Source: Bryobacterales bacterium
GTDB lineage: Bacteria; Acidobacteriota; Terriglobia; Bryobacterales; Bryobacteraceae
Length of the DNA: 64,000 bases
Assembly: GCA_963843095.1 (NCBI GenBank)
Contig: CAWJLI010000065.1
Coordinates: forward strand, 1,123-65,122
Direction: 5' to 3'
Shown here: piece after piece, positions 1 to 64,000 of the stretch
How the letters are laid out: each line of letters starts with the position of its first letter
How positions within the stretch are numbered: position 1 is the first letter of the stretch
The notes under the pieces: generated by a model
Database searches by the model: none
What the model saw: only the letters and a program-made list of their open reading frames with translations
What the model was told of the DNA's origin: nothing
Position numbers and translations under genes: made by a program

Positions 1-200
1 CGGTACGGGACCAGTCGGCACTCTATGGGTTGTTGCTCAGGTTGTCCGACATGGGGATTCAACTAATTTCCTTGACTTCAACCGTTGTATGTCAGGGCAA
101 AAACAATGACACACAATAAGGATTAATTAAGAAGACATTGATCCCGATTTCTAAAAAGTTTTCTAGTTTATAAATGCTGTATTTTTAGGGGGTTTAAGAA

Positions 201-473
201 ATGGATCCCTTTGAATTAGAAAAAATTAGTGACCTTTTTGCCGACACAGCTGAACATGTTCGTGATTGTGAAGACCTCGTAAATACAGAACCCAAATGTA
301 CTACTTGCGGTTCAACCAATCTGATTAAGATCTCGGATTATAGTAAGGCTATGTTATTTTTGAGAAACAATGGAGATACTTTGGAACCAAATAAAATAGA
401 TTCCCATGTTTCTGGCAAAAGGAATAAATTTACGACATTGTGGTGGTGTTTAAACTGTAAGCGATTGTGTTGA
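201..473 (+). CDS. small zinc-ribbon protein (CxxC...CxxC), paralog of 11253..11513
   Basis: 90-aa ORF with a purine-rich RBS upstream. Contains KCTTCGSTNLIKISD...WWCLNCKRLC. Nt 306-334 are identical to the inverted copy at 11404-11432. Confidence 0.6.
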   Translation: MDPFELEKISDLFADTAEHVRDCEDLVNTEPKCTTCGSTNLIKISDYSKAMLFLRNNGDTLEPNKIDSHVSGKRNKFTTLWWCLNCKRLC

Positions 474-593
474 TGCGATCTTTATATTATCACCTGAAAA
501 TAAAGCAAAGAGTAGTATTCAACACAGCTGAGCTAAATATGATACCCGTATCAGGGAGATAATAATTATTCAAAAATAAATGAGGCATTTAAG

Positions 594-1856
594 ATGGCCC
601 AATTGGACAAACCTTTGGCAATAAATCAGAAAATGGGGAATCACATGAAAAAAATACGTATAGTTGTTTTTTGTTGCATCCTGGTCGTTGTATTTGCAGT
701 CGGAATGGGGACAGGCATATTTGTACAAAGGCAGTATTTAACTGTTTCCAAAGCCAGTGTTTCGGAATTCCAACTGGTAGAAAAGGCGTGGAATATCGTC
801 AGTAAGAATTATGTGGATCAAACGGCAACCAAGCCACAAACATTGGCTTATGCAACTATTGACGGTATGGTTAATTCTCTCGGTGATACTGGCAACAGCG
901 TTTTTCTTACTCCTGAGGAAGTAAAGCAACAGAACGAAACACAACTACAAGGCATCGGGTTGTATGTATCTGAGACAAACGGTGTTGTGTTTATTGTGGC
1001 TCCAGTGGATGGGTCTCCTGCACAGAAAGCCGGACTGCAGCCTGGAGATATCATTCTCGATGTTAATGGGCAGCCGGTTACTAGTATGGAAGAAGCAGCC
1101 AGCAACATCATGGGTCCAGCCGGAACATCCGTCACCCTCACTATTCAAAGCCCCGCCGGAACAACGAGTGACATTACGATCGTCAGAGCCACTATAGAGA
1201 TAAATAGTGTTACTTGGGAGATGTTGCCTGGTACTTCAATCGCGGATTTGCGACTGGATAATTTTTATCAGGGTACTTCGACCGAATTAGATACGGCATT
1301 ATCGGCAATAAAAACCCAGGGGGCTACAGCCATCATTCTTGATCTTCGAAATAATCCGGGAGGACTTGTGAATGAGGCGATCGGTGTAGCAAGCCGTTTT
1401 CTTAATAGCGGTTATGTTGTCGAGGAAAAAGACGCCAGTGGGAAAATTACAAAAAACGCCGTATTAACAAATGTAACGAAAACGGATCTACCCCTTGTTG
1501 TATTGGTCAACCAAAGAACAATTTCCGCAGCTGAAATCGTAGCGGGAGCACTTCAGTCCCAAGGAAGAGCTAAACTCATTGGCAATACCACATTTGGATC
1601 AGGGACTATCGTTAATTATTTTTCCCTCTCCGATGGTTCAGAAATCCAACTTAGCGTAATGGAATGGCTGACTCCTTCCGGTAAAGGTATTTGGCACGTT
1701 GGTTTAACCCCCGATGTTACCGTGTCTCTTGCTTCTGGAGTTGATCCACTTACCCCCGACACCGAAAAAAACTTGACGATGGAGCAAATAGAAGCTTCTG
1801 GAGACCAGCAGCTTTTAACAGCACTCATTTTGACAGCACACAATTTGTTGCAATAA
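594..1856 (+). CDS. C-terminal processing peptidase, family S41, with PDZ domain
   Basis: PDZ segment GIGLYVSETNGVVFIVAPVDGSPAQKAGLQPGDIILDVNGQPV. S41 motifs LDLRNNPGG and VLVNQRTISAAEIVAGALQ. N-terminal TM helix. The true start may be the internal ATG at 645 (MKKIRIVVF). Confidence 0.9.
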   Translation: MAQLDKPLAINQKMGNHMKKIRIVVFCCILVVVFAVGMGTGIFVQRQYLTVSKASVSEFQLVEKAWNIVSKNYVDQTATKPQTLAYATIDGMVNSLGDTGNSVFLTPEEVKQQNETQLQGIGLYVSETNGVVFIVAPVDGSPAQKAGLQPGDIILDVNGQPVTSMEEAASNIMGPAGTSVTLTIQSPAGTTSDITIVRATIEINSVTWEMLPGTSIADLRLDNFYQGTSTELDTALSAIKTQGATAIILDLRNNPGGLVNEAIGVASRFLNSGYVVEEKDASGKITKNAVLTNVTKTDLPLVVLVNQRTISAAEIVAGALQSQGRAKLIGNTTFGSGTIVNYFSLSDGSEIQLSVMEWLTPSGKGIWHVGLTPDVTVSLASGVDPLTPDTEKNLTMEQIEASGDQQLLTALILTAHNLLQ

Positions 1857-1883
1857 TCAGAGGAGGCAGCACCATTATGTAAC

Positions 1884-1970
1884 TATTATAACTTGGTGAC
1901 AATGCTCCAGCGAGTCGGGATAATGCCAGGTCAGCGCGAAGTAATCGGTAGGCCTACATTTGCAAAATAA
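1884..1970 (+). pseudogene. C-terminal remnant of a SnoaL/ester-cyclase-like gene
   Basis: Translates to YYNLVTMLQRVGIMPGQRE. This matches the conserved C-termini of the full-length copies (YYNIATMLQQLGLMPVQPK, YYNLVTILQQLGLMPWQPK). No N-terminal part is present. Confidence 0.5.
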
Positions 1971-2024
1971 TAACTGTTATAAAAATTAAAGGAGGCATTA
2001 ATATGGCAATAAACGTAAAAAAAT

Positions 2025-2432
2025 ATGAACGATTGTATGGCAGCATGGGATTCACATGACGCAAACAAAATTCTTTCCTTCTATACAGACGATTGTATGT
2101 TCGAAGATGCAGCCATTGGACTTGTAAATCATGGCAAAAAGGAATTTACTGACTTTCTCAACACCAGTTTTACTAACAATCCCGACATCAAGTGGGAGTT
2201 AAAAACTGTTTTTGGAACTGATGATTGGATAGGTGTTGAGTATGTCATGTCAGGTACTCATACTCATACTACTCGCAGCATGCCTGGAGTGCCAGCTACC
2301 GGAAAGACCTTTTCTGTACGTGGGGCTTTAATCCTTCAGTTACGCAAAGGCAAAGTTAGCCGAGAATCAGCCTATTATAATATCGCGACAATGCTGCAGC
2401 AACTTGGGTTAATGCCAGTGCAGCCGAAATAG
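2025..2432 (+). CDS. SnoaL-like / ester cyclase family protein (NTF2-like fold)
   Basis: About 60 percent identical by eye to 9198..9629. An ATG at 2003 with a perfect AAAGGAGG RBS gives MAINVKK in another frame. Removing one A from the A7 run at 2016-2022 restores MAINVKNMNDCMAAW, which aligns with MAIDAIKMANDCSKAW, so this is an indel or a shortened start. Confidence 0.8.
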   Translation: MNDCMAAWDSHDANKILSFYTDDCMFEDAAIGLVNHGKKEFTDFLNTSFTNNPDIKWELKTVFGTDDWIGVEYVMSGTHTHTTRSMPGVPATGKTFSVRGALILQLRKGKVSRESAYYNIATMLQQLGLMPVQPK

Positions 2433-2521
2433 ACGGCAAATACGCTTTTTACGAGTGAAATCAAGATATTGAAACAAATGATTTTAAGCCTTGATTATCG
2501 AACATTTTAAGGGGGTAAAGA

Positions 2522-2911
2522 ATGATACGAGCGCTAAAGGTAGCATTGATTGTCTTCGGTGTGGTAGGAATTTTATTCGGTTTGCTGCTTATTTTTTCTC
2601 CCGGCACATTAGCGAGCAAGAGTGGTGTTAGTGAGGTGGCCGGTTATCTAAAATATACTATGGCAACGTTAGGTTACTGCCTTATCGCCCCCAGTGTCTT
2701 TCTCATCATTGCTGCGCGGGACCCACTGCGGCACATTAACTGGGTGAGGTTCGCTATAGTTTGGTGTATTCTTGGCGTAGCAGTCGAGTTGTATTCAGTC
2801 GGCAGGAGTGACATTACATTCGGGCATGCGGCAGCGCTAATTATCATGCATGCCTTCTTCGCTGTTGTTTTTCTTGCTCTTTATCCTTGGCGCCATAAAA
2901 TTTCCAATTAA
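2522..2911 (+). CDS. hypothetical membrane protein (about 4 TM helices)
   Basis: 129-aa ORF with a GGGGG RBS and four hydrophobic stretches. No family recognised. Confidence 0.6.
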   Translation: MIRALKVALIVFGVVGILFGLLLIFSPGTLASKSGVSEVAGYLKYTMATLGYCLIAPSVFLIIAARDPLRHINWVRFAIVWCILGVAVELYSVGRSDITFGHAAALIIMHAFFAVVFLALYPWRHKISN

Positions 2912-2931
2912 AAATATTAGGAGGAAAAATA

Positions 2932-3132
2932 ATGTCCACAAAAGAAAACAAACAACAAAGTTCACGGATTTCTAAAAGTTACGTTGAACGAAAACTGAAC
3001 CTGAGTGGATCTTCATTGGCGCAGATGATAACTGCTCGAGCTTACGTCTCTTCTTCCGGCCGTAGTATTGCACCTTATGTTTTATATGCTTCTCAAGTAG
3101 AAAGTCGCGAGTTTTCAATTTACAAAAGATAA
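2932..3132 (+). pseudogene. 5' stub of a SnoaL-like gene (MSTKENK type) fused to unrelated sequence
   Basis: The RBS plus first codons (AGGAGGAAAAATAATGTCCAC, then AAAGAAAACAAA) match the start of 8696..9139. Similarity stops after about 8 codons. Confidence 0.35.
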
Positions 3133-3504
3133 AATGATATTTGCATTTGCGTCGGTATTGTTATACATTCCCAATCTGTCCTTCAAATGCCGATTGTTGG
3201 ACTACCCTATTTTTTGCCGTTTCTAATAGCGGCTAATGAGACCCCGATAGGTGGACGGATATGTTCCAGAATTATGAAATTGTCATTGTTGTCCAATCAA
3301 AAGGCCATGGCAGCAGCAAAAGCCACCACGGCAGCAAACAAACCATCGGCCAAAATGACTATCCCACCGCCAACGATTCCAGAATCAAGCTGGGGTTTGC
3401 CAATGTTGGCAAACCGGTTAACCAAGAAGAAGCGAAAGTCGCGCCCTTGCGCCGAGTCCAATATTCAATGATCAGATGACACTGGTTCTTTTGACAAGCT
3501 ACGG

Positions 3505-4140
3505 GATTCATTCTCTCCGTGGAGCGATGGAAGAGCGAAATGTATCCGGCCATCCGCACTGAGGCTGCCGCCGTGGGGCGACCATCTACTTCGGTGATGA
3601 GGCGGGGGTGCGCACTGACTTCCATGCCGGCACCACCTGGGCACCAGTCGGGCAGACTCCGGTCGTACGCACCACCGGTACCCGCGATTCGATCAACCTT
3701 ATCTCTGCACTGAGCGCGCAGGGAGCTTTGCGTTTCTCCACCTACGCAGGTAAGTTCGAATCCGCCACTTTCATCAACTTCTGCAAGCGACTGATGCACG
3801 ACACCAGTGGCTCGGTATTTCTCATTGTCGACGGCCATCCTGTCCACCGGTCCAAAGCAGTCAAAGACTTCGTGGCTTCGACCCATGGACAACTGTGCCT
3901 GTTCCAGTTCCCGGCTTATTCGCCTGAACTCAACCCCGACGAGTGGGTATGGAAGAACGTCAAAGCCGACCGCATCGGTCGCGCCGGTATCGACCAGGCC
4001 AAAGGAAACCTCAGAAGTAAAGCCGTTGCTGCCATGCGTCGACTGCAGAAACTCCCCTGTCTGATTCGTGGCTTCTTCGCCGATCCAAATCTGCGTTACA
4101 TCGTAGCCTGACGTGTCCATTTACTTACGCACCCTTTAGT
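3505..4140 (+). mobile_element. IS630-family transposase, 3' portion (5'-truncated, one frameshift) plus putative right end
   Basis: VERWKSEMYPAIRTEAAAVG switches frame near 3570-3580 into ATIYFGDEAGVRTDFHAGTTWAPVGQTPVV...VDGHPVHRS...YSPELNPDEWVWKNVK (DDE motif). This GC-rich segment sits inside AT-rich DNA and ends CCCTTTAG-TA near 4137. Confidence 0.8.
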
Positions 4141-4269
4141 ATATGAAAAACAATGGGGATTTTGCCTCCATCCATAGTTGGTGTTAGAATTTGCGTAATT
4201 AAAAACTCATTTCCAGACACTGATGACTCTTTCGATGGTATAAATCGATGAACGTGGCGAGGAGGTCAC

Positions 4270-6957
4270 ATGGATATCATAGATCTTTTTTTCAACCCTA
4301 AAAGCATAGTCTTGTTTGGCGCGAGTGAGAGACTAGGTTCAGTCGGTCAATCTACTCTGGCGAATTTGCTGACATCGAAAGATAAGCGGAAGATACTGCA
4401 TAGTCCACCCCAAGCATGAACAATTAATGGATACCAAATGCTATCCAGTACTTTCTGCCTTGCCGGAGGTGCCGGAACTTGCTATTATTGCGACCCCGGC
4501 AGAAACTGTTCCTAATATTGTGGAAGAATGCGGCAGGTCAGGCATTAAGGCCGTTATCGTTATTTCCTCCGGATTCAAAGAAACCGGGGAAAAAGGAAAA
4601 GAACGGGAAACGCAGAATAAAAGAACTTGCTCAGAAGTACGGCATGCGGATTATGGGGCCGAATTGTCTTGGTACTATACGTCCCAGTTCCGGGTTAAAT
4701 GCGTCTTTTGCCCGCAAAGGGACAAAACCGGGTAAAATTGCCTTCCTTTCCCAGAGCGGCGCGCTCGGTACTTCTGTCCTTGATTGGGCCGCTGAGTAGA
4801 GATATTGGTTTTAGCGCCTTTGCCTCATTGGGCTCGATGCTAGATATTGACTTCGGCGATTTAATCGATTATTTCGGAGCAGACTCCCAGACAAGAAGCA
4901 TCATTATTTATCTTGAGTCATTGGGTAATACCCTGCAGGATACCAGGAAATTTATGAGTGCGGTGAGAGGTTTTGCTCGCAATAAGCCGATTATCGTGAT
5001 TAAAGCAGGAAAATTCCAGGAGAGCCGTCAGGCAGCTAAATCTCATACAGGTGCAATGGTCGGGGAAGATTCCTATTATGATGCCGTTTTTGATAGGGCC
5101 GGAGTAGTCAGGGTTGATGAAATTGAGGATTTATTTGGTTGTGCCTCTATCCTCGACACTGCCATCTTACCCAAAGGAGAGAACCTGGCGATTATCACTA
5201 ATGCCGGAGGTTTGGCAGTACTTGCCACCGATGCCCTCATCGGCAGAGGCGGTAGACTAGCTTCGCTCAGTGATACTGCCATGAAAAGCCTGAACCAGAT
5301 ATTGCCCCCCTACTGGAGCAAATCCAATCCGATCGATATTCTGGGAGATGCCGGTGTCGAACTCTACACTGGCGCTATTGATATTGTGCTTAAGGACCCG
5401 GCAGTACATGGCATTGTCGTTATCTATACGCCTCAGGGAGTCGCAACTGCAGTCGATCTGGCCCAAGCCATTTCAAAAATTGCCAATAAGAGTACTAAGC
5501 CCATATTGACCGTACTAATGGGAGGAACAGAAGTAGAAAAGGCACGGCAGTTATTCTACGAAAACAAAGTACCGACTTATGAGTTCCCGGAAGAAGCTGT
5601 TAAAACTTACATGTATTCGTATCGGTACGCAATGAATTTGAAAAATCTTTATGAAACACCGGAGGATATGCCGCTTGATGTGGGCACACCGAAGAACCAC
5701 CTCAAACTACTGGTTGGCAAAGCTGCTCGTTCAGGCAGGTTTGTATTAAGTGAAGATGATTCAAAGAAATTTCTCAATACCTATCGGATCAATGTCACCC
5801 TACCGTATTTTGCCAGCGATGTTAATGCGGCGGCAAGCATCGCATCAGGTGTCGGATACCCGGTAGTCATGAAAATACAATCTTCTGATATTTCCCATAA
5901 ATCTGATGTCGGCGGCGTGCAATTATACCTTAAATCGGCTGATGAGGTGCGAAAAGCCTACAAGGAAATGCTGGAAAACGTTAACAAACATGTACCTGAC
6001 GCACATCTTGATGGTGTGACAATACAGAAAATGATTACTGACTATGATTATGAATTAATAATCGGCAGTAAAAAAGATCCAACACTTGGACCCGTAATCA
6101 TATTTGGACAGGGTGGAACAGAAACAGAGTTCTATAAAGATGTGGCCATCGGGTTACCCCCTTTGAATAGGAGATTGGCACGCATGCTTATTGAACGTAC
6201 CAATGTTTGCGAAATGCTCTCGAAAGGGTTCGGCAAGAGGCCGGCGGCAAATCTCAAGTTGCTTGATGAAACCCTCATTAGACTTTCTAACATGATTATT
6301 GATTTCCCAGAAATAAAGGAGTTGGATGTTAATCCGCTGGTGGTGGCTGGTGAAAAGGTAATTGCGCTGGATGCTCGTATTATCCTCGATGAAGAAGTCG
6401 TAAAGAATCAGCCGAGTGAATTTTCTCACCTGATTATTTCGCCTTATCCCACCAGATACATACAACCCTGGTTATGCCGTGACGGGCGGTCCGTTTTACT
6501 AAGACCAATCAGACCGGAGGACGAGCCGCTGGAACATGAACTGCTGGCAGGATTGTCTCCTGAGTCGTCCCGGTTTCGTTTCTTCTACATAATTAAAGAT
6601 ATCTCTCACGAAATGCTCAGCCGCTTTTGCAATATTGACTACGGCCGTGAAATTGCTATTGTGGCCGAATATAATTCAAGTGGGAAAAGAAGGAATGTTG
6701 GCGTAGGAAGGTTAATTATTGAACCGGGTACCGACACCGGAGAATTTGCGACTCTCGTCGCTGATGATTTTCAGCGGGTTAGTTTAGGGCATAAACTCAC
6801 CGATATGCTCATCGGTATAGCCCAGGAGAAGGGTCTTAAAAGCATGTACGGTGTTATTCTCAGGGATAACGTGAAGATGATTGGCCTGGCCCGAAACCTC
6901 GGGTTTACCATTGAATCACTGGACGTCGATGAATGTAAAGCCGTAATCGATTTATAA
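4270..6957 (+). pseudogene. Pat-like protein acetyltransferase (ADP-forming acyl-CoA synthetase domains + C-terminal GNAT), three frameshifts in the first 530 nt
   Basis: CoA-binding motifs SIVLFGASERLGSVG, GPNCLGTIRP, SQSGALGTSVLDWAAE. ATP-grasp segment VVMKIQSSDISHKSDVGGV. GNAT tail LRPIRPEDEP...VGVGRLI. Frame changes near 4393-4399, near 4607-4610 (extra A), and at 4797 (extra T creating TAG). Confidence 0.85.
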
Positions 6958-7057
6958 TTGGTGGATTTAATCTCTAAATTTGCCACGTAGATTAAAAATC
7001 AACATAAGAGTTTCATCGTTACTAATAAGTTCATAAGTAACTAGACTTTTCTTCCAT

Positions 7058-7146
7058 TTTGTGGTAGTATATTGGGTATGCGAGACAACGACGGGCGGAA
7101 GCTGGACCACAAGACACTCGAGCAGGTTCGAATACGGGTCGTTTTT
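7058..7146 (+). mobile_element. IS630-family element, left end plus first ~22 codons only
   Basis: ATG at 7078 gives MRDNDGRKLDHKTLEQVRIRVV, the typical N-terminus of this IS630 subgroup as I recall it. A short GC-rich patch. The sequence before the ATG (TATTGGGTATGCGAG) loosely mirrors the right end near 4120-4137. Confidence 0.55.
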
Positions 7147-7434
7147 GATTGAGAGCCTGATACTGTTATAGACGGGTATTATTTCGAATACAAATGCCTC
7201 ATATCTCGATTTGTGAAGATCCTGATGCAATGCTCCAATGATCGATTCCTCATTGGCTTCAATTACCTGCTTGAGTTTGACTAGTTGTTTGATTCTGAAA
7301 TCAATATTTTTTGTCTTTCCGGTCTCAAAATACTTTTTATGTTCGTCCAAAATTTTCAATGTTTCTTTATCACTTATCTGTGAATTCCCTGGTACATTAA
7401 GGTCGTTAGACATCTTATATGTGTTTGTTGCCAT
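7147..7434 (-). pseudogene. aldehyde dehydrogenase (class-3-like), N-terminal ~98 codons only
   Basis: FRIKQLVKLKQVIEANEESIIGALHQDLHKSRYEAFVFEIIPVYNSIRLSIKN resembles the ALDH N-terminus. The reading frame then runs into the IS630 5' fragment, so the rest of the 155-aa ORF is read-through. Confidence 0.6.
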
Positions 7435-7487
7435 GTTAATGCCTCCCTATTCTTTTATTTCTTAACAATTTTATTTCGCTGTCGTGA

Positions 7488-7912
7488 TTATTTCGGCTGC
7501 CATGGCATTAACCCGAGTTGTTGAAGTATTGTCACCAAGTTATAATAGTCTGTTTCTCGACTTATCTTGCCATCTTGTAAGTGATAGATCGTAGCACCGC
7601 GTACAGAAAACGTCTTGCCGGTAGCTGGCATTCCAGATATTGGGCTGTGAGCATTAGTACCGGACATGACCCACTCTTGGCCTGCCCAGCCACCAGCCAC
7701 GAAAAAACTCTTTTCCTCAAACTTTACGTCGGGAACATCAACGAGGGTAGATTTGATGACGTTATCCAATTCCTTTTTGCCATTACTGACTTTCCCGAGT
7801 GCCAAATCATCTATAACACCGTCGTCCGTAAAAAAGGAAAGCATCTTATTTGCGTCATGTGAATTCCAGCTGCTATATAATCATCTATTATCTTTTTAGT
7901 ATTCCTTGCCAT
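7488..7912 (-). pseudogene. SnoaL-like / ester cyclase, one frameshift near 7868
   Basis: ATG at 7912 with an AAAGGAGG RBS gives MARNTKKIIDDYIAA. One missing nucleotide (GCAGC-TGGAAT) then separates it from NSHDANKMLSFFTDD..., which continues in the 118-aa ORF. Confidence 0.75.
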
Positions 7913-8090
7913 CTGGATGCCTCCTTTATTTTTCTAACCATTTTTATTATTTCGCAGATGTAGTCGTACTACGTTAATAGCAGTGTTTCATAACATAACT
8001 CCCGATAAGCGGTCTCTTTGTTAAATCGGGCATCATCAATGCAGTACATCTGCTTAAACAGGTCATATTCAGGCAACGAACGCGCCTACA

Positions 8091-8560
8091 CTAATACAAT
8101 CTCTTCTTTGCAAAAATCATTGGGTAAGGAACGGACCTCACCACCCGAGCGCTGAGTTTGGGGTTGAGTTGCTTCACTATGGGCTACAGATTAATCCCTT
8201 CAACCCGGCAAAACATCTCAATGGTCTTGTCGTCCATACCAAGTTCATGACCTGCTGCATAATAAGTGCATTCAGTGCACTGGGTTAAGACCCTCTTAGG
8301 GCTGTTTTCCACCACTTTAATAGAGAGACAAATTGCTCCATGCCGCGGTGGACAAGTGCTCCCGCCTATTTGGGGATCAACTTTTTATCACCGACTTGTT
8401 TTTTAATCACCTTACCTTGCATTGTGCCCATTTTCTCCATCACTTTGGACTGCAAGGCAACTGCCCGTTCCATTCCCAACTGTTCGGCTACACCGAGAAG
8501 CAACGCATCGTACATCATGAGGCCAGCTTTTACACCATCGAAAGTATCCTTATTCGCCAT
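8091..8560 (-). pseudogene. Cys-rich small protein, degraded paralog of 10664..11134
   Basis: The N-terminus MANKDTFDGVKAGL... matches MANKDTFNNAKTLF.... The continuation SIKVVENSPKRVLTQCTECTYYAAGHELGMDDKTIEMFCRVEGINL*PIVKQLNPKL lies in another frame and contains an internal stop. Confidence 0.65.
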
Positions 8561-8695
8561 TTTAATTACTCCTATTAAAAAATATATTGTTTATTATCTT
8601 ATTCTAAAAAAATGAAACCAATAATGTTACCCGTGTTATTTCAGTCAAGCATCCCATCAAATCGAATTTGAGAGATACCTTGCCTCTGTGGCATC

Positions 8696-9139
8696 CTATT
8701 TTCTTGGTGGCGGGCTAATAACTGCTCCAATCTGGGTCATCAAACTCAACATATCATTAAACTCCCACCATTCCAGGATTTTATTCCCCTCGATTTTGTA
8801 AATATCACTCCCTTTTATTGAAACATGCTTTCCGGTGGCAGGGATTCCTGCAATGGTTGCCTTATGAGTGGCTTGAATGGTATGTCTGGTAACCACTTTG
8901 TCGCCTTCAGCTACCATATCATCAATGGATTTATTAAAATCTGGAATTGCAGACAAGACTGTAGCCAAATATTGCATATTTTGTTCCCAGTCTAAATCTT
9001 TTGGAGGGAGAAGATGGTGGACTAAACCCGGTGCACAATACTTCTCACACCAAGAACGTAGTTTGGCGGTATCTTCAACAATCTCATTCCTTTCCTTAAT
9101 AACCTGACGGATCAACTCTTTGTTTTCTTTGGTGGACAT
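8696..9139 (-). CDS. SnoaL-like / ester cyclase family protein (MSTKENK subtype)
   Basis: 147-aa ORF with an AGGAGG RBS. The GIPATGKHVSIKGSDIYKIEGNKI core is shared with the other copies (PATGKTFS.RG). Confidence 0.75.
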   Translation of the reverse strand: MSTKENKELIRQVIKERNEIVEDTAKLRSWCEKYCAPGLVHHLLPPKDLDWEQNMQYLATVLSAIPDFNKSIDDMVAEGDKVVTRHTIQATHKATIAGIPATGKHVSIKGSDIYKIEGNKILEWWEFNDMLSLMTQIGAVISPPPRK

Positions 9140-9197
9140 TATTTTTCCTCCTTTATTTTTTCTAACAATCCTTATTTTGTGGATAAAGGTGAAATAC

Positions 9198-9629
9198 TTA
9201 TTTCGGCTGCCCTGGCATTAATCCGACTTGCTGAAGGAATGTAGCCATGTTGTAATACACTGATTCTCGGCTATACTTGCCATTACGCAACTGATAGATT
9301 CCAGCAACGCGTATTGAAAATGTTTTGCCGGTAGCTGGTATAGCATTTTTGGTCATTGTACTATGCGCATGGGTGCCCGACATGATCCATTCATTGCCCT
9401 GCCAATCATTGGTCCCGAAAGCCGACTTTACTTCCCATTTAATGTCGGGGAAATCAGCAAACATTGTATTTATGTAATCGGTGAATTCTTTTTTACCATG
9501 TTTGACAACACCGAGACCCAAATCTTCGTAAACACAATCTTCCGTATAAAATTCAAAGATCTTATTTACATCGTGGGAATTCCATGCTTTACTACAGTCG
9601 TTCGCCATCTTTATTGCATCGATTGCCAT
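9198..9629 (-). CDS. SnoaL-like / ester cyclase family protein
   Basis: Start chosen at ATG 9629 (MAIDAIKMANDC), which follows AAAGGAGA. Conserved core WNSHDVNKIFEFYTEDC...IPATGKTFSIR...YYNMATFLQQVGLMPGQPK. Confidence 0.8.
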   Translation of the reverse strand: MAIDAIKMANDCSKAWNSHDVNKIFEFYTEDCVYEDLGLGVVKHGKKEFTDYINTMFADFPDIKWEVKSAFGTNDWQGNEWIMSGTHAHSTMTKNAIPATGKTFSIRVAGIYQLRNGKYSRESVYYNMATFLQQVGLMPGQPK

Positions 9630-9898
9630 GTTAAAATCTCCTTTATTTTTTTCTAACAATTATTATTTTGCATATGTAGACTTTGGTGTCCGATTATATA
9701 GCTTAATTTAGCTGACCGGAGCGGAGTTTGGAGCTCCGCCCCGGCATATGATCACCTATCAAATTCGCTTTCTATCACGATTCTTGCAATATCACAGCCA
9801 TGTGCTTCTTATCGGTCTTAGCAGTCGTAAATTTACACGGCATGAGCGATGCGTTATTCATTAGTGAATTTAGTCTACGCTTACCGAATTTGATACGT

Positions 9899-10195
9899 CT
9901 ACTTCATCATGGATTTCCCAACGCTGTCGTATTCGTTTATCGATAATGCCTGGTGAGTTTTGAATTGAATATCTGGGTAGTCCGAGAGCGTCATCTTGGC
10001 AACATCGGTCCAACTTTTTTCACTTATCATGTAACCCCTGGATTCGCCCAGAAAAATTCCCCAATCGCTTATCAGACCTTCCTTCTGAAGTTGCTTTACC
10101 ATCTCAATATGCTTCGTCTGATACGCCATCCTCTCCTTGGGGTCGGTAGGATACTTGCTCAGTTCTGCTTCCCACGTCATGAAATATTTTGGCAT
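9899..10195 (-). CDS. hypothetical small protein, possibly DUF3303-like
   Basis: 98-aa ORF with a good RBS. The pattern KYFMTWEAE...GLISDWGIFLGESRGYMISE recalls DUF3303-type small alpha/beta proteins. Family assignment is from memory only. Confidence 0.5.
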   Translation of the reverse strand: MPKYFMTWEAELSKYPTDPKERMAYQTKHIEMVKQLQKEGLISDWGIFLGESRGYMISEKSWTDVAKMTLSDYPDIQFKTHQALSINEYDSVGKSMMK

Positions 10196-10276
10196 CTTAT
10201 TCTCCTTTATAATTTATTTCTTCGATAGGGGAACATAAATAGAAAGTAAAACCGGTATTATCTCATTTACTGTACA

Positions 10277-10459
10277 TCACCTCCTCGAAAAATTAAAACC
10301 GACCATTTTCAGTATGTAGCCACCATTGGGCAACAACTGCTCGTTCTTTATCTGCATCAAACTGGGCCAAATCTGCAGCAAGTTACTCAGCTTTATCACA
10401 AAATCGTAGATTTTTTCTACAGGCGCGTTAATAAAAATCTCTTTATCAACTCTTGTCAT
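10277..10459 (-). pseudogene. SRPBCC (START/polyketide-cyclase-like) N-terminal stub
   Basis: MTRVDKEIFINAPVEKIYDFVIKLSNLLQIWPS is a typical SRPBCC N-terminus. The ORF stops after 60 aa, against about 140 expected. Confidence 0.5.
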
Positions 10460-10663
10460 TGTATGCCCCTTTTCCCCTTTGTCGGGGGATAAATTATGCT
10501 GAAGTTATGCGAAAGAATTGATCAGGTAGCCTAGATCACGAGTGGTCTAACCTGAACATAAATTTGGAACATAACCAATCTTCTTTTTGGCATTGTCTCT
10601 TTTACTCTAAATTGTTGTTTAGATTTACTGAAACAAAGGCACTTAAACCTAAATCAATCATCG

Positions 10664-11134
10664 CTACAATCTCCTCTTCGCAGAAATCTTCCGGTGTGGA
10701 CGGAAATTCACCAGCCGAAAGCTGAGTTCAGGATTGAGTTGTTTAACCATTGTATCTATGAAATTGATTCTGCCCGCTCTGCACCACCTCTCAATGACCG
10801 GGTGGTCTATCCCCAATTCGCGAGCCGCTTCGTAATTATGGCATCTGGAACACTGCACCAAAACGCAGTGGGGACTTTCTTCTACTATTTTTATGCTTGA
10901 GCCGAGACTATTATATACAGCTCTGACCAGTGGCTCTGCGGCCCGGGCGTTATATTTTTTAGTAGTTTTCCGCTTTATAATCAGTGGGTCCGGCATCGCT
11001 CCCATTTTCTCCATTGCTTTAGCAGATAAATCGATGGCTCGATCCATTCCAATCTCTTCAGCTACAGTTTGAGCAAAAACATGATGCATTTTGAACAGTG
11101 TTTTAGCGTTATTAAAAGTATCCTTATTTGCCAT
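10664..11134 (-). CDS. Cys-rich small protein, family uncertain (ATC-hydrolase-like?)
   Basis: 156-aa intact ORF with VQCSRCHNYEAARELGIDHPVIERWCRAG. Intact counterpart of the pseudogene at 8091..8560. Confidence 0.6.
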   Translation of the reverse strand: MANKDTFNNAKTLFKMHHVFAQTVAEEIGMDRAIDLSAKAMEKMGAMPDPLIIKRKTTKKYNARAAEPLVRAVYNSLGSSIKIVEESPHCVLVQCSRCHNYEAARELGIDHPVIERWCRAGRINFIDTMVKQLNPELSFRLVNFRPHRKISAKRRL

Positions 11135-11252
11135 ATAATCACCCCTATTTTGTAAATATTCGGGAATGATAAATTATTATCATTCACTTTTTCATAACAC
11201 AACCCCCAATAATCCAGGCCCGTTGCTGGTCTATTTGATTAAAAACTTCGTT

Positions 11253-11513
11253 CTAACACAATCGTTTGCAATCTAAACACCACCACATTGTCATTAATTT
11301 ATTACTTCTATTTTTGCCACGTCGCGAGCGTACTTTTACCGGTTCGAGATTTTCTTCCATACTCCCCAAAAATAACATCGCTTTACTTTGATCGGAGATC
11401 TTAATCAGATTGGTTGAACCGCAGGCAGCGCATTTGATTTCTTGATGCACATGATTTTCGCAATCATTGGGGTTACCGTCGAAAACCGCGTTCTTTGACC
11501 CATCACTAACCAC
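11253..11513 (-). CDS. small zinc-ribbon protein, inverted paralog of 201..473; N-terminus overprinted by IS-end repeats
   Basis: DCENHVHQEIKCAACGSTNLIKISDQSKAMLFL...WWCLDCKRLC aligns with the left copy from DCE onward. The first ~17 codons are encoded by the TGGGTCAAAGAA repeats, so the 5' end is probably not native. Confidence 0.55.
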   Translation of the reverse strand: MVSDGSKNAVFDGNPNDCENHVHQEIKCAACGSTNLIKISDQSKAMLFLGSMEENLEPVKVRSRRGKNRSNKLMTMWWCLDCKRLC

Positions 11514-11526
11514 ATTCTTTGACCCA
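11491..11526. repeat. two direct copies of TTCTTTGACCCA (minus-strand TGGGTCAAAGAA), putative IS21-type terminal repeats
   Basis: Copies at 11491-11502 and 11515-11526, just 3' of the istB remnant on the minus strand. A third partial copy, CTTTGACCC, is at 11819-11827. Confidence 0.5.
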
Positions 11527-11554
11527 CCCGGGGATTATTAAAGTTGTACTACTT

Positions 11555-11835
11555 CTACTTTACTGCTGTCAATCCCTCCTTTCGCCGGTGCGGCGATAGT
11601 TTTTCCCTGTAACTCGATCCCTCGATAACAATCTGATAGCTGGCATTTGCCAGCCTGTCCAGAGCGCTGTTACCGAGGATAGGGTCATCAAACAATCCCA
11701 GCCACTCTTCCACCGACCGGTTACTGGTAAAAGCAAAGCTGGACTGCCGGTGCCTGGCGATGATGAGTTCATAAAGGTCAGTTGACTGCTGACCCAAGAC
11801 CTCCGTGAGTACTTCAAACTTTGACCCGCCTCCAA
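11555..11835 (-). mobile_element. IS21-family IstB helper ATPase, C-terminal remnant
   Basis: EVLTEVLGQQSTDLYELIIARHRQSSFAFTSNRSVEEWLGLFDDPILGNSALDRLANASYQIVIEGSSYREKL matches the IstB C-terminus. No Walker A region and no istA upstream. Confidence 0.7.
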
Positions 11836-11849
11836 ATAGACCGGATCGG

Positions 11850-12305
11850 ATGTACAGGCACGACCGGCCTGTTGATCCCGAGTTCTTGCCTTCAGAACTC
11901 CTCTATTACCGGATCGCTGTTACTGGGCCTGTTGGGTCATGCCCCGATGGAGTCGATATTCGGCTTCCGGAGGATTCGGTTAACCGAGGTAAGTATAGCG
12001 AACCGACGGACGTTCTTTTTCCGGACTATTTTCACCTTGGCGTAGCAGAGTTTCCAGTCTCCAAGATTCCCGCTCCTCGCTCCTTCACGGATCAGCAAGG
12101 GAACTCCAGGGGTTACGAACTGAAGGTCGAGCACGACCCGAAGGAGGATAACTATGCCCATTCCGAGTTGCGGGCCTTCCGCGAACGTTCGAGGGTGACT
12201 CATACGGGCAAGATTCCGGTAACCGTGAAAAGCGAGTTCCGTCAGTTGGTTGCTGAAGCAATGGTCATCCGTGTTGCCGTGCCTGCAGGCCACCCCACGC
12301 AGTGA
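11850..12305 (+). CDS. hypothetical protein (orphan)
   Basis: ATG at 11850 (MYRHDRPVDPEFLPSELLYYRI...DNYAHSELRAF...). Intermediate GC. No family recognised. The track ORF starts at an upstream GTG at 11805. Confidence 0.5.
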   Translation: MYRHDRPVDPEFLPSELLYYRIAVTGPVGSCPDGVDIRLPEDSVNRGKYSEPTDVLFPDYFHLGVAEFPVSKIPAPRSFTDQQGNSRGYELKVEHDPKEDNYAHSELRAFRERSRVTHTGKIPVTVKSEFRQLVAEAMVIRVAVPAGHPTQ

Positions 12306-12508
12306 AGCAGTGAAGCGTACATTCAAACGAATTGACGGAATATCCACGGGTGGAATCTGGTGACGCTATGGTGACGAGTTAGAGACCAAACAATCCAAAG
12401 ACTCGCCGAAGCACTGCGAGCGAAAATCGGTCCGATTCGGCTGCACGGTATGGGCTTATGCGATTTGTAGCGAAGCACTGCAAAGTGCGCTAAATGCCTT
12501 CGACCCCT

Positions 12509-12552
12509 CTTTCACGGCGGTAACGGGGGTTCGAATCCCCCTGGGGACGCCA
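12509..12552 (+). pseudogene. 3' fragment of tRNA-Glu(UUC), anticodon loop to CCA; att-like scar
   Basis: CTTTCACGGCGGTAACGGGGGTTCGAATCCCCCTGGGGACGCCA parallels the E. coli tRNA-Glu 3' half (CUUUCACGGCGGUAACAGGGGUUCGAAUCCCCUAGGGGACGCCA). There is no GTCCCC acceptor or D-arm upstream. Confidence 0.7.
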
Positions 12553-12597
12553 ACTATACAGAACATGCGGGCTCCTAATTCAGCGCGTGGTAAGAGC

Positions 12598-12627
12598 AAC
12601 AAGAAATGTCGAGACGAATCTCGACAC
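12598..12627 (-). terminator. putative rho-independent terminator downstream of adk
   Basis: Stem GTCGAGA/TCTCGAC (12608-12614 / 12620-12626), followed on the minus strand by ATTTCTTGTT. Confidence 0.45.
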
Positions 12628-12682
12628 GGCAGGCAGGAATACCCGCGCCACGCCGCCAGACGGAACCGTGAGAAAATGCCGG

Positions 12683-13357
12683 CTAGTAGCGGTCGGCAAC
12701 GGGAATCGTGCCAGTAGCTTCGATCACCGCTTCCTCGATCGAGCGCGCCACGTGCGCAAGCGGTTGGGCGCCATCCACGGTATGGACACGCGCCGGCCCA
12801 TACCAGTCCAGAATCGGACCGGTGAGCTGGCTGTAGGCATATAGACGGTCGCGGATCACCGATTCCAGATCGTCCTCCCGGGTGAGCAGCCCCGAACCAT
12901 CGTCGTCACAATAACCCGCGATGCGCGGCGGTTGCGACTGCAGGTTGTAAATCTTCAAGCACTTGGGGCATTGGCGGCGGGCGGTCAAACGCGCCACCAG
13001 GATGCTGTCCGGCACGTCGAGGTGAATCACTACCGGCTCAGGCAAGTCGCGCTCGGCCAACAGCGTCGCGAAGTTCTGCGCCTGCGGCACCGTGCGCGGG
13101 TATCCATCCAGCAGGAAGCCGTTCTTGCAGTCCGGCCGCGAAGTGCGGCTGGCTACGATGCCGTTGACGATGTCATCGCTCACCAAGCCGCCGGCCTGCA
13201 TGATGACGCTGGCCTGCTTGCCCAATTCCGTTCCCGCTTTGCACTCGGCGCGGAACATTTCGCCAGTGGAGATGGCCGGTATGTGGAATTTTTCAGCAAG
13301 TGAAGTCGCTTGCGTACCTTTGCCACAGCCGGGCGGACCAAAAAGCAGCAAAATCAC
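12683..13357 (-). CDS. adk: adenylate kinase
   Basis: P-loop GPPGCGKGT, LLDGYPRT, and a lid with CPKC...CDDD. GTG start preceded by GGAGG. Confidence 0.95.
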   Translation of the reverse strand: MILLLFGPPGCGKGTQATSLAEKFHIPAISTGEMFRAECKAGTELGKQASVIMQAGGLVSDDIVNGIVASRTSRPDCKNGFLLDGYPRTVPQAQNFATLLAERDLPEPVVIHLDVPDSILVARLTARRQCPKCLKIYNLQSQPPRIAGYCDDDGSGLLTREDDLESVIRDRLYAYSQLTGPILDWYGPARVHTVDGAQPLAHVARSIEEAVIEATGTIPVADRY

Positions 13358-13403
13358 GACAGCCTCCAGAACCTAAGTTTAACATAATCAGGTCTGAAGC
13401 TGC

Positions 13404-14507
13404 CTAATCGGGTTGAATCCTTCCGTCGCGGCGGAGGCGGAGATTGAGGCCGCGCCATTCCACCGTCATGCCGAACAGGCCGGCGACCCAGATTGCGCTT
13501 CCGAGCAGATCGCGAATCGGGATGAGCGCCAAGCGGCGGCCAGTGGCGGCATCTTCCAGGACTTCCGCGGCGATCCAGGCGCCGGCGGCGATGCGCAGCG
13601 CGAGAGCCGGAATGGCGGCCCACCATGCTCCGGCCAACAGCGCCACCAGGCTCCACAACGTGGCGTGGGTGACAATCGAGCCGCAGTAGCCGGAAAACCG
13701 CGAGACGCGGATGGTGCGCGCCCAGCGCAACTGGTGCCGCCAGACCTGGCCCCACGAGCCGGCGCCCAGGTTGGTTTCCACCACCACGTCCGCGAACTCG
13801 ATGTGCAGCCCGAGTTGATGGATGTGGCGGCCCAGTTGGTAATCGTCGGCCAGGTAATCGAAGATGGTTTCGAAGCCGCCGATGGCGCGCAACGTTTCGG
13901 CGCGGAAGGCCATCGTCGACCCAAGAGCGAATTCGGCCACGCCCAGCAGGCGCGCCACCATCACGCTGGGCGCGAAATCGGTAGCGATGCCGAGGGCCTC
14001 CATGCGGGTTGCCGGAGAGCCGCCGTGCGCGCGATAGAGGCACGTCACCAGCCCGGTTCCGGCTCCGGCGAGCGGCGCCACCACGGCGTCCAGATATCCG
14101 GGCGGAACGAAAATGTCGCCGTCGTTCACCAGCAGAACCTCGTGTCGGGCGTGGCGCGCCAGTTCGGCCAGCACGCCGGCTTTGGCATTGGGCGCGGTGG
14201 TGGATACGACGTGGAGGGAAATCGCCAGGTTGGGAAACTCGCTCTGCAAGCTCGCGATGTCCGCTATCGCCGGATCGCTGGGATCGCTGACGCCGAACAG
14301 GATTTCGAACTCCGGATAGTTCTGCGCGGCGTGAGAGCGGACGCAGGCGTAAAAGCTGGGGTCGCGGCCCTGAACGGGCTTGAGGACAGAGATGGGGGGC
14401 GCATACGGCGGCCACTGCGCCGCCAGCCTGCCCCACCGTGTAGCGGCGATGAGCGCCAGCAGATAGTACGCAGCCGCCGCCAGCGCCGGAAGTGCCAGCA
14501 GGATCAC
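13404..14507 (-). CDS. hpnI: hopanoid-associated family-2 glycosyltransferase HpnI-like
   Basis: ISVLKPVQGRDP...YPEFEILFGVSDPSDPAIADI...VLLVNDGDIFVPPGYLDAVVAPLA...GLVTCLYRA fits the HpnI/ceramide-glucosyltransferase-like pattern. Sits next to hpnJ. The GTG start overlaps the upstream stop (GTGA). Confidence 0.75.
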   Translation of the reverse strand: MILLALPALAAAAYYLLALIAATRWGRLAAQWPPYAPPISVLKPVQGRDPSFYACVRSHAAQNYPEFEILFGVSDPSDPAIADIASLQSEFPNLAISLHVVSTTAPNAKAGVLAELARHARHEVLLVNDGDIFVPPGYLDAVVAPLAGAGTGLVTCLYRAHGGSPATRMEALGIATDFAPSVMVARLLGVAEFALGSTMAFRAETLRAIGGFETIFDYLADDYQLGRHIHQLGLHIEFADVVVETNLGAGSWGQVWRHQLRWARTIRVSRFSGYCGSIVTHATLWSLVALLAGAWWAAIPALALRIAAGAWIAAEVLEDAATGRRLALIPIRDLLGSAIWVAGLFGMTVEWRGLNLRLRRDGRIQPD

Positions 14508-14866
14508 AGCGACACCAGCGCCACGCCGCAGAGGACGACCGCCGCGCCAGCCCAGCGCAGCCAGTTGACGCGCTCCTTCAGAACGTACTTGGCCAAAATC
14601 GTTTCGATGACGTAGGTGACCGCGGTGACCGGAACGGCGAAGCTGAGGTCGGTGAACGACAGCAGTCCGAGGTAGGCGAAGAACGAAACCGCCATCGCCA
14701 CCACCGACAAGATGACGACGCCGTTGCGCGCCAGCGTGCCCGCCGCGCGGCCAAGCGCGCCGGGGCGGAAGTCGCGGATCTCGCCATGGCGGCGCATGCC
14801 GATCGCTTGCAGCACTTCACCCACGCTGGTGGCAGCCACGATGATGGCAATCAGCAGCCACTTCAT
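14504..14866 (-). CDS. half-size DMT/EamA-like membrane protein (4 TM)
   Basis: 120 aa. LSFTDLSFAVPVTAVTYVIETILAKYVLKERVNWLRWAGAAVVLCGVALV is an EamA half-repeat. ATGA overlap with the upstream gene. Confidence 0.7.
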   Translation of the reverse strand: MKWLLIAIIVAATSVGEVLQAIGMRRHGEIRDFRPGALGRAAGTLARNGVVILSVVAMAVSFFAYLGLLSFTDLSFAVPVTAVTYVIETILAKYVLKERVNWLRWAGAAVVLCGVALVSL

Positions 14867-15276
14867 GATGCCCCCTCCGGTTTCCCGCGAAAGGTCTGCG
14901 GCGCGCTGCCGCTGCCCACCAGCGCCACTCCGGCCATGATCAGCAGAATGCCGGCCCAGCGCTGGCGAGTGATCCGTTCATCGAGCAGCCAGCGGCCGAG
15001 GAACGCCACCAGCACGTAGCCAATCGACGTCACCGGCAGCACGTAGCTCAAATCCGCCCAGCTCAGCAGCGTCATCCGCGAAAGCAGCCACACAATCAGC
15101 AACGACACGCCCAGCGCCACCCACGGCCGGAACAGCACGGTGATGTAGGAGAGCGGCGAGGGAAGCTCATCCGGCATGCCGCGTTTGAGAAAGAAATTGC
15201 CGAAGACCTGGGCCAGCACCACGATAGCGGCGCAGGCCCAGGTCTTGCTGCGCAACCGCGCGGTTTCCGGCGTCAT
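14863..15276 (-). CDS. half-size DMT/EamA-like membrane protein (4 TM)
   Basis: Start set at ATG 15276 (MTPETARL), 8 nt after the hpnJ stop. LSWADLSYVLPVTSIGYVLVAFLGRWLLDERITRQRWAGILLIMAGVALV. The longer track ORF would overlap hpnJ. Confidence 0.65.
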   Translation of the reverse strand: MTPETARLRSKTWACAAIVVLAQVFGNFFLKRGMPDELPSPLSYITVLFRPWVALGVSLLIVWLLSRMTLLSWADLSYVLPVTSIGYVLVAFLGRWLLDERITRQRWAGILLIMAGVALVGSGSAPQTFRGKPEGAS

Positions 15277-15284
15277 CAGAGGGG

Positions 15285-16748
15285 TTAATCGCCGGAAGAA
15301 ACCGGCGCCGGGGTCGCGGCGGCCTTGTGGCCCGCCACAAATTTCTTGCGCTTGGAACGAAGCGCCATGTATTCGCGTGCTTCCTTGGTCAGGCGCCGCC
15401 GCTCGCTCGAATTGAAGATGGCTTTCCGGACGATGCGCCAGATCACGCGCGGGCGGAAGAAGTACTCGCCATAGAAGCGCTCTACCCAATCCACCAGCTC
15501 GCCGCGGTCCAGCCCCGGGTAGATCACGACCGGCAATTGGTGGCCGGTTTCATCGGTCAGCGCATCGATGGTGAGCAGATCGTTCTTCTTGGCGTAATTG
15601 TAGAACTCGGTGCCTGGATAGGGATGGGCGATCGAGACCTGGATGGTTTCCGTATCCATCCGCTTGGCGAAATCGATGGTCTTGCGGATCGTGTCCCGCG
15701 TTTCGCCGGGCAGGCCGATGATGTAATCGCCATGCACCGTGAGGTCCAGTTTCTTGCAGTTGGCCGTAAAGCGCTCGGCCATCTCGACGGTGGCGCCCTT
15801 CTTGATGTTCTTCAGGATCTGCTGGTCGCCCGATTCGTAGCCCACGATCAGCAGCCGGCAGCCGGCTTCCTTCATCGCCTTCAGCGTCTCGTAATCGGTG
15901 GTGACACGCGATGTGCAGGACCAGGTGAACTTCAGCGGCTTGAGCTTCTTGCACAGCTCGATGGTGCGGTCCTTGCGGTAGTTGAAGGTGTCGTCGTCGA
16001 AAAAGATTTCCTTGATATTGGGGAACTGCTCGATCGCGTAGCGGGCTTCCGCGGCTACATCGTCGGCCGAGCGCAGGCGCCAGCGGTGGCCGGAATGTGT
16101 CTGCGGCCACAGGCAGAAGGTACACAGCGCCGGGCAGCCGCGGCTGGTATAGAACGCGATATAAGGGTTGAGCAGAAACGGGACGTTGTAACGCGTGACA
16201 TCGAGATCGCGCTTGTAGGTCTTGGTCACCCAGGGCAGCGCGTCCAGATCCTCGATGGCGGGGCCTTCGGGGTTGTGGATCACGTCGCCGTTGCGGCGGA
16301 AACTCACTCCCGGCAATTCGGCGAGCGGTTTACCCTTGGCGTAATCGGCGATCTGGTAATCGAACTCGCGGCGCACCACGAAATCGATCGCGGTCGTCGA
16401 GCGCAGGGTTTTTTCCGGCTCGATGGTGACCGGCGGCCCCACGAACGCCACCCGCAGCTTCGAATTCGCGTCCTTCATCATCTCCGCCATCTTGACGTCC
16501 ACCTGGAAGCCCGGCGAGGAAGTGTAGAGCACCAGCAGCTCGAAATCCTTCGCCATCTCGACGGTTTGCGGGATGGAGATCTTGTGCGGCGGCGCATCCA
16601 CCACCTTGCTGTCGGCCAGCATGCCGGCCGGATAGCAGAGCCACACGGGATACCAGTAGGATTCGATTTCGCGCGAGGCCGGCCAGCGCGAGCCGGCGCC
16701 TCCATCGAATCCTTCAAAGGACGGCGGATTCAGAAATAGTGTTCGCAT
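15285..16748 (-). CDS. hpnJ: hopanoid biosynthesis-associated B12-binding radical SAM protein HpnJ
   Basis: MRTLFLNPPSFEGFDGGAGSRWPASREIESYWYPVWL... and the radical SAM site YTSRGCPALCTFCLWPQT match the HpnJ family pattern as I recall it. Confidence 0.85.
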   Translation of the reverse strand: MRTLFLNPPSFEGFDGGAGSRWPASREIESYWYPVWLCYPAGMLADSKVVDAPPHKISIPQTVEMAKDFELLVLYTSSPGFQVDVKMAEMMKDANSKLRVAFVGPPVTIEPEKTLRSTTAIDFVVRREFDYQIADYAKGKPLAELPGVSFRRNGDVIHNPEGPAIEDLDALPWVTKTYKRDLDVTRYNVPFLLNPYIAFYTSRGCPALCTFCLWPQTHSGHRWRLRSADDVAAEARYAIEQFPNIKEIFFDDDTFNYRKDRTIELCKKLKPLKFTWSCTSRVTTDYETLKAMKEAGCRLLIVGYESGDQQILKNIKKGATVEMAERFTANCKKLDLTVHGDYIIGLPGETRDTIRKTIDFAKRMDTETIQVSIAHPYPGTEFYNYAKKNDLLTIDALTDETGHQLPVVIYPGLDRGELVDWVERFYGEYFFRPRVIWRIVRKAIFNSSERRRLTKEAREYMALRSKRKKFVAGHKAAATPAPVSSGD

Positions 16749-16778
16749 GCATTCCCCCCACCCGGCGCTTGCCGCCGG

Positions 16779-17477
16779 CTACCGGGCTTCGTCCACCGCA
16801 TCGGTTTCATCCAATGCGTAATTGCTATAGGCGACGGTCAGTTCCGCGCGCCCCACCAGGCGCGTATCCACCACGCTCTCCATCCGCAGCGGCACGGCCT
16901 GGCCGTCGCGGATCTCGTATTTTCGCGTGAAGGCCACCCGCCTCACGAATAGAGACGGACTCTTGACTAGGTACCCCGATTCCCGCACCTTCAAGTAGGT
17001 AGCGGTGTCGATCCACAGGTCGCCTTTGAACAGTCCCTCCGCCTTGTGCTTCGGCGTCACCTGAAACCAGTAAACGTCGCGACCGTCCAGTTCCGAGCGG
17101 CCCTTGAAGTGGAAGCGATAGTGATCCGGCGTCACCGCCATGGCGGCCTTACGATCCTGCTGCGCACCGATTTCGGCGGCCAGATAGCGGGCAATCAGTT
17201 CGCGCTTGACCGTTCCGTCCCCTTCAAATCCCAGCACCTGGTACGTGATGCGGCCCAGCCGGGAGATGCGGCGCAGCGCGCGCAGCTTGCCGGTCTTGCT
17301 GAGCTTCGGCAGCGCGCCATTGATTTCCACTTCCATCGTCGAGGCCCTCGAAGAATCCGCCTGGTTTTGCGCCGCCACACAATAATTGCGCACGATTGCT
17401 TCGGCGCCGTCGGAAGACTCCTCCGCCATCGCCAAAGCACCGAGAAAAAGAACAGGTATAAAAACGCAGACCTTCAA
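16779..17477 (-). CDS. secreted LolA-like / outer-membrane lipoprotein-sorting-like protein
   Basis: TTG start at 17477 gives the signal peptide (M)KVCVFIPVLFLGALAMA. The body has DHYRFHFKGRSELDGRDVYWFQVTPKHKAEGLFKGDLWIDTATY...AYSNY, typical of the LolA-like beta-fold. Fold assignment is from pattern only. Confidence 0.5.
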   Translation of the reverse strand: MKVCVFIPVLFLGALAMAEESSDGAEAIVRNYCVAAQNQADSSRASTMEVEINGALPKLSKTGKLRALRRISRLGRITYQVLGFEGDGTVKRELIARYLAAEIGAQQDRKAAMAVTPDHYRFHFKGRSELDGRDVYWFQVTPKHKAEGLFKGDLWIDTATYLKVRESGYLVKSPSLFVRRVAFTRKYEIRDGQAVPLRMESVVDTRLVGRAELTVAYSNYALDETDAVDEAR

Positions 17478-17812
17478 AGTTGATACCCCGAGCCGGAAAA
17501 GACTTGAATACTCGAGTCTAACAGGGGAGGGAGGATAAGGGCAATGGCGGCTTGGGTAGGTGCTGTTGGATACGATCACAAAAGCGAACCGTCGAAGCGC
17601 GCAGGCCAAAAAAATCCGAGCGCATCGTTGAGCACGTTTCCCCCAACGCCGCTTCGGACCAATTGCGAGCCCGCTGGAGGCTGCGGGATCAGAGCTTTGT
17701 ATGAGCGGCTGATGATCCGTTCGGAACCAAGTAAACGCTGGAGCGTTTTTGGGCGACCCATCGGCCGGTTCCCGAGATTGGCTGCAATCCGTGGGAACAT
17801 CGCTCAACTACG

Positions 17813-18832
17813 GTGCGTACAAAAAGCATGCTCAATCGGCTGGTTGCGGGAATTGCCGGTGCCGTCCTAATTGCTGGGGCCTTTGGCGCAGGGATTCTGA
17901 TGCGGCCGCCTCGCCCAGAAAACCAGAAGCCAGGGAAGTTCCCCGAGCAGATCGTGTACGTCCGTTCATCTGATGACGTTGTCAGCGCTGGTGTCATGTT
18001 TTCGCCGCCTCAGACCCAGTCAAAACGACTGGCGGTGATCTGGGTCCACGGCTGGGGAGTGAACTTTTATTTGCCGAGTTACGTGGGGATTGGACGGGCG
18101 CTCGCCACGCTCGGGTATCCCACGATTTCGGTGAACACACGAATGCATGATCTAGGTAATGTTGAAAAGTACACCTCGACCGGGAAACGCGTGCGAGGCG
18201 GCGGCTATTGGGGTATTACGAGCGAGGACGCTCGCGATATCGCCGCCTGGATTGGATATGCCGAACAACTGGGATACAGCCGCGTAGTGCTTGTGGGGCA
18301 CAGCGCTGGATGGGCAAGTGTCGGTCAATATCAAGTCGATTCTGGCGACAAGCGAGTAGCTGGCTTGGTCTTCGCCTCAGGAGAAGTAGTTGGGAATTTG
18401 CAGGGGTCTCACGACCCGAATTCTGGCGACCCGATTTGGATTCGGCAAGCCCAGAAACTCGTCGACGAAGGTGTTGGGGAGGACTTGTTGAGGATTCCTA
18501 ACCGCCCGTTCCCTTCGTTCATTAGTGCGGCGACCGAGTTGGACATGATTCACAGGCCTCGGGAGTACGCTGACTTTTTTGGAACACAAACGTCGAATCC
18601 GCCGGTTCTTCGAGTCAGTTGTCCGCTGCTCGCCTTTTTCGGCACGAAAGGCGATGTTGGCGGCGAAAAGGAACTCCTTCTTCTTAAATCATCAGTACAG
18701 CGCCTTTCCAAGGGGCCCCGGAGCGTCAAGACGACGATGATTACCGCTGGGAACCACGAGTACGTCGGCGAAGAGGCACAAGTCGCTCAGACGATCGCCC
18801 AGTGGGTCGAGGCAGAGGCGCTCACTCGATAG
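17813..18832 (+). CDS. alpha/beta hydrolase with signal peptide
   Basis: VIWVHGWG...VVLVGHSAGW (GxSxG nucleophile elbow). N-terminal hydrophobic signal. Alternative ATG at 17828. Confidence 0.8.
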   Translation: MRTKSMLNRLVAGIAGAVLIAGAFGAGILMRPPRPENQKPGKFPEQIVYVRSSDDVVSAGVMFSPPQTQSKRLAVIWVHGWGVNFYLPSYVGIGRALATLGYPTISVNTRMHDLGNVEKYTSTGKRVRGGGYWGITSEDARDIAAWIGYAEQLGYSRVVLVGHSAGWASVGQYQVDSGDKRVAGLVFASGEVVGNLQGSHDPNSGDPIWIRQAQKLVDEGVGEDLLRIPNRPFPSFISAATELDMIHRPREYADFFGTQTSNPPVLRVSCPLLAFFGTKGDVGGEKELLLLKSSVQRLSKGPRSVKTTMITAGNHEYVGEEAQVAQTIAQWVEAEALTR

Positions 18833-18862
18833 ACCCTGGGTATCGATATACCGTCGAATCGT

Positions 18863-19135
18863 TTACCAATCGCGCTCGGGAAAATGTTGCTTCCGGAACG
18901 CGGGTGAGAACCGAGGCGCCGCCTGGGCGAGTAACGCGCCACTCGGAGAAAGGGAGGATCTGGGCGTAGCGGTCCATAAGTCGGGTTCTGGGAGACGAGG
19001 TCCTGGGACCTGGCCGAAGATGGTCCTTGCCGGAAAAGCACGTCGCACCGCCAATTCGTCCCAGTTGTCCTCCCGCTGCGTGGGGCCGACGCGGCCAAGA
19101 AAAGCTGAGATGACTCTCAACTCCTCGCTGGACAG
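18863..19135 (-). pseudogene. possible degenerate IS5/IS4-type (DUF4096-like) transposase N-terminal remnant
   Basis: LSSEELRVISAFLGRVGPTQREDNWDEL...ARTIFGQVPGPRLPEPDLW loosely follows LSDEEW..I.PLLP..GRPR.D.R..L..I....RTG..WR.LP.EFG.W. It is spread over more than one frame. A weak call. Confidence 0.25.
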
Positions 19136-19203
19136 GCCGCGCCACGGCTCGCAGCCGCCCGCCTGCGCAGTGGTGCTACCATGTGGCTTCCTTGGCCGCC
19201 GTC

Positions 19204-20758
19204 ATGGACCACATCCTTTCCATTGTCCTGTTCACGCCGCTCGCCGGACTGCTGGTGCTGCTCGCCATTCCGTCGTCGAATGCGCGCGCGGTGAAACTGG
19301 TGGGCGAACATCGCCGCTTTCCTGGGCTTCGCGGTTTCCCTTCCGCTGGTCTTCCTGTTCGACCGCACCAAGGACTTTCAGTTCGTCGAAAAGGCGCCCT
19401 GGATTCCCTCCATCGGCGCCACCTATCATTTGGGCATCGACGGCCTCGGCCTGCTGCTGGTGATGCTCACCACGCTGCTGGGCCTGATCTCCATTCTCTC
19501 GAGTTGGAGCGCCATTCAAGAGCGGCTCAAGGAATATTACGCCTTCTTCCTGCTGCTGCAGACCGCCATGCTGGGCGTCTTCATGTCGCTCGATTTCCTG
19601 CTGTTTTTCGTCTTCTGGGAAACGGTGCTGGTGCCTATGTACTTCATCATCGCCATCTGGGGCGGCCAGCGCAGGCAGTACGCGGCGATGAAGTTCATCA
19701 TTTACACGCTGATCGGTAGCGTGCTCATGTTTCTCGGCATTTTGGTCCTCTACTTCCAGCACTTCATGCAGTTCCGCTCTTACAGCTTCGATATCGTGGA
19801 GCTGCTGCGCACGCAGGTACCGGTGACCACCCAGTGGTGGGTGTTCTGGCTCTTCTTCGTGGGCTTCGCCGTCAAAGTGCCCATGTTCCCGTTCCACACC
19901 TGGCTGCCGGACGCGCACACGGAAGCGCCCACCGCCGGCTCCGTGATCCTGGCCAGCGTGCTCTTGAAGATGGGCACGTACGGTTTCCTGCGCTTTTCCC
20001 TGCCGCTGCTGCCGGACGCGGCCAAGAACCACACCGTGATCACGGTGATGGCGGTGCTTTCCATCATCGGCATCGTGTACGGCGCGCTGGCTTCGCTGAT
20101 GCAAAAGGACTGGAAAAAGCTGGTGGCCTATTCTTCGGTGAGCCACCTGGGATTCTGTACGCTGGGGATTTTCGCGCTGAACCCGGCGGGCATTGCCGGC
20201 TCGATCATCCAGCAGATCAACCACGGCATCTCCACCGGCATGCTCTTCCTGATCGTGGGCGTGGTCTATGAGCGGCGCCACACGCGCGAGATCGCCGAAT
20301 ACGGCGGCCTGCTGAAGGTGATGCCGATCTTCACCCTGGTCTTCGGCCTGGCCGCGCTGAGCTCCATGGGGATGCCGCCGCTCAACGGCTTCATCGGCGA
20401 AATCACCATCCTCAGCGGCGCGTATCAGATGTCCCACATGTGGGCCTTCTGGGGCGCGGTGGGAATCGCTCTCGGCGCGGCCTACCTGCTGTGGCTTTTC
20501 CAGCGCACCATGCTGGGCGAGGTTGGCGAGAAGAACCGGGCGATCCCGGATCTGAACTGGCGCGAGATCGCCGTCTTTGCGCCGCTGATCGCCTGGGCCT
20601 TCTGGATCGGCTTGAACCCGCAGCCGTACTTCCGCGTGCTCGACCGCAGCGTGGCGCAAATCGTCCAGCGCGTCCAGCCCGGCTACTACGAGGAGCGGCA
20701 CCTGCCCAACCCGCTGGGGAATGCCCCCCGCCTGACCGCCGCCACCGCGCAGCAATGA
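19204..20758 (+). CDS. nuoM: NADH-quinone oxidoreductase subunit M-like (NuoM/complex I antiporter-like), isolated copy, one frameshift near 19300-19306
   Basis: MDHILSIVLFTPLAGLLVLLAIP... continues in another frame as NIAAFLGFAVSLPLVF...HLGIDGLGLLLVMLT...FVFWETVLVPMYFIIAIWGGQRRQYAAMKFIIYTLIGS. No other nuo genes are adjacent. Confidence 0.85.
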
Positions 20759-21070
20759 ACCCTCGCAGCCGTGAGGCGGGTTGGTAGCCCGCGCGCCGAT
20801 CACAGGCTTGTCAAGTATTTTCAAGCCGCTGCCAACGCGCGGCTTACTGCCGTCTTCCGAAGCTCCCGCCGCCATCTCCAACAGCCTTCCGTGCCACAGT
20901 GAAAGCAGGAGATCGTAGGGGCCCGGCACGCCCGGCCAGCGGTTCGCGCGCGCACCTTATCTTATAGAGCCGACGGCAAAGTGGGGCAAGTTGCCTCACG
21001 AGAACTCGCCACGGTGTCTTGGTTTCAATGACTTAACGCTCCGCCGTGGGGCGAATCCGCCCCACGCGCC

Positions 21071-22099
21071 TTACCGAAGTTGCACCAAGTCCTGGGGTGA
21101 GGGTGCCCCAAGCGGCGACGGCGCCAGGTTCTGCCGGCCGCGCCAGAAATCGATATAGGAAATCTGGTGCACGCAGGCCACGGTGCAGCGCGGAGCGCAG
21201 GCTTTAGCGGTGCGGTATTCGCGGCGGATGTCTTCGAGCGTGTAGTCCATCAGCGGCTTGGCCGGGTAGCCACGCTGTTGCGAGCAGTAGTGAACCAGGC
21301 CGTCCTCGCAGATGTAGAGATAGCGCGCGCCGGCACGGCAGCGCCAGTCGTTCTCTTTGCCGTGCGCGATGTTGTCCTGGAAATAGTTGATCTGCGCGTA
21401 GCTGGATTTCTCCATCGCGCGCATGGCCATATAAACCTCGCGCTCCTCGCCGCCGAGGGGGCGAAGCTGCCCGGCGCCGTCATGAATGATGCCGATGGTG
21501 GAAGTGAAGCCCAGCGCGATCGCACGCCGGCCGATCACCGGGGCGTCCTGCGGATTCCGTATGCCGCCGCCGACCACCGAGTTGATATTGACATGAAACT
21601 CGGCATGCTCGGCCAGCAGGCACAGCTTGCGGTCCAGCACCTTCAGGCTCTTCTTCGAAACATCGTCCGGCATCACGTTGTCGATGGAAATCTGCAGGTG
21701 CTCCAGGCCGGCGCGGTTGAGGCGCTGGATGCGTTCGGCCGTGAGCAGGTATCCGTTGGTGATGAGACCGGCGATCATGCCGTGGTGGCGGATGCGCGCG
21801 ATCAGCAGGTCCAGGTCCGGATGGAGCAGCGGTTCGCCGCCGCTGATGGTGACCACGCTGGTTCCCAGTCGGGCAAGCCGGTCGAGGCGCTGATACATGG
21901 TCGCGATCGAAACCGGTTTCGAGTGGTCGTCGTACTCGTTGCAGTACGCGCAGGAAAGATTGCAGCGCCGCATGGGTATCACGTGCGCCATCACGGGATG
22001 GCGGGTCGAGGCCAGCCCCTTGGCGATCATCCGGATTTCCCTGGCCCGCAGGTGTGCGCGTTTCCAGGACTTTCGGAAACGTCTTCTCAAGTCCCTCAT
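21071..22099 (-). CDS. radical SAM protein with Cys-rich (SPASM/twitch-like) C-terminal region
   Basis: [12 protein letters not shown] (CxxxCxxC), SGGEPLL, and C-terminal [19 protein letters not shown]...CAPRCTVAC. Start set at ATG 22099 (MRDLRRRF). Confidence 0.8.
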
Positions 22100-22186
22100 A
22101 GAGTGCAAAGTTGCTTCTATTACAACACATGCCGGCCCGGTGGGGCATGCCTTAGCTTGCCAACGCCCGCTTTGCGGGCGCATTCT

Positions 22187-22943
22187 TCAAACCACCGGGT
22201 TGCGCAGCACGCCGATGCCTTCGATTTCCACTTCCACCACGTCGCCTGGCACCATCTTGCGTGTGCGGCCCGGTGTTCCGGTGTAGATTGCATCGCCGGG
22301 CTCGAGCGTCACCCAGCCGCTGATCCAGCTCACGATCGCCGGGCAATCGGAAATCAAATCTGCGGTAGTCTGTTTTTGAACGACTTCGCCGTTCAGCCGC
22401 GTTTGGAGCTGCAGATTGCCGTAATCCAGGCCGGTGACCACCGCCGGCCCCAACGGTGCGAACGTGTCGGAGCCTTTGGCGCGCCACCATTGCATGTCCT
22501 TGGCGGGTCCGTGCTGCCAGTTGCGATCGCTGACATCGTTGCCGCAGGTCACGCCGAGGATTCCCGCGCGCGCTTCCTCCAGCGAGGCATCGCGGAGCCG
22601 TTGGCCGACGATCACCACCAGCTCGCCTTCGTAGTGAACGTCGATCGCATCGCGCGGAATGCGGATCGGGTCCTCGGGGTTCTGCAAAGCGCTCGGCGGC
22701 ATGAAGAAGATTTCCGGGATGCGCGGGTAGCGGCCGTCCGTCCATGTGGCTCCGGTAGTTTCAGCCCACCGCGAGAATCTTGCTCGGCTGGCACGGGCAC
22801 AGCAGTTTCACTTCGGAAAGAGGGCGGACAGCGCTGGTCTCGCTGTAGTGGAACGGATCGCCGCGGATCTCGCGGACGGCGCCATCCTCCAGGATGCCGT
22901 AGGACACGGCTGAGCCGGCACGATAACGAACGAAGCGGATCAT
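22187..22943 (-). CDS. fumarylacetoacetate hydrolase (FAH) family protein, two frameshifts near 22762 and 22730-22738
   Basis: The N-terminus MIRFVRYRAG...SKILAVG, then LNYRSHMDGR, then RYPRIPEIFFMPPSALQNPEDPIRIP...GELVVIVG...GDAIYTGTPG lie in three frames. Confidence 0.8.
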
Positions 22944-23095
22944 AGCTCGCTATTGGATGCGACGCGGGGCGTTCGGATGCGGCGCTCGGGCGTTTCATCG
23001 CGCAATCGCGGACGAAACGAAGCGCGTCGCGACCGTTCGGACGAGCGAGTCCGCCTCGGACGCGGGGTCTCGGTCAACGAGAATGCATTTTTCTC

Positions 23096-23124
23096 TTGAC
23101 TTTCTTCGCGAACAACCTTATATA
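23096..23124 (+). promoter_or_regulatory. sigma70-like promoter (TTGACT-17 nt-TATATA)
   Basis: TTGACT at 23096-23101, a 17-nt spacer, and TATATA at 23119-23124. About 60 nt upstream of the tiny ORF at 23183. Confidence 0.45.
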
Positions 23125-23182
23125 TGAATCACATTGCGATTTTTTTCACGTCGCAAAATTTGATGTTAGGGAGAATCAATCG

Positions 23183-23242
23183 ATGAAGAGCGCAACCAAG
23201 AAACCCGCGAAGAAAAAGGCTGCTCCGAAGAAAAAGAAGTAG
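23183..23242 (+). CDS. 19-aa lysine-rich peptide MKSATKKPAKKKAAPKKKK
   Basis: ATG preceded by AGGGAGA at good spacing, a canonical promoter upstream and a strong terminator downstream. Too short for the ORF track. Confidence 0.4.
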   Translation: MKSATKKPAKKKAAPKKKK

Positions 23243-23287
23243 TCCCGGGTTCGCCCTGAGCAAGGGCGTTCACACAAGTTCCACTCC

Positions 23288-23314
23288 AAGGCCCCGATTT
23301 TCGGGGCCTTTTTC
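23288..23314 (+). terminator. rho-independent terminator
   Basis: AAGGCCCCGA-TTT-TCGGGGCCTT followed by TTTC. A 10-bp GC-rich stem. Confidence 0.6.
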
Positions 23315-23320
23315 ATTGTT

Positions 23321-24313
23321 TCAGGCTTCTTCCTCCGGTTGGCCCGCTCCTTCTTTGCGTTGCACCAACACCCGAAAGGTCTCGCCCATTCCCACCAACA
23401 GCGTCTTCAGTTGCATGCGGCGCCGCATCGCCTCGGCCGGATCGTCCACCTGAAGCACGGACGCGAACCGATCTTCCTCACCGGCCTCGAGCAGCGTTTG
23501 CGCCAGGGTTCGGAAGCTGATGCGCCGCAACCCCAACTGCTCTCCGCGCTCTTCGAGCGCCGTGAAATTGACGTGCGCGGTGATGTCGCGCTCGCCCGGA
23601 TCGGTGAGCACGTCTTCCCTCGCCAGGTGCGAGCGGTACCCCATCAGTGTTCCCCTGGGAAACCGCGCGGCTTCGGTGCGGGTGTATCCGTAGTCGACCG
23701 TAATCGCGCAGCCCGCATCCAGGGCCGCGGCGATGCGGCGCATCCATTCGAGCGCAGCCAGGCCGGCCTCATACCAGTTGCCCTCCTCCGGCGCCGGGCA
23801 ATAGCGCGCCAGATAATCGGCGGTCTCGACGCCGGCGCGCTGGCCGGTCTGCCAAACGAATTTTCCGTCGGAAAATCCAACGCACTGCTCGCGGAACTCA
23901 CCGCCGCGGAAGACAACCACTTCCACCGGCAGGGCGTCGAAGAATTCGTTGGAAAACAGGACACCGCTCCAATGTTCCGGCAGTTTTCCCTCGTCCGTGT
24001 CGATGGGGATGTAGCGGCACGGCGCGAAAGCACCGGCCATCTCGCCGCGTCCGGCCCCCAATTCCACCACTGTGCAGTACGCCGCAACGCCCGCGGCACG
24101 GTAAAGCCGGCGCGCGCACGCGGCCATGAGCAACCCGAAGACCGGCTGCAATTGCTCGGCGGTGTAGAAATCGCCGTGCTTGCCGAACGGATCGCGCCGG
24201 CGCCGGTAATAGCCGTACTGCGGGTGGTAGAGCGCGACTTCCATGAACCGGCGAAAGCTCATCGGGCCAGCGCGGGCGATCTCCGCAGCCAGAATCTCGC
24301 CGGCGGGGGTCAT
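23321..24313 (-). CDS. class I SAM-dependent methyltransferase, MidA/NDUFAF7 (DUF185) family
   Basis: MSFRRFMEVALYHPQYGYYRRR..FGKHGDFYTAEQLQPVFG...VVELGAGRGEMA is the typical MidA N-terminus plus the SAM motif. Confidence 0.8.
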   Translation of the reverse strand: MTPAGEILAAEIARAGPMSFRRFMEVALYHPQYGYYRRRRDPFGKHGDFYTAEQLQPVFGLLMAACARRLYRAAGVAAYCTVVELGAGRGEMAGAFAPCRYIPIDTDEGKLPEHWSGVLFSNEFFDALPVEVVVFRGGEFREQCVGFSDGKFVWQTGQRAGVETADYLARYCPAPEEGNWYEAGLAALEWMRRIAAALDAGCAITVDYGYTRTEAARFPRGTLMGYRSHLAREDVLTDPGERDITAHVNFTALEERGEQLGLRRISFRTLAQTLLEAGEEDRFASVLQVDDPAEAMRRRMQLKTLLVGMGETFRVLVQRKEGAGQPEEEA

Positions 24314-24585
24314 CGGCGCTTATTCTTGTTCTGCGGGGTGTGAAGGAACATCTCCACCAGGTAGTCGTGCATGCAATCGTAGAGGAAGCGCTGGAAGGTC
24401 CAGGCGAACTGAGAATGGTCGATATCGCGTTGGTGAATCGGCGCGTAGTAGGTGTGGGTTCCGGCTGGCGGCTGCTTGAGATCGATCACCAGCTCGATCG
24501 TGCCGTTGCGCTCGCGCGCGGAGAAGCGCAGCAGCGCGTGGTCATAGCGGGCGATTTCGGCCTCCACCTTTTCGAGAGCCGTCAC
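24310..24585 (-). CDS. hypothetical protein, translationally coupled to the MidA-like gene
   Basis: 91-aa ORF whose stop overlaps the downstream start (ATGA). No family recognised. Confidence 0.5.
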   Translation of the reverse strand: MTALEKVEAEIARYDHALLRFSARERNGTIELVIDLKQPPAGTHTYYAPIHQRDIDHSQFAWTFQRFLYDCMHDYLVEMFLHTPQNKNKRR

Positions 24586-24599
24586 GGACCTATGCTAGC

Positions 24600-25220
24600 G
24601 TGAAATCAAGTATGGCGCTACCCACCACCGTCCGCGTCAAACTGAGCACGGAAGCCGCCGGAGCGATCATGATCACTCCGGTGGTGGTACAGGAATTGCC
24701 CATCCGCGACCTGGTGGGGTACATGCTGGCCGTCGCCGGCAAGGATGAGGGGCGCCTGTACGAAATCCTGCTGCGCGGCTCGCTGGTGAGCGGCGCCTCG
24801 CGGCTGCGCTGGCCCGGATGGGAAGCCGACCGCGAGAGCCTGCGCGAGATGCTGGCGACTTTCCCCGATCCCGACCCGACGCTCGAGTTTGCGGCCGGCC
24901 GCTGCACGCGCGCTGTGTTGACCGGCGGCAGGCTGGCGATCGAGATCGGCCGTGAAGCGGCTTCGAGCGGCGGCCTGTTCCGGCGCAGCGGATTCTGGGA
25001 GGAGCTGATGGAGATGGTAAGCGCCTCCGCGCCAGTGTATGCCGGTTATTCCTACCGCGACGCGGCCGACCGCTACCGCTGCCTGCTGACCGCCGGAACG
25101 TGCGCGCGACTCCGCGCCGCCGCGCAGAGCCTGCGCCACTCCACCCTGCGCGCCCGCATCCAAACCGAAGCGTTCGCCGTGGTGGAAGTGTACACCGAGC
25201 GGCGACCCGTTCAGAGGTAG
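24600..25220 (+). CDS. hypothetical protein
   Basis: 206-aa ORF (GTG at 24600, or ATG at 24612). GC3-rich coding pattern. No family recognised. Confidence 0.5.
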   Translation: MKSSMALPTTVRVKLSTEAAGAIMITPVVVQELPIRDLVGYMLAVAGKDEGRLYEILLRGSLVSGASRLRWPGWEADRESLREMLATFPDPDPTLEFAAGRCTRAVLTGGRLAIEIGREAASSGGLFRRSGFWEELMEMVSASAPVYAGYSYRDAADRYRCLLTAGTCARLRAAAQSLRHSTLRARIQTEAFAVVEVYTERRPVQR

Positions 25221-25304
25221 GACAGACGATCGGTTTCCGTCGTCTGTCTGCCTTCGCCAGGGGACGCGCCGCATGATAGACGACAAAAGGCGATCGTCTG
25301 TCCT
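25219..25304. terminator. nested inverted repeats between convergent genes (bidirectional terminator candidate)
   Basis: AGGACAGACGATCG (25219-25232) is perfectly complementary to CGATCGTCTGTCCT (25291-25304). There is also a local hairpin GACAGACGA/TCGTCTGTC (25221-25229 / 25240-25248). Confidence 0.5.
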
Positions 25305-25318
25305 ATCTTGCCCGCCGG

Positions 25319-26680
25319 CTACTCCTCGACGGCTCCGGTGTCTTCGGCGCGGTTCTCGAACTTGGTCTGCGCGTGGAGGAAAACCAGGTTGACCGTTCCC
25401 ACCGGACCGTTGCGCTGCTTGGCCACGATCAGCTCCGCCAGTCCGCGCAGGTCTTCGCGGTCTTTGTTGTAGACTTCCTCGCGAAAGATGAAGCCCACCA
25501 AGTCGGCGTCCTGCTCGATGGATCCGGATTCGCGCAGGTCGCTCAACTGGGGCCGGTGATCGCCCTGGCGGTTCTCCACGGCGCGGCTCAATTGCGACAG
25601 CACCAGCATAGGGACATTCAGCTCCTTGGCCAGCAGCTTCATGCCGCGGGAGAGTGCGCTCACCTCTTGCACGCGGTTCTCGAAGCGGCCGCGGCCGGTC
25701 ATGAGCTGCAGGTAATCCACGATGACGAGTCCGACGTGATGTCGCTCCACCTGCAGGCGCCGCAACTTGGCGTGCATGTCCATCAGATGGACGCCCGGCG
25801 TGTCGTCGACGTAAAGCGGCGCTTCCACCAGCTCGGTCAGCGCGTGGTGCAGCTTGCGCCGCTCCTCCTGGTTGAGATAGCCGGCGCGAAAGCGCTGGCT
25901 GTCGACCCGCGCCGACGCGCACAACATGCGGGTCAGCAGCGACTCCTTGGACATTTCCAGCGAAAAGATGGCCACCGTCTGCTTCAGCTTGAGCGCCACG
26001 TGCTGCGCGATGTTCAGCGCCAGCGCGGTCTTTCCCATCGACGGACGTCCGGCCAGGATGAGCAGTTCCCCGCCGTGCATCCCGCCCGACAGGTCGTCGA
26101 ACTTGGCGAAGCCGGTGCTGATTCCCTTGATACGCTTGCTGGGGTCGAGGAACGCGTTGACACCGCCTTCATAGCCGGTGACGATATCGTGGGAATTCTC
26201 CAAGCCGTTCTTGAGCCGCGTGTCGCCCAGCTTGAGCAGGGTTTCCTCGGCGCCGGCGAGAATTTCGTCCGGCTCCTCTTCGCCCATCAGGCAGCGGCTC
26301 ATCATGTTCTGCGAGGCGAAAATGATGCGCCGCAGAATCGACTTGTCCTTGACGATGCGGATATAGCTGTCCAGGTTCGGAAGCTGCGGCAGGCCGTCAT
26401 CGAGAGAAACCAAGTAGCTCAGCCCGTCGCAGGCTTCGAGCTCGTTGAACTTCATCAGCTCGTTGGCCACCGTGACGCGGTCGATCTTTTCGCCCCGTTC
26501 CTGCAACTCGCCCATGCGCCGGAAGATGCGCCGATGCTTCTCCAGGCTGAAGTCGTCGGGCTCCAGCGTCCCGGCCGCCTGCACGTACATGGCCTCATCG
26601 AGGAGAATCGAGCCGAGCACGAATCGCTCGGCGTCAAGATTGACGGGGAGTCCCTTCTCAATGGCACTGGGAACGATCAT
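25319..26680 (-). CDS. dnaB: replicative DNA helicase DnaB
   Basis: N-terminus PVNLDAERFVLGSILLD, Walker A GRPSMGKT, IVDYLQLM, and the arginine-finger region SQLSRAVE. Confidence 0.95.
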   Translation of the reverse strand: MIVPSAIEKGLPVNLDAERFVLGSILLDEAMYVQAAGTLEPDDFSLEKHRRIFRRMGELQERGEKIDRVTVANELMKFNELEACDGLSYLVSLDDGLPQLPNLDSYIRIVKDKSILRRIIFASQNMMSRCLMGEEEPDEILAGAEETLLKLGDTRLKNGLENSHDIVTGYEGGVNAFLDPSKRIKGISTGFAKFDDLSGGMHGGELLILAGRPSMGKTALALNIAQHVALKLKQTVAIFSLEMSKESLLTRMLCASARVDSQRFRAGYLNQEERRKLHHALTELVEAPLYVDDTPGVHLMDMHAKLRRLQVERHHVGLVIVDYLQLMTGRGRFENRVQEVSALSRGMKLLAKELNVPMLVLSQLSRAVENRQGDHRPQLSDLRESGSIEQDADLVGFIFREEVYNKDREDLRGLAELIVAKQRNGPVGTVNLVFLHAQTKFENRAEDTGAVEE

Positions 26681-27015
26681 GGCAACCGACCTAGCTTAGC
26701 CTCTTGCGGTGCACTGTTACAGAAAATATACGGTCCGCGTTTTGACGAAGATAGGCTCAGGATAAAACATGCCCCCTCGGCCTCGCGGGCGCCACGCCGC
26801 AACTCCCGCGCAATCAGCGCATCCCATTTAGATTTCCGCAACAGTGCACCCACTTTCCACAGCCTTTCCACCTTGGGCGGAAATATCTTCTTCTTTTGTA
26901 CCGGATTCCACTACAAGATGCCAGCTTTATGTTTTAGAGGGACGGCTCAAAATCGCGCTCAAAATCGCTGACGCCGCCCAAATCCGGCATAATCGCTGGA
27001 GGAGGATCTACTTGC

Positions 27016-27616
27016 ATGCCCACTTGGGCGATCTCGCATGGCATGTGGTCGGACATTTTCGCGGTGGGCGTTCCGGTACTGGAAAAGGTCATCCGCCCGA
27101 TCATCGTCTACTTCTTTCTGGTGCTCCTGCTGCGGGCATTCGGCAAACGCGAACTGGCGCAATTGAATCCCTTCGATCTGGTGGTGCTGCTGTCGCTGTC
27201 GAACACGGTGCAGAACGCTATCATCGGCAACGATAACTCGCTCTCGGGCGGTTTGATCGGCGCCTTTACCCTGCTGGGAGTGAACTACATGGTGGTGCGT
27301 TTCCTGTTTCGCCACCGCCGGCTGGATCAGCTTTTCGAGGGCGAGCCCACCTCGCTGGTGGACCACGGCAAAATCGTCGACCGGGCGCTCGCCAAGGAAC
27401 TGCTCACCCGCGCCGAGCTGGTGACGGTTCTGCACCGCCAGGGCTTCGACAGCGTCAACGACGTGGAGCGCTGCGTGCTCGAACCGGGAGGCGACCTTCT
27501 ATGTCCAGCGGAAGTCGCCGCCGGCTGACGAGTTGCAACATGCCGAGCTGATCGGGCGGTTGAATGAACTGAGCGGCAAGCTCGACCGGTTGCTGGCCGC
27601 GAAGAGCGGCGCCTGA
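27016..27616 (+). CDS. DUF421 (YetF-like) membrane protein, frameshift near 27488-27495
   Basis: FGKRELAQLNPFDLVVLLSLSNTVQNAIIG is the DUF421 core. After VLEPGG the sequence continues in another frame as TFYVQRKSPPADELQHAELIGRLNELSGKLDRLLAAKSGA, with the stop at 27614-27616. Confidence 0.75.
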
Positions 27617-27696
27617 CCGGGAGTTGGACCGGCCATGCCGAGCCTGCGGCCGAGGCGAAGTTATCGAGCGGCTGGCGGCAGTGTAGAATCGAGGGT

Positions 27697-27786
27697 GGAG
27701 GAATGGCCGAGCGGTTGAAGGCGGCGGTCTTGAAAACCGTTAGTGGGGTGACTCACTCGGGGGTTCGAATCCCTCTTCCTCCGCCA
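27697..27786 (+). tRNA. tRNA-Ser(UGA)
   Basis: Acceptor GGAGGAA/TTCCTCC. Anticodon arm GCGGT-CTTGAAA-ACCGT. Long variable arm. T-arm GGGGG(TTCGAAT)CCCTC. Encoded CCA. Confidence 0.9.
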
Positions 27787-27869
27787 CCCAAATCCGACAG
27801 CGACACGCTTCGAACTGGGTGTGCCGGTGAGTGCTTGGACGCACTATTCCGGACAAGATGGAGCGATCT

Positions 27870-28235
27870 CTAGGCCGACGAGACCGCCGCAGGAATCAAC
27901 TCTGGTGCGGTCTTCCCGCGCGTTTTGAATTCGTAGCGTTCAATGCGAACCGCAGCTTGTCCCGGCTCGGAACGAATCACGCGGCCGACCGCAACGAACT
28001 TCAAAGGGCAGTTTCCATTGAGTTGCGCGGGCCAATCCACGGACAGTTCCACCGAGCGGCCCACCGGCAGCGGCTCTTCGGTGGTGAAGAGGATTCCGCC
28101 GCTGCCCATGTTCAGGGTGCTGCCGGAACCGCTGACGCAATCACCCTTGTAATTCAGCAGCCGATAGCGCACGCCTTCGCGCAGAGGAAACCGGCTGGTT
28201 CCGCGTCGATCCATTTTTCCTCCGAACTCGCTCAT
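27870..28235 (-). CDS. PilZ domain protein
   Basis: Start set at ATG 28235 (MSEFGGKMDRRGTSRFPL). RxxxR-like RRGTSR and N.GSGG motifs. About 121 aa. The longer track ORF has no support upstream. Confidence 0.65.
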   Translation of the reverse strand: MSEFGGKMDRRGTSRFPLREGVRYRLLNYKGDCVSGSGSTLNMGSGGILFTTEEPLPVGRSVELSVDWPAQLNGNCPLKFVAVGRVIRSEPGQAAVRIERYEFKTRGKTAPELIPAAVSSA

Positions 28236-28428
28236 TGTCCGTTGTTCCCTATTGAAAAGTGTTTGCACTTCAGCGTGCGATAATGCGCGGCCTCTGGCAA
28301 TAGACAAAAAGGCCCAAAACAACAGTTTAGACCGGTACGTTAGGAGTAGGGTATTCGTTGATCCAAGCGCAATGTTACGGACACCCGAACCCGGCAAGTC
28401 CTGATTTTCTCGTCTGGTATGCTGAGGC

Positions 28429-29175
28429 ATGGACCAAACCCTATTCCGCTCTCTCCTGGAGCAAGTGCGAAGCGGAGAAGTTGCGGTCGACCAGGCCCTG
28501 GAACGGATGCGCCACCTGCCGTTTGAGGACCTGGGATTCGCCAAGGTGGATCATCACCGCGCGTTGCGCCATGGCATGCCGGAGGTGATCCTGGCCAAGG
28601 GGAAAACGCCGGATCAAGTGGTTGCCATTGCCCGCGCGCTATTGGAAAACGCTCCCAACGTGCTGATCACGCGCGCCGACCGCGAGTGCGCCGATGCGGT
28701 GAGCGCGCAGATTCCCGACGCAGACTACTCGGCGGTGGCCGGCACCATTCGTTTCTGGCGCGACCGCTCGATCCGGGGCAAAGGCAAAATCGCGGTGGTG
28801 TGCGCCGGCACCAGCGACTTGCCGGTGGCGGAGGAAGCGCGCATCACCGCCGAGGTGATGGGCAACGAAGTGGAGTGCACGCACGATATCGGCGTGGCCG
28901 GCATCCACCGGCTGATGCACCACCGCGAGCGTCTCACTTCCGCGCGGGTAGTGGTGGTATGTGCCGGCATGGAGGGCGCGCTGCCAAGCGCGATCGGCGG
29001 AATGGTCTCCTGCCCGGTGATCGCGGTGCCCACCAGCATCGGCTACGGTGCCAGTTTCCACGGTTTGGCCGCGCTTCTGGGTATGTTGAACAGTTGCGCC
29101 AGCAATGTAGCGGTGGTCAACATCGACAACGGGTTCGGCGCCGGTTACGTGGCGAGTCTGATCAACCGCGAGTAG
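28429..29175 (+). CDS. larB: nickel-pincer cofactor biosynthesis protein LarB (AIR-carboxylase-like)
   Basis: [24 protein letters not shown]...[17 protein letters not shown]...[17 protein letters not shown]...[11 protein letters not shown]. Confidence 0.85.
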
Positions 29176-29233
29176 GTTCGGCGGACGCGAATGAACTTCC
29201 TCCGATCAAACGCGTTATTGTAGATAAGCTGCG

Positions 29234-31867
29234 ATGGACTCGCCTCCCCGGTCTCAAACAGAAACGGAAGTCATTGGAGCGGCTACCCAGCCACCATCTC
29301 CGCCGAGCCGACTGTCCACTTCCGTGCCCGAGGAAGGCCGATTCGTGGCCGGCACGCTGGTGGCCGGGCGATACCGCATCATCTCGCTGCTCGGCTGCGG
29401 CGGCATGGGCGAAGTCTACCGTGCCACGGACCTGACGCTGGCGCAACCGGTGGCTCTCAAGTTTCTCGCCCGTTCGGGACCAGAATCCCACGGAATGCTG
29501 GAGCGGTTCCACAACGAGGTCCGCGTCGCCCGGCAGGTCTCCCATCCCAACGTGTGCCGGGTTTACGACGTCGGCGAGGCGGATGGCGTGCCCTACATCT
29601 CCATGGAGTATGTGGATGGCGAGGACCTGGCATCGCTGCTGCAACGCATCGGGAGGCTGCCGGCCGACAAGGCGCTCGAAATCGCGCGCAAGGTCTGTGC
29701 CGGCGTTGCCGCCGCCCACGACAAGGGTGTGATCCACCGCGATTTGAAGCCCGCCAACATCATGCTCGACAAGCGCGGCAACGTGGTGATCATGGATTTC
29801 GGTCTGGCGGCCATCGCGGCCCAAATGTTCGGCGCCGAGGCGCGGAGTGGAACCCCTGCCTACATGGCGCCCGAGCAATTGCGCGGCGAGGAGGTCACCG
29901 CCAAGAGCGACATCTATGCCCTGGGCCTGGTGCTTTACGAAGTCTTCACCGGCAAGCGGGCTTATGAAGGCGGCAGCGCGGCTGAACTGATCCGGCTGCA
30001 GGAGAACGCGCAGATTACGAGCATGTCGTCGATCGCCGCCGAGATCGATCCGACGGTCGAGAAGGTAGTCCGCCGCTGTCTCGATCCCGCTCCGGCGCGG
30101 CGCCCCGCCACGGCACTGTCGGTGGCCGCTGCGCTTCCTGGCGGCGATCCGCTGGCGGCTGCGCTGGCGGCCGGTGAGACGCCTTCGCCCGAACTGGTTG
30201 CCGCGTCCGGCAAGACCGAAGGGCTGGCGCTGAAGATCTCCGTGCCGCTGGCGCTGGGCCTGGCCGCGCTGATAATCGCCGTACCCTTCGCGCGAACCGA
30301 TGTCGAGCTGCACAGCTTCGTTCCGATGGACCTCTCGGCGGATACGCTGGCCGAAAAGATCCGCGAACAAGCCGTTCAGTTCGGCTATCGAGCGGCGCCA
30401 GCCGATCGCAAGTACGACCCGCACTGGGACTGGGACGGCATTTGGGCCAACCGCCAGAAGACCCAGACCAATCAGGACAAGCGCCGTTGGTTCGAGGCCG
30501 AGCCGCCATTACAGCTCGGCTACCGCGAGAGCCCGCTGCCGCTGATCGCCCCACCCGACGGCGAAGTCACCGAAGAGCAGCCCGCGCCGGTGGTTTCCGG
30601 CATGATCGAGGCGTGGGTCAACAGCAAAGGCGAGCTGCGAACGTTTCGCGCGGTCCCTCCGCAGGTGGATGCCTCCACCACCCCCCAGGCAATCGACCCG
30701 CAGGTGATTTCGCGTGCCATCGGCTTCGATCTTTCGAAATGGCAGGAAACCGCGCCCAGATACACACCTCTGTATGCGTTCGACTGGCTGAAGACGTGGA
30801 AAGGCCGGCATCCCACGCTGCCGCTGGATGTCACCGTTCAGGCCTCGGCCTGGCACGGCCGTATCACCGAGGTGCAGGTGATCTGGCCGTGGACTAAGGC
30901 CGGCCGGGTGCCGGAATCGCGTCAGACCTCATTCGACAACTCGAGACTAACCCTGATCGAAAAAGCGACGTCCGGGCTGGTGATCCTGTTCTCGGTGTTT
31001 CTGGCCGTGCGCAATCTCAGGGCGGGGCGCGGCGACCGCCGCGGCGCGGTCCGTTTGGCATCGGCAGTCTTCGTTCTGCAAGCGTTGACGTGGATATTCT
31101 GGGCACATTGGGTTGCAGACGTCGGAATGCTTGGGGTATTCGCCGCCAATGCCGCGAGCTGGATCAGCTCGGCAGTGCTGATATGGTTCCTCTATATCGG
31201 TCTCGAGCCGGAGGTCCGCGCCCGATGGCCGAAGGCGATCGTAACCTGGAGCCGCGTCCTGGCCGGCCGATGGCAGGATCCGCTGGTCGGCGCGGATGTA
31301 CTCTGGGGAGCGCTGGTCGGCGTGGCCATCGTGGCGCTCTTCCTCGGGACGAACTGGTGGGGCGTCGCGCACGGGCACGTCAGCCCGTCGACGAACGCGG
31401 ACGTCGGCGCCAGCACACGTTACTGGATTGCGAGCATCCTCTCCAGGGCGAATAACGCCGCGGAGTTTGGGCTGTTCGTCGTGTTCGCGATCTTCTGCTT
31501 GCGGGCTGTCTTGCGCAAGGACTGGCTGGCTGCCATCGCCGTCGCGTTCCTGTTCACGGCTCAGGAAAGCGAAGCATGGCAGGGCCATTCCATCGTGTCC
31601 TTCGCGTTCTATCTCCTCATCTTCACCGTGCTGACCTTCGTCATCCTGCGACTTGGCCTGGTGTCCACCATGGTGGCGATTTTCTTCGCTAACGTTCTGC
31701 TGCAGACGCCGGGCGCGCAAACGCTGTCCAAGCCCTACGAGTGGACCGTGGTGGCGTATCCCGTGCTGGCGCTGGCGATCGTGGCCTGGGCGTTCTGGCG
31801 CACCTCAGGCCATCAGCTTCTGGCGGTCAAGCCTGAGACATCGCTGTCGCAGGCAGCGACGAACTGA
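29234..31867 (+). CDS. Ser/Thr protein kinase with large multi-pass membrane C-terminal region
   Basis: GCGGMGEVYRA, VALKFL, HRDLKPANIML, MDFGLA and APEQ make up the Hanks kinase domain. The C-terminal half has many hydrophobic helices. Confidence 0.9.
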   Translation: MDSPPRSQTETEVIGAATQPPSPPSRLSTSVPEEGRFVAGTLVAGRYRIISLLGCGGMGEVYRATDLTLAQPVALKFLARSGPESHGMLERFHNEVRVARQVSHPNVCRVYDVGEADGVPYISMEYVDGEDLASLLQRIGRLPADKALEIARKVCAGVAAAHDKGVIHRDLKPANIMLDKRGNVVIMDFGLAAIAAQMFGAEARSGTPAYMAPEQLRGEEVTAKSDIYALGLVLYEVFTGKRAYEGGSAAELIRLQENAQITSMSSIAAEIDPTVEKVVRRCLDPAPARRPATALSVAAALPGGDPLAAALAAGETPSPELVAASGKTEGLALKISVPLALGLAALIIAVPFARTDVELHSFVPMDLSADTLAEKIREQAVQFGYRAAPADRKYDPHWDWDGIWANRQKTQTNQDKRRWFEAEPPLQLGYRESPLPLIAPPDGEVTEEQPAPVVSGMIEAWVNSKGELRTFRAVPPQVDASTTPQAIDPQVISRAIGFDLSKWQETAPRYTPLYAFDWLKTWKGRHPTLPLDVTVQASAWHGRITEVQVIWPWTKAGRVPESRQTSFDNSRLTLIEKATSGLVILFSVFLAVRNLRAGRGDRRGAVRLASAVFVLQALTWIFWAHWVADVGMLGVFAANAASWISSAVLIWFLYIGLEPEVRARWPKAIVTWSRVLAGRWQDPLVGADVLWGALVGVAIVALFLGTNWWGVAHGHVSPSTNADVGASTRYWIASILSRANNAAEFGLFVVFAIFCLRAVLRKDWLAAIAVAFLFTAQESEAWQGHSIVSFAFYLLIFTVLTFVILRLGLVSTMVAIFFANVLLQTPGAQTLSKPYEWTVVAYPVLALAIVAWAFWRTSGHQLLAVKPETSLSQAATN

Positions 31868-31947
31868 GCCGTAGGGGGGAACGGCGGGGCATCGCCAGGC
31901 TGCGCCGATTGACAAGCGGCGCGCAGGTTACTAACCTGCCCCACAGC

Positions 31948-33108
31948 TTAGCAACCGAGTTCCGGCACCTTCACCGACGCCCGCTTGCGCCAGGATTCCA
32001 GGCCAAGCTCGGCTAGCTGGATGCCCTTGGCGCCTTCGAGCAAGCCCCAGCGAAACGGCTCATCCTTCACCACGTGGCGCAGGAACAGTTCCCATTGGCG
32101 CTTGAAGGCGTTGTCGAAAGTATCCTGCTCCGGCACTTTCTGCCAGCCCTCGAAATAATCGAGCGGGCTGTCGATGTCGGGATTCCAGACCGGCCGCGGC
32201 GTGGCTCCGTACGATTGAATCCAGCAGTGGCGCAAGCCGGCCACCGCGCTGCCGAGCGTGCCATCCACTTGCAACGTCAGCAGGTCGTCGCGCCGCACGC
32301 GCACGCACCAGGAGGAATTGAAATGGGCGACAATGCCGCCGGCCAGTTCGAACGTTGCGTAGGCGGCATCGTCGGCGGTGGTGTCATAGGCCTGGCCGGC
32401 TTCGTTCCAGCGCCGCGGGATGTGCGTTGCGCCCAGGCACGAAACCGCTTCGACGGCGCCGAAGAGATTGTCGAGCACATAGCGCCAGTGGCACAGCATA
32501 TCCATGATGATGCCGCCGCCCTCTTCTTTGCGGTAGTTCCAGGAAGGCCGCTGCGCCGGCACGCTGTCGCCCTCGAACACCCAGTAGCCGAATTCGCCGC
32601 GCACGGAAAGAATGCGGCCGAAGAAGCCTTGCCGCTTCAAGTTCGCAAGCTTCAGCAGGCCGGGCAGCCACAGCTTGTCCTGCACCACGCCGTTTTTGAC
32701 TTGTGCCCGATCGGCGAGCCGGTAAAGATCGAGCGCCGCCTCCAGCGACTCCGCCACCGGCTTCTCGCAGTAGACGTGCTTGCCCGCCGCGATTGCCTGG
32801 CGCACCGCGGCGGCCCGCCGGTCGGTGGTCTGCGCGTCGAAATAGATCGAGTAGGCGGGATCGGCCAGCGCAATGGCGAGATTCGTCGACCACGGCATGC
32901 CGCCGCACTCCGCGGAGATGGCTTCCAGCTTGGCTGGATTGCGGCCCACCAGCAGCGGGCGCGGCATGATGCTCTCGCGCTCGTTGAGGATCACCCCGCC
33001 CTGCTGCATGATGGCGTAGATGGAGCGGCGCAGGTGCTGGTTCAGCCCCATGCGCCCGGTGACGCCGTTCATGATGATGCCCACCGTGTGCTGCGTGCGG
33101 TTGCTCAT
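31948..33108 (-). CDS. Gfo/Idh/MocA family oxidoreductase
   Basis: Start at ATG 33108 (MSNRTQHTVGIIMNGVTGRMG, Rossmann N-terminus). HVYCEKPVA motif. ATGA overlap with the cupin gene. Confidence 0.85.
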   Translation of the reverse strand: MSNRTQHTVGIIMNGVTGRMGLNQHLRRSIYAIMQQGGVILNERESIMPRPLLVGRNPAKLEAISAECGGMPWSTNLAIALADPAYSIYFDAQTTDRRAAAVRQAIAAGKHVYCEKPVAESLEAALDLYRLADRAQVKNGVVQDKLWLPGLLKLANLKRQGFFGRILSVRGEFGYWVFEGDSVPAQRPSWNYRKEEGGGIIMDMLCHWRYVLDNLFGAVEAVSCLGATHIPRRWNEAGQAYDTTADDAAYATFELAGGIVAHFNSSWCVRVRRDDLLTLQVDGTLGSAVAGLRHCWIQSYGATPRPVWNPDIDSPLDYFEGWQKVPEQDTFDNAFKRQWELFLRHVVKDEPFRWGLLEGAKGIQLAELGLESWRKRASVKVPELGC

Positions 33109-33557
33109 GCGTTTGGCCCCTTGGCGGCGGATTGGGGCCACGCGCCGGCAGGCAGCGGCGGCGCTTCCACGCCGGCTCGCGGCAGAGTGCCATCCAGTTC
33201 CTGCCGCCAGTGCGCCACGTCGCCGGCGGGCCCGTAGCAATAGATCATGCGCATGGGGAGGGCGCTGGTGTTGGTGAGCTGATGGAACACGCCCGGCGGA
33301 ATGTAGACCGCCTGGCCGGTGTGAATCGCCATCCGTTCTTCGCCCAGGCACATTTCGCCGGCGCCCTTCACGATGAAGTAAATTTCCTCCTGCTCCTGGT
33401 TGTGCCAGGGCACCTGGCCGCCATCGGGCTCGAGCGTGACGTACCCCATGGAAAAGTTGGCGGCTTGAATCGGGCTGGCTCCGCCCACCAGGTTTTGCGT
33501 GTAGCGCTGCGCCGGGTACGAGCGTCCGGCGATGGCGGCAAGATCGGCGATGATCAT
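33105..33557 (-). CDS. cupin domain protein
   Basis: GGQVPWHNQEQEEIYFIVKGAGEM...AVYIPPGVFHQLTN (cupin motifs 1 and 2). Confidence 0.75.
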   Translation of the reverse strand: MIIADLAAIAGRSYPAQRYTQNLVGGASPIQAANFSMGYVTLEPDGGQVPWHNQEQEEIYFIVKGAGEMCLGEERMAIHTGQAVYIPPGVFHQLTNTSALPMRMIYCYGPAGDVAHWRQELDGTLPRAGVEAPPLPAGAWPQSAAKGPNA

Positions 33558-34897
33558 GGCTTTCGGAAAAGGCCTCCCACGAAATAGGCTACAACGCCCA
33601 GCGCCATCAGAATGCCGCCGAATTGGAGCGCATTGATGGGACCCACCGGCTCGGCGTGATTGCGCACCGCCGTGAGCAGCATCAAGGCGGCCGGCGGAAT
33701 CGACACGGCGATGGCGCCGGCCATCCCGCCGGGCACACGGTAAGGCCGCGCGAGATGAGGTTCGCGAATGCGCAGCGCCACCAGCGCGGCGAATTCGAGC
33801 AGAATGCTGGAACCGGTGAGCAGCATGTCGAGCATTAGAAGCTTGCTGAACGGCAGCATCAGGCCGAGCGCCCAGGCCGCGGCGCAGGCGACGATGGCCC
33901 AGCGCGGCGCGCCGGTCTTCGGATCGCGGCGCGCGAAGATGCGCGGCAGAAACCCGTCCTCGGCCAGCGCCGCCGGCACACGCGACAGCGCCATGGTGAG
34001 CGCGTTAAGCGAGCCTGCAGCACCCAGCATACCGCCCGCCGTGATCCCCAGCACCACCAGCACGCCCACTGCGCCGGTGCCGAGTACGGCGCGCGCCACG
34101 TCGGCCCAGCCGCCGGTTTCCCAACGGTTAGAATCGAGGCCGGTGAGCGCCACCGCGCCGATGGGCAGCACATAGCCGAGCGCTACGAGCGCCACCGCGC
34201 CGGCCATCGCCCGCGGATACGTGCGCTGCGGATTCTCGACTTCGCCCGCCACCGTGGACGTGTTGTCCCAGCCCATGTAATTCCACATCGCTACCAATAC
34301 GCCACCCAGGATGTCGGCGTGGCGCGGAACGCTCGGCTGGGCAGGCGGCTGGGCGGCGAACATGCCGCCATGAAACATCGACGCCACGGCGAGCACCGCA
34401 AACGGGCTCAGCAGCAGGACACCCATCAGCACGGCGCTGCCGCCCACGGTTTTGGCGCCTAGCATGTTCCACGCCGCCGCCGCCGCGATCAAGCCGACGC
34501 CGATCCAAATGGCGCGCTGGCCAGTCGTCATCGCAGGGAGGAAGTGGCCCAGGTAGCTGACGAACAGCGTCGGGTAGAGCGCCATATCGAAGACGCTGCC
34601 CACCAACGACAGCCAGGCTTCCTGGAATCCCCAAAAGCGCCCCATGCCGCGCTTGACCCAGATGTAATAGCCGCCATCCTCGGGCAGTGCGCTCGAGAGC
34701 TCGCTCACCATCAGCGCGGTGGGAAAGGCCCACAGCGCCGGCGTGAGCAGCAGGATGAGAATGGCGCCGCCGTAGCCCGCCTTGGCAACGGTATCCTCCA
34801 ACCCGAACGGGCCGCCGGAAACGATGAAATAAGTCGCCGCAATCAGCGGCAGTAGCGTGAGCTTGCCGGCAGAGGATGGCGCAGGAGGCCGGGACAT
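33554..34897 (-). CDS. APC family amino acid permease
   Basis: 447 aa with about 12 TM helices. N-terminus YFIVSGGPFGLED and overall APC-like layout. First gene of an overlapping three-gene unit. Confidence 0.85.
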   Translation of the reverse strand: MSRPPAPSSAGKLTLLPLIAATYFIVSGGPFGLEDTVAKAGYGGAILILLLTPALWAFPTALMVSELSSALPEDGGYYIWVKRGMGRFWGFQEAWLSLVGSVFDMALYPTLFVSYLGHFLPAMTTGQRAIWIGVGLIAAAAAWNMLGAKTVGGSAVLMGVLLLSPFAVLAVASMFHGGMFAAQPPAQPSVPRHADILGGVLVAMWNYMGWDNTSTVAGEVENPQRTYPRAMAGAVALVALGYVLPIGAVALTGLDSNRWETGGWADVARAVLGTGAVGVLVVLGITAGGMLGAAGSLNALTMALSRVPAALAEDGFLPRIFARRDPKTGAPRWAIVACAAAWALGLMLPFSKLLMLDMLLTGSSILLEFAALVALRIREPHLARPYRVPGGMAGAIAVSIPPAALMLLTAVRNHAEPVGPINALQFGGILMALGVVAYFVGGLFRKP

Positions 34898-35016
34898 CTT
34901 ATCAGGGTAGGGGAAGCGGAGAGGATGTCAAGAGGTGACGAGCCGAATTGTCGGTTCGGGCGACTGGCCGGTCTTTCGCCAGGATTCTTCGCCAGTCGCC
35001 GCCGGCGAGACGGATC

Positions 35017-35418
35017 TCAATCCTTGATCGGGACCACGGAGATATCGGGTGCTCCGGCGCGCTTTGCCCGCTGCACGAAGGATCTATCGAAGGAGACGAA
35101 TTGGCCGCCGGGCGGTCTGCTGCCGAGGTGCATCGCGTCGGCGAATTCGACGCCATGCGCGACGAGCGCCAGCGCGGCGGCGACCGAGGATTCATCCTCC
35201 GCCTTCACGTTCTTCAGACCCAGCAACTTGGTGAATGCCTCGCGGATCGCGCTCTGCTCGAATCCGTACAGACTGCGCAGGACCCAACCTGTTTCGAGCA
35301 AGACCGTCTTCGCGATCCAGATTGGCTGGCTTGCGAACAGGCGCCGCGCGGCCGCCGCCTGCTTCGGCTCATCGCCCGTCAGCAGCCGGACCAGGACGTT
35401 AGTATCGACCGCGATCAC
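35017..35418 (-). CDS. vapC: type II toxin VapC (PIN domain)
   Basis: IAVDTNVLVRLL (first PIN acidic residue), ...ETGWVL..., ...FADAMHL.... Overlaps the upstream antitoxin gene. Confidence 0.85.
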   Translation of the reverse strand: MIAVDTNVLVRLLTGDEPKQAAAARRLFASQPIWIAKTVLLETGWVLRSLYGFEQSAIREAFTKLLGLKNVKAEDESSVAAALALVAHGVEFADAMHLGSRPPGGQFVSFDRSFVQRAKRAGAPDISVVPIKD

Positions 35419-35665
35419 GCCGCCGCCTCACTTCCCGGCCAATGGCAGCGCTCATCTGCGCGGGCGTTTTGGGCCGCGTCTTGGACCGCAGGCATCCGGC
35501 TACTTCCGCGAGACCGCTCACCGGGAAGCGCTCAGCCGGCCGCAGCACAATCCCGTCGCCGGTCTCTTCGACCGTAAACTCCATGCCCGGCCTCCAAGCC
35601 CGGGCATCCCGAATATCCTTAGGCAGAACGACCTGCCCCTTGGTAGAAAGCCGCGTGGTCTCCAT
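35399..35665 (-). CDS. vapB: AbrB/MazE/SpoVT-type antitoxin (VapB)
   Basis: TRLSTKGQVVLPKDIRDARAWRPGMEFTVEETGDGIVLRP is a SpoVT-AbrB swapped-hairpin motif. Confidence 0.8.
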   Translation of the reverse strand: METTRLSTKGQVVLPKDIRDARAWRPGMEFTVEETGDGIVLRPAERFPVSGLAEVAGCLRSKTRPKTPAQMSAAIGREVRRRRDRGRY

Positions 35666-35818
35666 GGGTAAGACTCCAGTAAGATTATGGCATATGGGAG
35701 GGTAGTCTGGGCTTGCCTGGTCGCCGTTTCGGGTATCCTAGCGAAAATGCGTCAGTCCTCGTCAGTCCCCATTCCGTCCATTCCGTCGGAACTGGTCCCG
35801 ACTGGGGGAGAACAACCT

Positions 35819-36580
35819 TCAGAACCGCTGCTGATAGCGCGCGCTGATCCGTGAAAGGGCAGCGGCATAGTCCAGCCGCGTCTCGTTGTAGTCGTCCCAG
35901 TCGAACGGGTAGGGCGATTCATTAGTCGCCTTGAAGCGTAGGACCAGGAACTCATCGAACTCGGGCGCCGCATCGGCACGCAGGCGCCGCTCGGCCTCAG
36001 GCGCTTCCTGGTAAGGATGGAGGAACCCGTCGCTGCCGGTCGTTGGAAAGGGTCGATCGCCTTCATAGCCTATAGTGTGCGCGGCACAGTCAATTCCCAC
36101 CACGGCGACCGAAATCGGCTGGCCACCGCCGCGCCTGAACTGGGTCACTTGATTCCGAAGATCGTTGATCACGCGATCAATTTGCTTAATCATGGCCTTG
36201 GCCAGCACCTTGACTTCGATGCCGATCTCAACGGTGGCGATGGGCCCGCGGGAAACGAGGTAGCCGGTGTCCGCGATCGCGATCTCGCCCGGAATGAGTT
36301 CGCCAAAGGTACCGTCTCCGCGTCTAGCGGTTACACCGAGGCGCCGATTCTGAACGTTCAACACCCGGTCTTTGCGCTGAACGACTGCCTCGATCAACCT
36401 GGGTGAGCGATTGACAGTGATGAGGTCTTCGTAAAGGTGCATCGCCACGAAGTCGCCCTGGTTCGATGCGCGATGCTTATATACCTTGCCTTCAAACAGC
36501 CGCCGGAATTCCGTCAGCAGCCGATACTGGTTTGGCGCCAGCGTGTCCGTCAAGGATGACCTCTGCTTCAGTCGCGCCAA
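35819..36580 (-). CDS. putative type II restriction endonuclease (PD-(D/E)xK-like)
   Basis: Lies immediately downstream of the methyltransferase. IADTGYLV...VEIGIEVK is a candidate D...ExK motif. No family recognised. TTG start at 36580 overlaps the MTase 3' end by 89 nt. Confidence 0.45.
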   Translation of the reverse strand: MARLKQRSSLTDTLAPNQYRLLTEFRRLFEGKVYKHRASNQGDFVAMHLYEDLITVNRSPRLIEAVVQRKDRVLNVQNRRLGVTARRGDGTFGELIPGEIAIADTGYLVSRGPIATVEIGIEVKVLAKAMIKQIDRVINDLRNQVTQFRRGGGQPISVAVVGIDCAAHTIGYEGDRPFPTTGSDGFLHPYQEAPEAERRLRADAAPEFDEFLVLRFKATNESPYPFDWDDYNETRLDYAAALSRISARYQQRF

Positions 36581-37667
36581 CTGAGCGATCCTCGCGCGCG
36601 GCCCGCGTGATCCGGTGTCGCGCTATCTCGACATAGGCCGGCTCGATCTCGTTGGCAATCGAATTTCTGCCTGCCATGATAGCAGCCTGCGACGTTGAAC
36701 CTGTGCCGGCGAACGGATCGAGCACGGTGTCCCCGGCAAACGAAAACATCCTAATGAGGCGTTCGGCCAGTTCAACGGGAAATGGAGCGGGATGTCCGTC
36801 TCGCGTCGAAGCTCCCCGCAAGTCGGTCCAAATGGAGCACTGCCATTGCCTCATCTCTTCGCGCGAAAGCATGGAGAGCGCCTTCTGCAAAGGTGGAGCG
36901 GAACGGTATTCGCCCCCCTTGCGAAGGAACAAAATATACTCGACGTCGTTCTTGATGATTCCGCCGGGTTGATAGGGCTTCCCGTAAAAGCCCGCCCCGT
37001 TTCCTTCGACTTCGGTTGCGCCGTTAGCGATCTTGTGCCAGAAGATCGGCTGCAGGCAATCCAGGCCCGCCTTCCGAACGCGTACTTGTATGTCGGAATG
37101 AAGCGGAACCAAGTAATGCCGCCCGCCCTTCTTTCTAGGAATACACACATCGCCGACTACGCAACAAATGCGGCCACCGCCTACCAGCACTCGACTGCAT
37201 TCCCGCCACACTTTGTCGAGTTCGGTCAGGAAGTATTCGTAGTCCTCGAAATGTCCCATCTGAGCCCGGTTGCCTGGCGCGTACTCCTTCAAGGTCCAAT
37301 AAGGTGGCGAGGTCACAACCAAGTGCACGCTGGCGTCCGGTATCCAAGAGAGGTCTCGCGCATCGCCGGCATGAATCCTATGTTTGGTGAGACGATAGGG
37401 TTCCGGCCACGGCACCTGGCGATACTTTTGATTGGCCGCAAGCAACGCCCGCAGCCCTTCCGGCGTGTTGTCTTCGAGAGGAATCAGCGGGGGGCAGCGG
37501 ATTCGTGTCGGCGCTTCGGCGCTGAATAGGTCCGCCTGCCGCGAATGTCCGTTGCGTCCTCGGTTCAATGGCTTCCTACCCGAATCAAGCTGCCCAAAGA
37601 CCAACTTGGGTGCGCTCACAGCAATTGTACCGTCCTCCGCCGCCGTTATGCTCATCCCGCCAAACAT
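36492..37667 (-). CDS. site-specific DNA methyltransferase (beta-class, N4-C or N6-A)
   Basis: Motif IV VVTSPPYW precedes motif I VLDPFAGTGST (beta-class order). ATG at 37667 or 37655. Confidence 0.85.
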   Translation of the reverse strand: MFGGMSITAAEDGTIAVSAPKLVFGQLDSGRKPLNRGRNGHSRQADLFSAEAPTRIRCPPLIPLEDNTPEGLRALLAANQKYRQVPWPEPYRLTKHRIHAGDARDLSWIPDASVHLVVTSPPYWTLKEYAPGNRAQMGHFEDYEYFLTELDKVWRECSRVLVGGGRICCVVGDVCIPRKKGGRHYLVPLHSDIQVRVRKAGLDCLQPIFWHKIANGATEVEGNGAGFYGKPYQPGGIIKNDVEYILFLRKGGEYRSAPPLQKALSMLSREEMRQWQCSIWTDLRGASTRDGHPAPFPVELAERLIRMFSFAGDTVLDPFAGTGSTSQAAIMAGRNSIANEIEPAYVEIARHRITRAAREDRSVGATEAEVILDGHAGAKPVSAADGIPAAV

Positions 37668-37716
37668 ATTGGCTGCCTGGATGGACTCCGAGAGCCGGCT
37701 AGCCGTCTTCTACCCC

Positions 37717-38541
37717 TCACTCTCCGTAGCTAATCTCTCCCTGCCTCGCTGAATACGCCGTGTACAGCAGCAGCAGCAGCGACACGGCCAGCAGGCCGGG
37801 GATAGCTAGCCAGGCGGGGGTGGGGTCGGTTTCCACCACGATCAGGTTGAGCGGGGGCGGCAGGGGGACTTCCACCGGGCACAGGTTGGTCAGGTAGAAG
37901 ATCACGCTGATTTTCTTGAGCAGGGCCGGCAGGAACGGGTTGAGGTTCTCCCACACGTACACGACGGCGGCGGGGATCATGGGATTGCGAAAGAGCAGGC
38001 CGCACATCAGGAAGACGGCGCCGTATCCGACCGCGGCCAGCGCGGCGGTGAGCGTGTACCAGCCGAGCTGGCTGAGGCCCGGACCGTGCCAGATGTAGTT
38101 CGAGTAAGCGGCGCCGAAATGGCGTCCGATTAAGAGGAACGAAGCCGCCGCGCTGCCGGCGAACAGGACCACGGCCATGGCCAGGCCGGCGAGATATTTT
38201 CCCACCACCAGCAACTCGCGCCGCAGCGGCGTGAGGTAGTAATAGTGCAGGGTTTTTTCCAGCATCTCCGCGCGGAAGAGGCTGGAGAAGATTCCCACGC
38301 AGCCGAAGAAAATGGCGCCGCGCAAATAGAAGAACTGGAACATGGCGGCATAGTTGACGCTGTCGGTGCCCAGGGTGTGACGGGGCGAGGAGCGGCCCAT
38401 CTCAAACAGCCAGTGCAGTGCGGTGATCGCCACCGGCCCTAGCGCCAGGCAATAAACCCACCAGCCGCGCCTGGAGAAGAACGTCTTCCGCCATTCCAAC
38501 CGCAAGACGGCGGCGATTTGCCGCATCCACAAGGCGTTCAT
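37717..38541 (-). CDS. ABC-2-type transporter permease
   Basis: 274 aa with about 6 TM helices. ATGA-coupled to the upstream ATPase. Confidence 0.7.
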   Translation of the reverse strand: MNALWMRQIAAVLRLEWRKTFFSRRGWWVYCLALGPVAITALHWLFEMGRSSPRHTLGTDSVNYAAMFQFFYLRGAIFFGCVGIFSSLFRAEMLEKTLHYYYLTPLRRELLVVGKYLAGLAMAVVLFAGSAAASFLLIGRHFGAAYSNYIWHGPGLSQLGWYTLTAALAAVGYGAVFLMCGLLFRNPMIPAAVVYVWENLNPFLPALLKKISVIFYLTNLCPVEVPLPPPLNLIVVETDPTPAWLAIPGLLAVSLLLLLYTAYSARQGEISYGE

Positions 38542-39479
38542 GCCGCACCTCCCTCGCCGATGAGGTATTGGTAGACCGAATTCACGTCGTCATCGGCCGG
38601 CGCCACCGATTCCACTTCCAGACCGGTATCCAGAATCACGCGATTCAGCAGCAGGTAGAAGGCATCGGCATCCTTGGTGCGCAGCAGCAGGTTGCGGCCG
38701 TCGGCCTGGATCTTCGCCTCCACCACGTGGTTCTGCGCGAACAGGCGCGAGGCCAGCTCGGCCGGCCGGTCGCAGCGCACCAGGATCTGCATCGGCTGCT
38801 CGCGGACTTCGCTGCGCACGCCCTGAATCTGCCCTTCGGCCACTACGTAGCCGTGGCTCAAAAGAATCACCTGGTCGGAAATGGAATCCACTTCGTGCAG
38901 GATGTGGCTGGAGACGATGACGTGGCGGCCGTCGGCGCCCCACTCGCGAAAGAGGGCGATGGTTTCGGCGCGGGCCATCGGGTCCAACCCGTTGAGCGGC
39001 TCATCGAGCACCAGCACGCGCGGATCGTGAGCGATGGCCTGCGCCAGTTTGACGCGCTGCCGCATGCCTTTGCTGTAAGCGGCCACGGGACGGCCGGCGG
39101 CGGCCATCATATTCACCTTTTGCAGCGCCGCCACGGCGCGTTCGCGCGCTTCCTCCTGGCTCATGCCATACAGCAGCAGGTAGGAGTAAATGAACTGGAA
39201 GCCGGTCAGCCCCTTGGGAAATGCGTCGAACTGCGTGCAGTAACCGAGCAGGCGGCCGATCTGCTCTGGGTCATCGGGCTTTACGCCGAGCACGCGGATC
39301 TCTCCGCGCGTGGCGCGGAGCAGGCCGGTCATCAGGTTCATCAGCGTGGTTTTGCCGGAACCGTTCGGCCCCACCAGGCTGGTGATGCCCGGCGGAATGG
39401 TCAGGTTGACGTTGTTGATGCCGAGCACTTCGCCGTAAAAGCGCGAAACGCCGGCGAAAGTGATATGGGTATCGCTCAC
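38538..39479 (-). CDS. ABC transporter ATP-binding protein
   Basis: GTG start at 39479 ([10 protein letters not shown]). Walker A GPNGSGKTT, signature YSKGMRQR, Walker B VLVLDEP. The upstream part of the 431-aa track ORF overlaps the preceding permease. Confidence 0.85.
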   Translation of the reverse strand: MSDTHITFAGVSRFYGEVLGINNVNLTIPPGITSLVGPNGSGKTTLMNLMTGLLRATRGEIRVLGVKPDDPEQIGRLLGYCTQFDAFPKGLTGFQFIYSYLLLYGMSQEEARERAVAALQKVNMMAAAGRPVAAYSKGMRQRVKLAQAIAHDPRVLVLDEPLNGLDPMARAETIALFREWGADGRHVIVSSHILHEVDSISDQVILLSHGYVVAEGQIQGVRSEVREQPMQILVRCDRPAELASRLFAQNHVVEAKIQADGRNLLLRTKDADAFYLLLNRVILDTGLEVESVAPADDDVNSVYQYLIGEGGAA

Positions 39480-40378
39480 CGCACCACCTCCGCGCCGCGG
39501 ATTTTCCGCGCCAGCATATACAGGCAAATCAGAGCCAGCAAGACCAGCCCAACCCAGCTTGTCCACAGCGGCAGCGTTTCGCCGCGCGGAGCGCGGAAAA
39601 AGACCGCGCCATTGGTGGTGGGTTGGTTGCCTTCGAACAACCACACCCACACCGAGCCCACCAGGTAGCTGACGTTGAACAGGTGGCCCCAGTTGGTGCC
39701 CACCACGCCGTTGATGACCGCGCCGAACGCGGAAAGCACGAAGAACACGCCGAACATCAGCGCGCCGGCGGCCGCTCTCCATTTCACCCAGGCGGAAAGC
39801 GCCAGCGCCAGCAGCGCCAGCAGCAGAATCCACACCCAGGCGCCGAAGAACAGGCCGCTCGCGATGCGCGCGTGATCGACGGCCCAGCCCCAGCCTTCCA
39901 GGTAACTTTCCAGGCCGAACAGCAGCAGGCCCGGCACCCAGGTCATCAGCGAAAGCAGAATCACCAGCACGGACATTTTGCCGAGCACGTATTCGGCACG
40001 CGAGAATGGCCGCGCCAGGTAGAGCGAAAGGGCATTGTTCGCCAGGTCGGGCGACACCTGGCCGGGCCCCACGAACGCCGCCAGGAACAAAGCCATCATG
40101 CTTTGCCAGCCAAGCAGCGAAAGGAAGAAGACCACGTTGATGGTTATCAGGCGCTGTGCGCCCTGGGCGTTAATCAGGCTCAGCGCGCTGGCGTTGTGCT
40201 GAACCCAGATGATGATGGCGCAGATCAGCGGATAGAGGAAGCTGGCGAAGAAGAATATCGAAAGGAACTTCCGCCGGTGGAGATCTTCGAAGGCGTAGCG
40301 CGGAATCACCAGCAGGCGCGCCCAGCGAGCTGTCAGCGCGCCCTCGTACGGCCGGTAGGTCTTCTTATAGACGGCCAT
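39476..40378 (-). CDS. ABC transporter permease-like membrane protein
   Basis: 300 aa, multi-pass, positioned between two ABC ATPase genes with overlapping stops and starts. Confidence 0.65.
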
Positions 40379-41309
40379 CGGCGGCCTCCATGGCTTTCAG
40401 GAAAATGTCTTCGAGCGAATCGCGCCGGCGATTCAAGCGGCGAATCTGGACGTCCTGCGCGGCGGCGATTTCGTAAAGGCGGCGCACCTCCAGCCCGTCC
40501 GGCAACACTACTTTGAGGCGGCCCTGCGCCCCGGGAGCGGTTTCGCAGCCGAGGCCGCGGATGGCTTCGACGAAATGTCCGTTCAATTCGCCGCGCGTTT
40601 CCATCTCCAGAAAACGGCGGTTGGCGCGCCGCTCTTCTTCCAGGTTACAGAACGCGGCGATGGCGCCCTCCTTCAGAATCAGCACCTCGTCGCAGCATTC
40701 CTCCACGTCGCGCAGCAGGTGGGAAGAGACGATCAGGTGCAGATCGCCGCGGTCGCGAATCTCCTGGATCAACTGAATCATGCGCAAGCGGGCCGGCGGA
40801 TCGAGACCGTTGGTCGGCTCGTCGAGAAACAGCAGCTTGGGACCGTGCGCGATGGCCTGTGCCAGCTTGGCCGCCTGCTTCATACCGAGCGAGTAGGTGC
40901 CCAACGCGCGGTAGCGGACTTCACCGAGGCCCACGTAGAAAAAGGCTTCGTGCGCGCGCTCCAGCGCCTCGGCCTTGGGCAGGCCGGCCAGTTCCGCCAT
41001 CAGCCGGACGAAGCGCACACCGCTCATGGCGGCGATGAACGAATCGTTTTCCGGCATGTAGCCGATCAAGCTGCGCACCGCGCGCTGCTCGCGGCGGATA
41101 TCGTGTCCTAGAATGCGGGCGGTCCCCGCCGACGGCTGGTGAAAGCCCAGCAGCGTGTTCAGCAAGGTGGATTTCCCGGCGCCGTTCGGCCCCAGCAGGC
41201 CGATGGAGCGGCCGGTGAGCGACGCTTTGAGCCCCTTCAGGATCACGCGATCGCCGAAGCGCACCTCGAGGCCGTCCAGATCGATGACGGGGGCCGTCTC
41301 TTGAGCCAT
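40365..41309 (-). CDS. ABC transporter ATP-binding protein
   Basis: Walker [10 protein letters not shown], signature YSLGMKQ, Walker B LLFLDEP. ATG at 41309 overlaps the anti-sigma stop; a GTG at 41312 is also possible. Confidence 0.85.
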
Positions 41310-43798
41310 CACTTCTCTCTATACGCCGGCTTACGCGCGCCTGTTCCGAAGAGTTGTCCCAGCGGGATTGAGTTGGCCGCCCAGCCGCTGGGGTCGCCGG
41401 TGAGAAGAGCCTCCAGGCGGGCGCCCAGCACATCGCCGCCGCTCGCCACCGTGATGCGGTCCGGCGCGCCATAAGCGGCAATCAGAGTGGGCTTAAGGTT
41501 GCCCAGACGGTCGGCCGGGCTGGGCTGCCCTGGCTGCCCGTGATGCGTGCCAGCCATGCCGCTCAACATTCCGGCGAGTGGCGCCAGCGAGGTGCCCAGG
41601 TTCTGATACAGCACCGCGGAAAAATTGGCGTAGTGATCGCGCGGCGTCAGCGCCAGGAACTTCTCCGAACGGGTGATGGAGGTTCCGGCCGTCTTCAGAT
41701 CCAGAGCGCGCTTGACCAGCGCCCGGCTCGGCGCGGCGATCATGTAACCGTCGGCGAAGGTGTAATGCGCCGCGGCCAGCGGCCCCAGCGCGGGCGAGTC
41801 GATGGTGTAGTAGGTCCGGCCGTCCACGGTCTCCTGCGCCATATGAATGTTGTGGCCCCCGTTCTTGGCGAACTGCTGGTTGGCGTTGGCCACCAGGCGC
41901 GCGAACACCGACTGCAATCGCGGCGGATCGTACACCTCCACCACCAGCTTCCAGGAAGGAACCGGCATCAGCGGACCGTCGAGCGACACAGCGACCTCGC
42001 CGCCCAGGCTGTGTGCCAGATCGCTGCGCAGGTCGCCCTGCGCGCCTAATCCGGCGGGGGTTGTTTGCACCACGCCGGCGACCAGATCGGCGATGACCGC
42101 GGGGTCGCGAACCACGAACGCCGCCAGCGTTCCGGCTTCCGGCGAAACGTAGTCAAGCGAACCCATCGGCGCCGGGTCGGCCAGCCAGGCGGGAATGCCT
42201 GTGTGGGCCGGATCGAAGTTCAACGTGGCGCGCATTTCCATCTGGTGGTTGACTTCTTTTTCCTCGGCCACGAAATAGCGCATGCCGCCCGTATGTTCGT
42301 CCTGCGCCATCCGCGAGAGATCGGCGCACACAAACAAGCCGGCGCCTTCGCGATAGAGCTGCGCGATGCGCGCGTAGAACGGCGTGCCTTCGAATCCGCC
42401 GGCCGGCGAATCGAAGACCGGGGCCAGGTTCTCCACCGCGGCGCGGTCTGGCCCGAAAGCCACCAGGCCGTGGCGCGCCTCCACGGTTAAGGGCGCCCCT
42501 TGTTGGGCGAGAAACTCCTTGAAGCCGTCGCGTTTCAACTCCGATACAAACACGAGGGCCTGCGGCTTGCCATCCGCCGCAGCCAGGGCCACCACCGCGA
42601 TCTCGCCACCCAGGTAACTGCTGGCGGCGCGCAGGTTGTCGATCACCGGCTGCATCTTGCCTCCGCGCTCCTTCCAGAACGGGGCCAGTTCGGGACTCTC
42701 GGCGATTTTGCCGTTGAGCGCCGCCTGCGCCCGCGTCAGATAGTCACCCAGGTTGGGAATGCTGGCGTACAACACGGTGGACGCGGGCAAACGGTTCAAC
42801 AGTTCGCTCTGGTAGCGCAGGTCGGGCAGATGAATGCGCTCCAGGCTGGCACGCAAGTCGGCCAGCAGCGCATAATAACGATCGCGGTTGCGGCTCCAGG
42901 CGATGTCATCCCTCACCGGTTCGGGGTCCATCCCGGCGCCGGTGACGGTTTGATCGCCGCGGTGCAGCACTTTTTCGCTGCTTCCCTGCGCCACGTGCAC
43001 TTCGCCCTGGACCACGGAAACGCGCGAGCCTTTCACTCCGGCACTGACGCCGAAGATGGTCCCGGTGACCGCCACGCGGCAATCGCCAGTATCGACAAAC
43101 AAGTGGCCTTTGCGGCGTTTGGCGGCTTCCACCATCACGCTGCCGCGGCCCAGCCGAATGGTCAGATCATTGGCGGAAGCGGTAGTGAAGAGACTCGACC
43201 GCTCACGCAGCTCCACTTGCGATCCGTCAGCGAGGCTCAGCACGGCATCGGAATCCTTGGCAGTGCGGATCTCGACGCCCTCCGGCAGGTTCTGGCCCTT
43301 CGCCAGCGCATGGAGTGTGCCATCGGCCGCCACCTGATATAGCGCGCCGCTGACGGCTTCCACCCTGGCTCGGCCGCCGGCCGCGCCGGAGTGTTCGGCA
43401 ATCCAGACCGTTCCGGCGGCAAGCAATACCGCCGCGGCGGCTGCCCAAACAACCTTATAAGACGAGCCATGTACGGCAGGCCGCGCGGGACGCGCCGCCG
43501 GCATCGTGATGAATTTTCCTTCGTAGATGTGCCGGCAGGCGACGCAGGCATGCAGGTGATCCTCGACCAGCATGGCGCGGCCTTGCGGCAGTCGCCCCGC
43601 GCGGTAATCGGCGAGCAACGCTTGAAAGCCGGCGCAACCGCGGATGGGCTCGGCGCTCAATGGGCCGGCGGCTTCCGTCAGCCGCGCCCACACACGGTTT
43701 CGGGCGGCCTCGATCACCGCCGGATCGATCGCCTCGTCGCGAATTTCCGACAATGCCTGTTCCAGAGCCGGGTCCTGGAAGCTGTTTTCCGGTGTCAT
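41309..43798 (-). CDS. anti-sigma factor (zf-HC2 + TM + FecR-like domain) with a ~500-aa uncharacterised C-terminal region
   Basis: Start at ATG 43798 (MTPENSF) overlaps the sigma gene stop. [10 protein letters not shown] zinc motif, a TM helix [18 protein letters not shown], and a FecR-like segment GSVMVEA...[13 protein letters not shown]. Confidence 0.75.
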
Positions 43799-44352
43799 GC
43801 TTCGCCTCCCTGGTAAACGCGGTATTCCTTCTCCAGCCGGTCGCGGGTCCGGGAAATGGTGACCGCGACGCTGCCCGGCGTGGTGTTGAACAACCGCGCA
43901 ATTTCGGGATTGTCTTTTCCTTCGAAGAACCTTAATGCAAACATCTGCGCGATGCGCGGATTCAGCCGCGCCAGCGCGCCGCGCAGCCACTCGCGAATTT
44001 CACCCGAGGCCTGCAGGCGGTCCGGCCGGCGGTGCGCAGGCTCCGCCAGCACGGGCTCCAATTCATCCAGGGGAATATTCCGGATGCCCTGCCGCGATCG
44101 GACGATGTCAAGCGCCGCATTCACCGCCGCGCGCCGAAGGAAACTCGGCATGTTCTCCACCGCGTCGGCGGCGGCATCGCGTTTGAGCAACCGCAGGAAC
44201 ACAGTCTGCAGCGCGTCTTCGGCGTCGCTCGCGTTGCCGGTGATGCGGTAAGCCGCGCGAAACACGGCGGCGTGGCTCTCGCGGAAAACTCGTTCCAGAT
44301 CGTCTACCGAGAAGCGGGCGGATTCCGGCGGAGCGGCCATTAACGTATTCAT
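43795..44352 (-). CDS. ECF-type RNA polymerase sigma-70 factor
   Basis: Region 2 AAYRITGNASDAEDALQTVFLRLLK and region 4 RIAQMFALRFFEGKDNPEIARLFNTTPGSVAVTISRTRDRL. Start at ATG 44352. Confidence 0.85.
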   Translation of the reverse strand: MNTLMAAPPESARFSVDDLERVFRESHAAVFRAAYRITGNASDAEDALQTVFLRLLKRDAAADAVENMPSFLRRAAVNAALDIVRSRQGIRNIPLDELEPVLAEPAHRRPDRLQASGEIREWLRGALARLNPRIAQMFALRFFEGKDNPEIARLFNTTPGSVAVTISRTRDRLEKEYRVYQGGEA

Positions 44353-44592
44353 CCTAACAGGCTCTCTGATCAAAGGGACGCGTGGGAGCACCGCGATTTA
44401 GCACCCTCGTCGACGGAAATCGACATAAGTAGAGTATTCGGGGACTCTTGGCAACGATAACCGCACGTGCGGGGCCTTGAAAGCGCAAAGGAGGGCAGCG
44501 CTGTTAGCCGACCGTCAACATCGGAAGTCCCAGGTGGGTTCAGAGTGAACTAGGTGGGGCAGCGGCTAAGTCGAACGCGCTCCGAGCGCCAC

Positions 44593-44663
44593 AAAAAAAG
44601 CCCCGTGCCGGGGAAGGCGCGGGGCTTTAGGCCTGCTACATTCTGTCTCGGAGGATGACAGAG
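44593..44663 (-). ncRNA. candidate ~70-nt small RNA or leader/attenuator
   Basis: Minus strand reads ACUCUGUCAUCCUCCGAGACAGAUGUAGCAGGCCUAAAGCCCCGCGCCUUCCCCGGCACGGGGCUUUUUUU. Hairpin UCUGUC/GACAGA has loop AUCCUCCGA. It is followed by a long GC stem plus U7. Confidence 0.3.
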
Positions 44664-44669
44664 TAACCA

Positions 44670-44698
44670 AATCTTAACACCCATCCTTGCCCAAATCA
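44670..44698 (-). promoter_or_regulatory. sigma70-like promoter TTGATT-17 nt-TAAGAT (minus strand)
   Basis: -35 at 44698..44693, -10 at 44675..44670, and an exact 17-nt spacer. Lies immediately upstream of the candidate RNA. Confidence 0.35.
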
Positions 44699-44871
44699 AT
44701 CCTATTCCAAGCAAAAACTGTGTTACAGACCTTGTTAACACTTTCAAACACTGGCCCCATCCCAATGAGGGCATCGGTATCGCCAACGCGGCTGAAGCCG
44801 AGGCGGGCGCACTCGCGCCGCGGAACAAGAACCGTGCGACGAGAGGACGGCCCCGCGTGGCACTATGCGGC

Positions 44872-45219
44872 TCAGGCCGACATGGCTTTCAGCGCAGCGG
44901 CTTCATCGTCGTAGGCAATGAAAACGGTGTAGAGCTTGGTGATGGTGAGCAGTTCCTTAACCTTGCCCTGTGCGTGCAACAGCCTGACGTCGCCTCCCAG
45001 ATTGGTCACCGTGGCATACGATCCAACGATTTCGCCGAGGCCGGCGCTGTCCAGATATGTCACGTCACGCAGGTTGAGCAAGATGTTCTTCTGACCCGAG
45101 CCGACCAGTTCCTTGATCGTCTCGCGTACCACTCCGGAGCCATCCCCCAAAACGATCCTGCCGGCCAGATCCACGATGGCCACGTTGCCGGCTTTTCTGA
45201 CGGTTGCCTTTGCGCTCAT
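44872..45219 (-). CDS. STAS domain protein (anti-sigma-factor antagonist, SpoIIAA/RsbV-like)
   Basis: VAIVDLAGRIVLGDG...NILLNLRDVTYLDSAGLGEIV (conserved DS(A/S)GL phospho-site region). Confidence 0.85.
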   Translation of the reverse strand: MSAKATVRKAGNVAIVDLAGRIVLGDGSGVVRETIKELVGSGQKNILLNLRDVTYLDSAGLGEIVGSYATVTNLGGDVRLLHAQGKVKELLTITKLYTVFIAYDDEAAALKAMSA

Positions 45220-45306
45220 TGTGCCTCCAGCCGACTATTGTACACGCACCGCGACCGCAAGCGTGCATTCAAGGCGGTCATCAGTGCAATGAACCAGCCA
45301 GACGCA

Positions 45307-46695
45307 CTACCAACCGGAAAGCATGTGCAGGCTCCGGCGGTCAAAGAAAGCTCCGTCGGCGGCCTGGAAATAATCACGGATCTGGTCGCCACCAATGTTT
45401 ACAGCCGTTTGGTCCCACTCGCACCGCGTGCAATATGGCTCGTCGCCGGGAGGGGGAGCGTCACCTGAGAACCATGCCCGCGCCTGGCGATATTTCTCCG
45501 AGTTGAACGGATCGCTGCCGTCGCACTCGAACCTGCCAAACACCAGGTTGATGTCTGGCCGCGGCGCGCCACAGCAAGGCATGATCCTTCCGGTCGCGTC
45601 CATCACGATGTTCTTATATAACCAGTGACACGTGTGGCCTTCGCTCGGCGGCGAGTCGTTGGCAGCCTGCTCGTTCCACGGAGTTTCGAACGCCTGCAGG
45701 ATGGCGTGGCCGTCCACGCTGTGCGGGAACGGGTTCCAGTTAGTGGGATGGCTCGAAATCGAAGGCCAATTCAAACGCTGAACGCCGGCTTTGACCGCTG
45801 CGGGGCGGATCTCCGGATCGTCCCACCCGACATCGAACGGATTCGCCACGCGGAATACGTTGACACCGAGTTGACGCGCCATGCGGGCGGCCAAAGGAAT
45901 CTCGTGCGCGTTATGTTCGAATGCCAGGAAGTTCCAGGCGAGTACCGGATAGCGCTTGCCCAACGTTCGCTTCGCGTTCACCAGCTTGCGGACGTTGTCG
46001 AGAACGAGTTCCAGGTCTCCGTTGCGGCGGAACCGCTGGTAGGTCGGCTGCGTGGCGCCATCGATCGAAAGACCGATGAAATCGATCCCCGATTCAACAT
46101 ACGCTTCCGCGTCGAACCGGCGAACCGAAAGGCTTGTCGTAAACGACGTTCGCAGCAGATAGGCCTTCGCCATGCGGATCAGCTTGGGGGTATTGAGGTT
46201 CAGCAGCGGCTCGCCGTAGTTGTAAAAATACACCTCGATGGCGTGAGGGCCGTAGCGTTTCAGCAGCGCGGAAAAGCGGTCTTCGGGTAGCGTGGCTTTC
46301 GGCCAGTCGAACAGTTGCAATGCTTCGTTGCGAACGGAGTGGACGCAACCGGGGCATGCAAGCTGGCAAGCGTTCGACGGATCGACAACCAGCCCGAAAG
46401 GGCGCGACAGCAAGGATGCACTGCGCGCCTGGAAGTGATACCGGGCGAGGAAGAGGTTCAGAATCTTCACTGTCAGCGCCTCCGCAAGCGGAGACGGAAA
46501 ACGAACGCGGAGAAGGGCACAGAGATCCGGTTTCGCTCTGTCAAGGATGTCCGCGGCGACATCGGCGCGTTGGCATTGGCGGAGTTCCCGATCGATGCGC
46601 GATAAGGCGGGAAACGCGGTTTGGCCGCCGTATAGCGAAGCGGGAAGGAAATAATGAAAAAGCGCCTTCAGCGGCTTCGTCACTGCGATAACCAT
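45307..46695 (-). CDS. radical SAM protein with Cys-rich C-terminal extension
   Basis: VVDPSNACQLACPGCVHS (CxxxCxxC), YNYGEPLLN, and C-terminal CHWLY...MPCCGAP...YCTRCEW. Confidence 0.8.
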   Translation of the reverse strand: MVIAVTKPLKALFHYFLPASLYGGQTAFPALSRIDRELRQCQRADVAADILDRAKPDLCALLRVRFPSPLAEALTVKILNLFLARYHFQARSASLLSRPFGLVVDPSNACQLACPGCVHSVRNEALQLFDWPKATLPEDRFSALLKRYGPHAIEVYFYNYGEPLLNLNTPKLIRMAKAYLLRTSFTTSLSVRRFDAEAYVESGIDFIGLSIDGATQPTYQRFRRNGDLELVLDNVRKLVNAKRTLGKRYPVLAWNFLAFEHNAHEIPLAARMARQLGVNVFRVANPFDVGWDDPEIRPAAVKAGVQRLNWPSISSHPTNWNPFPHSVDGHAILQAFETPWNEQAANDSPPSEGHTCHWLYKNIVMDATGRIMPCCGAPRPDINLVFGRFECDGSDPFNSEKYRQARAWFSGDAPPPGDEPYCTRCEWDQTAVNIGGDQIRDYFQAADGAFFDRRSLHMLSGW

Positions 46696-46784
46696 CTGGA
46701 TTCCTTCTTGGCTCTACCTGGGAACGTGCCGTCAACCGCCAGTAGTACGATACCATCTGCCGATCGACGCAGCCAAATTCCGCG

Positions 46785-47213
46785 TCAATCGCCACCGATC
46801 AGGTGTAACTTGATGCGCCGGCGGTGCGCCGCCGCGCGATGCTCGAACAGGTAGATGCCTTGCCAGGCGCCGAGCGCCAGGCGGCCGCGTTCCACCGGCA
46901 CGGAAAGCTGCGTCAGCGTGAGCGCCGCGCGGATGTGGGCGGGCATGTCATCGGGCCCTTCCACGGTGTGACGATACAGCCGGTTGTCCTCCTCGACCAA
47001 CCGGTTGAAGAACTGGTTGAGATCATGTACGACGTCCGGGTCGGCGTTTTCCTGGATGGTGAGCGACGCCGAAGTGTGCTGCACAAATACGGTGAGCAGG
47101 CCGTCGCTTACACCGAGACCCGCCACCCAACTTCCAAGCGCGCCGGTGATCTCATACAGCCCCTTGCCGCGTGTCGGCACCTCGATCTGGTGCAGGAATT
47201 GCGCCAGCGGCAC
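46785..47213 (-). CDS. YjbQ/UPF0047 family protein (secondary thiamine-phosphate synthase-like)
   Basis: GLLTVFVQHTSASLTIQENADPDV..DL......D...Y.H...GPDDMPAHIRAAL...GRLALGAWQGIYLFEHR. Confidence 0.8.
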   Translation of the reverse strand: MPLAQFLHQIEVPTRGKGLYEITGALGSWVAGLGVSDGLLTVFVQHTSASLTIQENADPDVVHDLNQFFNRLVEEDNRLYRHTVEGPDDMPAHIRAALTLTQLSVPVERGRLALGAWQGIYLFEHRAAAHRRRIKLHLIGGD

Positions 47214-47214
47214 G

Positions 47215-49068
47215 TTACTCGACCGTCACGCTCTTGGCCAGGTTACGCGGCTGATCCACGTCACAACCCCGCCGCACGGCGATGTGATACGCCAGCAATT
47301 GCAACGGCACGATTTCCAGAATCGGGCTTAACAGTGCGAGCGATGGCGGAATCTCGATGGTGTGGTCCGCCATCCTGGGCACCAGTTCGTCGCCCTGCGT
47401 CACCAGGGCCACCACGATTCCCTCGCGCGCTTTCACTTCCTGAATATTGGAGACCGTCTTCTCATAGAGAAGGCAGCTCTCTTCGCTCGAGGCATCGCGC
47501 GTGGCCAGCACCACCACCGGCAGCTTCTCATCGATCAATGCGTTGGGGCCGTGCTTCATCTCGCCGGCCGGGTAGCCCTCGGCGTGGATGTAGGAAATTT
47601 CCTTCAGCTTCAGCGCGCCTTCGAGCGCGATCGGGAAATGCTGGCCGCGGCCGAGGAATAGGAAATCGGTGGCGCGGTGCAGTTCCCTCCCGAGGGCTTC
47701 GTAGACCGCGTCGTGCGCCAGCACGGTCTCCAGCTTGCCGGGAATCCGCAGCGCCTCCTGCATCAGCGAGCGCGAAGTGTTCTCGTCCAGATGCCCGTTG
47801 GACTGCCCCAGGTACATGGCCAGGATGAACAGCGCGCTCAACTGGCAGGTGAAGGCCTTGGTGGAAGCGACCCCGATTTCAGGTCCGGCGTGGGTGTAGA
47901 TGGTGCCGGCGGCTTCCCGCGTGATCATCGAGCCGACCACGTTGCAGATGGCCAGCGTTTTCGATCCCCGCTGTTTGGCCTCGCGCTGTGCGGCCAGCGT
48001 GTCGGCGGTTTCGCCGGATTGCGAGATCACCACGGTCAGCGTGTCGTCGGTGACGATTGGATCGCGGTAGCGGAATTCGCTCCCGTAGTCGACCTCGACC
48101 GGAATGCGCGCCAGCTTCTCGATCATGAACTTGCCGGCCAGTCCGGCGTGCCAACTGGTGCCGCAAGCGATGATCTTCACTTGGCGGAAGCGGGCGAACT
48201 CGGCCGGCTGAATGTCCATTTCATCCAAAAAGATGCGCCCGGTCTCCTGACCCACGCGGCCCAGCATGGTGTCGCGCACGGCCCGCGGCTGCTCGAAGAT
48301 TTCCTTGAGCATGAAATGCTTGTAGCCGCCTTTTTCGGCCATGATGGGATCCCAGAGCACGTGGGTAACCTGGCGGTTGACGGGCCGGCCCTGGAAATCG
48401 CTCAGTCGCACGCCGGCCGGCGTGAGGACCGCCATGTCGCCATCGGCGAGGAAGAACATGTCGCGCGTGTGGCTGAGGATGGCGGGCACATCGGATGCCA
48501 CGAAGTATTCGTTGTCGCCGATGCCGATAACTACCGGCGGGCCGTTGCGCGCGGCGACAATCTTCTCCGGATCGGCGCGCGAAATCACGGCCAGCGCGAA
48601 GACGCCGGCCAGTTCCGCCACCGCCGCTCGAACGGCTTCTTCCAGGTTGCCGCTGAAGTGCTTCTCGATCAGGTGGGCGATGATCTCGGTGTCGGTTTCG
48701 GTCCGGAACACGTGGCCTTCGGATTCCAGTTGATGCTTGAGCGTCAGGTAGTTTTCGACGATACCGTTGTGCACCACCACCAGGTCGCCGTTGCAATCGC
48801 TGTGCGGGTGAGCGTTCTCTTCGGTGGGGCGGCCGTGCGTCGCCCACCGCGTGTGGCCGATGCCGAACGAGCCGTCCACCGGGCTCAGGCGGATGGTATC
48901 TTCCAGATTGCGCAGTTTGCCCTTGGCGCGGCGCACAGCCAAATTGTGATCCTCGCCATAAACCGCCAGCCCCGCCGAATCATAGCCGCGGTACTCGAGC
49001 CGCTTCAGTCCCTCCAGAATGATCGGCACCGCTTTGCGATGCCCGACATAACCTACGATTCCGCACAT
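47215..49068 (-). CDS. glmS: glutamine--fructose-6-phosphate aminotransferase
   Basis: Start at ATG 49068 gives MCGIVGYVG (N-terminal Cys nucleophile). Two SIS domains. C-terminal [15 protein letters not shown]. Confidence 0.95.
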
Positions 49069-49135
49069 AAGACCATTATAGGGAAGCCGCAAGAAGATAC
49101 TCGCGGCCGGCGTGCACAACCGCCATCAAGAGAAT

Positions 49136-49474
49136 CTATAAGGCCGATTCGCCGCGGGCATCGTCGCGGATGCGGACGATGTCGACCACCTCGGAGACAA
49201 AGATCTTACCGTCTCCGATGGCGCCGGTGCGCACGGCTTCGACGAGGGCGCCGATCACTTCGTCCTTGCGGGCGGAAGGCACCACCGTTTCGAGCTTGAT
49301 CTTGTGGATGAAATCCACGTCGTACTCGCGGCCGCGGTAGACCTCTCTATGCCCCTTCTGGCGGCCGTGGCCGCGCACCTCGCTGACGGTGAGACCGTCA
49401 ATGCCGATGCTCTGGAGCACTTCCCGGGCCTTGTCCAGTTTGGAGGGTTGGATGACCGCTTCAATCTTGACCAT
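49136..49474 (-). CDS. glnK: nitrogen regulatory protein P-II
   Basis: MVKIEAVIQPSKLDKAREVL...GLTVSEVRGHGRQKGH.EVYRGREY (T-loop). 4 nt downstream of amtB. Confidence 0.9.
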   Translation of the reverse strand: MVKIEAVIQPSKLDKAREVLQSIGIDGLTVSEVRGHGRQKGHREVYRGREYDVDFIHKIKLETVVPSARKDEVIGALVEAVRTGAIGDGKIFVSEVVDIVRIRDDARGESAL

Positions 49475-49478
49475 GGGA

Positions 49479-50861
49479 TTACCCCTCGAAATTGTAGCCT
49501 TCTTCACCGTGGAGCGACAGGTCCATGCCGGTAGCTTCCTCGCCTTCCGTCATGTGGAGCGGCGTCACCAATTCGGTGATCTTGAGCGCGGCGAGCGTGC
49601 CCACCACGCCGAGACCGATTCCGATGCCGGCGCCGATGAGTTGATTGACAAGCTGGGCGGGATTGCCGTCGATCCAGCCGAGCGGGGCGGGCCGGCCGTT
49701 GGCCAGTTTGAGAACCGAGTTGACGGCGCGCGTGGCGAACACACCGGTGAGCAGGCAGCCAGCGAAACCGCCGACGCCGTGAACGCCGAAAACGTCGAGC
49801 GAATCGTCATAGCGGAACCTCTCCTTCACCGTGGTGACCATGAAGTAGCAGAGCGCGCCCGCGATCAGACCGATAGCCACGGCGCTGAACGGTTGCACGA
49901 AGCCTGCGCCCTGGGTGACGGTGGCGAGACCGGCGACCGCGCCGGAGATGGCGCCCAGCGCGCTGGCCTGTCCTTTGCGCACGCGCTCGGCCGCCATCCA
50001 GCCGACCGCGCCGGCCGCGGCGGCGAAGTGCGTCGCCACAAATGCGCTGGTGGCCAGCGAAGACGCCGCCAGCGCGCTGCCCGCGTTGAAGCCGAACCAG
50101 CCGACCCAGAGCAGGCACGCGCCGATGAAGCTGAGCACCAGACTGTGCGGGACAAACTTCTCGTGGGGATAGCCGACGCGCTTGCCCACGTATAGCGCGG
50201 TGACCAGCGCGGAGAATCCGCTGGTGATGTGCACCACGGTGCCGCCGGCGAAGTCGAACACCGGAACCCTGCCGCCTCCGAATGCATTGAGAAAACCGCC
50301 CGTGCCCCACACCATATGCGCCGTGGGGAAGTAGACGAAGAACGCCCACAGCACCGAGAACATGACCATGGCTTTGAAGTGTACGCGCTCGGCAAACGCG
50401 CCGGTAATCAGCGCCGGCGTGATGATGGCGAACATGAGCTGATAGATCATGAACGTCTGGTGGGGAATGGTGGGTGCGTAGAGCGGGTTCGGTTCGGCTC
50501 CCACGCCGCGCAGGAACAGGTAGCGCAGGTCGCCGAGGAACGGGTTGCCTGGGGCGAACACCAGGCTGTAGCCGCAGACTCCCCAAAGCAGGGTGATCAC
50601 CGCCATCATGGCGAAGCTCTGCATCATGGTGCCGAGCACGTTCCTTTTGCGCACCAATCCGCAGTAGAACAGGGCCAGGCCGGGACCCGTCATCATGAGC
50701 ACGAACGCGGCGCTGACCAGCATCCAGGCGTTGTCACCGGCCGACTGGGACGCCGCTACCGCGGCCTGCAAGGCCCGCAGTTCGGCGCGATCCCCTTGTG
50801 GCGCTTGCGCCAGGGCAGAGGAAGAGAGTAGGAGTAGTCCTGCAAACACACGATTCGACAA
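49479..50861 (-). CDS. amtB: ammonium transporter
   Basis: Signal peptide, then DNAWMLVSAAFVLMMTPGLALFYCGLVR, FDFAGGTVVHITSG and FGVHGVGG (Amt signatures). TTG start after GGAGA. Confidence 0.9.
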   Translation of the reverse strand: MSNRVFAGLLLLSSSALAQAPQGDRAELRALQAAVAASQSAGDNAWMLVSAAFVLMMTGPGLALFYCGLVRKRNVLGTMMQSFAMMAVITLLWGVCGYSLVFAPGNPFLGDLRYLFLRGVGAEPNPLYAPTIPHQTFMIYQLMFAIITPALITGAFAERVHFKAMVMFSVLWAFFVYFPTAHMVWGTGGFLNAFGGGRVPVFDFAGGTVVHITSGFSALVTALYVGKRVGYPHEKFVPHSLVLSFIGACLLWVGWFGFNAGSALAASSLATSAFVATHFAAAAGAVGWMAAERVRKGQASALGAISGAVAGLATVTQGAGFVQPFSAVAIGLIAGALCYFMVTTVKERFRYDDSLDVFGVHGVGGFAGCLLTGVFATRAVNSVLKLANGRPAPLGWIDGNPAQLVNQLIGAGIGIGLGVVGTLAALKITELVTPLHMTEGEEATGMDLSLHGEEGYNFEG

Positions 50862-51002
50862 CTTGGTCTCCTCAACGTGGAGTTAGCTCCCGCGAACGGG
50901 GCGGGAACACCACACATTAGAGGATGGCGCGTTGCAGGGCCACAAGAAGAATTGAATGTGCCCAATAGAAAAAACTTATGGGGCAGCGGCGGAGCAACGC
51001 TA

Positions 51003-52304
51003 TCACTCGACGTTTTTCTTCGTGATTGGGTCGCCGTGCCCGACGGCGATGTTCAAACCCGACAGATCCACCTTGCGTGCGTTCTCGATCACGAAACCCT
51101 TGTCGGCCGTGATGTTGCACTTCTCGAACTTCACGTTCAGAATCGGGCTGCCGGCCAGACCGTGCATCATGCCCACCGATTTCACCGTCCCCGTGATGTT
51201 GCGGATCGTCACGTTGCGCACGATCGGCAGAACCTTGGCGGGCGGTGCGATCGGCGGCACCATCCGCCACTCCAGGTTGAACTCAAACGCCAGGCGAGTG
51301 CCCTGGAGCACCATGTCGCGATAGGTGATGTTCTCCACCACGCCGCCGCGGCTGGGCTGTGTCTTGAAACGGATGGGCGCCCAGTTGTCGGCATCGGCCA
51401 CGCAGTGGCGGGTGATCACATTGCGGATGCCGCCGGATGTCTCGCTGCCCATCGCCACGCCGCCGTGCCCATAGTGGAAGCGGCTGTTCTCGATGATGAT
51501 GTCCTCCGCCGGGCGATTGACGCGCAGCCCTTCCTCGTCCTTGCCGGACTTAATCGAGATGCAGTCGTCGTTCACGTCGATATCCACGTTGCGGACGCGC
51601 ACCTTGCGCGAAGAGTCGATGTCGATGCCATCCGAGCTCGGAATGTTGTGGTCGGCCCGAATGTCCAGCCCGTCTACCGTGACGTCCTCCGAATACAGAA
51701 TGTGCAGGCACCAGATGGCTTGCTGTTTCAATCGCAAACCGGAGATCCGCACGCGCCTGCAGTTCTGGAAGCAGATCATGCGCGGGCGTCCCAACCGCGG
51801 CCCCGGTGGTGCGGCGGCAGTGCCCGGGTTGGGCGGCGTCTCGCCCGCTTGTGCTCCGCGTCTGCGCGGGCTCCGCGCCAACCACAAATCGCCCGATCCG
51901 TCCACGGTCCCTTCGCCGCCGACCTCCACGCCCGTCATGCCGGTGAAATTCAGCAGCGCCGAGGTCCACTCGCGGTCGATGCCTTCCCACCGCGTCATCA
52001 CCTGCGGGTAGTCGCTCTGTTCCACGGAGCCCTTCAGCGTTCCGCTCTTCTCGATGAACAGATTCACGCCCTGCTTGAAGAACAGTGCGCCGGTGAGGAA
52101 GGTTCCGCCGGGCACCACCACGGTGCCTCCGCCCTCCTTCGCCACCTTGTCAATCAACGATTGGATGGCTTGCGTGTTGGAGGTCTTGCCGTCGCCCACG
52201 GCGCCAAAGCTGTCGATCGCGAAGCGCCTGCCCCCGCTCGCCGGGACCGCGGCCGGGATGACCCACAACGCCACCACCAGAGTCAGCCAATGAGTGCGTT
52301 TCAT
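51003..52304 (-). CDS. glycoside hydrolase family 28 (polygalacturonase-like beta-helix), secreted
   Basis: FGAVGDGKTSNTQAIQ, SSDGIDIDSS, NDDCISIKSG and HGGVAMGSE are the GH28 catalytic motifs. Signal peptide present. Confidence 0.85.
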   Translation of the reverse strand: MKRTHWLTLVVALWVIPAAVPASGGRRFAIDSFGAVGDGKTSNTQAIQSLIDKVAKEGGGTVVVPGGTFLTGALFFKQGVNLFIEKSGTLKGSVEQSDYPQVMTRWEGIDREWTSALLNFTGMTGVEVGGEGTVDGSGDLWLARSPRRRGAQAGETPPNPGTAAAPPGPRLGRPRMICFQNCRRVRISGLRLKQQAIWCLHILYSEDVTVDGLDIRADHNIPSSDGIDIDSSRKVRVRNVDIDVNDDCISIKSGKDEEGLRVNRPAEDIIIENSRFHYGHGGVAMGSETSGGIRNVITRHCVADADNWAPIRFKTQPSRGGVVENITYRDMVLQGTRLAFEFNLEWRMVPPIAPPAKVLPIVRNVTIRNITGTVKSVGMMHGLAGSPILNVKFEKCNITADKGFVIENARKVDLSGLNIAVGHGDPITKKNVE

Positions 52305-52379
52305 AAGAATGCCTGATCGATGCGAAACACCATTGCAACACGATTTCGGTGGTTCGTCGCGGGCGATGGACAGGGCCGC

Positions 52380-53555
52380 TCAGGAGACGTAATAGCCTTC
52401 CCTGGCTTGCACCGCCAGGTCCTTCTTCTTCACGGTCAGGTGAATGTGCCGGTAAGCCGCGGTTTCGCCGGTCTCGCTCGGCGTGTAGCCGATGCTGTAC
52501 TGGCTGCGAAGCTCTTCCTGGAGTTCGGCGAATACTTTGTCGATCGGCAGGTGGTGTGACACCTCGATAAACCTGCCGCCGGTCTCGCGCGCCATCTGCT
52601 CGAGCACTTTCTTGCCTTCCCCGCGATTTTCGGGGTAGCCGCCTCCGCCCGGATAGCCGCCCCCGCCGGGGTAGCCTCCGCCACCGGGGTAGCCTCCACC
52701 CATCCCGCCGCGGCGCCGTCCCATGCCGGGGCCGTAACCATTGTTGGTGTATGGGTTGGAACCGGCGAACAGAATCGAGTACACCAGCGTATCGGCTCGC
52801 TGCGCGGCGGAAATCGCCTCGAACAGCGTGTACCGGCTGCCCCGATCGACTCCATCGGTCAGCAGCACCACCGCCTTGCGGCCCTTCTGTTTGATCATCA
52901 ACTCGTCGGCCGCAAGCTTCACGGCGTCATACAGATGCGTGCCTCCACGCCGGGCGCCACCGGAACCGCTACCATCGTCGGGCGGGTATCCGCCGCCGCG
53001 CTGGCGCTGCAATTGCGGCTCCGTCACCTGCAACTCGTCCAGCGCCTTCTCCAGCCTCGCCCGTGAGGGCGTGAGATCCTCCAGCAGCTCTACTTCCTTG
53101 TCGAAATGGATCAGGAAGGCCAGGTCGCGGTCCTCGCGCAGCACCTGGTCGAAAAAGCGCCGGCTGGCGTCGCGTTCGTCGTTCAGCACATTGCGCTGGC
53201 TGCCGCTGGTATCCACCAGCAGCCCGAGCGTCAGCGGCAGGTCGGTCTCGCGCGCGAAGTAGCGAATCACCTGCGGGTGCCCTTCTTCGTCCAGCACGAA
53301 ATCTTCTTTGCTCAGATCTTTGACGATTTGCCCCTTCTTGTCGCGCACGGTGGCGAAAATGTTCACTACTTTGACTTCCGCCGAATACGTCGGCGGCGGC
53401 TGGCCGGGCGCGGCCGGTACTGCCACCGGGGCGGTTGGGGGCTGTTGACCAGGCGGCGCCGCGGCCGGGGCTGGCGGCGCCTGCTGCCCACGCAGCCAGT
53501 GAGCAGCCGGGAGTAAGGTGAAAGCGGAAAGCAGACTCCGCCTGGACAGGTTCAT
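52380..53555 (-). CDS. VWFA-related (von Willebrand A) secreted protein with GGGYP repeats
   Basis: Start at ATG 53555 (MNLSRRSLLSAF). VKVVNIFATVRDKKGQIVKDLSKEDFVLDEEGHPQ and LLVDTSGSQ follow the Acidobacteria-type VWFA-related pattern (TIGR03436-like, from memory). Confidence 0.8.
   Translation of the reverse strand: MNLSRRSLLSAFTLLPAAHWLRGQQAPPAPAAAPPGQQPPTAPVAVPAAPGQPPPTYSAEVKVVNIFATVRDKKGQIVKDLSKEDFVLDEEGHPQVIRYFARETDLPLTLGLLVDTSGSQRNVLNDERDASRRFFDQVLREDRDLAFLIHFDKEVELLEDLTPSRARLEKALDELQVTEPQLQRQRGGGYPPDDGSGSGGARRGGTHLYDAVKLAADELMIKQKGRKAVVLLTDGVDRGSRYTLFEAISAAQRADTLVYSILFAGSNPYTNNGYGPGMGRRRGGMGGGYPGGGGYPGGGGYPGGGGYPENRGEGKKVLEQMARETGGRFIEVSHHLPIDKVFAELQEELRSQYSIGYTPSETGETAAYRHIHLTVKKKDLAVQAREGYYVS
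52631..52700. repeat. imperfect 15-nt tandem repeat encoding (GGGYP)x4
   Basis: CGGGGTAGCC(G/T)CC.CC units on the plus strand. The minus-strand protein reads GGGYPGGGGYPGGGGYPGGGGYP. Confidence 0.6.
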
Positions 53556-53737
53556 ATCGTCTCTCTCTTCGTTGAGTACAGATGCGCCCGCTCTGCCGCG
53601 GGTTACCACCCGGCGGCTCGAAAAGATTTTGGAACCTATCCGAAAGCCGCCCGGCGTCCACACGGCATAGCGAAACACGCGCCGCGCAGACTATGTAACC
53701 CTGCGCCCCTCCAATACGTTTATGCTTAGTTCAGACA

Positions 53738-54241
53738 GTGCTTCAGGCTTCGAGCTGGGTGGGAATCCTAATCCGCGGCGTGGCGTGCCTTCTGGCCGCC
53801 GGCGGCCTTGCATGTGCCGCCGATCCGCCATTAGCGCCGGTTGGCGTGTGCGAGGTGTTGCGCGACCTGGCTTCCTGGGAGAACAAGAACGCCGCCATCG
53901 TGGGGCGCTACAGCTTCCGTCCCACCGGGCGATGGGTGAGCGAGCAGGTCTGCGATCCTGGCGCCGCTGATCCGCCGCAGCTCTGGATTGTCGAGGATGA
54001 CACGAATGGTCCCCGGCCGCCCGAGCGCTTCGAGTTTGACGCCGCGGTGATGCGCCTGAAGCTAACCGAAATCGCACGCCGCACCACGCTCGCCAAGTTT
54101 CGCTTCGGCACCCCCGGCTATGACCGATGGGCAGTGGTCTACGGCCGCGTCGAAGCGCGCAAAGGCGACGATGCCAGGAAAGCTCCCGCAAACCTGGTGA
54201 TCCGCGGCGCCTCGGTCATCGTTTTGCTCGCCGCTGAGTAA
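53738..54241 (+). CDS. hypothetical secreted protein
   Basis: 167-aa ORF with N-terminal hydrophobic signal GVACLLAAGGLACA. No family recognised. Confidence 0.45.
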   Translation: MLQASSWVGILIRGVACLLAAGGLACAADPPLAPVGVCEVLRDLASWENKNAAIVGRYSFRPTGRWVSEQVCDPGAADPPQLWIVEDDTNGPRPPERFEFDAAVMRLKLTEIARRTTLAKFRFGTPGYDRWAVVYGRVEARKGDDARKAPANLVIRGASVIVLLAAE

Positions 54242-54405
54242 ACAAGGCGCAGAGCCCTCGGCGCCCACCCAGCTCCCGCCGGCCCGGTGCTATAACATTA
54301 AGCACGACAAGAATATCGTTTGCGCGACGGGCAAACGGGTGGGGCAGGCGCTTCCGCCTGCCGACCGGTTCCTCCGCAACTCAGGGAGGGTGAGCCCGCT
54401 CAATT

Positions 54406-56532
54406 ATGAGGTTCCGCTTAACTGCCATGAAACCCTTCGCCGCGTTTGGCTGCCTTCTGGCGTGCCTGATCCCCGCCTCCGCCCAGCAGGGGGACTATCC
54501 TGTCAAGCCGGTGCCCTTTACCGATGTTCACCTGAACGACACCTTCTGGGCGCCGCGCATCGAAATCAATCGCACCATCACCATCCCGCATGCGTTCCAG
54601 AAGGAGGAAGAAACCGGTACTATCGGCAATTTTGTCCGCGCCGCGCAGTCCCTCCGCCACGAGCCGTTCGAGAATCACCACTATCCTCGCTATCCGTTCG
54701 ACGATTCCGACGTTTACAAGGTGATCGAAGGCGCCGCTTACACGCTCAGCGTTGATCCCGATCCGAAGCTCGAAGCCTATTGCGACGATCTCATCCGGAA
54801 GATCGCCGCCGCCCAGGAACCCGACGGCTACCTGTACACCGCGCGCACCATCGATCCGCTGCACCCGCATCCCTGGTCGGGCGCCGAGCGGTGGATACTC
54901 GAGGGCGTCGGCAGTCACGAGCTCTACGATCTCGGCCACCTCTATGAAGCCGCGGTGGCCTACTACCAGGCCACGGGCCAGCGCGTCCTGCTCGACGTCG
55001 CCCTGCGCAGCGCCAACATGCTCGTCCAAACCTTCGGTCCCGGCAAGCGCGAAATCTGGCCCGGTCACCCAGTCATCGAGATGGGCCTCGTCAAGCTGTG
55101 CCGCATCACCGGCGACCGGCGCTATCTCGATCTAGCCAAATTCATGCTCGATTCGCGCGGGCCGCAAAGCTCCGAGAAGGGCGCCGGCACTCCGTACGTC
55201 GAAGCCAACCAGCGCGTCGTCGAGCAAACCGATGCGCCGGCCGGAGGCCATGCCGTGCGCGCCATGTATTTGTACTCCGGCATGGCGGATGTGGCCGCGC
55301 TCACCGGCGACACCGCTTACACCGAGGCGCTCGACCGCATCTGGGACGATGTCGCCGACCGCAAATTGCATGTCACCGGCGGCGTGGGCGCACGCGCCGA
55401 GGGCGAATCCTTCGGCGAAGATTATGAGCTGCCGAACCTCACCGCTTATAACGAAACCTGCGCCGCCGTTGGCAACGACTTCTGGAATCACCGCCTTTTC
55501 TTACTTCATGCCGATGCCAAGTATATCGACGTGATGGAGCGCACACTTTATAACGGCTTGATTTCCGGCGTCGCCCTCGATGGCGTCACCTTCTTTTATG
55601 AGAACCCGCTCGAAGCCACCGGCCTGGCCGCGAAAGACCAGCGCAGCCCCTGGTTCGGCTGCCCCTGCTGTCCCGGCAATATTACCCGCTTCATGGCCTC
55701 CGTGCCCGGCTACGTGTACGCCCAGCGCGGCGACACGCTCTGGGTGAACCTGTTCGCCGCCAACACCGCTGGCATCAAGATGGATAACGGACGCTCCGTG
55801 CGCGTGACGCAGCAGACCCGCTACCCGTGGGACGGCGCCGTCAAGATTTCCGTCGCACCGGACCAGGCCGCGCCGATGACCATCCGCGTGCGCATCCCCG
55901 GTTGGGCGCACGAAGAGCCCATCCCGAGCGATCTCTACCGCTTCGCCGCTCCATCGGCCGAGCAGCCCGTGCTCAAAGTGAACGGCGCCGCCGTCCCCAT
56001 TCGCCTCGACAAAGGCTATGTCGCGATCACGCGCACGTGGACCGCGGGCGACACCATCGAGCTGAACCTCCCCATGCCGGTGCGCCGCGTGGTGGCCAAC
56101 CAACAAGTCGCGGCCGACCGCGGACGAGTGGCCCTTCAGCGCGGCCCCATCGTCTTCGCTGCCGAATGGGCCGACAACCCCGGCGGCCAAGTGCGCAACC
56201 TGATGCTGCCGGATCAAGCGCCGCTGCGCGCCGAATTTCGTCCCGCGCTGCTCAAAGGCGTCGAGGTGGTCCAGGCCCGCGCCGTGGCGCTCTCCCGCGA
56301 TGAGAAGGGCAATCTCATCCGCACGCCCGAGGAGATCATTTTCATCCCCTACTACGCCTGGGCCAATCGCGGCCCGGGCCAGATGATGGTGTGGATTCCC
56401 AATTCCGAATCCGCCGCCCGCCCCGCGCCGCCACCCAGCGTTACCACCAAAGCCACCGTCTCTACCAGCGACGCCAAAAACCCGAACCCCGTCAAAGCCG
56501 AACCGCCGACCTGTCGCTTAGGAGGCGGATAG
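54406..56532 (+). CDS. glycoside hydrolase family 127 (beta-L-arabinofuranosidase-like, DUF1680)
   Basis: HELYDLGHLYEAAVAYYQATGQRVLLDVALR...WPGHPVIEMGLVKLCRITGDRRYLDLAKFMLDSRG and the CPCCPGN Cys cluster. The last ~10 codons are encoded by a tRNA-derived repeat. Confidence 0.85.
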   Translation: MRFRLTAMKPFAAFGCLLACLIPASAQQGDYPVKPVPFTDVHLNDTFWAPRIEINRTITIPHAFQKEEETGTIGNFVRAAQSLRHEPFENHHYPRYPFDDSDVYKVIEGAAYTLSVDPDPKLEAYCDDLIRKIAAAQEPDGYLYTARTIDPLHPHPWSGAERWILEGVGSHELYDLGHLYEAAVAYYQATGQRVLLDVALRSANMLVQTFGPGKREIWPGHPVIEMGLVKLCRITGDRRYLDLAKFMLDSRGPQSSEKGAGTPYVEANQRVVEQTDAPAGGHAVRAMYLYSGMADVAALTGDTAYTEALDRIWDDVADRKLHVTGGVGARAEGESFGEDYELPNLTAYNETCAAVGNDFWNHRLFLLHADAKYIDVMERTLYNGLISGVALDGVTFFYENPLEATGLAAKDQRSPWFGCPCCPGNITRFMASVPGYVYAQRGDTLWVNLFAANTAGIKMDNGRSVRVTQQTRYPWDGAVKISVAPDQAAPMTIRVRIPGWAHEEPIPSDLYRFAAPSAEQPVLKVNGAAVPIRLDKGYVAITRTWTAGDTIELNLPMPVRRVVANQQVAADRGRVALQRGPIVFAAEWADNPGGQVRNLMLPDQAPLRAEFRPALLKGVEVVQARAVALSRDEKGNLIRTPEEIIFIPYYAWANRGPGQMMVWIPNSESAARPAPPPSVTTKATVSTSDAKNPNPVKAEPPTCRLGGG
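56499..56527. repeat. 29-nt exact copy of an internal segment of the nearby tRNA-Arg gene
   Basis: CGAACCGCCGACCTGTCGCTTAGGAGGCG at 56499-56527 is identical to 56718-56746 (anticodon arm to T-arm of tRNA-Arg, same orientation). Confidence 0.8.
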
Positions 56533-56698
56533 ATCGCCTGCAGAGCTTCCTTCAGTTCTATCCTGTTGCTTGTTTTTTCCAATAATCTGGGGAGTCTGCT
56601 TTCGCTCAGATGACAACCCCAGCAGGCTCAGATTCGAGGTTTTGGATACGGTTTTGATGCGGTACAAAGCTCGGATCATCGATGCAGGGTGGGTTAAG

Positions 56699-56765
56699 TG
56701 GTAGGGACGGGCGGATTCGAACCGCCGACCTGTCGCTTAGGAGGCGACCGCTCTATCCATCTGAG

Positions 56766-56775
<10 letters not shown>
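56699..56775 (-). tRNA. tRNA-Arg(CCU)
   Basis: Minus strand reads GGGGACGTAGCTCAGATGGATAGAGCGGTCGCCTCCTAAGCGACAGGTCGGCGGTTCGAATCCGCCCGTCCCTACCA. Cloverleaf folds, with anticodon loop CTCCTAA. Confidence 0.9.
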
Positions 56776-58016
<1,241 letters not shown>

Positions 58017-58034
58017 CTTGGTTGCACCATTAGA

Positions 58035-59848
58035 ATGGTATCAATGCGCGAACGCTACGACGTCGTCGTCATCGGCGCCGGTCACGCCGGGTGTGAAGCC
58101 GCCCGCGCCGCCGCGCGAATGGGTCTGAAGACGGCCATCGTCACCATGAACCTGGACCTGATCGCGCAGATGTCCTGCAACCCGGCCATCGGCGGCATTG
58201 CCAAGGGTCACCTGGTGCGCGAGGTGGATGCGCTGGGCGGCGTGATGGGGGAAGTGGCCGACGCCGTGGGCATCCAGTTCCGGCTGCTCAATACCAGCCG
58301 CGGACCCGCCGTGTGGTCGCCGCGCGCGCAAATGGATAAGAAGCTGTACCGGGCTCGCATGCGCGAGGTCCTGGAGCGGGAACCGAATCTCCGCATCAAG
58401 CAAGCCGAGGTGGCCGCGCTCAATATCGATGCGGGCCGCGCCACGGGCGTCACCTTGCGCGATGGCCGCACGCTCGATTCGCGGCGCCGTGATCGTCACC
58501 ACCGGGACATTTCTGAATGGCCTGGCGCACGTGGGCGAAGCGCGCTACAGTTGCGGACGCAATGGCGAGGCGCCCTCGCGATTGTTGGGCGAGCAGTTGC
58601 GCGCGCTGGGCCTGGATTGGACCCGCCTCAAGACCGGCACGCCTCCCCGCCTGGACGGCCGCACCATCGACTGGTCGCAGTTCGAGCCCCAGCCCGGCGA
58701 TGCCGAACCCACGCCGTTCTCGTTTCTGACCGGGCGCATCGACCGCGCCCAGATCCAGTGCCACATCGGTTACACCACCGAAGAGACGCACCGCATTCTC
58801 CGCGAGGCCATTCCGCGCTCTCCTCTCTACAGCGGCCAGATTGAAGGAGTCGGTCCGCGCTACTGCCCTTCGATCGAGGATAAGATCGTCAAATTCCCCG
58901 ACAAGCTGCGCCACCAGATCTTTCTCGAGCCGGAGGGTCTCGACACCAACGAGGTGTATGTCAATGGCATGTCCACCAGCATGCCCATCGACGTGCAGGT
59001 TGCCATGGTCGCATCGGTTCCGGGGCTGGAGCATGCGGAGACGATCCGGCCCGGCTACGCGATTGAATATGACGCCATCGATCCGCGCCAGTTGGCGCAC
59101 ACGCTCGAAGTGAAATCCATCGCCGGCCTTTACCTGGCGGGCCAGATCAATGGAACGTCTGGCTACGAGGAAGCGGCGTGCCAGGGCATCGTCGCCGGCA
59201 TGAACGCGGCGGCGAAGCTGAGCGGGCGCGAGGCGGTGATCGTCGGCCGCTCGGAGGGCTATACCGGAATCCTGATCGACGACCTCATCACGAAGGGCGC
59301 CGACGAGCCGTACCGCATGTTCACCTCCCGCGCCGAGTTTCGTCTGCACCTCCGCATCGACAACGCCGACGCTCGCCTGACGCCGATGGGCCGGCGCGCG
59401 GGGCTGGTGACGGATGCGCGCTGGGACGCCTTCGAGCGCAAGCAGCGGCAGTATGAGCTGCTGAAAAAGGCGCTGGAGAAGTCACCGCAACGGGCAGTGG
59501 CTGAAGCGTCCCGAAGCGCGGATTGCGGAGATTTCAGTGGCTGGATTCGCGAGGTGCTGGGAGAAGACGCCATACCCGCGATGCTGACCACCGTCGAAAC
59601 CGAAACCAAGTACAGCGGCTATATCGGTCAGCAGGAACGCCAGATGGAGCGACTGAAGGCCGCCGAGCGCCGCCCCATCCCGGCTGGACTTCGGCTTCGA
59701 TGGCATCCCGGGTTTGTCCCGCGAGGTTCGCGACAAACTCAACCGGGTGCGTCCCGCGACCCTCGGCCAGGCCGCTCGCATCCCCGGCGTCACACCAGCC
59801 GCGGTGGCCGTCCTCGATATCTACCTGGGTCTCAGCCGTGTTTCGTGA
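58035..59848 (+). CDS. mnmG: tRNA uridine-5-carboxymethylaminomethyl modification enzyme MnmG (GidA), two frameshifts
   Basis: [16 protein letters not shown]...[24 protein letters not shown]; then [12 protein letters not shown]...[11 protein letters not shown]...; then [41 protein letters not shown]. Shifts near 58481-58487 and 59682-59688. Confidence 0.9.
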
Positions 59849-60416
59849 TCTGCTCCGCGACCGCCTGCGCGGCATCGCGGAGCTGACAGACCAGCAGGCC
59901 GAGGCGCTGGAATCTCATTACGATTTGCTGGTTCGCTGGAACCGCACGCTCAATCTCACCGCCATTCGGGACCTACCCGAGGTTGTCGAGCGCCATTACG
60001 GCGAGTCACTTTTCCTGGCGGCGCAATTGCCGGCCGGAAAGTTGCGCATCGTCGATGTGGGATCGGGCGCTGGCTTTCCCGGTCTCCCAGTCGCGGTCTA
60101 TCGCCCCGACTGCGTGGTGACGCTCATTGAATCGCACCAACGCAAAGCGGTGTTCCTGAAGGAAGCCGCGCGCGATCTCACGAACGTGCGCGTGCTGGCG
60201 CGGCGTGCCGAGCAGGTGGACCAGGAGTTCGACCTGGCCATCTCCCGCGCCGTGAGTTATAGCGATCTCTCCCTCAGCCTGAAGGCGCTGGCGCCCGCCG
60301 CAGCACTTCTGAGCGGAGCTGAAGGGCCGCCCGACGATATGGGATTCGTATGGGAACCGGCGGTACCCTTGCCTTGGGGAAAGCAGCGGTGGCTAAGGGT
60401 GGGGCTGCGGGGCTAA
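59838..60416 (+). CDS. rsmG: 16S rRNA (guanine527-N7)-methyltransferase RsmG (GidB)
   Basis: [12 protein letters not shown]...RHYGESL...[17 protein letters not shown]...[14 protein letters not shown]. The GTG start overlaps the end of mnmG. Confidence 0.85.
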
Positions 60417-60437
60417 GTGAGAGTTAACATAGAGACG

Positions 60438-61076
60438 ATGAACATGGCGGCTCATCACAGGGCCTTCATTTGCTTTTTGTTGCTTGGTGCCGGGCACGCC
60501 TCGCAGCCGCCCCGGCTAAGCAGCGCCGAGGATTATCGCAGGTATATCGATCCCCTGCTCCGCGTCGCGGACTTCGGCATTCACTATTACGACGACGGGG
60601 CGGCGGACGCCAGCGTGCTGTTTCCGAGTACCGAGAGCAATCCGTACGACAGACCACGTGAACCCGTGATCGCGCTGGTTCGGCTCCGGGACAAAAGTTT
60701 TCCGTTACTGATCGATTGCCTCAGCGACCCCAGAGTGACCACTGCCAACTTCGACGGCAGCTCGATAACGATGCCGATGAAGGTGCCCTTGGGGTATGTT
60801 TGCCTGGACATATTGATGGCCATAGTCGATGGCAAACCAGCAGCCAGGCCAGGGTGTGCCGACGATGGCCTTGGGGCATGCATGAATGAGGGATTCTATT
60901 TTCGGCCGGACGACTATTCGAGGTGTTGGCAGGGCGTTTGTGATCTCCGGCCGTGGGTCAACGTGGTCCAACGGAAGTGGCGGGAAGCATTCCTGCGTCG
61001 CCAGCTACGGTTCCGGAACCCGTATGACGTCATGCCGATAACCGAGTACAGGGATTTCGTCACTCGTCGGAAGTGA
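60438..61076 (+). CDS. hypothetical secreted protein
   Basis: ATG at 60438 (MNMAAHHRAFICFLLLGAGHA, signal-like). Several Cys residues. No family recognised. Confidence 0.45.
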   Translation: MNMAAHHRAFICFLLLGAGHASQPPRLSSAEDYRRYIDPLLRVADFGIHYYDDGAADASVLFPSTESNPYDRPREPVIALVRLRDKSFPLLIDCLSDPRVTTANFDGSSITMPMKVPLGYVCLDILMAIVDGKPAARPGCADDGLGACMNEGFYFRPDDYSRCWQGVCDLRPWVNVVQRKWREAFLRRQLRFRNPYDVMPITEYRDFVTRRK

Positions 61077-61210
61077 CCACGTGCCTTGCTGCCGAGGCCT
61101 GCCCGAGCCATCGGCGCTAACTGTACGGACCTGTCATCCGCTCTCCCGTGAAACCCGTTAGACTGGGCGGTGAGCCGCGGCGAGCCTCCCTTCTCGCCAG
61201 AAAGGAAGCC

Positions 61211-62749
61211 ATGAAGCTTACCAGACGAAATGCGCTCGGCCTGATGGCAGCGGCGCCCCTGGCCCGCCTGCACGCGGACGCGCCAGCAAATCTCGAGATT
61301 GCCAAAGGTCCATTCGCGGGAACGCGCGAATCGCTCGCGGCCTACCGGGTGCCGGAATGGTTCCGCGACGCCAAGTTCGGAATCTGGGCGCACTGGGGGC
61401 CGCAATCGGCTGCCGAGGATGGGGATTGGTATGCGCGCAACATGTACATCGAAGGCAGCCCCCAATACAAATACCACGTGGAGCATTATGGGCATCCCAG
61501 CAAGTTCGGTTTCAAGGATGTGATTCCGACCTGGAAGGGCGATCAGTTCGACCCCGATCGTCTGGTGGAGCTTTACAAGAAGGCCGGCGCGAAATACTTC
61601 GTCAGCATGGGCGTGCATCATGACAACTTCGACCTGTGGAACTCGAAGCACACCCGCTGGAACGCGGTGAACATGGGGCCGAAAAAGGACATCGTGGGGC
61701 TGTTCCGCCAGGCCGCGCTCAAGCACGGCCTCAAGTTCGGCGTGAGCGACCATTTGTGGATCAGCTACAAGTGGTTTGCGGTGAGCCATGCGAGCGACAA
61801 GCAGGGGCCGCTGGCGGGCATCCCGTACGATGGTACCGATCCGCAGTTTGCCGATCTTTATCATGAAGCCGATTGCGCGCAGTTCGCCGGGCCGAACGTA
61901 CAATGGAACGACGACGGCATTCCGGATTCCTGGAAGCGCCATTGGTTTGACCGCATCAAGGACCTGGCCGACCATTACCAGCCCGACCTGCTGTACACCG
62001 ATGGCCCGCTGCCGTTCGAGGAATACGGGCTGAGCCAGGTGGCTAACCTCTATAACCTCAGTGCCGCAAGGCGCCGCGGCGCGGTGGAGGCGGTCTACTC
62101 GAGCAAGCGGCCGGAGGACTGCGAGACCGGGACCTGCCTGCTCGACGTGGAGCGCGGCGTGGCCGACCGGATTCTGCCGAATCCGTGGCAGACCGATACC
62201 TGCGTCGGCGAGTGGCACTACAAGCGCGGCGTAAAATACAAGACTCCCAAGACGGTGATCGATCTGCTGGTGGATATCGTGAGCCGCAACGGCAACTTGC
62301 TGCTGAACTTCCCGCTTCCCAACAGCGGCGCACCGGACGCGGAAGAGCTGAAGATAGTCGCCGCGATCACCGATTGGATGGCGGTGAACAGCGAGGGCAT
62401 CTACGGCACTCGCCCCTGGAAGATTTTTGGCGAAGGGCCCGGGTCGCAGGTGGAGAAGAAAAGCACCTTCAACGAATCCGCACGCAAGGAGCTCACCGCC
62501 GACGATGTTCGCTTCACCACCAAGCGAAACGCGCTCTACGCCTTCTTGATGGGTTGGCCGGCGGGGAGTGCTCTCATCAAGCCGCTCGGCTCCGCCAGCC
62601 CGCAGGCGCCGGGCAAGATCGCGAACGTGGAATTGCTCGGCTACAAGGGCAAGCTCGAATGGTCGCAGACCGAAGCCGGTCTGAGCGTCACCATGCCGCC
62701 GCAGCAGCCGTCGCAGCATGCGGTCACGCTGAAGGTGGCGTTGGGCTGA
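61211..62749 (+). CDS. alpha-L-fucosidase, glycoside hydrolase family 29
   Basis: ATG at 61211 after AAAGGAAG, with a Tat-like MKLTRRNALG. AKFGIWAHWGPQS and AGAKYFVSMGVHHDNFDLWNSK are GH29 hallmarks. Confidence 0.85.
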   Translation: MKLTRRNALGLMAAAPLARLHADAPANLEIAKGPFAGTRESLAAYRVPEWFRDAKFGIWAHWGPQSAAEDGDWYARNMYIEGSPQYKYHVEHYGHPSKFGFKDVIPTWKGDQFDPDRLVELYKKAGAKYFVSMGVHHDNFDLWNSKHTRWNAVNMGPKKDIVGLFRQAALKHGLKFGVSDHLWISYKWFAVSHASDKQGPLAGIPYDGTDPQFADLYHEADCAQFAGPNVQWNDDGIPDSWKRHWFDRIKDLADHYQPDLLYTDGPLPFEEYGLSQVANLYNLSAARRRGAVEAVYSSKRPEDCETGTCLLDVERGVADRILPNPWQTDTCVGEWHYKRGVKYKTPKTVIDLLVDIVSRNGNLLLNFPLPNSGAPDAEELKIVAAITDWMAVNSEGIYGTRPWKIFGEGPGSQVEKKSTFNESARKELTADDVRFTTKRNALYAFLMGWPAGSALIKPLGSASPQAPGKIANVELLGYKGKLEWSQTEAGLSVTMPPQQPSQHAVTLKVALG

Positions 62750-62804
62750 CGGAGCCAGCCAGAACGGATTATATTCAAGGCACGGTCACCGCGGGGCGGG
62801 AGAC

Positions 62805-63983
62805 CTACCTGGCGTATTGCTGCTTCCACTGGGTGAACTCGGCGGTCAGCGTGGTCTTCACGCTGATGTACTGCTCGTTGTCGACCTGGTTGGCGCGCTC
62901 GCCGGGATCGGCGGGCAGGTCGTACAGTTCGTTGGCCCCCTTGCCGTCATCCCGCAGGACCAGCTTGTATCGCTGGGTGCGCGCCATCGCGGTGTTGCGA
63001 TACTGGCCGAATACCGTGTCGCGCCAGGTCTGCTTCTTGGGCAGGTGTTTTCCGGTGGCGAGCGGCAGGTAGCTGCGGCCGCATAAGTTGCGGGCGGGAA
63101 CCGTGGCGGAAACCAGATCGCAGAGGGTGGGCAGCAAGTCATAGGTGCTCACCGGCTCCATCCGCACCTCCTGCGCCGGCACGCGGCCGGGCCAGCACCA
63201 CAGCATCGGCACAGCGACAGATTCGTCGTACATATTGACCGGCTCGGAAGCGTCGCCGGCGGCCCATAAGCCGTGGCGGCCGAGCAGCGCGCCGCAGGTG
63301 GAAGTGAACACAACCAGCGTGCGGTCCAGCAGTTGCTTCTGCGAGATCCTGGTGGTCAGCGCGCCCACGTTGTCATCCATCATGGAGATGGCGGCCGCCA
63401 CTTTCCGCAGGTTCGCCACGCGGTCGGCAAGCAATTCCTTGCCGCTCCGCGCGTTGGCGGCGGCAATCTCCACGCTATAGTTTTCGAACTTCTCGTGGTT
63501 GTACAAGTCCAGGTATTTCGATGGAATATTTCCGTACGGGAGCTCGATAGCGGAGTAGCGAACCGTGAGAAAGAAGGGAGCGCCATCCTTCGCCTGATCG
63601 ATCAACGCCGGCGCGGCCTCCGGCGAGGCACTGTGGCAAGCGTAGCCGGCCGTGGCCAGGATCTTTTCGAGCGTGACATCGGCGGCCGAAACCGCACCCG
63701 AATTCCCGAGTTGCATCGGCGTGCGGCCCGTCATCAGAGTGGCGAAACCGGGAGCGGCGGCGGGCACGGGGGTGAAGTGGTTCAGGAAATGCGTGCCCAT
63801 TTGCCCCAGCCGGCTCAGGTTCGGCGTCTTCACTTCCTTGTTGCCGTATGCGCCCATCATCCACGAGGGCAGGTCGTCGGCCACCAGCAGCAAAATGTCA
63901 GGCGGCGTCTCGACAACCTTTTGGGCGGCGACGACGGGCAGCGCGAGGCTGCCGCAAAGAAAGTGGCGGCGGGAAATGGACAT
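62805..63983 (-). CDS. sulfatase-fold (alkaline-phosphatase superfamily) protein lacking the C/S-x-P-x-R motif
   Basis: Tat-like MSISRRHFLCGS. DILLLVADDLPSW metal site. The position of CxPxRxxxxTGR reads AAPGFATLMTGR. Confidence 0.75.
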   Translation of the reverse strand: MSISRRHFLCGSLALPVVAAQKVVETPPDILLLVADDLPSWMMGAYGNKEVKTPNLSRLGQMGTHFLNHFTPVPAAAPGFATLMTGRTPMQLGNSGAVSAADVTLEKILATAGYACHSASPEAAPALIDQAKDGAPFFLTVRYSAIELPYGNIPSKYLDLYNHEKFENYSVEIAAANARSGKELLADRVANLRKVAAAISMMDDNVGALTTRISQKQLLDRTLVVFTSTCGALLGRHGLWAAGDASEPVNMYDESVAVPMLWCWPGRVPAQEVRMEPVSTYDLLPTLCDLVSATVPARNLCGRSYLPLATGKHLPKKQTWRDTVFGQYRNTAMARTQRYKLVLRDDGKGANELYDLPADPGERANQVDNEQYISVKTTLTAEFTQWKQQYAR

Positions 63984-64000
63984 GGCTCACTAACAGTATA

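Follow-up and report, generated by a model that had tools for sequence, protein, structure and literature searches.

One question raised by this locus is how a GC-rich Bryobacteraceae chromosome comes to be joined to AT-rich DNA close to what looks like an integration scar. The stretch of DNA analysed here, referred to as the window, comprises 64,000 nucleotides of a 70,981-bp source contig. Is the AT-rich block at its left end the cargo of an island inserted into a tRNA-Glu gene, is it chromosomal DNA recently gained from another phylum, or has the assembly joined two genomes?

Composition and the position of the break

Measured per kb, GC content lies at 0.38-0.46 in the first 11 kb, apart from a value of 0.52 at 3-4 kb, and at 0.57-0.67 beyond 12 kb. 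By segment it is 0.430 for 1-11477, 0.498 for 11478-11792, 0.542 for 11793-12508 and 0.631 for 12553-64000, and the abrupt switch from AT-rich to GC-rich DNA that the original prediction described is thus real (0.43 against 0.63). The switch also falls within the 11.5-12.6 kb transition zone that had been proposed, but, as judged from sequence comparison, the compositional and phylogenetic break is at 11792/11793 and not at the tRNA-Glu fragment further right. When the halves are compared separately, the left side matches Dehalococcoidia/Chloroflexota and the right side Bryobacteraceae, that is, different phyla, each at 98% identity or more, and no sequence shared between 1-12552 and 12553-64000 was found within the window. 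The tetranucleotide profile of 1-11477 correlates at r=0.86-0.90 with non-overlapping parts of its native AT-rich contig matches, against -0.2 with the GC-rich part.

The tRNA-Glu scar and its island

The features to the right of the break are as follows.

11793..11824, plus strand: C-terminal ~10 codons and stop of a 167-aa island gene, intact on other contigs
11850..12305, plus strand: 151-aa conserved island ORF without family assignment, the exact protein being present on L009 and L010
12358..12508, plus strand: conserved island arm, P-arm-like, adjoining the att core and common to L002, L003 and L006
12509..12552, plus strand: att core (attR side), the last 44 nt of tRNA-Glu(UUC), starting with the anticodon loop's first base and ending in CCA, matched to the intact gene in L007
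12683..13357, minus strand: adenylate kinase (Pfam), first chromosomal gene of the GC-rich backbone

Next on the backbone come genes for a family-21 glycosyltransferase (367 aa) and for EamA-family transporters, and then hpnJ, a radical SAM gene of hopanoid biosynthesis. The exact adenylate kinase protein is found on eight other metagenome contigs, and its cluster mates (at least 90% identity) are named Bryobacteraceae bacterium.

Among islands and prophages with tyrosine integrases are those that target the 3' part of a tRNA gene and cross over in its anticodon loop, and sublocation classes of such integration were reportedly described by Williams in Nucleic Acids Research in 2002. The 44-mer at 12509-12552, which occurs once in the window, had been read as part of a tRNA-Glu(UUC). 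ARAGORN calls no tRNA at these positions, and no tRNA-Glu in the whole window, while the Rfam tRNA model gives the region 16.3 bits against a threshold of 29, in an alignment that covers the anticodon and T arms only (model positions 7-64), with the D-arm region collapsed and the acceptor stem absent. The lack of an ARAGORN call and the partial Rfam match together identify 12509-12552 as a true partial tRNA-Glu(UUC) and not as a complete tRNA that had been overlooked.

The intact gene from which such a fragment would derive was looked for and found on L007, an empty-site allele in which an intact tRNA-Glu(ttc) is followed by tRNA-Ala. The last 44 nt of this gene are identical to 12509-12552, the contig matches the window at 100% over 12509-13536 (the adk flank), and homology stops exactly at 12509, in the anticodon loop; contig L001 terminates at this same position. 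Occupied sites are represented by L002, L003, L005 and L006, all of which have the 44-nt core and the conserved arm, next to a chromosomal flank that is 95.7-98.5% identical (L005 95.7%, the other three 98.0-98.5%). The arm is complete in L002, L003 and L006, at 73-76% identity to the window, and incomplete in L005, where the contig ends with 129 of 156 positions present. Within the arm are the direct repeats GGTGACG (twice, at 12359 and 12370) and GAAGCACTGC (twice, at 12408 and 12472). Complete divergence of L002, L003 and L006 starts just inside GGTGACGCTATGGTGACGA, beyond the arm these three bear different cargo, and four different cargo continuations are seen at the arm's inner edge.

On the strength of these alleles the 44-nt fragment is a genuine attR-type genomic-island scar with the element to its left, as originally proposed, and it is ordinary of its kind. 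Integrative elements occupy the 3' end of the tRNA-Glu(UUC) gene in this Bryobacteraceae (Acidobacteriota) population, probably through site-specific recombination with crossover at the anticodon loop. Within the window, 12509-12552 is the duplicated 44-nt att core, 12358-12508 the element arm and 11793-12357 the last cargo of one island variant. As with other tRNA-targeting islands, the distal end is marked by a tRNA 3' fragment in direct orientation that extends from anticodon loop to CCA, the population also contains an empty-site allele in which the tRNA is intact, the arm next to the core is conserved and has short direct repeats, and the cargo is variable with a GC content below that of the host. 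Unlike in such islands, no integrase, attL or intact tRNA is visible here, and about 720 bp of island are left before the join.

What lies further into the island can be seen on L009 (ENA ERZ25039486), L010 (Logan SRR27973281) and L177 (ENA ERZ25039535), which match the window only from 11793 rightward, their island parts being 100%, 100% and 99% identical to it, respectively. Leftward of 11793 these contigs carry the 167-aa gene (GC ~0.56), preceded on L009 by a 231-aa gene. On L009 the 167-aa gene spans 1017-1520, with position 1489 corresponding to window position 11793, and its protein (P0331) was found on five contigs, the source contig not among them. The 151-aa ORF, which had been predicted at 11850-12305, is indeed present and conserved on other contigs, with cluster variants on Logan and ENA contigs (L177 included); scans of it against Pfam and PADLOC gave no matches. 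No integrase domain was found in the ORFs scanned from 1-12552 or from the island parts of L009 and L177, and as these cover no more than the island's distal 0.7-2 kb an integrase could still lie at the unseen end. The island, at 0.54-0.57 GC, is less GC-rich than the backbone (0.63). The suggestion that the AT-rich block itself is the tRNA-Glu island is not supported, given that the island adjacent to the scar has such a GC content and continues left of 11793 with other genes in all three contigs.

One further candidate, in which the 44-mer resembles a tRNA by chance or through decay, unconnected with integration, and the compositional change is ordinary intragenomic variation, was rejected and has practically no likelihood left. 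The weak Rfam score is all that speaks for it. A chance tRNA is ruled out by the exact match to the empty-site tRNA-Glu, with its break at the anticodon loop, where no match is expected by chance, and ordinary variation by the matches of the two sides to different phyla.

The AT-rich block and its IS21 remnant

Left of the break the window holds the following features.

1..11477, no strand: AT-rich Dehalococcoidia-type chromosomal segment, GC 0.43 (Pfam and collinear contigs)
201-473, plus strand: Zn-ribbon ORF
594-1856, plus strand: S41 peptidase (Pfam)
2025-2432 (plus strand), 7488-7844, 8696-9139 and 9198-9659 (minus strand): SnoaL-like genes (Pfam)
2522-2911, plus strand: membrane protein
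about 3359-4140: IS630/DDE_3 remnant, with the DDE_3 match over 3608-4111
about 4270-6957, plus strand: ADP-forming acetyl-CoA synthetase/GNAT pseudogene (acs), with three +1 insertions (4395, 4616, 4794)
6967-7434, minus strand: aldehyde-dehydrogenase N-terminal fragment
9899-10195, minus strand: YciI-like
10664-11134, minus strand: 156-aa ORF
11253-11466, minus strand: Zn-ribbon paralog
11478..11792, minus strand: right end of an IS21-family element (PF01695 and three homologous JGI contigs)

Collinear contigs were found for the block: L091-L093 for 1-1912 at 99.6% identity, L178/L179 for 608-7021 at 98.2-98.6%, L184 for 608-9683 at 97.7% and L185 for 7141-9926 at 98.1%. These contigs are wholly AT-rich and come from at least eight other assemblies of other metagenomes. 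For the acs protein the best genome matches are Dehalococcoidia/Chloroflexota MAGs, at no more than 83% amino acid identity. A 75-aa gene, the native neighbour just left of the window start, is also present on the source contig, which means that the native gene order of the AT-rich DNA is kept beyond the left edge. Judged from this collinearity, all of the sequence on the left of the join is native to a Dehalococcoidia-type organism. One assembly, ERZ25039486, holds both the Bryobacteraceae island (L009) and the AT-rich organism (L178), and the Dehalococcoidia-type organism co-occurs in the same kind of samples.

Fragments of IS630 within the block had been described as GC-rich and as fitting residence in a GC-rich host. 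This argument is refuted, as the remnant at 3505-4140 occupies the same position in the native AT-rich contigs L178, L179 and L184. The fragment at 7058-7146 is only mildly GC-rich (0.51). No host-type mobile element inserted after arrival was found in the AT-rich block.

Elements of the IS21 family carry istA and istB and multiple terminal repeats, and can fuse replicons through tandem IS21 copies. Like them, the element at the right edge of the block has the istB C-terminus (PF01695 positions 171-233 of 238) and two 19-nt direct repeats in its terminal region (11484-11502 and 11508-11526, family D16). An istB remnant had been placed at 11555-11835; the remnant is there, but IS21 homology covers 11478-11792, made up of the terminal non-coding region and the last 79 istB codons (11555-11792), and 11793-11824 is the tail of the island gene. 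Three JGI contigs, L094 and L095 (99.7%) and L096 (95.9%), match exactly 11478-11792 and share the outer end at 11478 at three other insertion sites with different AT-rich flanks; past 11792 their istB goes on. The closest homolog of the IstB remnant is a longer, untruncated IstB with 99% identity, and the remnant's cluster at 90% identity has among its members an 'ATP-binding protein, partial [Dehalococcoidales bacterium]'. By these matches the IS21 copy belongs to the AT-rich organism. It differs from a full IS21 in that 315 bp survive, cut in the interior at 11792, with no second end or checkable target duplication, no istA, and istB only as a remnant on this contig, and in that the broken end and not the terminus faces Bryobacteraceae DNA.

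The junction

11792..11793, no strand: blunt junction between IS21 interior and Bryobacteraceae island interior, a putative chimeric join (side-by-side sequences)

At this point the IS21 copies read CTGCTGA/GCCGTC, the island contigs L009, L010 and L177 read GGACAG/CCCAAG, and the window reads CTGCTGA/CCCAAG. The megablast end points are 11792 and 11793, without overlap and with zero microhomology, such that the interior of the AT-rich organism's IS21 copy is joined to the interior of an island gene. The left side was matched to L091-L096, L178, L179, L184 and L185, the right side to L001-L010 and L177, and among the contigs compared IS21 plus AT-rich DNA left of 11793 is found only on the window's own contig. 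None of the contigs fetched crosses the junction, and an exact look-up of the IstB-remnant ORF returned no other contig, although absence from a database is weak evidence.

Origin of the join

The contig is probably chimeric, with a Dehalococcoidia-type chromosome misjoined to a Bryobacteraceae contig ~720 bases inside the island scar. At 11792/11793, where no sequence is shared, it enters the inside of an IS21 copy and, beyond that, ~11.5 kb of Dehalococcoidia-type chromosome that is unaltered. The AT-rich side breaks off 315 bp into a multi-copy IS, the Bryobacteraceae side within a strain-variable island. In favour of this, independent assemblies match the two sides to different organisms as far as the junction itself. 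On the other side, assemblers based on de Bruijn graphs misjoin where a k-mer is shared, and as the join offers none an artefact would call for a chimeric long read, scaffolding or the like; the most likely event would be a chimeric read or a false link where the 70,981-bp contig ends. Flye is suspected as the assembler, given how sister assemblies name their contigs ('contig_N') and given PMC12313526. Inter-genome chimeric contigs are a problem in metagenome assemblies and MAGs that is addressed by tools such as GUNC (PMC12313526). The present contig resembles them in having halves whose matches of 98% or more in independent assemblies belong to different phyla, a join on this one contig only, one side ending in a multi-copy IS and the other in a strain-variable region, and a foreign part near the contig end. 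It departs from the classic repeat-mediated misjoin in that the two genomes have no shared repeat at the join. The chimera that had been offered as the competing explanation is the better one, but the join does not run through a repeat common to both genomes; it is blunt and lies inside an IS21 copy of the AT-rich organism.

Could the contig nevertheless be correct? It is unlikely, though conceivable, that a Bryobacteraceae strain very recently took up 11.5 kb or more of chromosomal DNA from Dehalococcoidia into its tRNA-Glu island, either by illegitimate (NHEJ-like) end joining or by an IS21-mediated cointegrate with subsequent deletion of istA, most of istB and the left island part. Blunt joins can also form in vivo, for instance by NHEJ-type illegitimate recombination, the ability of IS21 elements to fuse replicons counts in the same direction, the block sits in a demonstrably mobile, strain-variable island that makes a plausible landing pad, and both organisms share habitats. 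Truncated IS and the acs frameshifts, whose +1 insertions are specific to the window when compared with L178, L179 and L184, fit non-functional passenger DNA and could reflect decay in a new host; against this, acs is also disrupted in the related native strains L097 and L098. The junction, however, is found solely on the source contig, whereas L009, L010 and L177 show an uninterrupted island gene, its intact product occurs on five contigs, and L010, the closest of the island copies, agrees with the window at 100% as far as the join. With free-living AT-rich contigs the AT-rich DNA shares 99.6% identity, without amelioration, and transfer genes are missing from it; what it carries are housekeeping-type genes and IS debris that the native genome already has. 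The IS21 terminus faces AT-rich DNA and the broken interior faces the island, an orientation opposite to that of a simple insertion, such that at least two events would be needed; there is zero microhomology and no second junction is visible.

It is far less probable still that the whole left part, AT-rich block included, is tRNA-Glu island cargo of exceptionally deviant composition, with the integrase and intact tRNA-Glu beyond the left edge. The orientation of the 44-nt fragment does place the element on the left, and the source contig extends a little past the window. Yet the junction on which this reading depends is again the unsupported one, L009, L010 and L177, which represent the known island variant, carry other genes at this place, at most ~7 kb of source contig lie outside the window (70,981 - 64,000), the first gene leftward is the native neighbour of the AT-rich organism, and the 231-aa and 167-aa island genes are absent from the source contig.

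With the join as an apparent assembly artefact, the AT-rich block would be neither island cargo nor part of the Bryobacteraceae genome. Should the sequence be right after all, improbable as that is, a soil or peat Bryobacteraceae would have captured at least 11.5 kb of plain Dehalococcoidia chromosome, its IS21 end and pseudogenes included, by blunt illegitimate joining within a tRNA-Glu genomic island, with less than 0.5% divergence since, and the locus would show non-mobile DNA very shortly after its transfer between phyla.

Composition and parts of the window

The sharp switch from AT-rich to GC-rich DNA described in the original prediction is confirmed both by 1-kb windows, in which the GC content is 0.38-0.46 over 1-11 kb (the sole exception being 0.52 at 3-4 kb) and 0.57-0.67 from 12 kb to the window end, and by the GC content of the individual segments.

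Features around the change in composition (window coordinates)
1-11477: AT-rich block, GC 0.430
3608-4111: DDE_3 (IS630-type) remnant
4270-6957: acs/GNAT gene (ADP-forming acetyl-CoA synthetase)
11478-11792: end of an IS21-family element, GC 0.498, with an istB remnant (PF01695 profile positions 171-233 of 238)
11793-12508: island DNA, GC 0.542
11850-12305: ORF of 151 aa
12358-12508: arm of the island
12509-12552: 44-nt 3' part of tRNA-Glu(UUC)
12553-64000: Bryobacteraceae backbone, GC 0.631
12683-13357, minus strand: adenylate kinase (adk)

Protein clusters place the window on a 70,981-bp contig in NCBI and ENA, up to 6,981 bp of which lie outside the window; this source contig encodes the S41 peptidase of the AT-rich block as well as the genes of the GC-rich side. 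The proteins of the GC-rich side fall into clusters at 90% identity or above that include proteins named Bryobacteraceae bacterium. Next to adk, 13404-16748 encodes a family-21 glycosyltransferase, two EamA-type small transporters and the hopanoid-biosynthesis radical SAM protein HpnJ. A search by blastn and tblastx of the left 12.5 kb against the right 51 kb, aimed at any IS or repeat able to mediate recombination or a graph misjoin, gave zero similarity and no common IS or repeat.

The tRNA-Glu integration site

The 44-mer at 12509-12552 occurs once in the window and is not expected as a chance match. ARAGORN calls only a tRNA-Ser and a tRNA-Arg in the window, both away from this position, and the Rfam tRNA model scores 16.3 bits over 12494-12542 (threshold 29), matching the anticodon and T arms alone. 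The two results rule out an overlooked full tRNA, and 12509-12552 is therefore a true 3' fragment of tRNA-Glu(UUC), running from the anticodon loop to the CCA.

Eight other metagenome contigs encode exactly the same protein as the neighbouring adenylate kinase gene. One of the metagenome contigs, L007, represents the empty site: it is 100% identical to the window over 12509-13536, and beyond exactly 12509 it continues into the remainder of an intact tRNA-Glu(ttc), followed by a tRNA-Ala(cgc). Four others (L002, L003, L005 and L006) represent occupied sites, with a chromosomal flank 95.7-98.5% identical to that of the window and with the same 44-nt fragment and the ~150-nt arm (window 12358-12508) in common. 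The arm itself is just 73-76% identical among variants, in which the motifs GGTGACG (twice) and GAAGCACTGC (twice) are kept, and directly inside GGTGACGCTATGGTGACGA an unrelated sequence starts in each of L002, L003 and L006, while L005 ends within the arm. A further contig, L001, ends exactly at 12509. The core, the arm with its repeated sites and the variable cargo form the attR anatomy of a tRNA-targeting integrative element, and the tRNA-Glu site is polymorphic in the population, being either empty or occupied. The empty site and the four occupied sites thus bear out that the fragment is an att-type scar and that the element lies to its left.

Integration into tRNA genes with crossover at the anticodon loop is a class known since surveys of tRNA integration sites, and the repeat, the empty site and the variable cargo of a standard site of this kind are all present here. 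By analogy with known elements, an integrase would have acted here, with the crossover falling at the anticodon loop; no recombinase gene was seen in the small amount of island DNA at hand. The full divergence of cargo at the inner edge of the arm, after GGTGACGCTATGGTGACGA (12358-12376; L002, L003 and L006), suggests that this edge is a hot spot of recombination or insertion. L002 and L006 carry the same arm variant yet different cargo. One strain (L005, ~1873-1890) has 13 extra nt, TGGCGGCCTCTCT in adk orientation, in the spacer that separates adk from the tRNA 3' end.

The identical 44-mer is also present in three IMG/VR viral contigs. In L183 (7543-9277) the fragment lies 12 nt past a large serine recombinase gene (Resolvase and Recombinase domains), itself preceded by a DUF2924 gene; in L182, a viral contig of 33.7 kb, it lies at 439-482 of the 1,053 nt examined, which are AT-rich (GC 0.34); in L181 it is inside a full tRNA-Glu (8110-8185).

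The island to the right of the junction

The product of the 151-aa ORF is identical on L009 (ENA ERZ25039486) and L010 (Logan SRR27973281), with a 99%-identical copy on L177 (ENA ERZ25039535). On all three contigs the match to the window begins at 11793 and extends rightward only, with L010 being 100% identical in the shared stretch and L009 having zero differences over 11793-12840. To the left of the equivalent of 11793 the three contigs have a gene of 167 aa (GC ~0.56), preceded on L009 by one of 231 aa. Of the 167-aa gene the window retains only ~10 codons at the end (11793-11824); its intact protein is found on five contigs, the source contig not among them. Pfam and PADLOC gave no assignment for the 231-, 167- or 151-aa genes. 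The original prediction, in which the AT-rich block was the cargo of the tRNA-Glu island, is not supported, given the 167-aa island gene that L009, L010 and L177 carry in its place.

L009 (1489-2536) and the window (11793-12840) are identical from the island end through att core and spacer into the first ~160 nt of adk, and past 12840 they differ by ~4% over the next 5 kb, so that an identical island end sits in diverged backbones. This pattern suggests that the island and a little flank may have spread recently between strains by recombination. On L177 (contig_38115) a 1.76-kb module of the three genes (2168-3929), 97.5% identical to that of L009, is flanked by PALP-domain genes and a DEAD-box helicase gene and has no tRNA close by, which gives the module, or the island, a second context.

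The AT-rich block and the IS21 end

The acs/GNAT protein has its best genome matches, at up to 83% aa identity, in Dehalococcoidia/Chloroflexota MAGs. With the Dehalococcoidia MAG representatives of GTDB the AT-rich block has the acs gene alone in common, and synteny was found only in closer metagenome contigs.

Metagenome contigs matching the AT-rich block
L091-L093: collinear with 1-1912, 99.6% (7 substitutions, no indel)
L178, L179: collinear with 608-7021, 98.2-98.6%
L184: collinear with 608-9683, 97.7%
L185: collinear with 7141-9926, 98.1%
L097-L099: acs region, 94-96%

Each of these contigs is AT-rich over its whole length, and none reaches Bryobacteraceae DNA. The tetranucleotide correlation of the block is 0.86-0.90 with their non-overlapping parts and -0.2 with the GC-rich part of the window. 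In the native context a 75-aa gene comes before window position 1; the source contig has this gene as well, and hence the AT-rich DNA runs on leftward in native order. The IS630 remnant, originally taken as a sign of residence in a GC-rich host, is uninformative on this point since L178, L179 and L184 have the same remnant in the same place.

At the right end of the block, 11478-11792 is matched exactly by three JGI contigs (L094 and L095 at 99.7%, L096 at 95.9%). These have the outer terminus at 11478 in common, differ in the AT-rich DNA that flanks it, and run on past 11792 into further istB sequence. The IstB 90% cluster holds a protein named 'Dehalococcoidales bacterium', which together with the different flanks shows that the element is one of the AT-rich organism's own, present there in multiple copies; the piece on this contig is an IS21-family remnant. 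The rest of the block is native DNA of that organism.

Single-base insertions at 4395, 4616 and 4794 break the acs/GNAT gene into three frames. L178, L179 and L184 have the intact gene (894 aa); among near relatives it is truncated in L097 and in L098 fused to another upstream reading frame, which by eye only resembles an IS110-type transposase N-terminus. There are four SnoaL-like paralogs (1913-2092 and 7488-9659) with upstream regions that are repeated too, and the identity to L091-L093 falls from 99.6% to ~80% at ~1913-1935, which resembles a tract of gene conversion or recombination between paralogs. Zn-ribbon paralogs of ~75% nt identity lie inverted near both ends of the block, at 201-473 (plus) and 11253-11466 (minus), the latter of which was apparently truncated at its 5' end by the IS21 insertion at 11478.

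The origin of the junction

What, then, brought these two pieces of DNA together? The join at 11792/11793 is blunt, with zero microhomology, and leads from the interior of istB into that of an island gene. It coincides with neither an IS terminus nor an att site.

Sequences at the join (the join is marked /)
IS21 copies: ...GACTGCTGA/GCCGTC...
Island copies: ...CCGGACAG/CCCAAGACC...
Window: ...GACTGCTGA/CCCAAGACC...

The orientation of the IS, with its terminus towards the AT-rich DNA, is incompatible with an origin of the join by one IS21 transposition into the island. The most economical reading, and probably the correct one, is the competing explanation of the original prediction, namely a chimeric contig. 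A Bryobacteraceae contig would have ended inside the strain-variable island, a Dehalococcoidia-type fragment would have ended 315 bp inside a multi-copy IS, and the two would have been falsely linked, for instance via a chimeric read. This reading is favoured because (i) the junction is seen on this contig alone, (ii) the island is uninterrupted on L009, L010 and L177, with the intact 167-aa product on five contigs, (iii) free-living contigs carry nearly identical AT-rich DNA, the block is without mobility functions and no second junction is visible, and (iv) both organisms co-occur, as assembly ERZ25039486 holds the Bryobacteraceae island contig L009 and the AT-organism contig L178. The join also fits the pattern of inter-genome chimeras in MAGs.

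A real and very recent illegitimate insertion is unlikely. What counts against a chimera is the absence of a shared k-mer at the join, which excludes a simple de Bruijn-graph misjoin, and the three window-specific +1 insertions in acs; yet related native strains have a disrupted acs as well. That the whole AT-rich block is the island, as originally proposed, is highly improbable given what occupies its place in the uninterrupted copies. With the indel rate as a proxy for a difference in coverage, window-specific indels to substitutions number ~7 per 47 on the AT side and 2 per 52 on the GC side, which is suggestive and not significant. The names ('contig_N') of the sister assemblies and the many broken genes in L009 are signs of long-read assembly. 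In the Microflora Danica long-read study, Nanopore data were assembled with Flye --meta (PMC12313526); that the ENA accessions belong to this study is a guess from the contig naming.

The highly AT-rich island that the window seemed to show in a GC-rich genome is most probably not real, and nothing in the window is new in kind. Should the join be an artefact, the practical consequences are modest: ~12 kb or more of Dehalococcoidia DNA would sit in the public 70,981-bp contig and its MAG, and this DNA would be misread as a spectacular horizontal transfer and would contaminate Bryobacteraceae gene inventories. Only if the junction were proved by spanning reads would it represent an interesting, very recent inter-phylum acquisition of non-mobile DNA. 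The real biology that remains, a polymorphic hot spot for integration at the tRNA-Glu(UUC) of Bryobacteraceae with its conserved ~150-nt arm and fast-changing cargo, is a normal example of a well-known kind.

What the first reader, a model, noticed from the sequence alone, without database searches (positions are those of the whole stretch)
13404..17477. Hopanoid head-group cluster with an inserted pair of half-size DMT proteins and a LolA-like secreted protein
Four genes on the minus strand run hpnJ (radical SAM), two ~120-137-aa four-helix EamA/DMT half-transporters, and hpnI (glycosyltransferase). The last three are translationally coupled by ATGA/GTGA overlaps, and hpnJ ends only 8 nt before the first. 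A signal-peptide LolA-like protein ends 30 nt upstream of hpnJ. From established work, HpnI adds N-acetylglucosamine to bacteriohopanetetrol, HpnK deacetylates it, and HpnJ makes the cyclitol ether. Pairs of half-size DMT proteins are known as heterodimeric lipid-sugar flippases (ArnE/ArnF). Their position between hpnJ and hpnI, together with a lipid-carrier-like periplasmic fold, suggests a dedicated flip-and-deliver step for glycosylated hopanoids. As far as I know, no such flippase has been assigned. No hpnK-like deacetylase is present in the window.
Basis: partly seen in the sequence, partly recalled or inferred. Interest (0 to 1): 0.6.

Follow-up and report, generated by a model that had tools for sequence, protein, structure and literature searches.

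The report
Candidate flippase pair for glycosylated hopanoids
Two small paired membrane-transporter genes sit between the hopanoid head-group genes hpnJ and hpnI; the same family travels with these genes in two phyla, which makes it the best untested candidate for moving sugar-bearing hopanoid lipids across the inner membrane.

Summary
On the minus strand lie a LolA-fold secreted protein, hpnJ, two 4-helix EamA/DMT half-proteins (137 and 120 aa), hpnI and adk. The 8-nt gap and the ATGA and GTGA overlaps are as described. HpnJ and HpnI pass NCBI's curated cut-offs. The host is a Bryobacteraceae (Acidobacteriota) MAG.

The DMT pair is conserved, not inserted by chance. In 301 Acidobacteriota genomes, strong matches occur almost only where HpnI is present. 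The pair stays beside hpnJ, hpnK or hpnI through at least six gene orders. Cyanobacteria carry a fused form (DMT1-like half, then DMT2-like half), and it sits inside hpnJ-hpnK-X-hpnI clusters. Clusters without the DMT, in Proteobacteria and two acidobacteria, carry HpnL instead, an MprF-flippase-domain protein. The Lys/Arg bias of the two halves is opposite, as in paired SMR transporters.

My reading is an ArnE/ArnF-like glycolipid flippase for HpnI products. It is inferred from genomics only. The pair does not belong to the ArnE/ArnF families.

The LolA-like gene has a confident LolA-superfamily fold, but it is linked to hpnJ only within Bryobacterales. No HpnN was found in the Terriglobia genomes searched.

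This scan reached the same conclusion earlier on other genomes. I found no paper that assigns this function.

The parts
16779..17477 (-). Secreted LolA-superfamily protein of 232 aa. The N-terminus MKVCVFIPVLFLGALAMA reads as a Sec signal peptide. It has no lipobox cysteine.
   Evidence: Pfam LolA_like scores 25.6 bits, under the threshold of 30. The AlphaFold2 model has pLDDT 82.7 and pTM 0.76. VIA-align gives Z 11.1 to 3bk5, 10.6 to 4z48 (DUF1329) and 10.2 to LolA3 9tp6. The gene lies directly upstream of hpnJ in about 72 of 80 Bryobacterales loci. The signal peptide was read by eye, not by a predictor.
15285..16748 (-). hpnJ, a B12-binding radical SAM enzyme of hopanoid head-group synthesis (487 aa).
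   Evidence: TIGR03471 scores 782.6 bits (cut-off 577.6), covering the full-length profile 1-472. Pfam finds B12-binding and Radical_SAM domains. A CPALCTFC (CX3CX2C) motif is visible in the translation.
14863..15276 (-). DMT1, a half-size four-helix EamA/DMT protein (137 aa). The conserved polar residue in TM1 is Asn27.
   Evidence: EamA scores 26.9 bits and ArnE 22.8 bits. The word-index search found 4652 relatives, and the 50%-identity representative search found 1807 clusters. D75, P81, E100 and W107 are invariant, and position 27 is N or D, in 103 orthologues. The Lys/Arg bias weakly favours termini inside.
14504..14866 (-). DMT2, the paralogous half-size EamA/DMT protein (120 aa). The TM1 residue is Glu17.
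   Evidence: EamA scores 39.9 bits (threshold 28.2), ArnF 23.8 and ArnE 19.6. The ATGA overlap with DMT1 and the GTGA overlap with hpnI are in the sequence. Loops 1 and 3 carry a mean of 9.65 Lys+Arg against 2.24 on the other side, in 100 orthologues.
13404..14507 (-). hpnI, the GT2/GT21 glycosyltransferase that makes bacteriohopanetetrol N-acetylglucosamine (367 aa).
   Evidence: TIGR03472 scores 359.3 bits (cut-off 310). Pfam Glyco_transf_21 scores 134.8 bits.
12683..13357 (-). adk (adenylate kinase), a conserved downstream neighbour. It marks the end of the module and is not proposed as part of the pathway.
   Evidence: TIGR01351 scores 214 bits. The gene follows hpnI in about 48 of 80 Bryobacterales loci.

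Best explanation
DMT1 and DMT2 most likely form an antiparallel heterodimer of two four-helix DMT/SMR-like subunits in the cytoplasmic membrane. I propose that this dimer moves the glycosylated bacteriohopanepolyols made by HpnI (BHT-GlcNAc or BHT-GlcN, and the cyclitol ether made by HpnJ) from the cytoplasmic leaflet to the periplasmic leaflet. HpnI uses a nucleotide sugar and HpnJ needs SAM and an Fe-S cluster, so both must act on the cytoplasmic face. That is established knowledge of these enzyme classes, not something tested here. A polar-headed product made there needs a translocator. In Bryobacterales the co-oriented, secreted LolA-fold protein may then take up the lipid in the periplasm. 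Shown here: the gene identities, the conserved linkage, the fused forms, the alternation with HpnL, and the opposite charge bias. Inferred: the substrate, the direction, the dimer, and any role of the LolA-like protein.
For: 1. HpnI and HpnJ pass curated cut-offs. The genome also holds shc and hpnH, so it is a hopanoid producer.
2. Of 35 other Acidobacteriota genomes with HpnJ over cut-off, 28 have the pair within about 2 kb downstream of hpnJ. One has it 8 kb away. Three have it beside hpnI or hpnK at another locus. Three lack it.
3. The gene orders seen are hpnJ-DMT1-DMT2-hpnI, hpnJ-DMT1-DMT2, hpnJ-hpnK-DMT1-DMT2-hpnI, hpnK-DMT1-DMT2-hpnI, DMT1-DMT2-hpnI and hpnK-DMT-hpnI. The last occurs in genomes without hpnJ. 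The constant partner is therefore the glycosylation step.
4. 36 of the 37 genomes with a DMT1-profile match of 100 bits or more also have an HpnI-family match of 284 bits or more. Only 53 of the 301 genomes have any HpnI-family match.
5. Fused proteins of about 280 aa (DMT1-like N half, DMT2-like C half) are cyanobacterial by the names their sources give. In low-GC metagenome contigs they lie in hpnJ-hpnK-X-hpnI, hpnK-X-hpnI and hpnJ-X-hpnI clusters.
6. Every hpnI/J/K cluster seen without a DMT but with a neighbouring membrane protein carries HpnL (Pfam LPG_synthase_TM) in that place. These are Mycetohabitans, Paraburkholderia, Methylobacterium, G056 and G286. No HpnL-like gene at E<=1e-10 was found in the 25 sampled genomes of the three families nearest this MAG (f1-f3).
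7. The Lys+Arg bias of the two halves has opposite sign. The fused forms have an extra hydrophobic linker segment. The SMR review describes both features for antiparallel pairs and their fusions, and also an Asn in place of the central Glu in lipid-type SMRs (PMC9574504). DMT1 has Asn or Asp at that position, and DMT2 has Glu or Asp.
8. Contigs from wetland metatranscriptome libraries match parts of the locus exactly. In close relatives such contigs bridge the hpnJ/DMT1 and DMT1/DMT2 junctions. This evidence is weak.
Against: There is no functional evidence of any kind. The ArnE/ArnF scores are far below their cut-offs, so the analogy rests on architecture and context, not on orthology. DMT1's charge bias is weak (5.7 against 4.5), so an antiparallel dimer is not proven. 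The fused-form model was mediocre (pLDDT 72.6, linker under 50) and gave only weak DMT matches. About half of the fused-form loci with long flanks show no hpn gene within 7 kb. A second, paralogous pair in the related complete genome G279 has no hpn neighbours. Ten genomes with HpnI-family matches showed neither a DMT nor an adjacent HpnL. Related genomes are not independent observations. Hopanoids with small head groups may flip unaided, so the need for a flippase is an assumption.
Confidence: 0.5

Rival explanations
1. The pair is a transporter for a small soluble molecule tied to the pathway or to envelope stress, not for the lipid itself. Candidates are an amino sugar or cyclitol, a radical-SAM by-product, or a cation.
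For: Most characterised EamA/DMT and SMR proteins move small solutes. The weak secondary hits are to carboxylate/amine, phosphonate-associated and multidrug families. A paralogous pair exists away from hpn genes in G279, and many fused forms lack hpn neighbours.
Against: The UDP-GlcNAc and SAM chemistry needs no known soluble import or export. The alternation with HpnL, a lipid-flippase-type domain, points to a lipid substrate. The pair stays with hpnI even where hpnJ is not found.
Confidence: 0.17
2. The pair is a membrane scaffold, not a transporter. It would recruit the soluble enzymes HpnJ and HpnK to the membrane-embedded substrate, or hand HpnI's product on to them.
For: The tightest linkage in Terriglobales is hpnJ-DMT1-DMT2 with hpnI elsewhere. 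The genes are translationally coupled. HpnJ and HpnK have no membrane segments of their own recorded here.
Against: Charged and polar residues conserved within the membrane (N/D27, D75 and E100, and their DMT2 equivalents) are typical of transporters. The pair also occurs with hpnI alone, and with hpnK plus hpnI in genomes without hpnJ. Proteobacterial HpnJ works without such a pair.
Confidence: 0.15
3. The LolA-like protein is a dedicated periplasmic hopanoid carrier that completes an HpnN-independent export route. This concerns the 'deliver' half of the reader's idea.
For: It has a confident LolA-superfamily fold, with lipid carriers (LolA, LolB, LppX, LprG) among the matches. It has an apparent signal peptide. 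It is co-oriented, ending 30 nt before hpnJ. It is syntenic in about 72 of 80 Bryobacterales loci at only 50-60% identity. No HpnN at E<=1e-20 was found in this MAG or in five Terriglobia genomes at least 99% complete.
Against: The gene is linked to hpnJ only within Bryobacterales. It was not seen within 1.5 kb of hpnJ in G269 (a genome of this MAG's own family) or in Terriglobales. It was not seen in any fused-form cluster. The fold also includes the regulators RseB and MucB. A shared fold shows no ligand.
Confidence: 0.3
4. The small genes are unrelated passengers that merely sit between hpnJ and hpnI.
For: None beyond the absence of experiments.
Against: The linkage survives at least six rearrangements, a gene fusion and two phyla, at 35-45% protein identity.
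Confidence: 0.03

Closest known systems
ArnE/ArnF (PmrL/PmrM), the undecaprenyl-phosphate-L-Ara4N flippase and lipid subtype of the SMR family
   Same: Both are two adjacent, overlapping genes for four-helix proteins of about 110-135 aa. Both lie inside an operon that puts an amino sugar on a membrane lipid. These are the best named hits in NCBIfam. One subunit has Asn at the central TM1 position, as the review reports for lipid SMRs (PMC9574504).
   Different: The scores of 20-34 bits are far below the cut-offs of 92-99, so the pair is not an orthologue. Pfam places it in EamA/DMT. The presumed substrate is a pentacyclic triterpenoid glycoside, not a polyprenyl phosphate sugar. There is no experimental evidence.
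HpnL (TIGR03476; Pfam PF03706, LPG_synthase_TM, the membrane domain that serves as flippase in MprF by established work)
   Same: HpnL occupies the same place in hpnI/J/K clusters and alternates with the DMT pair. [quoted passage not shown]
   Different: The fold and family are unrelated, and HpnL is a single protein of about 320-350 aa. HpnL is found predominantly in Pseudomonadota according to that paper.
Paired SMR transporters (EbrAB, MdtIJ) and the 10-helix DMT/SLC35 proteins
   Same: The two subunits have opposite Lys/Arg bias. Fusion came with an added linker helix. The fused model gives weak fold matches to the CMP-sialic acid transporter, LicB and YddG.
   Different: Those proteins move small solutes. 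DMT1's bias is weak here.
HpnN (RND) with the proposed HpnM/HpnS/HpnT Mla-like hopanoid trafficking route
   Same: It concerns the same problem, getting hopanoids from the inner to the outer membrane.
   Different: HpnN was not found in this MAG or in five Terriglobia genomes. That study's microsynteny was centred on shc and hpnN and had few acidobacterial proteins. Its main text does not mention EamA, DMT or LolA.
LolA/LolB, the LolA_like/DUF1329 proteins, and the mycobacterial lipid carriers LppX and LprG
   Same: The fold is the same open beta-barrel with a hydrophobic cavity (Z 7-11). The protein is secreted.
   Different: It is not a Lol-pathway component by context. The ligand is unknown. 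The sequence is under the Pfam threshold.

Membership tests
HpnJ (TIGR03471) | Score over the curated equivalog cut-off, full-length match, B12-binding and radical SAM domains, CX3CX2C motif | tested here: met
   782.6 bits against 577.6, profile positions 1-472. Both Pfam domains are present. CPALCTFC is in the translation.
HpnI (TIGR03472) | Score over the curated equivalog cut-off; GT2/GT21 domain | tested here: met
   359.3 bits against 310. Glyco_transf_21 scores 134.8 bits.
EamA / DMT superfamily (PF00892) | Pfam gathering threshold of 28.2 bits | tested here: met
   DMT2 scores 39.9 bits. DMT1 scores 26.9 bits, just under the threshold, but it is a clear paralogue of DMT2. Many DMT1 orthologues carry PF00892 in the precomputed annotation.
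ArnE (NF011625) / ArnF (NF002816) | Score over the curated cut-offs (92 and 99 bits) | tested here: not met
   DMT1 scores 22.8 against ArnE. DMT2 scores 23.8 against ArnF and 19.6 against ArnE.
ArnE/ArnF-like architecture (works-like test, not membership) | Adjacent pair of four-helix subunits in a lipid-glycosylation operon, with opposite positive-inside bias | tested here: inconclusive
   The pairing and the context are met. DMT2's bias is strong and DMT1's is weak and opposite. No dimer model could be made.
Glycolipid flippase activity | Translocation of the lipid-linked sugar across the membrane | not testable with these tools
   This needs genetics or reconstitution.
LolA superfamily (Pfam LolA_like PF17131) | Pfam gathering threshold of 30 bits | tested here: not met
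   25.6 bits. Many close homologues do carry PF17131 in the precomputed annotation.
LolA superfamily (fold) | Unclosed beta-barrel with helical plug, matching solved members well above background | tested here: met
   pLDDT 82.7. Z is 11.1, 10.6 and 10.2 over 178-184 residues to 3bk5, 4z48 and 9tp6, and Foldseek probability is 1.00.
HpnK (TIGR03473) | A gene over the cut-off of 232.6 bits, in the window or the genome | tested here: not met
   The window has no match. The genome has only a two-frame YdjC-like gene on contig C205 (100 + 88 bits). Relatives hold intact orthologues at 180-211 bits.
HpnL (TIGR03476) | Any match in the genome | tested here: not met
   No match at E<=1e-10 in G000, which is 71% complete, or in the 25 sampled genomes of families f1-f3.
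HpnN (TIGR03480) | Any match in the genome | tested here: not met
   No match at E<=1e-20 in G000 or in five Terriglobia genomes at least 99% complete. The tool warns that long queries can miss weak matches.

The most novel reading that the evidence does not exclude
Glycosylated hopanoids need a dedicated inner-membrane flippase. Bacteria would have solved this twice with unrelated proteins: the small DMT pair (or its fusion) in Acidobacteriota and Cyanobacteria, and HpnL in Proteobacteria. In Bryobacterales, a secreted LolA-fold protein encoded at the head of the operon would then carry the flipped lipid toward the outer membrane. Together these would form a complete hopanoid export route that does not use HpnN.
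Probability: 0.2. Interest if true: 0.75.

Novelty: new variant of a known kind. Interest (0 to 1): 0.6.

Why it matters
Hopanoids are the bacterial counterparts of sterols and a major geological biomarker. The enzymes that build the amino-sugar and cyclitol-ether head groups are known. How these polar-headed lipids cross the inner membrane is not known, and the one known transporter, HpnN, was not found in the Terriglobia genomes searched here. A conserved, compact candidate with a fused version and an alternating non-homologous partner (HpnL) turns that open step into a testable one. It would also extend small SMR/DMT-type glycolipid flippases from polyprenyl-phosphate sugars to triterpenoid glycosides. 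Finally, it suggests a function for HpnL, which the latest hopanoid-transport study leaves open.

Tried and rejected
- The 37-sequence DMT1 alignment was too diverse for the search for related loci.
- The genome-contig scan returned only Bryobacterales among its best 80 loci. The wider spread had to come from the genome search and one metagenome scan.
- The fused-form model gave no PDB match at E<=0.001. I draw no topology from it.
- The promoter and terminator scan was no better than shuffles.
- I considered the divergent alpha/beta-hydrolase at 17813-18832 as a substitute deacetylase. It has no counterpart in any of the 80 related loci.
- The radical SAM gene at 21071-22183 is not HpnH (47.7 bits against 225). 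The other neighbours (NuoM-like protein, DnaB, a kinase and others) are not hopanoid genes.
- The YdjC-like gene on C205 has no shc or hpnH beside it and is only about 31% identical to cluster-embedded HpnK. I do not call it hpnK.
- RNA-library contigs cover the locus only in pieces. They cannot show a transcript, its strand or its level.
- Searching earlier scan notes by sequence found nothing.
Full report
**Observation.** The window holds five co-oriented minus-strand genes exactly as described. They are a LolA-like gene (16779-17477, TTG start), hpnJ (15285-16748), DMT1 (14863-15276, 137 aa), DMT2 (14504-14866, 120 aa) and hpnI (13404-14507). adk follows at 12683-13357. The DMT1 ATG lies 8 nt after the hpnJ TAA. 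DMT1/DMT2 share ATGA and DMT2/hpnI share GTGA. HpnJ (782.6 bits, cut-off 577.6) and HpnI (359.3 bits, cut-off 310) pass NCBI's curated equivalog cut-offs. DMT2 passes Pfam EamA and DMT1 is just under the threshold. ArnE and ArnF are the best named hits for DMT2; for DMT1 ArnE ranks second, just below a phosphonate-associated membrane family. All these hits are far below their cut-offs.

**Organism and pathway context.** Close relatives are named Bryobacteraceae/Bryobacterales MAGs from peat and soil. The assembly is 71% complete in 223 contigs. It encodes squalene-hopene cyclase (612.9 bits) and HpnH (414.4 bits) on other contigs, so it can make extended hopanoids. The other genes near the module in the window are not hopanoid genes. 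The first 12 kb of the window have 41-46% GC against 60-65% for the rest.

**Linkage within the order.** In 80 Bryobacterales species loci the order LolA-like, hpnJ, DMT1, DMT2, hpnI (then often adk) is nearly universal. 72 loci show the LolA-like gene, and 79 show DMT2 and hpnI. Most exceptions are cut by contig ends. Identities fall to about 50% for the LolA-like protein, 60% for HpnI and 65% for DMT1.

**Linkage across the phylum.**
- 36 of 301 sampled Acidobacteriota genomes have HpnJ over cut-off.
- Of the 35 besides this one, 28 carry the DMT pair within about 2 kb downstream of hpnJ. In Terriglobales hpnI is usually elsewhere.
- In G249 the pair lies 8 kb from hpnJ.
- In G189, G016 and G251 the pair has left hpnJ and sits beside hpnI, in the orders DMT1-DMT2-hpnI or hpnK-DMT1-DMT2-hpnI.
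- G101 has hpnJ-hpnK-DMT1-DMT2-hpnI.
- In G117, G152, G220, G278 and G290, which have no HpnJ over cut-off, a single DMT gene lies within about 1 kb of hpnI. In G117 and G152 it lies between hpnK and hpnI.
- With a DMT1-family profile, 37 genomes score 100 bits or more. 36 of those also have an HpnI-family match of 284 bits or more. Only 53 of the 301 genomes have any such HpnI match.
- Related genomes are not independent, so I give no p-value. Survival of the linkage through at least six arrangements is the stronger argument.

Claims about G024 and G152 rest on unpublished genomes and may not be published without the depositors' permission. No claim here rests on the third unpublished genome, G049.

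**Alternation with HpnL.** The three HpnJ-positive acidobacteria without any DMT match (G056, G286, G024) have a proteobacterial-type HpnJ, 45-49% identical to ours. In G056 and G286 the order is hpnI, hpnJ, (hpnK), then an HpnL-like gene. The same order holds in Mycetohabitans, Paraburkholderia and Methylobacterium replicons, which have no DMT. These HpnL proteins are Pfam LPG_synthase_TM. By established work on MprF, that domain is the flippase part of the protein. No HpnL-like gene at E<=1e-10 was found in the 25 sampled genomes of the three families nearest this MAG (f1-f3). None was found next to any fused-form cluster. The alternation is not perfect: ten HpnI-family-positive genomes showed neither protein.

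**Fused forms.** The representative search returned proteins of about 280 aa that match twice. Their N half is most like DMT1 and their C half most like DMT2, the same order as the gene pair. A hydrophobic segment lies in the linker. Sources name their relatives as Stenomitos, Leptolyngbya, Prochloraceae, Crocosphaera and Synechocystis. In low-GC metagenome contigs the fused gene lies in three kinds of cluster:
- hpnJ-hpnK-X-hpnI (L161, L179, L180, L191);
- hpnK-X-hpnI (L143, L144, L155, L173);
- hpnJ-X-hpnI (L137, L138).

About half of the long-flank fused loci show no hpn gene within 7 kb. That may reflect dispersed cyanobacterial hpn genes or a second function.

**Architecture.** Both halves share three motifs:
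- G-[N/D/E] in TM1;
- [D/E]-L-S-x3-P-x-T-x3-Y in TM3;
- L-x-E ... R-W-x-G before TM4.

Over about 100 orthologues each, DMT2 carries 9.65 Lys+Arg in loops 1 and 3 against 2.24 on the other side. DMT1 carries 4.47 against 5.72. The signs are opposite but DMT1's bias is weak. The SMR review states that paired SMRs have opposite biases. It also states that fusing an even-helix protein into an inverted repeat needs an inserted helix, and that lipid-type SMRs often have Asn for the central Glu (PMC9574504). All three features have counterparts here. The AlphaFold2 model of a fused form was mediocre, and its fold matches were weak hits to DMT/SLC35 proteins.

**LolA-like protein.** The model is confident (pLDDT 82.7). 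It matches LolA-superfamily structures with Z 11.1, 10.6 and 10.2 over about 180 residues. LolA, LolB, LppX and LprG follow at Z 7-9. The N-terminus looks like a cleavable signal peptide. The gene's link to hpnJ is confined to Bryobacterales. No HpnN was found in this MAG or in five near-complete Terriglobia genomes, so these bacteria need some other route to the outer membrane. That makes a carrier role plausible but unproven.

**HpnK.** There is no HpnK in the window. Sinninghe Damste et al. 2017 reported that subdivision 1 and 3 acidobacteria have hpnI and hpnJ but lack hpnK (PMC5462960). I find that five Terriglobia genomes hold an unlinked full-length YdjC-family gene at 180-211 bits, just under the cut-off. 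This MAG's copy is split over two frames. Other acidobacterial families have a clear cluster-embedded hpnK. Whether Bryobacterales make the cyclitol ether, and on which substrate HpnJ acts, stays open.

**Literature and earlier notes.** No paper in the library links hopanoids with an EamA or DMT flippase. One paper lists an EamA protein among the domains of a Leptospirillum hopanoid cluster without comment. The recent study of hopanoid transport proposes HpnM, HpnS and HpnT and leaves HpnL open. Its main text does not mention EamA, DMT, LolA or flippases. This scan noted the same family on at least 14 other genomes. Four follow-ups reached the same reading, and one of them also noted the swap with HpnL. 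I read those notes only after my own survey, and they agree with it.

**Expression.** Contigs from wetland metatranscriptome libraries match parts of hpnI and of the LolA-like gene without a mismatch. Contigs from close relatives bridge the hpnJ/DMT1 and DMT1/DMT2 junctions. Such contigs cannot prove transcription or a single transcript.

**Verdict.** I commit to a flippase role at about 0.5, ahead of a solute transporter or a scaffold. The LolA-like carrier idea is weaker, at about 0.3. The pair is a new, unnamed, hopanoid-linked subfamily of small DMT/SMR-like proteins, not a member of ArnE/ArnF.

Noticed in passing
G000 contig C132, locus L128 6778-11640: The genome holds a second, paralogous DMT pair (L128 9677-10084 and 10081-10440, about 42-45% identical to the first). 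It converges on an HpnI-like glycosyltransferase that is split over two frames (216.6 bits for profile positions 88-367). Beyond a tsaD gene lies a B12-binding radical SAM protein that is not HpnJ (64.6 bits). In the related complete genome G279, the orthologous second pair has none of these neighbours.
   Followed up: partly
G000 contig C205 14523-15333 (L001, L002, L219): A YdjC-family (HpnK-like) gene is split over two reading frames. Intact orthologues in five Terriglobia genomes score 180-211 bits, just under the HpnK cut-off of 232.6. They are unlinked to hopanoid genes. They could be the 'missing' deacetylase of subdivision 1 and 3 acidobacteria, or an unrelated YdjC enzyme.
   Followed up: partly
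G000 contigs C61, C132, C205: Several genes in this MAG read in two or three frames: a second shc at C61 419-1974, the HpnI-like gene on C132 and the YdjC-like gene on C205. This suggests assembly or sequencing frameshifts rather than true pseudogenes.
   Followed up: no
Genomes G000, G279, G269, G014, G179, G199: None of the six Terriglobia genomes searched matched HpnN, the RND hopanoid transporter, at E<=1e-20. All six have shc-dependent hopanoid head-group genes.
   Followed up: partly
G117:C45, G152:C60, G220:C46, G278:C83, G290:C9: In other acidobacterial families that lack HpnJ, a single small DMT gene lies within about 1 kb of hpnI. In G117 and G152 it lies between hpnK and hpnI. This may be a homodimeric, dual-topology version of the pair. 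G152 is an unpublished genome.
   Followed up: partly
L141, L145, L156, L158, L159, L162, L164, L167, L169, L175, L177, L182: About half of the fused cyanobacterial-type DMT loci with long flanks have no hpnI, hpnJ or hpnK within 7 kb.
   Followed up: no
window 1-12552: The GC content is 41-46%, against 60-65% for the rest of the window. The hopanoid module starts only about 130 nt beyond the junction, but its synteny with adk in relatives shows that it is authentic.
   Followed up: partly
window 19232-20929: A NuoM-like membrane gene lies upstream of the module. It recurs upstream of the LolA-like gene in only 5 of the 80 related loci, all of them among the closest relatives.
   Followed up: no
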